A stretch of DNA of 63,956 nt, counting the filler, from Hausera hauseri (Eukaryota), in assembly GCA_046269625.1 (NCBI GenBank). It is 12 parts of 12 records of this genome, joined end to end, with 100 filler letters (N's around TTAATTAATTAA, not from the genome) between each part and the next. Parts side by side here need not be neighbours in the genome. Positions count along the whole stretch, not along the records: positions 33,984 to 38,540 come from JBJURY010528901.1; 11 more parts are not named here. The stretch is one strand, 5' to 3'. Below are positions 1 to 63,956 of the stretch, piece by piece. The notes under the pieces were generated by a model, which did no database searches, was not told where the DNA came from, and was given only the letters and a program-made list of their open reading frames with translations. How positions within the stretch are numbered: the stretch's first letter is position 1; each line of letters begins with the position of its first letter. The translations under genes and the position numbers were made by a program.

Positions 1-27177: not shown

Positions 27178-27883
27178 TATGAAATTGAAACAGAATAACG
27201 GAGCGAAGGATTCAACTGAGACTGACATGTGAACAATTTCTTGACCGTTCGAAACCACTTGATTGATAGTTTAGAATGACACCAGATAAACCGTCCCACA
27301 AAAAGGCGTCAGAAAGACTAGTGAACTGGTCTATTACAAGTAAGGGGCTATCTGACTGATGGTGGCCAGTTTCAGTTTTAGATAGTGTGTATGTCTATTT
27401 TATTTGGTTTTTATTATGTCTTCCTCCCCAGCAACTTAACCCTTATATCTGACCATCCATTTCTGGAGGTAAAGGGGGGGGGGGTAGAGGAAGTTAAAGA
27501 GAGAAAATAAAACNNNNNNNNNNNNNNNNNNNNNNNNNNNNNNNNNNNNNNNNNNNNTTAATTAATTAANNNNNNNNNNNNNNNNNNNNNNNNNNNNNNN
27601 NNNNNNNNNNNNNGTTAAACACATTTATTAACGAACAAATTTAGTTAAAGATATTGCAACTGCACCAGGAAGAATACTACACACATGTAAAACATTTCTG
27701 TCTTTTTCTAAATTCATCTCTAATGTTTGTGATCAATACCGATCGAACAACAAATTCTACATAGTCTTTCTTTGACAAAAAGTATTCATCCTCTAGTTCA
27801 TTAAGAAATTGGACAGTCTATTTCCCCACTGCATATTTCATTTGTGAGCCGTTTAATTTCAGCCTCTAAATTTATTTTTTAAT

Positions 27884-28941
27884 TCTAACAAGGGAACTTA
27901 CCCTGCTGGTAGCCGGATTTTTAGTTGCCACCTATTTAGGAATATACCATTTTTGATGCTGATTGTGAATGTGAAAAAATTTTTTGCAATGGCGTCATGA
28001 TTGTTTTGAAAAATTAAATTTCATTTTAATAGAAAAATAACGGATTCATGAGAAATTAAATATTTTTTAATAATTTTATAAACAAATTTGTTTAAATATT
28101 TAATCTATTTATGCTACATTTTGATTTTTCTTTACATTTTGCTTTTAATTATGGCAACTGCTGCAAAATGGCATTTTTTGATCTGACAAATACTGCCTAT
28201 CAGGTTTGTTCAATTTAATGTCTATTTTTAAATGACGTTTTCATTTAAATCACATTGTTAGCCAGTTGTCGATTGTTCCATTTTGGCAAAAGGCATGTGT
28301 TGTTGACACGAATATTTCGCTCTATCCATCTGATGGAGTCGGTTGTAAAGGAGAAATTGTCTTTGAAGAGGAACCATTAGACACAGAAAAGGCTGTCGAA
28401 TCGATAATTAACGATGAAATTGACAGAGAAGAGGAAATCGTGAATTATGAATTGAACAAGACCGATGGCAAAGAAGTGGGAGTTGAGAAGATCCAAAATA
28501 TCATTCGGGCATTCGATCGAATGACAACATCGAAACAGCCAATGAAGAAGTAAAATCTCGACGAAGTGGTTTTGTATTGGTTTTTGTATTGTTTGTAGTT
28601 TCATTGCAGTAGGACTATGAATTGATTATGCCGCCGATTGATTCATTAGATCAGGATGTTATTCGAAAGAATATTCTCTTTAAACTTTTGAGGACGATGT
28701 TGGTTTTAAATTTTGCTTAATATTTTAAATTGTGTGGTGAATTTTGCGTTTTCATCTGCAGCAAATAATTTATCCCAGACATGCAGCTCATAGAGCAATT
28801 GTATCATATACTCATGTAGACAACTTTATATTTGTGGGTATTAAATACTCTCAGTCTTTCTGCCGTGTTTGATTGTAAATCTGGTGATCGGCAAACTATC
28901 AGAAGTCATTTTAATAATTATAATTAATTAATAATTAACAA
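27884..28941 (+). repeat. Copy 1 of a >=1.05-kb dispersed repeat starting TCTAACAAGGGAACTTACC (right end undefined)
   Basis: Colinear and highly similar to 32805-33883. Confidence 0.9.
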
Positions 28942-30268
28942 TGATTTTGTAAATAATTTATAAAGTTTACATATTATTTTGATTGAATGAAATTTTATTT
29001 TCCTCATTCATTCTAGCAGCAAACCAATTATTAGGGAACTTGACATTGAAATGACAACGTTTGTGAAGGAATTCGCCAAATTCTCGATAACATTCAAGTG
29101 AGTCATTTGTCTGATATAATTAGTAATGGTGATTGTGTGTATTTAGATTGACGTCACGCAACATTCTGTTCAGTTTGAAGGAGGTCCAGTAGCTCACTAC
29201 TTTCCTCATCGATTTTCTCTTTCCAGATTCGGTGTCCCACTCGAAACGGCTGCATATCCTGCAGGAATACTGCACGTCGAAACCGGAAATGTACAATGAG
29301 GCAGCGGAAAAATTTCGCCAAACGCTGAAACAATCAAAGGTCTTATTCTATGGTGATAGTGTGATGTGATGTTTCATTTTGATTTGTATGTTTATTGCCT
29401 AGATTAATAAGTGTGTTTGTCAAGCTTTATCAATTTTATATTAACGGCCATAATAGGTTTATGTTGGAACATCAAAGGTGAATTTAGGCCACGCGGTTTA
29501 ATCTCCAATCAGGTCATATTTCATGAGATCGGCAGTGAACCTCTTAATCCGTTTATGTTACCACTTAATAATGAAGAAATGTATTTGACACTATTTCGTA
29601 ACAGAAATTCTTTGAAATATTGGAATCATGCTCGTCCTTTAAATAAATATGAAAACAGCATTACCGCATTAACTGACGGCAGAGATTCTTTTGATGCTTT
29701 GAATTATGTTGTTGGTAAACATGGGAAATGTTTAGTAAAAATGCATTTCTGTATCAGTATGAAAAATATGGATTGACGAAAAATGTTTTTCCGGATTCTT
29801 TTGCCAATTGTGAACATATTGTACATAATTATGTCTTTGCAATAAAACGGTTTCCTTTTTTACTGTAAATATGGGTAATTTTTATAACAAATAATCAGCG
29901 AGACACCCAAAATATAATGGTGATTAATAATTTAAAAATTTAAGTTCGCGAATATTTCTGTCAATGGAGCAATAGGTGATCAAAGATTTTTACCAATATC
30001 AAGTTTTACCTTGTACATTTGATCAAAATGCTGAATTCCTATGCTGATGCATTATGATTAATGAAGCATGTAAAAGTATTTCTGAAGAAGAAAAATGGCG
30101 GAAGACGGTGATTGTAAATTTACTTGCAGTTTTGGTGCTATGTATTTTTGAATAAAAAATATAAATATACATAATACTAATTCGTCTTTTTTACTAAGAA
30201 ACAAGAAAATTAAATTTTGTTAAAATTCACAAAAACTTTAAAAACAACACTGTGAAAATTTTAGTTAG

Positions 30269-30700
30269 TTACATAAAATAAAAGTGTCCATGAGGTAATG
30301 TTGATATTCTATCTGCCTGAATAAATCGCTTGTCATCGAAGAAGCTAAGACCTTTCTTTCCTAGTACATTAGTTGTCACGACATGGTCATGTGACACAAT
30401 TCGTCGCATGTCTGACAAAAGAGTAGATTGATTGTTAAGGACCAAAATATATTCTTGAAACGAGATGTTTCTCCAGTGTAGCTCTCTGAACACCTTTGGC
30501 CTTTTTCTTAATTTGTCAATTCACATTAAGAGCGTATATTTTCGGGAAAAGTTCAACATAAGCAGTAATAATTTTGCTGCTTCTTTAATCCTTAAATTTT
30601 CCCCAAATTTTTTATTTAATATGGAGAAGTTTCTATAATTCCTTTGATAATCTGATGTGTCAAAGAAATGTAACAAATTATATGAATCACTGAATACGTC
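30269..30700 (-). pseudogene. Polinton pPolB C-terminal fragment
   Basis: DVFSD..LLHFFDTSDY, NKK..GKFKD, KKAKGVQR, LSFFDDKRFI..TLPHGH. Confidence 0.9.
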
Positions 30701-32136
30701 TGAGGTGCCTGCGTCGACCGTCGCCCTCTAACCATTCGGTTGGGCACGGCCGGGCTTCCGCTGCCGGCACGTCGGGCACATAGGCAGGCCCCCGATCTTC
30801 TGGTTCGAGACGTGCGGGATCCGATTAAATTAGAAAATATTTGACGTTGCTGTTTTTCAAAGATTCGCGAAAATGGAATTCAAGGAAACAAAAATATTGT
30901 TGGGAAAAGGTCGATGTGACTTAAGATAACTCATGGTATGTTATCCGAGCTTGCTACCAAAATCATACAATGATGATCCATACCATGAATTTGAAAACAT
31001 ATACAGTAACCAGGAAATGCTTCACATTCTTCCAAGTCCAACAGTGCCAAAGTTGGTCAAATGTGAAAATACAAACATCGATTTCCCACAGTTGAACATA
31101 CCCCGACTCATTCTCCAAGAACATAAAAATTTCATCCTGTTTCTCCACCAGCCGCTAAACTGTCAGATGATATATTATGTTCGAATTCTCCCGATTATAT
31201 TTCCCCAACCGGAGTGAATGCTCATAGTTGCACAGTAACCAAAATTCTTAAAAATACTTCAAGGTCAAACAAAAATTCTTTCCCAGTTTTTTAATACAGA
31301 CAATATTTTCAGAAGCAGGCATTTTGTTTCACAGATTACATTCTACGAATTTATCAATCGTCATTTTACTCGAATTTCGTGCCATCAGAATTAACAGAAT
31401 TTTTGAAATTTATTAACGCGGATATGTGGAATCCGATGGAAAGTTATTTTCTGAGACGTTGCGGACATTTGCAAACAGACTTCAGGTGCTCGTAGAAAAC
31501 GTTTGGTTGTTATATCCACGTTTTGTAATAATATTTCACTTACTTGTTAAACACATCTGATTATAATTTTGCGTAATATTTCGTTGTGATAACATTTTGA
31601 TTCGCTGTCGTTTTCCACGCATTTTAGGAATTTCGACATAGCTGGAGAATATTAATTATCGACACTACTCTAGTCGACTCAAACTTTGATCTAGACTCAC
31701 CGATTGTCAAAATTTTCGGCGCAGTCTCGAAATTTCACAAATTGGCAGACCAGTTCATAATCATAGAATTTTACTATATACTCCCGAATCAAACGACGTT
31801 TTCAGAGTAGCACATACTTGTTCAAAACTTTTATACGTAGTGATTGTTTGTGCCACACGACTTTAACTTCAAATTTGTAACACCTCGTATTTTCTGTACA
31901 AAAGTATCTCTGTTGATTTTCTCACTTGTGATTTAGTGCGAATTTAACTTTTGTTTTGTTTTAATAGTGTAAAAAATTTTTACAACCACGTGAAAAGTTT
32001 GATTTAAAAATACAAGTTAATTTACTAGCCATCTTAAATTTGGAGATTTTTTTATACCACAGACTGTTTTCAAATCTATCTTTTGGGATTTATATTGTGT
32101 CTATATTCGAATATTTATCAGTCAGATTTTATAACA
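30701..32136 (-). mobile_element. 1436-bp TG..CA insertion (probable solo LTR) inside pPolB
   Basis: The ends are TG...CA, flanked by ACGTC/GCGTC (5-bp target duplication, one mismatch). Removing the insert and one TSD restores MDTDSVIYHILSDDVFSD...DTSDY in frame. Confidence 0.75.
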
Positions 32137-32807
32137 GCGTCATCAGATAGAATATGATATATGACTGAATCCGTATCCATATACATTAATTGAATGTTTG
32201 GGAAATTGGGCTTCATCACATTGTAATGGAAGTCATACATGAGTATTTTTGACAAATCAAGTATCGACATTCCAACATAAATCGGCTTGCTGAAATTCAG
32301 AGTCAACTTTTGCATTTTGATACTAGCAAGATTTTCCGAATAAATAGTGCTGTGTAAAAATTTAGATTTGCAATTAAATTTTTTGCTCTTGTCCGGTCGT
32401 TGACCAGCTCAATTGACAGCCTATTTCTTGTATTCTCCATAGTTTTTCCAAAAACTGAGTTGTACAATTTGAATTGATCGTTTTCAAAATTGTTTGTCGC
32501 ATTTGTTCGAAGATCTGTATTGAATTGAATATAAGGTAATGCTCATAATATCTATGCTATCCGGATATTCTACCCACTTAAAATTATCGTGTGGGAGTCT
32601 GATACTCATTGTTCAACCATACAAGTTGTTAGTATTCAGATATGTGATGAAAAATGATAGTTTTGTTTCATTACAATTTAACATATACGTATTATTTACC
32701 TCTGCATGCCTATGGACTACCTGACAAATTCCTCTTCAATTCCCCCTTTCAAGCATCAACATAATATCATAGACCTTGAGTATATGCAATTTCACTCCAG
32801 TATATCT
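32137..32807 (-). pseudogene. Polinton pPolB palm fragment with an internal deletion
   Basis: RYTGVKL, RGICQVVHRHAE, YLNTNNLYG, then a jump to PYIQFNT..KLYNSVFGKTMEN, KPIYVGMSILDLSK and YMDTDS. Confidence 0.92.
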
Positions 32808-33883
32808 AACAAGGGAACTTACCCCGCTGGTAGCCGGGTTTTCAATTGCCACCTATTCAGGAATATACTATTTTTGATGCTGATTGTGAATATGAAAAAA
32901 ATTTTTGCAATGGCGCTATGATTGTTTTGAAAAAATTAAATTAAATTTCATTTTAATAGAAAAATAACGGATTCATGAGAAATTAAATATCTTTTTAATA
33001 ATGTTATAAACAAATTTGTTTAAATATTTAATTTTTTATGCTACATTTTGATTTTTCTTTACACTTTGCTTTTAATTATGCCAACTGCTGCAAAATGGCA
33101 TTGGTGGAACTGACAAATACTGCCTATCAGGTTTGTTCAATTTAATGAATATTTTTAAATAACGTTTTCATTTACATCATATTTTTAGCCTGGTTGTCGA
33201 TTGTTCCATTTTGGCAAAAGGCATGTGTTGTTGATACAAATATTTCGCTCTATCCGTCTGAATGAGTCGGTTGTAAAAGAGAAATTACCTTTGAATAGGA
33301 ATCAATAAACACAGAAAAGGCTGTCGAATCGATAATTAACGATGAAATTAACAGAGAAGAGAAAATCGTGAATTATGAATTGAACAAGACCGATGGCAAA
33401 GAAGTGGGAGTTGAGAAGATCCAAAATATCATTTGGGCATTCGATTGAATGACAACATCGAAACAGCCAATGAAGAAGAAAAATCTCGACGAAGTGGTTT
33501 TGTAATGGTTTTTATTGGTTTTTGTATTTGTATTGTTTGTAGTTTCATTGCAGTAGGACTATGAATTGATTAGGCCGCCAATTGATTCATTAGATCAGGA
33601 TGTTATTCGGAAGAATATTCTCGTTAAACGTTTGAGGACGATGTTGGTTTTGATTTTTGTTTAATTTAAATTGTGTGGTGAATTTTGCGTTTTTCATCTG
33701 CAGCAAATAATTTATCCCAGACATGCAGTTCATGGAGCAATTGTATCATATACCCATGTAGACAACTTTATATTTGTGGGTATTAAATACACTCCGTCTT
33801 TCTGCGGTGTTTGATTGTAAATCTGGTGATCGGCAAACTATCAGAAGTCATTTTAATAATTATAATTAATTAATAATTAACAA
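32805..33883 (+). repeat. Copy 2 of the dispersed repeat; it interrupts pPolB
   Basis: It begins exactly where the pPolB homology (…RYTG) stops and runs to the contig end. Confidence 0.9.
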
Positions 33884-33983
33884 NNNNNNNNNNNNNNNNN
33901 NNNNNNNNNNNNNNNNNNNNNNNNNNNTTAATTAATTAANNNNNNNNNNNNNNNNNNNNNNNNNNNNNNNNNNNNNNNNNNNN

Positions 33984-34457
33984 CTTGTATTGGGAAAACA
34001 CCGAGTAGTGGTTTACACCGAATCGCCTCAAAACCAATGCGACATGGGAGTTGTAAAATTCTTTACCCAAATCCGTTTGTACATGTTTCGGTGATTGCTG
34101 TTGGTTTATTAATGTGTGAACAGCGCCGGCAACCTCTTTATCGGATTTATGTTTCACGGCAACTGCACGTTCAAAACGACTGAACACATCAATATACATC
34201 AGCGCGTACCGATACACATCGTTAATGCTGGCGTACGGAATCATTTCTATCAGATCCATTTGCCATGCATTACTTACGCTTGAAGCACGGTATGAATAAG
34301 TTGGAAACCGTTTTCTTCTTGGCTTGTGAAGGTTGTATGCCGACTGTTTCACCAGCCAACGTTTGGACTGTCGCTGACTCTGTTTGACAGTCTTTACCAG
34401 TTTGTTGACACCAGTATACCCGGCAGGATGACGCAGATCGAACCACACGTCGCTCAT
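33984..34457 (-). CDS. Polinton retroviral-like (rve) integrase, N-terminal part
   Basis: HPAGYTGV.KL, YNLHKPRRKRF, WQMDLIEM, IDVFSRF, VQTDLGKEFYN, NHYSVFS. The frame is open up to the contig end. Confidence 0.95.
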
Positions 34458-34599
34458 CGTTGTCGTCGGTGTTGTCAATAATGTCGTTTTTGTTAGCATT
34501 GCAGCAATTAGAACGAAATATTAATGAATGATTCGGTAAACTGGGACAAAATGATGAAAATAATGCGCCCATATAACTACATCATCATATACTTACCGT

Positions 34600-34933
34600 C
34601 ATTGTGTATACTAAAACTGTTCCGCCAATGATTACCCAGTAATGACGTGACAACGGGTACAATTTCACCAAGAAATTCGCTATATTGCTAGTACATGACT
34701 TCTCTTTTCAGTCGTTTACTACGAGCGTTGGCAAGGCCAATGAGTCGTTTTAGATACTTTAGTAAATTCCGCTTTCCATTACCAATGTCAACGTTACCCA
34801 CAACGATATTGTATAAAATTTCCATTAAATCGTCTACTACAAATTGCGAGAATGATCGCAGCATGTCCCGTTTATGTCTCAACGGTGCTTTAAGCAAAGC
34901 AATAAAGTGCGGTTAACTAAGTTTGGAACGCAT
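34600..34933 (-). pseudogene. Polinton small basic core protein (adintovirus pVII-like)
   Basis: MEILYNIVVGNV..GKRNLLKY.KRL..LA...KRLKRE...Q.SEFL..IVP matches the conserved small protein found between ATPase and integrase. It has two in-frame stops. Confidence 0.65.
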
Positions 34934-34985
34934 GATTCAATCAATAAATGAATGAACGAATATTGATGTATCTAATTGTAGTTGT

Positions 34986-35231
34986 TTACAATCGTTGCCA
35001 CCTTGATGAAAACCTGCGTCTCGCTGCTGATATCGTTCTTGTTGTTGTTATTGTTCAAAGCACAGAACTGATCAATCGCTTGACTGTAGCGTTGCGTTTT
35101 GATGTATTTGACGCACGTTTCTTCTTGGATAGCTGTTTGGTTGGTTTACGTTCAACGATTGTTTTACGGAAATTTTTCATTTTACTACTAATACTACTGT
35201 CGTGTCGATTTTCGAATTTGTTTTTAGACAT
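34986..35231 (-). pseudogene. Small Lys/Arg-rich protein downstream of the ATPase
   Basis: MSKNKFENR...KKKRASNTSKR...RWQRL*, with one internal stop. Position and composition fit a Polinton core-protein gene. Confidence 0.4.
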
Positions 35232-35241
35232 ATACACCTTT

Positions 35242-35885
35242 CTATTTGAAAATATCTGTTCGTACGCGCATGTCATCGGGATACTGTCGTGTAAAGTCAA
35301 TAAGCAGATATCCATGCGGTTTTTTCGTAGCATCATGATATGCATCTATCAAGTAGGCTTGGTGGTGAGGAAATGCTTGTCGTGCAACATAATCAATGAT
35401 AGTCTGATCACGGGGATTTTTGAACAACACCAAATAGTGTACGTTTGATTTCTTGTTCGATGCTGTCCGCCCTCATAAAACATGTTTTTCATAATGAAAA
35501 TAACCGTTGCGCTACGGTGCCGTGAAATCTTCGTGAACAGGTTGTTGAAGTCCGATTGTTTCGAGGCTTCCTAAAATAAATCGTCAATGACAATAACGTC
35601 ACCTTTGCGTAATCTCTCTGACCAGCTCTCATCAAACCCATCAAGTACCGTTATCGATTTCAGTTGACAAAATTCCCGATGTGTCAACCGGACTCAGCAT
35701 TATCACCAACACTGTGATGCCAGTATATGTGACTGTACCGCGGTGAATGGAACATGTCGCGGTAGTTCTGCATTAGTTTACACACAAAATGTGTTTTGCC
35801 ACTTGCACTGGGTCTACAATCTGGAAAATGGCATTATTCTGCAGCTTTACCTAATAATAGTAATAATGCAACCTTTCCTCACCAT
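35242..35885 (-). pseudogene. A32/FtsK-like DNA packaging ATPase
   Basis: Walker A (G)PSASGKT, Walker B VIVIDDLF, LFTKISRHR, LFKNPRD, PHGYLLIDF..RVRTDIF. Frameshifts and stops are present. Confidence 0.93.
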
Positions 35886-35914
35886 ATGATTTGTTTATAA
35901 TCGTGTTACACGCG

Positions 35915-35937
35915 TATAAATAACTATAGTATAAATA
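35915..35937 (+). promoter_or_regulatory. Two TATAAATA boxes in the divergent ATPase/TBP-like intergenic region
   Basis: TATAAATA at 35915-35922 and 35930-35937, upstream of the ATG at 35949. Confidence 0.45.
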
Positions 35938-35948
35938 CTGTTTCCATA

Positions 35949-36395
35949 ATGTTAGCTAATATCAACTATCGCGGACATGTTGCCGACTGTGACATGAACA
36001 CACTACCTTTTAATTCGTGGAAGCCGAGGCAGTACGTCCTCAATGTCCACCGGATTTTACATGCATCTTATTTCAATCGGAAAAGTGTCGTATTATGGGT
36101 TGTCGCAAACCAATCACATCTGATACACTACTACCATTCGGGATAGTTATTGACCAAATCCAATCAATAACGGTAACGACTCAGTTAGACTACCACCAAA
36201 CAATCAATCTGTACAAATTAGTAATGGCCACTACTGAATGTACATACGAACCCGAACTGTTTCCTGCACTGAGTCTGACATCGTTTTAACCACTGTGTGT
36301 CAATGTGTTTAGCAGTGGAAAAATTTTTGTACTTGGTATTTGAAGAGTGGACTATGAACCTATTATTAATCAAATTAAAAATCACATAAATATTT
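35949..36395 (+). pseudogene. TATA-binding-protein (TBP)-fold protein
   Basis: Repeat 1: LANINY...CILFQSEKCRIMG. Repeat 2: IQSITVT.QL..TINLYKL...YEPELFPAL....P..VNVFSSGKIFVLG (compare TBP YEPELFPGL...LIFVSGKVVLTG). One frameshift and two stops. Confidence 0.85.
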
Positions 36396-36475
36396 TACTG
36401 AATCAAAACAATATACATTGTACAACAACAACAAACTATACATACCACTCCAATGTCCCTTCAGACATTACTACC

Positions 36476-36736
36476 ATGGAAGACGACGACAACGACAAAA
36501 CGATTCTACTCAATGATGCCAATGATAAACGTTCAGATTGGTCGTGGTTATTTGGCTACAAAAAGGACAATTCTAATGTCAAAATGCTGGAACCACCTGT
36601 CCGACAATTAGAAAAACCGGGTGATTGTCTGCAGGCCGATTGTCTGGAAACGAAACAGGAACTTGTTCAGAAAGCCGCAGCAGCAGCAAAACCGACGTTA
36701 AAAAAACAAAATGCAATAATTGGAATAAGTAAATGA
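36476..36736 (+). CDS. Hypothetical protein
   Basis: Open frame MEDDDNDK...DWSWLFGYKK...KPTLKKQNAII* within the Polinton accessory block. No known motif. Confidence 0.35.
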   Translation: MEDDDNDKTILLNDANDKRSDWSWLFGYKKDNSNVKMLEPPVRQLEKPGDCLQADCLETKQELVQKAAAAAKPTLKKQNAIIGISK

Positions 36737-37266
36737 AAATCAAAACCGTCGGCGCGCCAAACACAGATATTTTTACAGAAACGAATTTTTCGCAAGTACG
36801 ATATGCATTTTCTGCAAACGCACATACTGATTTCATTGAATGATCTCGTGTCTCTATGTGCACCCAAGTACAGCTGTCGTGTGAAACGGCTTTCGGGTAA
36901 AAATTTGGATAAAACTACTGATGCTCTACATCAATTAAATGTGGATTTAAAGTTAAACGAAACCATCGTGCAATAGCATTCAGTCGATTTACCGGCACAG
37001 AAAACGAATTTGTTTCATTTTATCGGTCGCAAAATGTCTCATATACCCGATGGCGATGATAGTGGTTTAAAGTGTCGACTTAACATTGAATTGCAAAGAT
37101 ACAAGGAAAAAGCTGGTATCAGAAACCCGATTTGGCATGTAGCTGAAGCACATTTTAATTCTCAATAAATTTTGTTGTTGTTTTACCGTTCTTCTTCTTC
37201 TTCTTTCATCAACCCAAATAACAAGTATAAATATACGTGTAATTCTAAAAAATTGGCACAAGAATA

Positions 37267-37739
37267 ATGATAAAGAATGACGTAAAGATTATCTTAACAG
37301 ACGAAAATGCCTTTGTACCGAGACGTGTTACATCAAACAATGCAGGCTACGATGTGTTTTCCAATGTCAATTCGACAATTCCGGACAGCACAATCAAATG
37401 CATAACAACTGGGATTCGATTGGCGATTCCATCGGGTTACTAAGACCAACTTTTATCGAAAAGCGGACTGGCAAAGCTCGGACTGACGGTTGCGGGGGCG
37501 TTGTCATTGATTCAGATTTTCGTGGTGAAATTAAGGTGTTTCTGGAAAACCAATCCGGCGAACCGTATGCTTTTTCGAAAGGCAGTGCAATCTAACAAAT
37601 CGTTTTTCTTCGCTGTGAAGAGGCGGAATTCAGTGTAATGTCACCGGTACAATGGAAGTTGTTTTGTGTCAATGAATCAACGCGAAAATAACGCAAAGAA
37701 TTTTGCTTTGGTGATATGGACAAAACCAACTTTGTTTAA
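37267..37739 (+). pseudogene. dut: Trimeric dUTPase
   Basis: All five motifs occur in order: AGYDV, SKSGLA, VIDSDFRGEIKV, I*QIVF, and a degenerate R...FG. Stops and a frameshift are present. Confidence 0.92.
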
Positions 37740-37816
37740 TGATTGTGATAATAAAAATAACAGTTAGTTGTTTTGTTTGTGTTATAAACAAAAATTGATT
37801 TTGTACATGATAAGTA

Positions 37817-38303
37817 ATGGCGACAGGATGTATAGATATTGAAGCTTTCCAAGATCATAATGCTTGGTACCTGATAAAGGAATTATGCATTATGGACGTC
37901 ACTAACATTTTCGAACCACTTCTGTACATATTAAAGCCTGGTATTGTGTGGAAGGACCTGACGGAAAAGCGAAAATTACTAACGGATTTCTCTTTCTACA
38001 TTGTGATGGATTCATTGGTATGAAGGCAATTCAATTTTCTGTGAGATTTGTATTATGGAAGATATTTGTGATCGTTTTGACATTGAAAATACCACATTTT
38101 ACATTAAAGATAAAATTGGTGGACAAAAGTTTACACAACTCCATTGACAGTTTCCCGAGCTGCGAATGACGACTTATTCAACATCAAATAGCTCGCTGGC
38201 AATGGTACCTGACAATATCCGATGTCCGTATCGTGATCATGGAATGCATTGTGCTTATAAAAAAGGTCTAAGGCTTTGTATTGACTATATTTCATGCAAA
38301 TAA
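37817..38303 (+). pseudogene. DEDD/DnaQ-like nuclease of the Maverick-associated type
   Basis: IDIEAFQ....LIKELC, KP...W..L, H.WYEG, QK....FPELR, CPYRDH..HCAYKK. Frameshifted. Confidence 0.6.
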
Positions 38304-38640
38304 ATGTATACATATTTCTGTGTTTCTTTATTTCTTTCTTTCTTTCTGTAAAGAAGGTTTGTATTGGTCGAATAAATAGTTCAAAACTATGAATACGGGT
38401 ACGCGGTGAGTTAAAGAGCTTGAAAGAGAAAATAATGGGCAGTTTATGTGTGTACTATGTAAAGAAAAAAAGTCTATAGGGTATTCTTAATGTGCGACGA
38501 TCTCGTTGTTTGGCAAATGTTTTCCACCACCACCACCACCNNNNNNNNNNNNNNNNNNNNNNNNNNNNNNNNNNNNNNNNNNNNTTAATTAATTAANNNN
38601 NNNNNNNNNNNNNNNNNNNNNNNNNNNNNNNNNNNNNNNN

Positions 38641-38763
38641 TGCAAAAATCAATAATATGGGTTTTGCGATATTTCCAATATTGATTATTAGCACATGCGA
38701 CAGGGTTCAATCGACTGGAAACACTGTGCACTATCTGATTGTGCAATTAGAATTTAAATCAAT
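38641..38763 (+). repeat. Part of the left terminal inverted repeat of the Polinton family
   Basis: Ungapped reverse-complement match to 59673-59795, about 14 mismatches in 123 bp by hand count. Confidence 0.7.
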
Positions 38764-39443
38764 ATTATTCGAGTGGATTTAGAATAATATCGATCCAAAG
38801 TACAACTGATGCAGACTTCCCATAGTATTTTTAGGTCCTAAGGAATCAAAATTCGATACAACATTTAATGGGGACAGATAGGAAGTCGAGTATGGCGATC
38901 TCAAATATCGAGTCGAATATTTGAAATTCGAACATTTTTGACTTAAATATCGAAATTTTTAAGAAATCTGACAAAGGCATTCGATTTCCCATGTTAGAGT
39001 ACCCTAGATGCATTAAAGTTATTCCATGAAAATGTGCTATATAGATACAAAATCAATATTTCGAATTAAGCAGAATGTGCATTTAAAGCTCTGTGAAGCG
39101 GAAATCAATAAATCTAATAGCGCATACATATAGGAATTCATATGTGACAAATCGGAGTATGACGTCAGATATTCGAAATCAAGCTTTCCAATCAAATATT
39201 TAGCTATTCAAACTCGAACACTCGGTAAAACATGCATTATTTGAAGAATTTAATGACGACATTAGATTCCCCTTGTATGAAAACCTATAAACTAGTTGGC
39301 GCCTGACATGCATTTAATTTATTTGATGCATTAAAACAAAGTGTTCTAGAATGTTCTAAAATTCAAAATTTAAAAATCCATGAATGAGGCAATGTGCGTT
39401 TTCATGGCTATATGTTTCATCATTTCCAAATTCTCTTCCACGA

Positions 39444-42400
39444 ATGGTGAAATTTTATTTTTGCTTTTCAAAATAATTGATTGATTTTTAGATGTATAAT
39501 CTATACAAAGAGTGCTAGGCTCAAATCAACGAGCCCCAAAATGGTCACAACATTATGAAGAAATATTTCAGCCATCTATCCAACATGGCTGAGTATTATA
39601 TATGTTTTACATGTAAAGTAGTGTGCCAAACCAATTATGAAGACTTTTACAATGCCCATAAACAACGCCTGATTTCCTTTACCAAGTCGAAAAAACAAAT
39701 ATTCAATATCACTATGCCAATAATGACTTCCATGTATAAGCAAAATCAAAGATGCAGTTCATACGTGTATTGTACATGTGCAATACGCAACCCTCAGAAC
39801 TGTCATAATACCATGAGGAGCTACTACGGATACAAATCCAATAGGATCCTCTATTATATTTGCCGAGGATTTGAGGCTGTATATGATGGAGAATACATGC
39901 AGTTTTACGAAAATCATATTGCCCATTTGACAGACTTCACGTCAAAGACAAAGAAGGTCATCTTTAGTAAGCAGAAGCATAAGCCTGCTTCGGCAGCACA
40001 GCCAGTTGTACAGCTTGCTTCGGCAGCACAGCCAGTTGTACAGCCTGCTGCGTCAGCCAGGCCCCATGCAGGACTAAAACGTACAGCAGCAGCACCAGAT
40101 GCTCTACCAAAAGCCAAAGACAGCGGCCATTTGATGCAGTAGCATTAAAGAGAAAATGCTGCAGATATGTTATTGATGCAACAACCCTCCAAGACTTCCT
40201 CTTATGCACAAAGGACTAGACAGAGGGAATTCATTAGGACAACATGGGTCAGCTTAAAGTCCTTAAAGTCAATTTGAAGCTGGAGGCCACATACATCAAT
40301 GTTGATGGTGAAGAATCCAATAGGGTCTTCAAGACCAAAAATAGGCCAATATTGGGAAACACTAATATAGCAGAATGTCTGCAAGAGGTGCACTAGAAAC
40401 TGATACGTGAAGTCGGGGACAGCCAGGATGAGAAAAGCGGATGGCGTCTGGAAAACACCAAGAGATTGATTGTATATGTGCACAAGTAGTCCCCATGCCG
40501 GGCAGTTCGTATATTCAGCTCCCTGAATGGATAGTTAATAAAAAAGCATGCATCAGTGTCCATAGTAGAGACAACATATGTTTCGTGTATGCCATTCTAT
40601 CAAAACTCTTAACGGATCAAAAGCATGCTTACCGTGTTTGGCTATATAAGGATTTGCAGAACAACTATGACTTTCAATGTATTAAGTTCCCTCCATCCAT
40701 AGATAAAATCGAAAAATTTAGAAAAGTTAACAACATGTCCATCAATTACTTTGAATTGGAAGAGGTGAACAAATTCTATCCCCTGCAGATATGCGATACT
40801 GAATTGGAAGATCATAGGGCTTTGCTCCTACTAGACGATGGAGAAAAGAAACATTATATTTGGACAAAAGACTTTGAGAGGTTAGTAAGGTCCCAAATTA
40901 CGAAACAACATGGACAAATAGAAATATGGAAACAATGCTTGTCCCATTTGAGAGGCGATGTAACTGTATTGAAGCTTGCAGAGCGCAAGGTGTACTGCAA
41001 CAACAATTATTGTATCAGGCCAGAATTTCCCAAAGAGGACTACAGTGAACTCAAGGAGTTCGAGAAGAAGATCAAGGTCCCAATAGTTATCTATTGCGAA
41101 TTTGAGGCTATTCTGCGTCCAGTACAGAGCTGCAGTCTTAATCTCCAACATAGCACCACAACGGCATATCTATAATATGAACTTTCATCATATTTTATGT
41201 ATGCCAAAGGGACTGGACAGTGAACTATATCTATTCGGGGGTCCAGGCGCAGCAGCTTATTTCATAAAACCACTTGAAGACATGAGTCATAGGATTGGAG
41301 ATCTGCTGCAGCAGCATAAGGATACAATGAGTATGGTGAAGATGACGGAAGAAGAATGGCACATGGCAATATAATGTTACTTGTGATCCAAATCGTTTAC
41401 TAAGGATAATTATAAACTCAGTGATCACTGCCATTTTACAGGCATATATAGATGCGCGGCATGCAACAACTGAAATGTACACTGCAAAACATGTACATAT
41501 GTCCCAGTAGTGTTTCACAACCTCAGTGAATATGATTCCCATTTCATTGTTCGGGAACTGGGAAATACTGAAGGAAACCTTGATGTGATCCCAAGCAGTG
41601 ATGAGAAGTATATTACATTTACCAAGCATGTTGGGAAAATCTGGCTCCGCTTTGTAGACAGCTTCCGTTTCATGTCGTCTTCACTTGACAGTTTAGTTAA
41701 GAACCTCCCTGCAGAAGAACTGAAGGAGACAAAGGGGTTCTTCTCTACTACATTTGAACTAGTCAAGAGGAAAGGCCTGCTTTTCTATGACTATATAACC
41801 TCATGTGAAACACTGGATGAAACCTCACTGCCGGCCAAGAAGGACTTTTACAGTATCCTCTCAGATAGCAATATCAGCGACATGGAATACCAGCATGCTC
41901 AGAACGTCTAGCATGCATTCCAATGCCGAACATTAGGTGAATATAGCGATATATATCTCAAGACGGATGTGCTGCTTTTGACGGATGTCTTTGAGAGTTT
42001 CAGGGATGTTACGATGAAGAGCCATGCATTGGATCCGGCTTATTTCTTTACGGCTCTAGGTATGAACTGGGCAGCAATAGTGGGATATACAGGTGTCCGG
42101 CTGCAAATCATAGAGGATTATGACATGGTCCTCATGATTGAGAGAGGCATTAGAGGCGGAATATGCCAAGCCATTCACCGGTATAGTGAGGCCAACAACA
42201 CGTATATGGCCCAGTATGACCCATCCAAGGAATCCTCGTATATATCATACCTAGATGCCAACAATCTATGTGGTTGGGCAATGAGCGCTCCATTGCCATA
42301 TGATGACTTCAAGTGAGTCAAGCATCCTGAAAACATCCTTGTACTGGACCTGGATCCCACTGGAGGTACGGATTACATACTGGAGGTGGATATGGAATAT

Positions 42401-43452
42401 CCAACTTCTATCCACATAAGGCATTAACAGCTGTCTTTCCTCCGTGAGAGCAAGCTTCAGCCCCATGGAAAGCATAGAAAGCTCCTCTTCCATCTGGACA
42501 GTAAGGAGAGGTATGTTGTCGACTACATAAATCTTCATCAGACGGTTAGGTATGGATTCCACATTACTAAGATCCATGGGGCCCTGCAGTTCAGCCAGTG
42601 TCACTGGCTGCAGCCTTACATAAATATTTATACGAAGCTTCTGACCAATGCCAAGAACGACTTTGAGAAGGACCAGTTCAAGCTTTACAACAACAGCGTT
42701 TTTGGAAAACCATGGAGAATATCTGCAACAGGATCAACATCGAGTTGGTTTGTGAGTGGTAGCGGGCAACGAATNNNNNNNNNNCATTGCCAAGTCCAAC
42801 TTCCACAGTAGCACCATATATGCGGAGAACGTGGTCAGTATCTATATGCTGAAAACATATTTGAAATTCAGTAAGCCCATAAATGTGAGTATGGCAATAC
42901 TAAATCTGTGAAGAACCTTGATGTACCAATTCCACTATGACATCATGGTCCCCATATTCAAGTCCATACAGCTGATGCTTATGGATACTGATAGTTTCAT
43001 CTATCAAATCCATACTGAGGACACACATGCAGACTTTATTAAGTTAGCATAGCATATGGATACGTCTGACTATCCGAAGGAGCATCCCAACTATTCAATT
43101 ACCAACAAGAAAGTCCTTGTGAAATTCAAAAATGAGGCGATTGGGGCAATCATCTCGAGATCTGTAGATCTTAGGTCCAACATGTATGCCCTTGATGTAT
43201 GTGGCCAAGTAAAGAAGCGGGCTAAAAGGGTTTAAAGGACGACCTTAGCCAATAAGATTGGCTTCGACGACTGTTAGAGTTCTGCATGAGCAAACACACA
43301 TCATATCATAGATGCGAAGGATCCAGTGTAGGGATCATAACATTGATACAGTAGCATAACAGAAGAAAACCCTAAATTGGATGGACGACAAGAGGCAGAT
43401 CCTGGGTGATGGAATAAGCACACAACCTCACGGGCATGCTGCATTAATGTAA
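39444..43452 (+). pseudogene. Full-length Polinton pPolB polyprotein gene, decayed
   Basis: Tandem Cys/His repeats; PASAAQPVVQ linker; EKSGW; LPEWIVNKKAC..DNICF...HYIW; IYCEFEAIL; DHCHFTG..AACNN; FHNLSEYDSHF; YLKTDVLLLTDVFE; YLDANNL; KLYNNSVFGK; MDTDS; DDKR..PHGH. Confidence 0.95.
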
Positions 43453-43642
43453 ATATCTTTGTTATGACATTTTGTATTTTTGTATTAATAAATCTTATAA
43501 GAAATATCGTGTTATCTTCTTGATCAAGTAATGTGGAATGAGGCCAAATAAAACTAAATAAATACTATATAGGCCAAGTAAATAAATCAATAAATTTGAA
43601 ATTCAAATAAAAATCGATCATTATTTCTGCCATTATTCCTAA

Positions 43643-43917
43643 ATGGTTAAACATGTTCAATTTGTCTGGAGGAGATGGTAGAAAAGCCTATGCGTATGGC
43701 TACTTGCAACACATACTTTTGTGTGGTGTGTCTTCAGAAATGGCTATGTCGTAAAATGTCATGCCCAATATGCAGGATATATAGCGATTATGTCATTATA
43801 CAAGATGCAGAGGACTAGGGTTTATACGTGTTGTGGGAAGGGTGTTTGATAAAGACCTTACATGATCTCTGGCTTGACACAGAAACTGGATATGACAGTG
43901 ATGAAACCATTATGTGA
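43643..43917 (+). pseudogene. RING-finger (C3HC4-type) protein
   Basis: CSICLEEMVEKPMRMATCNTYFCVVCLQKWLCRKMSCPICR. There is a frameshift after the ATG and one internal stop. It is absent from the supplied ORF track. Confidence 0.8.
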
Positions 43918-43985
43918 TTATTTGCTTAATACATGATTTTACTGTATTTATTGTCTTATAAAACCAACGATTTTTAATAACACAT

Positions 43986-44106
43986 TTATTTCGCAACAGC
44001 ATAACTTTGACATAACGCTAAAGACTTTTTATATGCACAGTGTATTGCATTAATATGTATATATTCGTAATTCTGGAAATATACTGTTAAATATCTTCTT
44101 CGCCAT
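43986..44106 (-). pseudogene. C-terminal remnant of the DEDD-like nuclease
   Basis: IFPELRIYTY...HCAYKKSLALC, homologous to QFPELRMTTY...HCAYKKGLRLC at 38150-38290. Confidence 0.7.
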
Positions 44107-44415
44107 GTGATCCCTTGGGAATGGAAAATTAAACTATTTTAGTTCTTCGTACGGGATATATGGCACTTTTACTATGAAGACCCTATGTATGAGCCATTCT
44201 CACAGATTCCTGGAGACGAACACGTTGTATTAGTAATTTAGCTTCCACAACATACATGTGAGGCTTAATTTCTGTTTCAGTACCACTTTTTGCATAATGA
44301 AAGATAGTTAGGCTATCATTTCTATGCATCTTGATTGTTAGATTGACACTGGGTATGCGATATTTCGGCTGCTGAAAAAATCCAAGTTTAATGGCCAACA
44401 TAATGTCATTGGAGC
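44107..44415 (-). pseudogene. Polinton major capsid protein (PY/hexon-like) internal fragment
   Basis: LNLDFF/QQPKYRIPSVNLTIKMHRN...AKLLIQRVRL..SV..AH..L....AIYPVRR...FSIPKG is the characteristic MCP mid-region. Confidence 0.8.
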
Positions 44416-44524
44416 NNNNNNNNNNNNNNNNNNNNNNNNNNNNNNNNNNNNNNNNNNNNTTAATTAATTAANNNNNNNNNNNNNNNNNNNNNNNNNNNNN
44501 NNNNNNNNNNNNNNNTTAAAAATG

Positions 44525-44781
44525 TAGCATTGTATGCATTAATTTTGTTGTGAATAATATAGTATATTTTTACTGTCTAATTAGATGGATAAAAGACGGA
44601 GAGCAACAAATGCACCTGTATATTGTAAACGGTATAAATAAAACTAAAATACAAATTATGCAATATATTCTATCTTACGCTGCTACACTCCATTTGTTTA
44701 TCACACTTGGTCTTTTACCCATCTAATTAGACAGTAAAATATACTATATTATTCACAACGGAATTAATGCACACAATACTA
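44525..44781. mobile_element. MITE-like element with ~70-bp TIRs
   Basis: 44525-44597 is the near reverse complement of 44710-44781. The interior is non-coding. Confidence 0.7.
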
Positions 44782-45522
44782 ATACCAGTTAGCGAGATCA
44801 TGCATTTGTATTGGCTTAACTTAACAACATTTCAATCAAACAAATGCATAACCGCTTTTTTGGGCACCCTGTATGACGCCGACCAACAAACTGAACAATA
44901 AAATTTCCGATATCTTTCATTTTCTCCGAAAAAAGTTCATAGCATTCAAAGATCAAAATTTTGAATATCCAGCAAATTGTACTACTATAACTGGAACATT
45001 GGATGCATGTGCAAAGGTATGTCAAAGTAATTTTATGATTGTATGTCTTTCTTATTATAGACAGTTAATAAAAAATCGTAATTCCCATTGTCACTCCGTA
45101 CATGCTATAGCTCTGTACGTTTCACACAATTATAAAGAGTCCAACGATAACAATCTATTCCGCAAATCCCAAAAAACTATAACCCAGTACTCATACTCCA
45201 AAACACCTCATTCAAGTTCATTGGTTGGAGCAATAAATACCGTAACCAATCTCTCACATACGAGCGTTGATTGCCGCATGGCAACACTTCCCGATGCTCT
45301 GTTCGCTGCGCAACCAAGGAGTTACCTGGTTGAGAGACCGAGCACGCCCGCCTCCTACGCGCTCCAACATTCCCCGAGCATTACATTACATCCCCTTTCC
45401 CTTTTTATTTTTTTCAACAATAAACACGTGTATACATTAAGTGCTACATACAAACATACTGCACACACTCTTTACTCTTCATTACCTTCTTTCTTCGGCA
45501 CCTTTGACTTTTACTTCATACA

Positions 45523-48500
45523 TAATGGTTTGACCCTGCTCCCATCCGACTCTATGTCATCTTTTACATTCGGCAAACATGCGATCATTCATATCACTCT
45601 CCATTTTCGTATCCTTGGCAGATCAGACTCCGATTCTTCTTATGCTGGAAACTCCGCCAAAACTAGATATGGTCGTCGTCCTGTTGAATTTACACCATCT
45701 GCTTCTCACAACCTTTCTTGTGTAGATTTCTATTTGGATAAGGCCAATTCCAGCCTTACCTGACTACAATTTCATTTTCAATGTCTCAAGACCAACCACA
45801 TCACCTATTCTTTTCTGCGCGCTAACAGTTTGCTACTACTGCTTCCATCACAAATAAAACAAAAATCACCAATCTTTCTGAGATACAAATTTGTTCAACT
45901 CCATACGACATGCTATATGAATCTGTCCTACATATTACAAATCCGTCAGTTGACAATATCATACAAAAATACTTTAATAAACATGCCACTGTCACACAAA
46001 AGCCTTCTGATTTTATTAAAACTGCAATTTCTTAGCAGAGTGCCTTAGGCGTTACTCCGGCAAACAACGCCGATCTTCTTCGTCGATATTTTCCTTCCGC
46101 CTTACTCACTTCCATGACAGCGTTGCTTACTGTCATAGACGACTCAACGGGACTTGAAAAACTCATCTTATTGTCAAATAAAAGCTTTGACATCCTACAA
46201 TCAAATAACTCACAAACAGTAGCCGCTGCAACCCCGCTTACGCAATCACGAACAGATACGACTATGTTCATACAGCAACTACAAATAATGCAAAAGCAGT
46301 ATGATATCCTGCAACAGTCAATTTCGGCCATTACAGCTCAGCTAAATACTTTAGTTGCATCTCGACGAGGTGAGACCCGCTCCTCGCTTGAGCGTAGCCT
46401 CTCTAAGCATTCTTTTCGTGACAAATCGCCGGGCAGACGAATAATTTGTTTCTATCATGAAAAGTTTCACAGTGATACGAAGAAGTGTCTTTTGGGCTGT
46501 CGCTTTTATAACGACCGTTTTGCAGTGAACACACCTATTTGTATATATCACACAAAGTATCATTCAAAGGCTAGATCATGTGTGCCGGGGTGCAAATATT
46601 GTAAGAACAACTCCGGCTTTTTTTCCTCTTCCTCTCCTCTTCCTTTTCGTTCTTCTTTTTCTCATCAACACTCAAGAAACCAATAACGCCGCCAGATGAC
46701 ACAGCACATTCTGGCATTGGCAACACATTTCAATCCTCTGGCCGTTTCAACACCGTCTCTGCAGTATTTCTGTTGAAAGCTGCACTGTTATTTAGAGGCA
46801 CTTCATACATCGACTTTCTTATCTATTCAGGAGCTGCTTATTCACTTCTTCCATTATCTTTCGCTCCTACATCTACTACAGTTTTTTCTCTTACAATCTT
46901 CACTACCAGTGGTCAACCCTTGCATACTGTAGGTACCACAAAACTGTTCTTCACATTCTCCAACCTACGAGGCAAATTTTCTTGGAAATTTCACGTAGCC
47001 AATATTATATCGCCAATAATAGTCTCCAATTTCCTGGCTGAACACGACCTGTTAGTTGACTGCAAGCATGGATGTCTTCTGCGCAGAAACTCCGTTGTAG
47101 ATACCAACAAATGCTTACCAGACAACCAATCGGACACTTTCTTGCCTTCCTCTGTTCATTCAAATGTGAATTTGACATAATGTTTGTCTGGTGATAACAA
47201 TACGTTTAATAATTCATCCATATTTTCAATTACGTCAAGTGGGACCAAGTCAATTTTGAAACAATCGGTTGAACCGAATGTCATTAATGGCGTGTTCAAT
47301 CATTCTTCATCAATCACAGCAACTGACTCTTCCAATAATATGCCTCCATCATTCTTATCGCTGAAGTCCAGTTTTAAATCCTACATTACAACTTCTTGCT
47401 TTCGCACTCTCAAAAAGGACGTCAATTTCAAGCTACCTTCTACAACTTATCACCACATAGTCACCGGCCACCAAAGACCTATCAGACAAAAGGTCAGACC
47501 ACTGTCACCTCGTAGGCAAAAAGCCGTTGAATCAGAGTTCAACAAACTTGAGAAGGCTGGTATTATTCGAAGATAAAAATCACCATGGGCTTCGCCATTG
47601 CATGTAGTAATAAAGAAAGATACACTTGCAAACCATGTGGTGACTATCGGCAGTTAAACAACTTAACAGTACTGAATGCTTACCCTTTACCTCTCATAAA
47701 GGACATTCTGCACAGTCTTACCAATATTAATGCGCACTGCACAATTGATTTGCATAAAGCTTATCATAAAATTCTGGTTGCATCTGATAATATTCCAAAA
47801 ACTTCTGCTACTACTCTCTTTGGCCTCTATGAATATATCTTTATGCCACTTGGTTACGTAGCGCTTACGTCCTCTCAGGCTTTTAATTTGCTCATCCATA
47901 TATTGATGACATATTAGTTTCCTCCACATCTGTTAAACAACATTAAGAACAGCTCTATATTATCTTTCACAGACTACATCACAGCAATTTACAAATTAAT
48001 TTCTCCAAATGTCATTTCTTTCAAGAAAAGTGTTAATTTCCTAGGCCACATCAGCACTCCNNNNNNNNNNGGAAAAAAGAGGCATTTAATCCATTGGATT
48101 CTTGACTTATGCACCAAATTCAATCACTTACGCGAAGGCCTTCAACGGTCAAAATACTGGCCTATCCAAAGCCCAACGCAGATCTTATACTTACCAACGA
48201 TGCCTCTGCCACAGCTATTGGTGCAGTACTACATCAGATTTCTAACGACATCGACAAACCATTGGAATTTTACTCTCGAAAACTCACACAACCCAAAAGT
48301 CGTTACTCAACATTTGACCCTGAGTTACTCGCCATAGTTCTGGCAGTAAAACATTTCAAACACCTACTTCCCTCTCGTCCATTTGTTATTAAAACTGACC
48401 ACAAACCTATCCTGCATATCATGTAGTTAAAATAGCCATCACCGAAGCAAGAACGACATATATTATACCTGTCTATATTCAGTTTTGTTTTAGAATACAT

Positions 48501-49840
48501 TTCAGGTACAGGCAACTTGGTAGCGGATTTTCTATCGAGGTCGGTTGGCTCAATTACAACTGAGCCAATTTTCTCATCCTAAGTCTTAACGGCCAATCAA
48601 CCGTCTGCTGATTTCCTTAGCTCTTTCAAATCCTTCGAAATCATTGATGGCATTGCATCTGATACGTTAAATTTTGGTAACAAAAAGATCATTATAATTT
48701 CACCTTTACAAAAGCCAGCTTTTCTTCATACGCATTCCCTCAATCATCCGGGCTCGAAAGCAACTTTTCTCCTCTTCAACATCATATAGTTTTGCCATCA
48801 ATGCGCAAGGATGTACAGGGCTAGGTTAAGGAATGCGTAGCTTGTCAGAAATACAAAGTCAGTAAACATCTTAAACCGCCGCTTTATCATTTCCCCTGTA
48901 CATCACGTTTTCATACAGTTTATCTTGATCTCATTGGCCCTTTATTTTCTAAAAACGGGTATCAATATATCCTTACCATGATGGATCGTGCTTCTCGCTA
49001 GCCTCAAGCTATTCCTCTTCGTTTAACGAACACCAATTCAATAGCTGCCTCCTTTATAAAGATCTGGATCTGTCGTTTTGGTTCCCCACGTTAAATAATA
49101 ACGGATCAAGGTCCACAATTTGAATCGTAACTGTTCAAATCACTTACAAAACACTTAGGAATATCCCATTTCAATACAACACCATATCATCCTCAAGGAA
49201 ATGGCCTTCTTGAAAGGTTCCATCTAACAATGAAAATTTCTTTAAAAATCTTGGCTGACAATCATCGTTATTAAATGTCCATTCTACCTTTTGTTCTACT
49301 AGGATGGCGCAACACACCCTCAACCACTACCGGTTGTGCTCCATCCGAGGCACTCTTTGGGACTTCAATTAGGGATTTATTTGAATTTTCCGATCTCGAC
49401 GACAATCTCACAGACGAAAATATTCGTGCAGCACAATTTCATTTTGTCGAGGTGAGCTTGGACTCGTTCTGCCGTCTCTTTAATAATAACAAATGGTACA
49501 TTTCGATGGATTTATACTCGTTCGAGTTTGTGCGGCTAAAGGATCAATCGCCTTCTGGTTTAGACCCCAATATGTTGGTCCTTACAAACTCCTTAGTCTT
49601 TCATCTCACATAGCTACAATCTTAAACCAAAACAAACCTTACAACGTCCACATTTCGAATCTGAAGCCCGTTTTCTTCATTGTTGACAACCCGGTTGCCA
49701 ATTCTACCTCCGTTTCAAACTCAACCCCTACACCTTCTATTCCATACTCAAATTTTTTCCATGATTTTGCATCGTTACAGCAATCATCTTTCTGTCCCTC
49801 CATTTCATCATGTCCACCAATTTCATCAAAGCGCTAATGC
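45523..49840 (+). mobile_element. Ty3/Gypsy LTR retrotransposon, CsRn1-like lineage, decayed
   Basis: A degenerate tRNA-Trp-type PBS (TGGTTTGACCC at 45526) follows ...TACA. Gag has two CxYH..C..GC (CHCC) fingers. Protease FLI(D)SGA. RT: PWASPLH, CGDYRQLN, YIDDI. RNase H: DASATAIGAVL. Integrase: HPG, C..C, DLIGP, TDQG, YHPQGNG, GPY. Confidence 0.93.
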
Positions 49841-52627
49841 AAACAACTAAATTAATCCTAATTACTTGTTAGTTGCAGTTCATTTAAAAATGAGTTTGTT
49901 GTGTTCTTAGTAGTAAACTATTGGCTTTAACGCTTCAGTATTTCTGTTGCTTACACACAGTGAAGTAAATCAATTTTATCAGTTTATCAGATAAACAATT
50001 ACCACAACATCAAAATGTACAAGGAGTTCAACTGTCATATGGCTAGTAGGCCAAGAAGAGAATGAACTTAANNNNNNNNNNNNNNNNNNNNNNNNNNNNN
50101 NNNNNNNNNNNNNNNTTAATTAATTAANNNNNNNNNNNNNNNNNNNNNNNNNNNNNNNNNNNNNNNNNNNNGTTATGTTTAAATAAAATAAAAATATAAT
50201 CACAATTAAATGCTTTGATGAAAAGTATTTACAGAAACATTTGTTGTGTAATATGTAGAGAATTTATTTCCACACATTTAAGTGTATAAAGCAATAAAAA
50301 AAGAAGCAAAAAGAATCAAACATAATCATTCAAGTTGCTATGTATTTGAAAGATAAAGTGAAAAAAAAAGATTGAGGTAAACTATCACATTCAAATTTAT
50401 TCAGTGCATTAAAACACTAAAAACATTTGATACAGTGTAATATTTCACATTAACATGGCGAGTTAAAACCAACAATTCAAGTTAAACAAGTTCATTCATC
50501 ACAAGTTGTACTTCACTTGTTTTACTTGTGACAATCAGTTCAAGCACACATAAAATGTAAAATTTTAATTTTAAATCTGCTACAATAATTGATGACGAGC
50601 AATTGTTCAATGCCACACTCCGTCTGGGCTACCGGAATAATAATTTCAAAAATCAAACCTTGCAGCTTGTGCAAGTTCATATAATTACTCTCGGAAGTAT
50701 GAATTAAAATTATTTTGGCCCAATCCTCATAGCAGCCCAGTATTGATGGATTTTCATTCCTTAAATTGGACAATTAGCTTTGGTTCCAAAAAATGCCATT
50801 CACCGTCACCAAAGGAAATTCGCAAACCTCAAATTAAATTGGGCAATTAGTTTTGGAATTTCCAAAAAAGGCCCGAAATCATTGTCAAACGAAATTTAAA
50901 AATTTTCTGAAATTTCGAAATCCAAATTAATTTAATTTTCAAAATTGGACAGTATCAAAGCTGTCGCTTTACTGTTGCAAACACAAATAATCAGTAATCT
51001 CTGCGATTTGAACGCTGAAGAAGTTTTATTGACGAATTCATTCTATCCGGTGTTTAATTCCAACAGTGAACCCATTGTTGTCTAAATCTAACTAATAGCT
51101 ATTCAGCGTATCTAACCGAGATCCAAAGAAAGCAGAGTTAATCAAATTAAAATTCTTTCAAAAAGAAAGCAGACAGTGCTATAATTAACTCGACGTATTA
51201 AGTTGGTATAACATTTGAAACTAACGTGTGACGAGACTTACGAAATGTTGATTATAACCGAACGACAGTCTACATAACAATTCTTCATGGACCGACAAGA
51301 AAATATTACGCATGAGGCTGGATCTGATGCAGCAGGTATAAGTTCTTTATGAATGATAGAATAGATAATAAAACTTTTACATGCCTTTAATTTCTATTAA
51401 ATAACATAACCTCAGGCAGCTTTTCCTTTATTACCAATTTAAACTTAATAATTTTTTGGTTAGAAATTGATGGATTTTAAGTGTTTGGTCATTCACAGAT
51501 TAAGATATGAAAATGTTTCAGATTTACATTAGACTCCTCGAGTTAAATGATTTGTTGATATTACATGTTTCGATCAAAGTTACTGATCGGTAATTTATGA
51601 TATTAGAATAATATTATGAGTGCTAAGTCATGCATAAAATTACATGTATATGCTTAAAATTATTGGGGTTGTACTCAATTCCTTCAGTTGACTGGTGATA
51701 ACTGATGACCGGTTCTGATTAACAGTTGATTAACCCTTAAAAGTATTTAACATAAAATATTGCAGAATTGAATGTGTTATAACTTCCTTAAATCATTTCA
51801 GTTAACTAAATATTTGGTATAATCAAATGGATGTTGCAGACTGATAAGGATGATGCAAAGTTGTGGAGGAATTTATACAGGTAGTCCAAATCGAATTGGC
51901 TAAGAGGCGCAGGTGATTCGCTTCACCGAACATCCAAGAACTTGCGACCTAGATGATTTAGGATAATGGAACGATTTTCTGAATGATGATTATTTGCAAA
52001 TGGTGGTGGATTAAAATTCAATTAACCTTTCTTCTATTCCACATCATCGTCGTCATCATTGTCGTTTTATGAATAATATCCCACGCTGAAGTCCAAATAA
52101 CCATTGTCATCACCATTTCATTCTATATTGACCTTATCATCCTCGTTGACATCGATCTCTTCACCACTGTCATTGGTCTCAATATTGAATAAAATATTAT
52201 TGACCCGTAACTTTGATAATCGTTTCGGCTTTTGCATCTGAAACAAAAAATACAGTTTATTTTCCACATATTTCCGCATAAAAGCAAACAATATCATTGC
52301 AACGGAACGTAAATAAACACATGCATTCCAGGAAAGCCCGGTGATGCTTATCAGCAACACTGAAATTTTTTATCATCAGTAGTCAATGCTGGACCGATGT
52401 ATCAGGTTTTCTGCACCAATGTTGTTTCATGTGTTTGGGTACAACTATGCCAATTTCAGTAAGGTATCAACATATTTACAGAGGTACAATCATGTGCATG
52501 AATTTGAGACCACGGTTGCTTTTTCCATATTTTTTGTATTACGTGCTGTTTGGTCATCAAATTTGGAAAATTCATGATAAATGAAATTTCACGATAAAAA
52601 TTGTTTTTGATAATTTTTTATGCTGTA

Positions 52628-54059
52628 CAGTTTACGTAAATATGTTGAATGAAAAACAATGCTTTGTCATATTACAAATTTGAATATTTTTATTTACGCA
52701 AACAATTGTCTGTAGCAGTTATTTAATTTATACAGACTTGTGAGTATCATGTACAGAACAAGCATTGCTACTGTAAGCCATTTTTTACCGAATTTCGGGT
52801 TTTGTCAATGTTTTAAATTGATTGTGTTTTACAAAATATATACAAATTCTGTTTACAGCTCTGTATTGTAATTGATTGTGCATAATCTTGATTTTGTCAC
52901 CAATAGGTAAACGTCAGAGTCTGTCTCCAATAAGGCGTGTTCTGAAGGATAGTAGAATGAATGAAAGACAGATTGCAAATTAACTCTCCATCTCAAAGAC
53001 GACTGTTCATGTTGCATTGGTGAAGTTTTCCGTAGATCAATCTTAGCGGGATTTTGTTAGGCCAGGTCGTTTAAAGAAAACATCCAGGACTGATGACGGT
53101 GTTATCCGACGAGGAACTGTCAAAAACCCTCATATCAGTGCAGGAGAGATCACAAATATATTAAAAGCTTCAGGTGTTGAAGTAAGCAGATCAACAATTA
53201 GTAGACGATTAAAATCAATGGATCTTTCCGCTTACAAGCCTGCTAAGAAGCTTTTGTCATCAGCTCCTATGAAGAAAAGACTGCAGTTTGCAATTCAGCA
53301 TCGTCATTGGACTATGAAAGGTTAGGAAAAAGTTATGTGGCCAGATGAGTGTTCTGTTGTGTTTGGAAATCGTGCTACTCATCTTAAGCGACCATATGGA
53401 GCTCGCTTTGAACGCTACACTGTCCCAACAATTAAACATCCGCCATCAGTAATGGTATCAGTGGATTTGGTCGTGGACTATTGGAAATTCTCGACAAAAA
53501 TGTCCGCATGAATTCAAAAATTTATACAGATGTACTTGAAAATAAACTACCATTGTTTATGAATAATCATCAGTGTGATGTTTTTATGCAAGATTCTGTC
53601 ATCTGGCGCAGACATGTCTCCAATGGTTTCGGTCAAAAAACATTAGGCTTTTGGATTGTCTAGGAAACCCACCGGACAGCAATCCGATAGAGAACATCTG
53701 GACTGTTTTAAAGGATAAAATATCTGAAAAATGTCCAACACCAATTCCTGAACTATGCGATGCAGTTAAAAAGGTGTGGGTAACCGAAATTACTGACAAA
53801 CCTTGTCAAGATTGTGTATTCTCAATGCCAAAGCGAATTGAAGCCATAATCGCTACAAAGGGAGGACTAACAAAATATTAGTATGCTGTTTTTTATTGTA
53901 TATTATCAGCTAATGTAATATATCAATCATGTTTTACGCAATCACATAAATTCTTTGATGTTATTTTTTACTTTTATCGCAAAATTAAAAAATTAAATTC
54001 AAAACGTTTTATAAAAGTGTAATAAATATTAGGTGGTCTTAAATTTACGCACATAACTG
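52628..54059 (+). mobile_element. Tc1/mariner DNA transposon, decayed
   Basis: The right end is ...TTTACGCACATAACTG|TA and the degenerate left end is TA|CAGTTTACGTAAAT. The transposase remnant at ~52930-53881 has RPGR.KKT, KRLQFA..H.HW, WPDE, FMQD, PDSNPIENIW and KGGLTKY. Confidence 0.88.
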
Positions 54060-55018
54060 TATTTATTTTTATCATTATTAGTAATAATTAATATTATTAA
54101 AATAAATAATTTTGTCTTATATTCATTGTTGGGATATTCTAGTATATACGAATATTTACACACTTTATATTCGATTTGTTTCCAAAATATTTGAATTCAG
54201 TTTGACAATTGATAAAAGAAATCAATATGACTTACTGTACAAGAGTCATAAACTCAGTGATATGAAATTCTACTACATCGTTTTCAACTTACATTTTTTA
54301 ATGAATGATGCTTTTATAGCTGACATACACCTGTAAATTACAAAAGCAGTGCATTTTTAATAGTAACTATATCATTTGAAGTCCTTAATAATAGATCATT
54401 AAAAAGAACTAGATCAAAAGTCGTTGCATGTGTTTATCTCCGCCGGTGTGNNNNNNNNNNNNNNNNNNNNNNNNNNNNNNNNNNNNNNNNNNNNTTAATT
54501 AATTAANNNNNNNNNNNNNNNNNNNNNNNNNNNNNNNNNNNNNNNNNNNNTCGAACTATTTGAAAAATCTAACAGCAGGAATCGATTCCTCATATTCGAA
54601 AACCCTCTTATACATAAAAATTATTCCATGAAAATGTACTATATAGGTACAAATCAATATTTCTAATTAAGAAAATGTGCATTTAAAGTCCAGTGAAGCG
54701 GAAATCAATAAATCTAATAGCGGGGCTTGATAGGAAGACATATATGCTGAATCGGAATATAGCATCAGGTATTCGAATTCGAGCTCACAAGTCGAATACT
54801 TAGCAATTCGAACTCGAATATTCGGTCAAGCATGCATTATTCGAAGAATCTGATCACTCCATTCGATTCTCCATGGTCGAAATCCTTAAATTTGGCACCG
54901 CTACGTATTTAATTTAATTGATTCATTAAAACAAAAGTCCATTAAAACCGATCAATAAGCGGGTCAGTGTATGGTGATATGGCAATATATTTCATTATTT
55001 CCAAAATCACTTCAACGA

Positions 55019-58000
55019 ATGGTAAGTTTTTTAATTGTCCTCCTCAAATAATTGATTGATTTTTAGATGTGCAAATTCTACAGCGAATGTTTGGCTCACA
55101 TGATTAAGCCTGAAAATTGCCACAGTATTATGAAGAAGTATTTCAGCCATATGTACAACAGGATTCAGTATTATATATGCCTACATGTGAGATAGTGTAC
55201 CAATCTAATTATGAAGACTTCTACAATGCCCATAAGCAGCACTTGATTTCCTTTACCAAGTCAAAAAACAAATATTTAGTACCAATATGCCAGTAACGAC
55301 TTTCATGCCAAAGAAAAATCGAGGGTGTAGTTCATATGTGTAATGCACATGTGCAATACACAGCCCTCAGAATTGCCACAATACCATGAGGAGCTATTAT
55401 GGTCACAATTCAATAGGACCATTTATTATATCTGCCCAGGATGTGAGGCTGAATGTGATGAAGAATACATACAGTTTTATGAAGATCACAAACATAATTT
55501 AACTGACTTCGCATCAAAGTCAAAGAAGATCATGTTTAATGAACATAAGCCTGCAATACAGCATGTAGTACCACAGCCTGCAGTACTACAGCCTGCAGTA
55601 CTACAGCCTGCAGTACAGCCAGGTGCGGGACTAAAACGCATATCAGGCGCATAAGGCGTAGAGGCTCCAACAAAATATCAAAGACTGTGGCCAATTGATG
55701 CTACAACATTAAAGAGGAAATACCCCAAATGTGTCATTGATGCAACTGGCCAAATAACCATCAAGGAGTTCTTAGAATACACAAAGGAAAAAACAGAGGG
55801 GATTCTTCAGGACAACATGACTGAACTCAAAGCCTTTAAAGTCAATATGAAACTTGATGCCACATGCGTCAATGTTGATAGCAAAGAGACCAGAAATAGA
55901 CCCGTATTGAAAAACACCAATATAGTGGAATGGCTTAATGAAAAACATGGGAAGCTGATCCGTGAGGACGATGATAGCCAGGATACGAAGAATGGATGGA
56001 CTCTATCAATCACCGAGAGATTGCTTGTGTATGTGCACAAGTACTCGCCCATGCGGGCAGCTCCTATATACGGCTTCCGGCATGCATCAATGTTCTTAAT
56101 GATGACATCAAGTGTTTCATGTATGCCATTTTATATAAACTCGTACGGGATCAAAAACATACCGCATATCGAGTTTGGCTATATAAGGATGAGCTGAACA
56201 ACTACGACTTCCAGTGTATCACATTCCCGCAATCCATAGATGAGATCAAGAAGTTCAGTCAAACCAACAATATATCAGTCAACATCTTTAGATTGGATGA
56301 GGAAGATAAATTATATCCCCTGCAGATATGCGATGTTGAATGGGAAGATCATAGGGATCTGCTCCTACTAGGCAATGGTGAAAAGAGTCATGTCATCTGG
56401 ATAAAGAATTTTGAGCGTCTAGTCAGATCCCAAATTACGAAACATATGGAAAGAATCGAAATATATAAACGAAACTTGTCTTATTTCAGCAGCAAGTTAG
56501 TTGTGGAGAAGCTTGCAGAGCACAAGATGTACTGCAACAACAATTACTGTATCAGACCAGAATTTCCCAAGGAGGACTACATTGAATTGAAGGAGTTCGA
56601 AAAAAAAATCAAGTTCCCAATATTGCGACTTTGAGGCTATTCTGCGTCCAGTTCAGACATGCAGTCCCAGTCCTCAACATAGCAACACAACGGCATACCA
56701 GTATCATGAACTCTCATCATATTGCATGTATGCCAAAGAACGTGATAGTAAACCATTCCTATACAGAAGTCCATGCGCAGCCGCACATTTCATGAAACGA
56801 CTTGAAGACATGGCTCATAGGCTTGAAAACATGCTTCAGAAGCATAAGGATAATATGAGCATGTCGAAGCAGCAAGAAGAAGAATGGCGCAAGGCAACAA
56901 CATGTTACTTCTGCGACAAGTCATTCACCATGGAAAATTAGAAAGTCAAGGATGATTGCCATTTTACAGGCAAATATCAAGGTGCAGCGTGACATAACTG
57001 CAATCTTCGTTGCAAAACATGCACATATATTCCGGTAGTGATCCACAATCTCAGTGGCTATGATTCCCACTTCACAGTCCGAGAGTTAGGCAACTTTGAT
57101 TGTAATATAGATGTCATTCCAAGTAGTAAGGAAAAATACATCACATTTACTAAACATGTTGGAAGAATCAGGCTTTGCTTCATAGACGGTTTTCGTTTCA
57201 TGTAGTCTTCAATGGATAGTTTAGTGAAAAACCTCCCACTGCATTTGACCTAGTTAAAAGGAAAGGCGTGTTTCCCTATGACTACATAACCTCATGGGAA
57301 ACATTGGATGAGACCTCATTACCACCTAAGGATGGCTTTTATAGCCAGTTGTCGGACTGTGATATCAATGATGAGGACTAGCAGCATGCTCAAAACGTCT
57401 GTCAGGCATTCCAGTGCCGCACAATAGGGGAATACAGCGACATATACCTCAAGTTGGACGTACTGCTTCTGACAGATGTTTTGAGAGCTTCAGGGATGTT
57501 ACAATGAAGAGCCATTCTTTGGATAGGCTCATTTCTTTACGGCTCCAGGGGTGAGTTTGGCAGCTATGCTGAGATATACCGGCATAAGGCTGTAGATCAT
57601 TAAGGATTATGATATGATCCTTATGATCAAGAAAGGCATTAGAGTCGGAATATACCAGGCCACTCACCGGTATAGCGAGGCCAACAACAAGTATATGGCC
57701 GAGTATGACCCATCCAAAGAATCCTCATACATATCATACCTGGATGCCAACAACTTTTATGGATAGGCAATGAGCGCCCATTGCTGTATGATAAATTCAA
57801 ATGGATCGAGAATCCTGATGACATCCATATATTGGACCTAGATCCCGCTGGAGATACCGGCTACATACTGGATGTGAACATGGAATATCTGGTTGCCATC
57901 CACGCAAGGCATCAACAGCTGCCTTTCCTCCCTGAGAGCAGGCCTCCGAACCATGGAAAGCATAGAAAGCTGCTCTGCCATCTGGGCAATAGGGAGAGGT

Positions 58001-58916
58001 ATGTAGTTCACCACATCAATCTCCAGCATGCAGTTAGACATAGACTTCGTATCACAAAGATCCATAGAGCCCTCCAGTTCAGCAAGTCCATGTGGCTGCA
58101 GCCCTACATAGATCTTAATACCAAGCTGCGGACTAATGCCAAGTACAATTTTCAGAAGAACCAGTTCAAGCTTTACAACAACTCGATCTTTGGCAAGACA
58201 ATGGAAAATATGCGCAACAGTATCAACATCGAGCTAGTATGTTACAGGAAGCGGGCAAAGGATCTCATTGCCAAGCCTAACTTCCACATCAGCATCATAT
58301 ATACGGAGAACTTAGTCAGCATCCATATGCTGAAAACATCCTTGGTGTTTAGCAAGTCCATATATATGTATGGCAATACTGGACCTATCAAAGACCTTGA
58401 TGTATCATTTCCACTACGACATTATGGTCCCCAAGTTCAAGTCCATGCAGCTCATGTATATGGATACTGATAGTTTCATCTATAAGATCCATACAGAGGA
58501 CTTTGCCCAATTGGCTCAGCACATTGATACCTCGGACTATCCGAATGATCACCCAAATTATTCAGTTGCCAACAAGAAAGCCCTTGGGAAATTCAAAGAC
58601 GAGGTGAATGGATCAATAATATCAAGATTTGTGGCTCTGAGATCTAAAATGTATGCCCTAAACGTATGTGGCCAGGTAAAGAAGCAGACAAAAGGGGTTC
58701 AAAGGGCTACATTGACCAAGAAGATCAGTTCTGAAGACTATGTGACAGTACTGCATGAGCAGACTCACATCATTTCAGAGATGAGACGGATCCAATCTAG
58801 GGATCATAATACCTATGCAGTAACTCTGCATAAGAAAAGTTTAGATTGGATGTATGACAAGAGGCAGATCTTCAGCGATGGAATACACACTACCTCATGG
58901 ACATGTGGAATTGTAA
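55019..58916 (+). pseudogene. Polinton pPolB polyprotein gene, decayed (same family as 39444-43452)
   Basis: Colinear with the 38641-44415 contig: Cys/His repeats, QPAVL linker, DDIKCF, DFEAIL, HNLSGYDSHF, YLDANNFYG, KLYNNSIFGKTMEN, YMDTDS. Confidence 0.95.
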
Positions 58917-59089
58917 ATATTGTTATTCTTTGTTCAATAAATGTTGTATAGAAATATCGTGTTGTCTTCTTGATCAAGTAATGTGGGATATAGGATAAGG
59001 CCAACTAATTTCATAACACATTTATTTAATGACAACATAACTTTTACATAACGCTAAACACTTTTATAGTGTGTGTGTGTGTGTGTTTG

Positions 59090-59520
59090 TCTGTGCTTGT
59101 AAAATGTAGGTAACCTGAGAAAAGGTATATCCCAGATATACGTCAATATGTTTGTGCATGTAAAATTTAAGTAACTTGAGAAATGAATGATTAAAATATA
59201 TGGCGTGTGCTTGTGTGAATGTACATGTCTCTGCATGTAAAGTGCAACTAACCTGAGAAAAAGGTATATCTCAGGTATATGTCTTTATGCTTCTGCTTGT
59301 ACTTGTCTGTGCATGTAAAATGTAAGTAACTTGAGAAATTAATGATTAAAATATATGGTGTTCACGTTATGTATGTGCTTGTAAAGTGCAACTAACCTGA
59401 GAAAAGGTATATCTCAGGTATATGTCTGTGTTTGCCTGTTTGGGTGTATGTAAAATGCAACTAACTTGGGAAAATGTATAACTCAGATATATGCCTGTAT
59501 GCTTGAGCATGTATAAAATA
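59090..59520. repeat. Subterminal tandem repeats containing hairpins
   Basis: Units GTAAA(G/A)TGCAACTAACCTGAGAAAAGGTATATCTCAGGTATATG (inverted arms ACCTGAGA/TCTCAGGT) alternate with GTAAAAT.TAAGTAACTTGAGAAAT.AATGATTAAAATATATGG. Confidence 0.85.
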
Positions 59521-59672
59521 CAAGTAATATTCAGCTAATATGAGTAATATGCTGGTAATATAGATTGGGTAATATATGGACAATTTAGGTAAAATATAAG
59601 ATAGATGATTATATGAGATATATCAGTAATTATTCAATAAATCAATACAATGCGCCGTTAGAAATACACTCG

Positions 59673-59795
59673 ATTGATTTAAATTCCAATTGCACATTCA
59701 CATAGTGCACCGTATTTCCAATCGATTGCACCCAGTCACATGTCCTAATCATCAATATTGGAAATATCGGAAAACCTATATTATTCATTTTTGCA
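59673..59795 (-). repeat. Part of the right terminal inverted repeat of the Polinton family
   Basis: Reverse-complement homologue of 38641-38763. Confidence 0.7.
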
Positions 59796-60987
59796 CACTT
59801 GCACATGTGCAGCGCACCTGCACAGTATATATCAAGGTGCATCTCGATGTACTCTATCTATCTTCACTTGAGCTCAATCGATTCCATCNNNNNNNNNNNN
59901 NNNNNNNNNNNNNNNNNNNNNNNNNNNNNNNNTTAATTAATTAANNNNNNNNNNNNNNNNNNNNNNNNNNNNNNNNNNNNNNNNNNNNCAGCTAGACCAA
60001 ATGTAAAACAACTTAAATATATTGGTTAATTCAAACCATAAACTAAAACTAGAATTCACAGTTAATACAGATGTATAACGCCATTGATTCGAGAGCTCCC
60101 ACCACCTTCATTCTTAATCAAATGAGTTCTTCACATTTTGGGGATACTTCCCTTAGGATTGTTACAGTTCTGTTTGTCTCTATCTTTTCTCAGATGTAGC
60201 ATTTATAGTGGATCAGTTTACATGTGAGATGATACTAAAGTCATTTTTGTACGTCTTTACACACAATTATGTATCTTTATAAAGCTGCATGTAGGGAAGA
60301 ATGAATGAGACCGTGCAATTAAAAAGAGCTGCAGACATCATGCACTGCTTTTAAAGCTATGTGATACATAGCCTGTATGATTCGAATATTATTTCTATCA
60401 CAATAGTACATTTTAGAAGGCATCTTCTCCCAGTCTAGTAATGAATATTACACGATCATATTTCTTCTGAACTGCTGCTGATCGGGACATGAGAGCAGTG
60501 CAGAGTTTTTATAGCATCAAATGTCAGTATTGTGATGGATGCAAGATATACAGTTACAGTAGTTCTATAGTAGTACAGTTATTACACACCTCTTGCAACA
60601 TGTGTTGCACAAGACGGGTTCATGTGGAGATCCGTGGATGGAGATTGCACACGAAGAGTCATGCACTGATCTCCATTATCCCTTATTACAGTGCAGTTCC
60701 CTTCAGTCACATAGGTCATACTTGCAGCAGTCTTGAGTAATCCCTTTAGCATTTCTCACCCCAGGACATTCCAGTAAGTGCCACTAAAGGTATATCGGTA
60801 ATCAACATATCTATTTAATTCGACAGTTTGAATGCTTTTATAAATAGAACCATCCAGTGTATAGTCAGGACTACACAAACACTTTTCTGGTTACAATATG
60901 GAGTCATGAGTAAAAGCAGAATGTTCGAAAATATTGTTAATAGATAAACAATGAATGTTCTTGTAACAAAAAGCAGCTCGTGTGTAA

Positions 60988-61275
<288 letters not shown>

Positions 61276-61556
61276 TAGTGGAAGCAGCTTGACAAATTTC
61301 CGATCCTGAAGAACACTATAAGACGTTCACAAGGTTCATATTAATCTTTGGGATAATGAGAGCTACGGTTTGAAAAGAAACACCACAAAGGCCGTTTTTT
61401 TCTTTTCCAAGGACATAAATAATTGATCATGACGAAATGTAACATTGCACATATGTGAATATTGTTCTTTAAGTTCTTTATGCTAATGTAATTACACCAA
61501 ATATATTTTGTGGTAAAAATGAAAAGGCTGGTAAGTGTGAATGGAAGAGCTGATAA

Positions 61557-61763
<207 letters not shown>

Positions 61764-62367
61764 TAAACCATATACGTACTATATACACTGTCAAGTCAAA
61801 TTGTTATGACCCGAGTAACTGTGTAAACCAGCACATAAACAGCAGGTAGACAGGCTGGGCGTGACCCAGCAACGTCATGGTAGGTGGTCATATGTGTTTG
61901 GAGCCATGCTGATTACAGTTCATCCCACAGCTATTGGAGAGTGTGTGGGAGAAGATCCATAGAGCAAAAACGATGATTGAGGTGGCCCCACTGTTGTGTA
62001 ATGGTCTGGGGAATGGTAGGGTCAGGGTAGTACTTGGAACTCTTTTCCAGGCATTTGTGGGTAATTAGCTAAAAAAAACACTTAATTATAATCTATGATA
62101 ATAAACATTGTTAGTGCTTTTATTGTTAACAAAGCCAATTGGCCGTACTTGAAGAAGAGAAGGTCAGTCAGGGTTGCTTCCTGCTGCCTCAGCAAAATAT
62201 GATCTCAGGGACTCATCCATGCATGTAAGGGAGTCACATGGAGCGTAGCATTGTTGTGTGTTGGAATTTAATATGGGAGGTGTATGATCTGGCTTTCCTG
62301 GATCAGACTGGGGGCTGTTTTAGGGATCGTGTTCAGAGTGGACCGTTCATGTAATATGAAAGCAAGA

Positions 62368-62515
62368 AGGTCCTGGCTTCAAGCCCTAGGATGGTGGTCT
62401 GTGTCCTCTCTGTAAGGAGTTTGCATGTTCTCCCTCTTACTGTGTAGTTTTACTCCAGGTGCTCCGGTTTCCTCTCACAGTCCAAAAACGTGCAAGTGAG
62501 GTTGATATTGGAGTG
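62368..62515 (+). mobile_element. V-SINE-type remnant (fish)
   Basis: GGAGTTTGCATGTTCTCCC...GGTGCTCCGGTTTCCTC.CACAGTCCAAAAAC is the V-domain core. Confidence 0.75.
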
Positions 62516-62659
62516 CTTGACTGTGCTTGATATAAACTGAATAACTGCCATAATTGTGCCATTAAAATCCTAATTAAAAAATATATATATTTATTTTGCA
62601 TTTGTTTTTGAGAAACATGTCTGACATCACCTAAATGAGTTTTTCTTTACCCTTTTTAA

Positions 62660-62758
<99 letters not shown>

Positions 62759-62965
62759 TGAGTGTTGTGGCATTAGCATCATTAAATGAGATTTGCCCTG
62801 CCAGAAGGAAGTGCAAAACATGGCCCATTTTTCATTTTGCATTGCGCCCAAATTCGGAGACGAGGAAATGGGCCATAATTAAGATCAATAGTTCATTATT
62901 ACAAGCATCAAGCTTACCAGCATGAAGACCTTTAGCTTAAGCCTCTGTGCTCTGTCTCTGTTTAG

Positions 62966-63193
<228 letters not shown>

Positions 63194-63877
63194 TAGCAAA
63201 AAGATTTTGCTACTTTGGCTTCTACTTGTACAAGTGTTCACTTTACTTTCTCATTTTTTTCTTTTTGTTTGGTCATTTTCTTTTCAAATAAATCGACCAT
63301 AAACAAAGAATAAAAAATGAGAAAAGTTAGAAATGTTTTATTTTTTATTCCTTTCAGCTGTTTCCATATTTAGGGCTATGTAGGTTTCTTTCTTTTCTCT
63401 AAGTATTTCCTCCTGTATTTTCTTTATTTTTCTCACAATACAGCAGTCAATCAGACCGCCACTGCTGGGGCTGGTGAAACAAAAGCAGACCCGAGATCCG
63501 AATGGTCGTGTTTAGAATATCAGCACTGGTGTTCAGTAATATCCCGCTGTACCACTCAGATGTCCTTTCTAATGCAATCATCTGGTTTTTAACTGGGCTT
63601 GGAGCAGTAATGACCCATGGTTGTTAGGGGGTTCAAACATAAGTCATAGCCAGTTGTCTACACAGACATTACTGGCTAAGATCAGGGCTGAGATTTGAAC
63701 CCTGAATCCTGGCTATTGTGTGCAAGCACATTTTATAGTTGCACCTCTTGATTTACCCTTTAATGTGAAAAGTAGTAAAACACTTTTTCTCTTCTCTCAA
63801 TGTTGAAATGAGTTCTTTTGGTCAATGAAGTTGGTCTGTTACAGATTTTACCTTTTTGCATTCATTATGGATTAGAG

Positions 63878-63956
63878 ATGGTGGTAGCCTAGTGGGTAGA
63901 GCTTTGGACTATCAACCAGAGATTGGCAGTTCAAGTCCTTGAGCAAGACCCTTAAC
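63878..63956 (+). mobile_element. tRNA-derived SINE 5' part (fish-type)
   Basis: A-box GGTAGCCTAGTGG, B-box GTTCAAGTCC, then TTGAGCAAG.CCCTTAAC. Confidence 0.6.

Follow-up and report, generated by a model that had tools for sequence, protein, structure and literature searches.

The window, i.e., the whole stretch of 63,956 nucleotides (filler included) from the Hausera hauseri assembly GCA_046269625.1 that was analysed, harbours at positions 33984-38303 a group of genes which takes up nearly all of a single 4.5-kb contig (33984-38540) with N-linkers on both sides. This contig is a decayed Polinton piece and carries both members of the Polinton hallmark pair, namely an rve integrase and an A32-like packaging ATPase (Table 1). 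Genes for pPolB, adenain protease and capsid proteins were not found within the 4.5-kb contig, and since the finding spans one N-bounded contig, polymerase, capsid genes and termini are not linkable to the window copy. Related loci carry Pfam matches to DNA_pol_B_2 and Peptidase_C5, and three families without a Pfam match (F9, F15 and F20) are presumed by us, from size and position, to encode capsid or penton proteins.

Table 1. Genes and promoter-like elements of the Polinton-derived contig, in coordinates of the window.
Feature	Position	Strand	Evidence or context
rve integrase, 5′ part, truncated by the contig end	33984..34457	-	Pfam rve E 1.9e-10; 54% identical to the L046 locus integrase
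Small basic core-like gene, broken ("pVII-like" is the label of the earlier note)	34643..34933	-	profile of locus family F3, E 1.2e-20
A32-like packaging ATPase, broken, several frames	35218..35852	-	50-76% identity of its pieces to nearer-clade ATPases
TATAAAC box, candidate late promoter facing the ATPase	35893..35899	-	47 nt before the first homologous ATPase codon
Two canonical TATAAATA boxes (at 35915 and 35930) facing the TBP-like gene	35915..35937	+	its ATG follows after 34 and 19 nt
Compact two-lobed TBP-like pseudogene	35949..36403	+	PF00352 above cut-off; 73-76% identity to intact P0001, two pieces
Orphan acidic/basic ORF	36476..36736	+	shares the frame of the TBP-like gene's 3′ part
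F2-family gene, broken	36758..37150	+	F2 profile E 2e-12 and 8e-5
Third TATAAATA box	37226..37233	+	41 nt before the dUTPase ATG
dUTPase, broken	37267..37638	+	two weak Pfam pieces, E 0.008 and 0.005, below cut-off
TATAAAC box	37783..37789	+	34 nt before the DEDD-like gene
DEDD/Maelstrom-like nuclease-fold gene (label a lead only), three broken pieces	37817..38303	+	F4 profile E 6e-14, 2e-12, 2e-8

An earlier note on this DNA had placed the integrase on the minus strand, which the Pfam match corroborates, and had named ATPase, pVII-like and DEDD-like genes, the pieces of which do match families in related loci. An intact relative of the window ATPase matches Pox_A32 in Pfam, and the Pfam scan returned no family for either the pVII-like or the DEDD-like gene. 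In the ESM Atlas the top matches of the DEDD-like family were unnamed and mostly arthropod clusters, with Maelstrom at 0.87. The dUTPase named in the same note was recovered as two Pfam pieces, but these remain below cut-off, and it gave no tblastn match among 81 related loci; the orphan ORF is without a Pfam family above cut-off and without a tblastn match in related loci. The head-to-head layout exists in the window but is not conserved, the ATPase residing on the strand of the TBP-like gene in 22 of 24 related loci. As the ATPase by homology starts near 35852, the divergent gap measures about 97 bp instead of the ~60 bp given before. Two TATAAATA boxes do lie in this gap, but both are on the plus strand and point towards the TBP-like gene, whereas the ATPase side possesses the minus-strand TATAAAC box, and the weight formerly placed on a divergent TATA pair is unsupported. 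A 32-nt intron following an ATG at 35889 in the ATPase was considered and dropped; this ATG lies only 10 nt from the TATAAAC box. Next to the TBP-like gene there is usually an F2-family gene (near it in 23 loci), tentatively regarded as encoding a T7 gp2.5-type single-stranded DNA-binding protein. The fold of F18, a related family, resembles those of ASFV CP312R (Z 9.3) and T7 gp2.5 (Z 8.9), the link between F2 and F18 being weak (hhalign probability 18%, E 0.0014); the F2/F18 profile gave no match to PDB sequences, and F2 in the ESM Atlas reached 0.86 at best with nothing usable.

The TBP-fold gene was verified by Pfam, the unbroken stretch of the window ORF (36014-36286) matching PF00352 with E 1.4e-5 and 25.2 bits (cut-off 22.9), and the previously reported motifs YEPELFPAL and VFSSGK are present. 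The copy was rightly described as pseudogenised: its reading frame shifts once between 36038 and 36050 and is interrupted by in-frame stops at 36287-36289 and 36341-36343. Although it keeps 31 of 32 conserved family columns, the window copy cannot make protein, and its value is that of a pointer to the large family of intact ~145-170-aa proteins to which it belongs. Within this family the intact L002 protein reaches 65.1 bits with PF00352, and identity to cellular TBP amounts to 20-28%. The AF2 model of P0001, the closest intact relative (pLDDT 96.6), superimposes on TBP with 147 of 149 residues aligned (Z 13.7, rmsd 2.7; Foldseek E 2e-9), the next unrelated row scoring Z 6.7. Polinton core genes were identified in 34 of 80 metagenome loci bearing the TBP-like gene and in 24 of the 32 loci of at least 3 kb among them. 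The family is under purifying selection, with dN/dS values of 0.10-0.44, about 0.2 (17 disjoint pairs). In a quick, unrooted tree without TRF2/TLF rows, 63 family rows split from cellular and NCLDV-like TBPs on a branch of 1.32 (SH-aLRT 100). Neither the motif counts nor those of dN/dS include L001 or the three loci with cellular-type TBPs (L079-L081); in L046 a broken TBP-like copy resides on a long branch. Scanning of IMG/VR yielded one NCLDV-type TBP locus, and IMG/VR scans with the ATPase, the presumed capsid protein and the window's other PolB returned no Polinton relatives. Pfam, fold, linkage, tree and dN/dS, of which the latter four had been proposed as checks, thus agree on the compact, divergent Polinton-borne TBP that the earlier note had claimed.

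On the DNA-binding face, intercalating Phe is retained in three of four columns (111, 111 and 112 of 112 rows), so that the former statement of all intercalating aromatics being retained has to be corrected, the first Phe being lost under either register. At this first column, a manually read register puts Pro in 111 of 112 rows, and the register of MAFFT has Phe in just 19 of 112; MAFFT aligned column 28 (Cys/Tyr/Phe/Ile) to the respective Phe, a position that hhalign did not reach. The residues N6, P25, Q27, R46, M48, S71 and R105 are common to both clades, and cellular TBP differs at these positions. As judged from the alignments, the DNA-facing residues are rewired family-wide, in both clades, and the Polinton TBP-like protein appears to possess an altered TATA specificity. 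The basic N-lobe helix 2 of cellular TBP binds TFIIA, Mot1, TAF1 and Brf. In the window clade, N-lobe helices 1 and 2 are absent from the P0001 model, helix 2 being absent from the alignment too, and clade B has, in the alignment, extra sequence of helix length at the helix 2 position. The C-lobe glutamates E97 and E99 (C.L3.2 and C.L3.4) are kept in 107 and 111 of 112 rows, respectively; these positions were described as TFIIB contacts, and the C.L3.2 glutamate was found to be kept in about 40% of viral TBPs (Ravarani et al. 2020, PMC7221094).

The regions upstream of the genes fall into two promoter classes. The first comprises the TBP-like and SSB-like genes, which reside behind a canonical TATA accompanied by TCA(T/C)T, a sequence resembling an initiator; canonical TATA-type boxes precede 22 of 54 related TBP-like genes as compared to 8.0 in shuffles, and YATAAAC precedes one of the 54. 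The second class comprises ATPase, integrase, protease, PLA2 and presumed capsid genes behind YATAAAC(A/G), mostly 30-49 nt before the ATG. Across 29 loci, sense-strand YATAAAC was found in 66 of 76 virion/packaging upstream regions and in none antisense, and with DEDD-like genes added in 75 of 88 (shuffle mean 3.4, maximum 9), whereby the gene classes were pooled after the motif had been seen, the loci are related and their counts not independent, and the comparison covered TBP-bearing loci. Both deep clades possess the box (35 of 44 and 31 of 32 virion/packaging regions), and at these genes YATAAAA/G/T is rare, C at position 7 being nearly fixed. By gene, it precedes 18 of 19 ATPase, 11 of 13 integrase and 9 of 12 DEDD-like genes in related loci; the latter two genes are not obviously late, yet they reside behind YATAAAC. 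The motif is one base off the host TATA box (TATAAAA), and the window contig contains four copies, which is not above shuffles (mean 2.5). The presence of YATAAAC is independent of the presence of an upstream gene: with no recognised tandem upstream gene, 23 of 29 such virion genes still carry it, and with a tandem upstream gene present, none of 26 such TBP-like genes does.

The TBP-like protein is somewhat more likely than not a late-promoter factor of its Polinton that works like herpesvirus vTBP. Host TBP would transcribe the TBP-like gene early from its canonical TATA, the viral protein would then bind YATAAAC via its rewired saddle, and the kept C-lobe Glu-Pro-Glu stirrup would recruit host TFIIB and Pol II. 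Because the window clade has lost N-lobe helix 2, the protein may furthermore escape control by Mot1, TAF1, TFIIA and Brf. The wider proposal, for which we see an even chance, is that of a broad Polinton lineage with its own early/late cascade, the two-lobed TBP of which (~150 aa) would be the smallest known from viruses, be YATAAAC-specific, connect directly with host TFIIB and have shed its host-regulator surface.

Were host TBP to read YATAAAC as a weak TATA variant, the viral protein might be a decoy titrating TFIIB or occupying host promoters, which would fit the nearly invariant TFIIB-contact glutamates, the single-base difference from TATAAAA and the fact that half of the clade B boxes are CATAAAC; this is considered unlikely, as it leaves unexplained both the near-fixed C at position 7 with its rare A/G/T variants and the newly acquired polar residues that are invariant on the DNA-facing side in both clades. 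When the earlier note suggested that host initiation is redirected or sequestered, redirection was the part that endures, in the form of a dedicated box before virion genes, while sequestration has found no direct support. It is quite improbable that the TBP-like protein acts in replication, integration or packaging (e.g., at the termini) together with its SSB-like neighbour, with another viral factor reading the box. The recurrent proximity of the F2-family gene would suit such a role, and the C2H2 zinc-finger and KilA-N genes of clade B could bind DNA, but these genes turned up with loci of the clade B type, while box and TBP-like gene span both clades, and the kept TFIIB stirrup is without evident use there. 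Very improbable is the reading of YATAAAC as a 3′-end, polyadenylation or stop-codon context signal instead of a promoter: the motif contains TAA, and of its 205 positions 26 lie at most 10 nt before an upstream stop codon and 110 inside a same-strand ORF, but for 58 the next ATG follows after 30-49 nt, the box is missing before all 26 tandem TBP-like genes, and it precedes the window ATPase, which is arranged head-to-head and has no same-strand gene directly upstream. A host TBP/TRF retrocopy landed in the element, or chance resemblance, has a likelihood close to nil, for although the gene is intronless and broken in the window and the tree holds no TRF2/TLF, the retrocopy reading is refuted by Polinton linkage in many independent loci, and the separate long branch, the low dN/dS and an identity to P0001 of 44-87% for intact relatives (among the 120 matches listed) versus 22-28% for solved cellular TBPs speak against it as well.

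If the TBP-like protein is a late-promoter factor, dedicated factor and dedicated box would argue for a programmed viral cycle in Polintons without helper virus and would represent a natural orthogonal TBP-promoter pair. The timing of Polinton capsid genes, for which no description was found in the literature searched, thereby becomes testable. With cellular TBP (PF00352; PDB 5fur, 7o4i, 1mp9) the family shares the two-lobed saddle (Z 13.1-13.7), three of four intercalating Phe, the C-lobe EPE stirrup and the conserved Gly after strand 5 of each lobe. It differs in that the window-clade protein is about 30 residues shorter, the N-lobe helices 1 and 2 missing in the model, and in that the first Phe is lost and several DNA-facing positions are now invariant polar ones; in its minimalism, the Polinton protein amounts to an experiment of nature in which the TFIIB-contacting stirrup is set apart from the helix that regulators bind. 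Integrase, packaging ATPase, protease, pPolB and PLA2 are shared with adintoviruses and MELD viruses, the former having maps that bear the labels dUTPase, MAEL and SSDBP in the accessible part of Starrett et al. 2021 (PMC8502044). There, the legend to Fig. 5 uses "TBP" as a label on non-animal MELD viruses; the accessible text has none on animal adintovirus maps, and no analysis of a TBP protein or of promoters was found in it. This label was the only possible precedent that the literature searched contained, and the novelty claimed in the earlier note is reduced a little by it.

NCLDV TBPs, likewise TBP-like proteins of dsDNA viruses, resemble the Polinton family in keeping the L5.1 Phe and in missing the N-lobe regulator-binding signature; in most cases NCLDV with TBPs encode a TFIIB as well, and C.L3.2/C.L3.4 are variable in them (PMC7221094, in the text of which Polintons are not mentioned). 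In contrast, the Polinton family keeps these glutamates, does not group with NCLDV-like rows in the quick tree, and is accompanied by no Pfam match to TFIIB in 47 + 78 = 125 ORFs of related, partial loci, a search that a divergent TFIIB could escape. Finally, as far as the accessible part of the KSHV ORF24 report goes (10.1101/2025.08.25.672222), the beta- and gammaherpesvirus vTBPs are likewise viral TBP mimics with a polar-rich DNA face and a one-base-variant TATA box before late genes, ORF24 placing TBP-like Phe and a polar-rich interface on late TATT promoters. According to the same part, ORF24 has 752 aa and binds Pol II directly with viral partners, its model being described as incompatible with direct TFIIB binding. 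The herpes proteins match the TBP-like family weakly by fold (E 3e-3 or worse), and unlike ORF24, BcRF1 and UL87 the Polinton protein consists of the saddle alone (~150 aa), with the TFIIB stirrup kept and no Pol II-binding N-terminal domain; if the proposed role holds true, one gene would here correspond to the late initiation complex of six proteins that herpesviruses employ.

The unbroken middle ORF of the TBP-like gene was found to score above the Pfam TBP cut-off and matches the archaeal TBP 1mp9 at an E-value of 5.5e-6. For P0001, the closest intact relative of the encoded protein, an AlphaFold2 model (112-row alignment) reached a pLDDT of 96.6; its best five VIA matches were TBP chains (Z 11.3-13.7, 147-149 aligned; next row Z 6.7) and Foldseek agreed, so that Pfam for the window ORF and structural comparison for P0001 jointly bear out the TBP fold claimed in the earlier note. 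The window copy aligns with P0001 in two pieces (73% and 76% identity) and, as likewise claimed, is a pseudogene whose reading frame shifts between 36038 and 36050 and runs into stops at 36287 and 36341; since 31 of 32 conserved family columns are intact, the sequence suggests recent decay. A search with the window ORF identified 17 relatives among 18 candidates, and a profile built from 15 relatives retrieved 805 proteins at E ≤1e-10, a number in which cellular TBPs may be counted. Among the 120 matches listed, identity to P0001 (itself excluded) is 44-87%, length is mostly 144-165 aa and no NCBI or UniRef entries occur; the representative library yielded 49 clusters at E ≤1e-30.

A metagenome scan confirmed 83 stretches, 80 of which were kept. 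A core Polinton gene was identified in 34 of these 80 loci and in 24 of the 32 loci ≥3 kb, establishing Polinton linkage in other copies, while the remaining eight long loci have accessory families in common with the linked ones. Nei-Gojobori dN/dS among copies, which the earlier note had proposed to estimate, is 0.10-0.44 in 17 disjoint pairs (dS 0.1-1.5), with a median of 0.22 and a maximum of 0.50 over all 88 pairs. In the likewise proposed tree, which was quick, unrooted, comprised 79 rows and left out TRF2/TLF, 63 family rows separate on a long branch (SH-aLRT 100) from the other 16, which are eukaryotic, archaeal or NCLDV-like, placing the family outside cellular and NCLDV-like TBPs. The gene thus represents a real, conserved, Polinton-borne TBP-fold family whose window representative is a pseudogene. 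As to published descriptions, the one place found to name a TBP in connection with Polintons is the covered part of Starrett et al. (PMC8502044), where a figure on non-animal MELD viruses has it as a label; the covered text of its supplement carries the labels MAEL, SSDBP and dUTPase and no TBP label. TBP or TATA terms were not found in the main text of the other Polinton papers covered, and subscription papers, Repbase reports or preprint supplements could still describe such a gene.

Features of the window, with the TBP contig being one of several unlinked contigs joined by N-linkers
Feature	Position	Strand	Remark
TBP contig	33984-38540
TBP-like gene	35949-36403	+	broken
Middle ORF of TBP-like gene	36014-36286		unbroken
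rve integrase	TBP contig	-	truncated; Pfam
Small core-like gene (pVII-like)	TBP contig	-	locus-family match
A32-like ATPase	TBP contig	-	matches in related loci
Orphan ORF	TBP contig	+
F2-family gene	TBP contig	+	tentatively SSB-like
dUTPase	TBP contig	+
DEDD-like gene	TBP contig	+
Small Met-Gly ORF	34270-34572	-	precedes and overlaps integrase start
Polinton-type pPolB stretch	17749-20904	-	broken; other contig, unlinkable to TBP contig
Polinton-type pPolB stretch	30281-32533	-	broken; other contig, unlinkable to TBP contig
Polinton-type pPolB stretch	40483-43232	+	broken; other contig, unlinkable to TBP contig
Polinton-type pPolB stretch	56038-58876	+	broken; other contig, unlinkable to TBP contig
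Presumed capsid fragment	44108-44395	-	other contig, unlinkable to TBP contig
Satellite	4390-8800		long, low-complexity; 8/12-nt periodicity, strong AT skew
Similar copies of one stretch	28236-28625 and 33161-33558		same contig; ORF translations near-identical
Retroelement-like contig	45000-49850		protease/RT-like ORF pieces by eye
rve-like match	48873-49490		within retroelement-like contig

The head-to-head layout holds for the TBP contig, but as a general layout it does not, since the ATPase lies on the strand of the TBP-like gene in 22 of 24 loci. Apart from the truncated integrase and the orphan, every gene of the contig carries stops or frameshifts. Relatives of the DEDD-like, nuclease-like gene come most commonly from arthropod clusters, which is a hint only towards the host. 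The small Met-Gly ORF is similarly placed in several loci (L039, L046, L028), with a CC motif close to the integrase ATG, and its product may be myristoylated.

Two promoter patterns were read by inspection of 80 nt upstream of gene starts and counted afterwards in 100-nt windows, with near-duplicates (>75% identity) collapsed and with L001, the cellular-type TBP loci L079-L081 and genes too close to a contig end set aside; all scored loci are relatives found by way of the TBP-like gene. YATAAAC precedes 75 of 88 late-like genes (virion/packaging set and DEDD-like) on the sense strand, as compared to 0 on the antisense strand and 3.4 in dinucleotide shuffles, and, with DEDD-like genes removed, 66 of 76 from 29 loci of both clades. 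It also precedes 11/13 integrases and just 1/54 TBP-like genes. Upstream of TBP-like and SSB-like genes, canonical TATA-type boxes (31/67 vs 9.5 expected) and TCA(T/C)T (46/67 vs 23.5) were found; CCAAT-box-like CCAATC (8/67 vs 0.6) and GATTGG (9/67 vs 1.3) are enriched there as well. In the window, the box lies 47 nt ahead of the first homologous ATPase codon and 34 nt ahead of the DEDD-like ATG, and one-mismatch boxes precede the pVII-like gene as well as the small ORF before the integrase; the count for the whole TBP contig is not above chance (4 vs 2.5 in shuffles). Among 205 unique boxes, 58 sit 30-49 nt ahead of the next ATG, and 26 lie ≤10 nt ahead of an upstream stop, the latter in favour of a terminator-type signal; against this reading, the box precedes 23 of 29 virion genes without a recognised tandem upstream gene and 0 of 26 tandem TBP-like genes.

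Regarding the DNA face, the intercalating aromatics claimed to be retained were compared with Arabidopsis TBP (P0377): three Phe columns stand, while the first is lost, being Pro in 111/112 rows by manual register and Cys/Tyr/Phe/Ile by MAFFT (Phe in 19/112; Tyr in the window copy). Nearly invariant new residues of the family are N6, Q27, R46, M48, S71, R105 and N115, assigned to the DNA face on the basis of TBP structures. In clade B, the second deep clade, these are nearly fixed (12-13/13) except for N115 (9/13), and its proteins are longer, still having helix-length sequence in the N-lobe; judged from these alignments, the rewiring would so predate the N-lobe helix loss. Clade B loci also hold C2H2 zinc-finger and KilA-N genes, and in 11 of them (among L059-L072 and L078) a conserved acidic/aromatic ORF of ~95 aa (F7) lies immediately ahead of the TBP-like gene, its product being a candidate partner. 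In six loci (L008, L009, L010, L013, L016, L027), F8 ORFs end in QVI/QVF right before the start of F2, resembling a read-through splice donor, and both may be exons belonging to a single SSB-like gene.

The N-lobe of TBP supplies its second Phe pair. According to the part of PMC1935006 covered, this pair inserts between TATA positions 7 and 8. Position 7 is where YATAAAC departs from a host TATA box. This change, together with the missing Phe and several of the new residues, all located in the N-lobe, leads us to infer that the viral protein probably reads YATAAAC as a promoter element. The TBP-like gene would be expressed first from a host-type promoter, its product would then read the candidate box and putatively recruit host TFIIB, and virion and packaging genes would be driven thereafter. 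No TFIIB family match was found in 125 ORFs scanned from the partial loci, the second batch covering 78 of 101 listed ORFs, the others having been scanned before or closely resembling scanned ORFs.

In the P0001 model both C-lobe helices are present and both N-lobe helices are missing, with hhalign placing a 12-residue gap at N-lobe helix 2. In cellular TBP, as stated in the covered part of Ravarani et al. (PMC7221094), the basic patch for TFIIA, Mot1, TAF1 and Brf lies mostly on this helix, whereas TFIIB is contacted by two C-lobe glutamates; the regulator-binding helix is absent from the model, and the family retains the glutamates (107/112 and 111/112 rows). A functional precedent for a Polinton TBP-like protein is KSHV ORF24, as far as the part of 10.1101/2025.08.25.672222 covered describes it, and the family is a further kind of viral TBP mimic, outside canonical TBP and herpesvirus vTBP.
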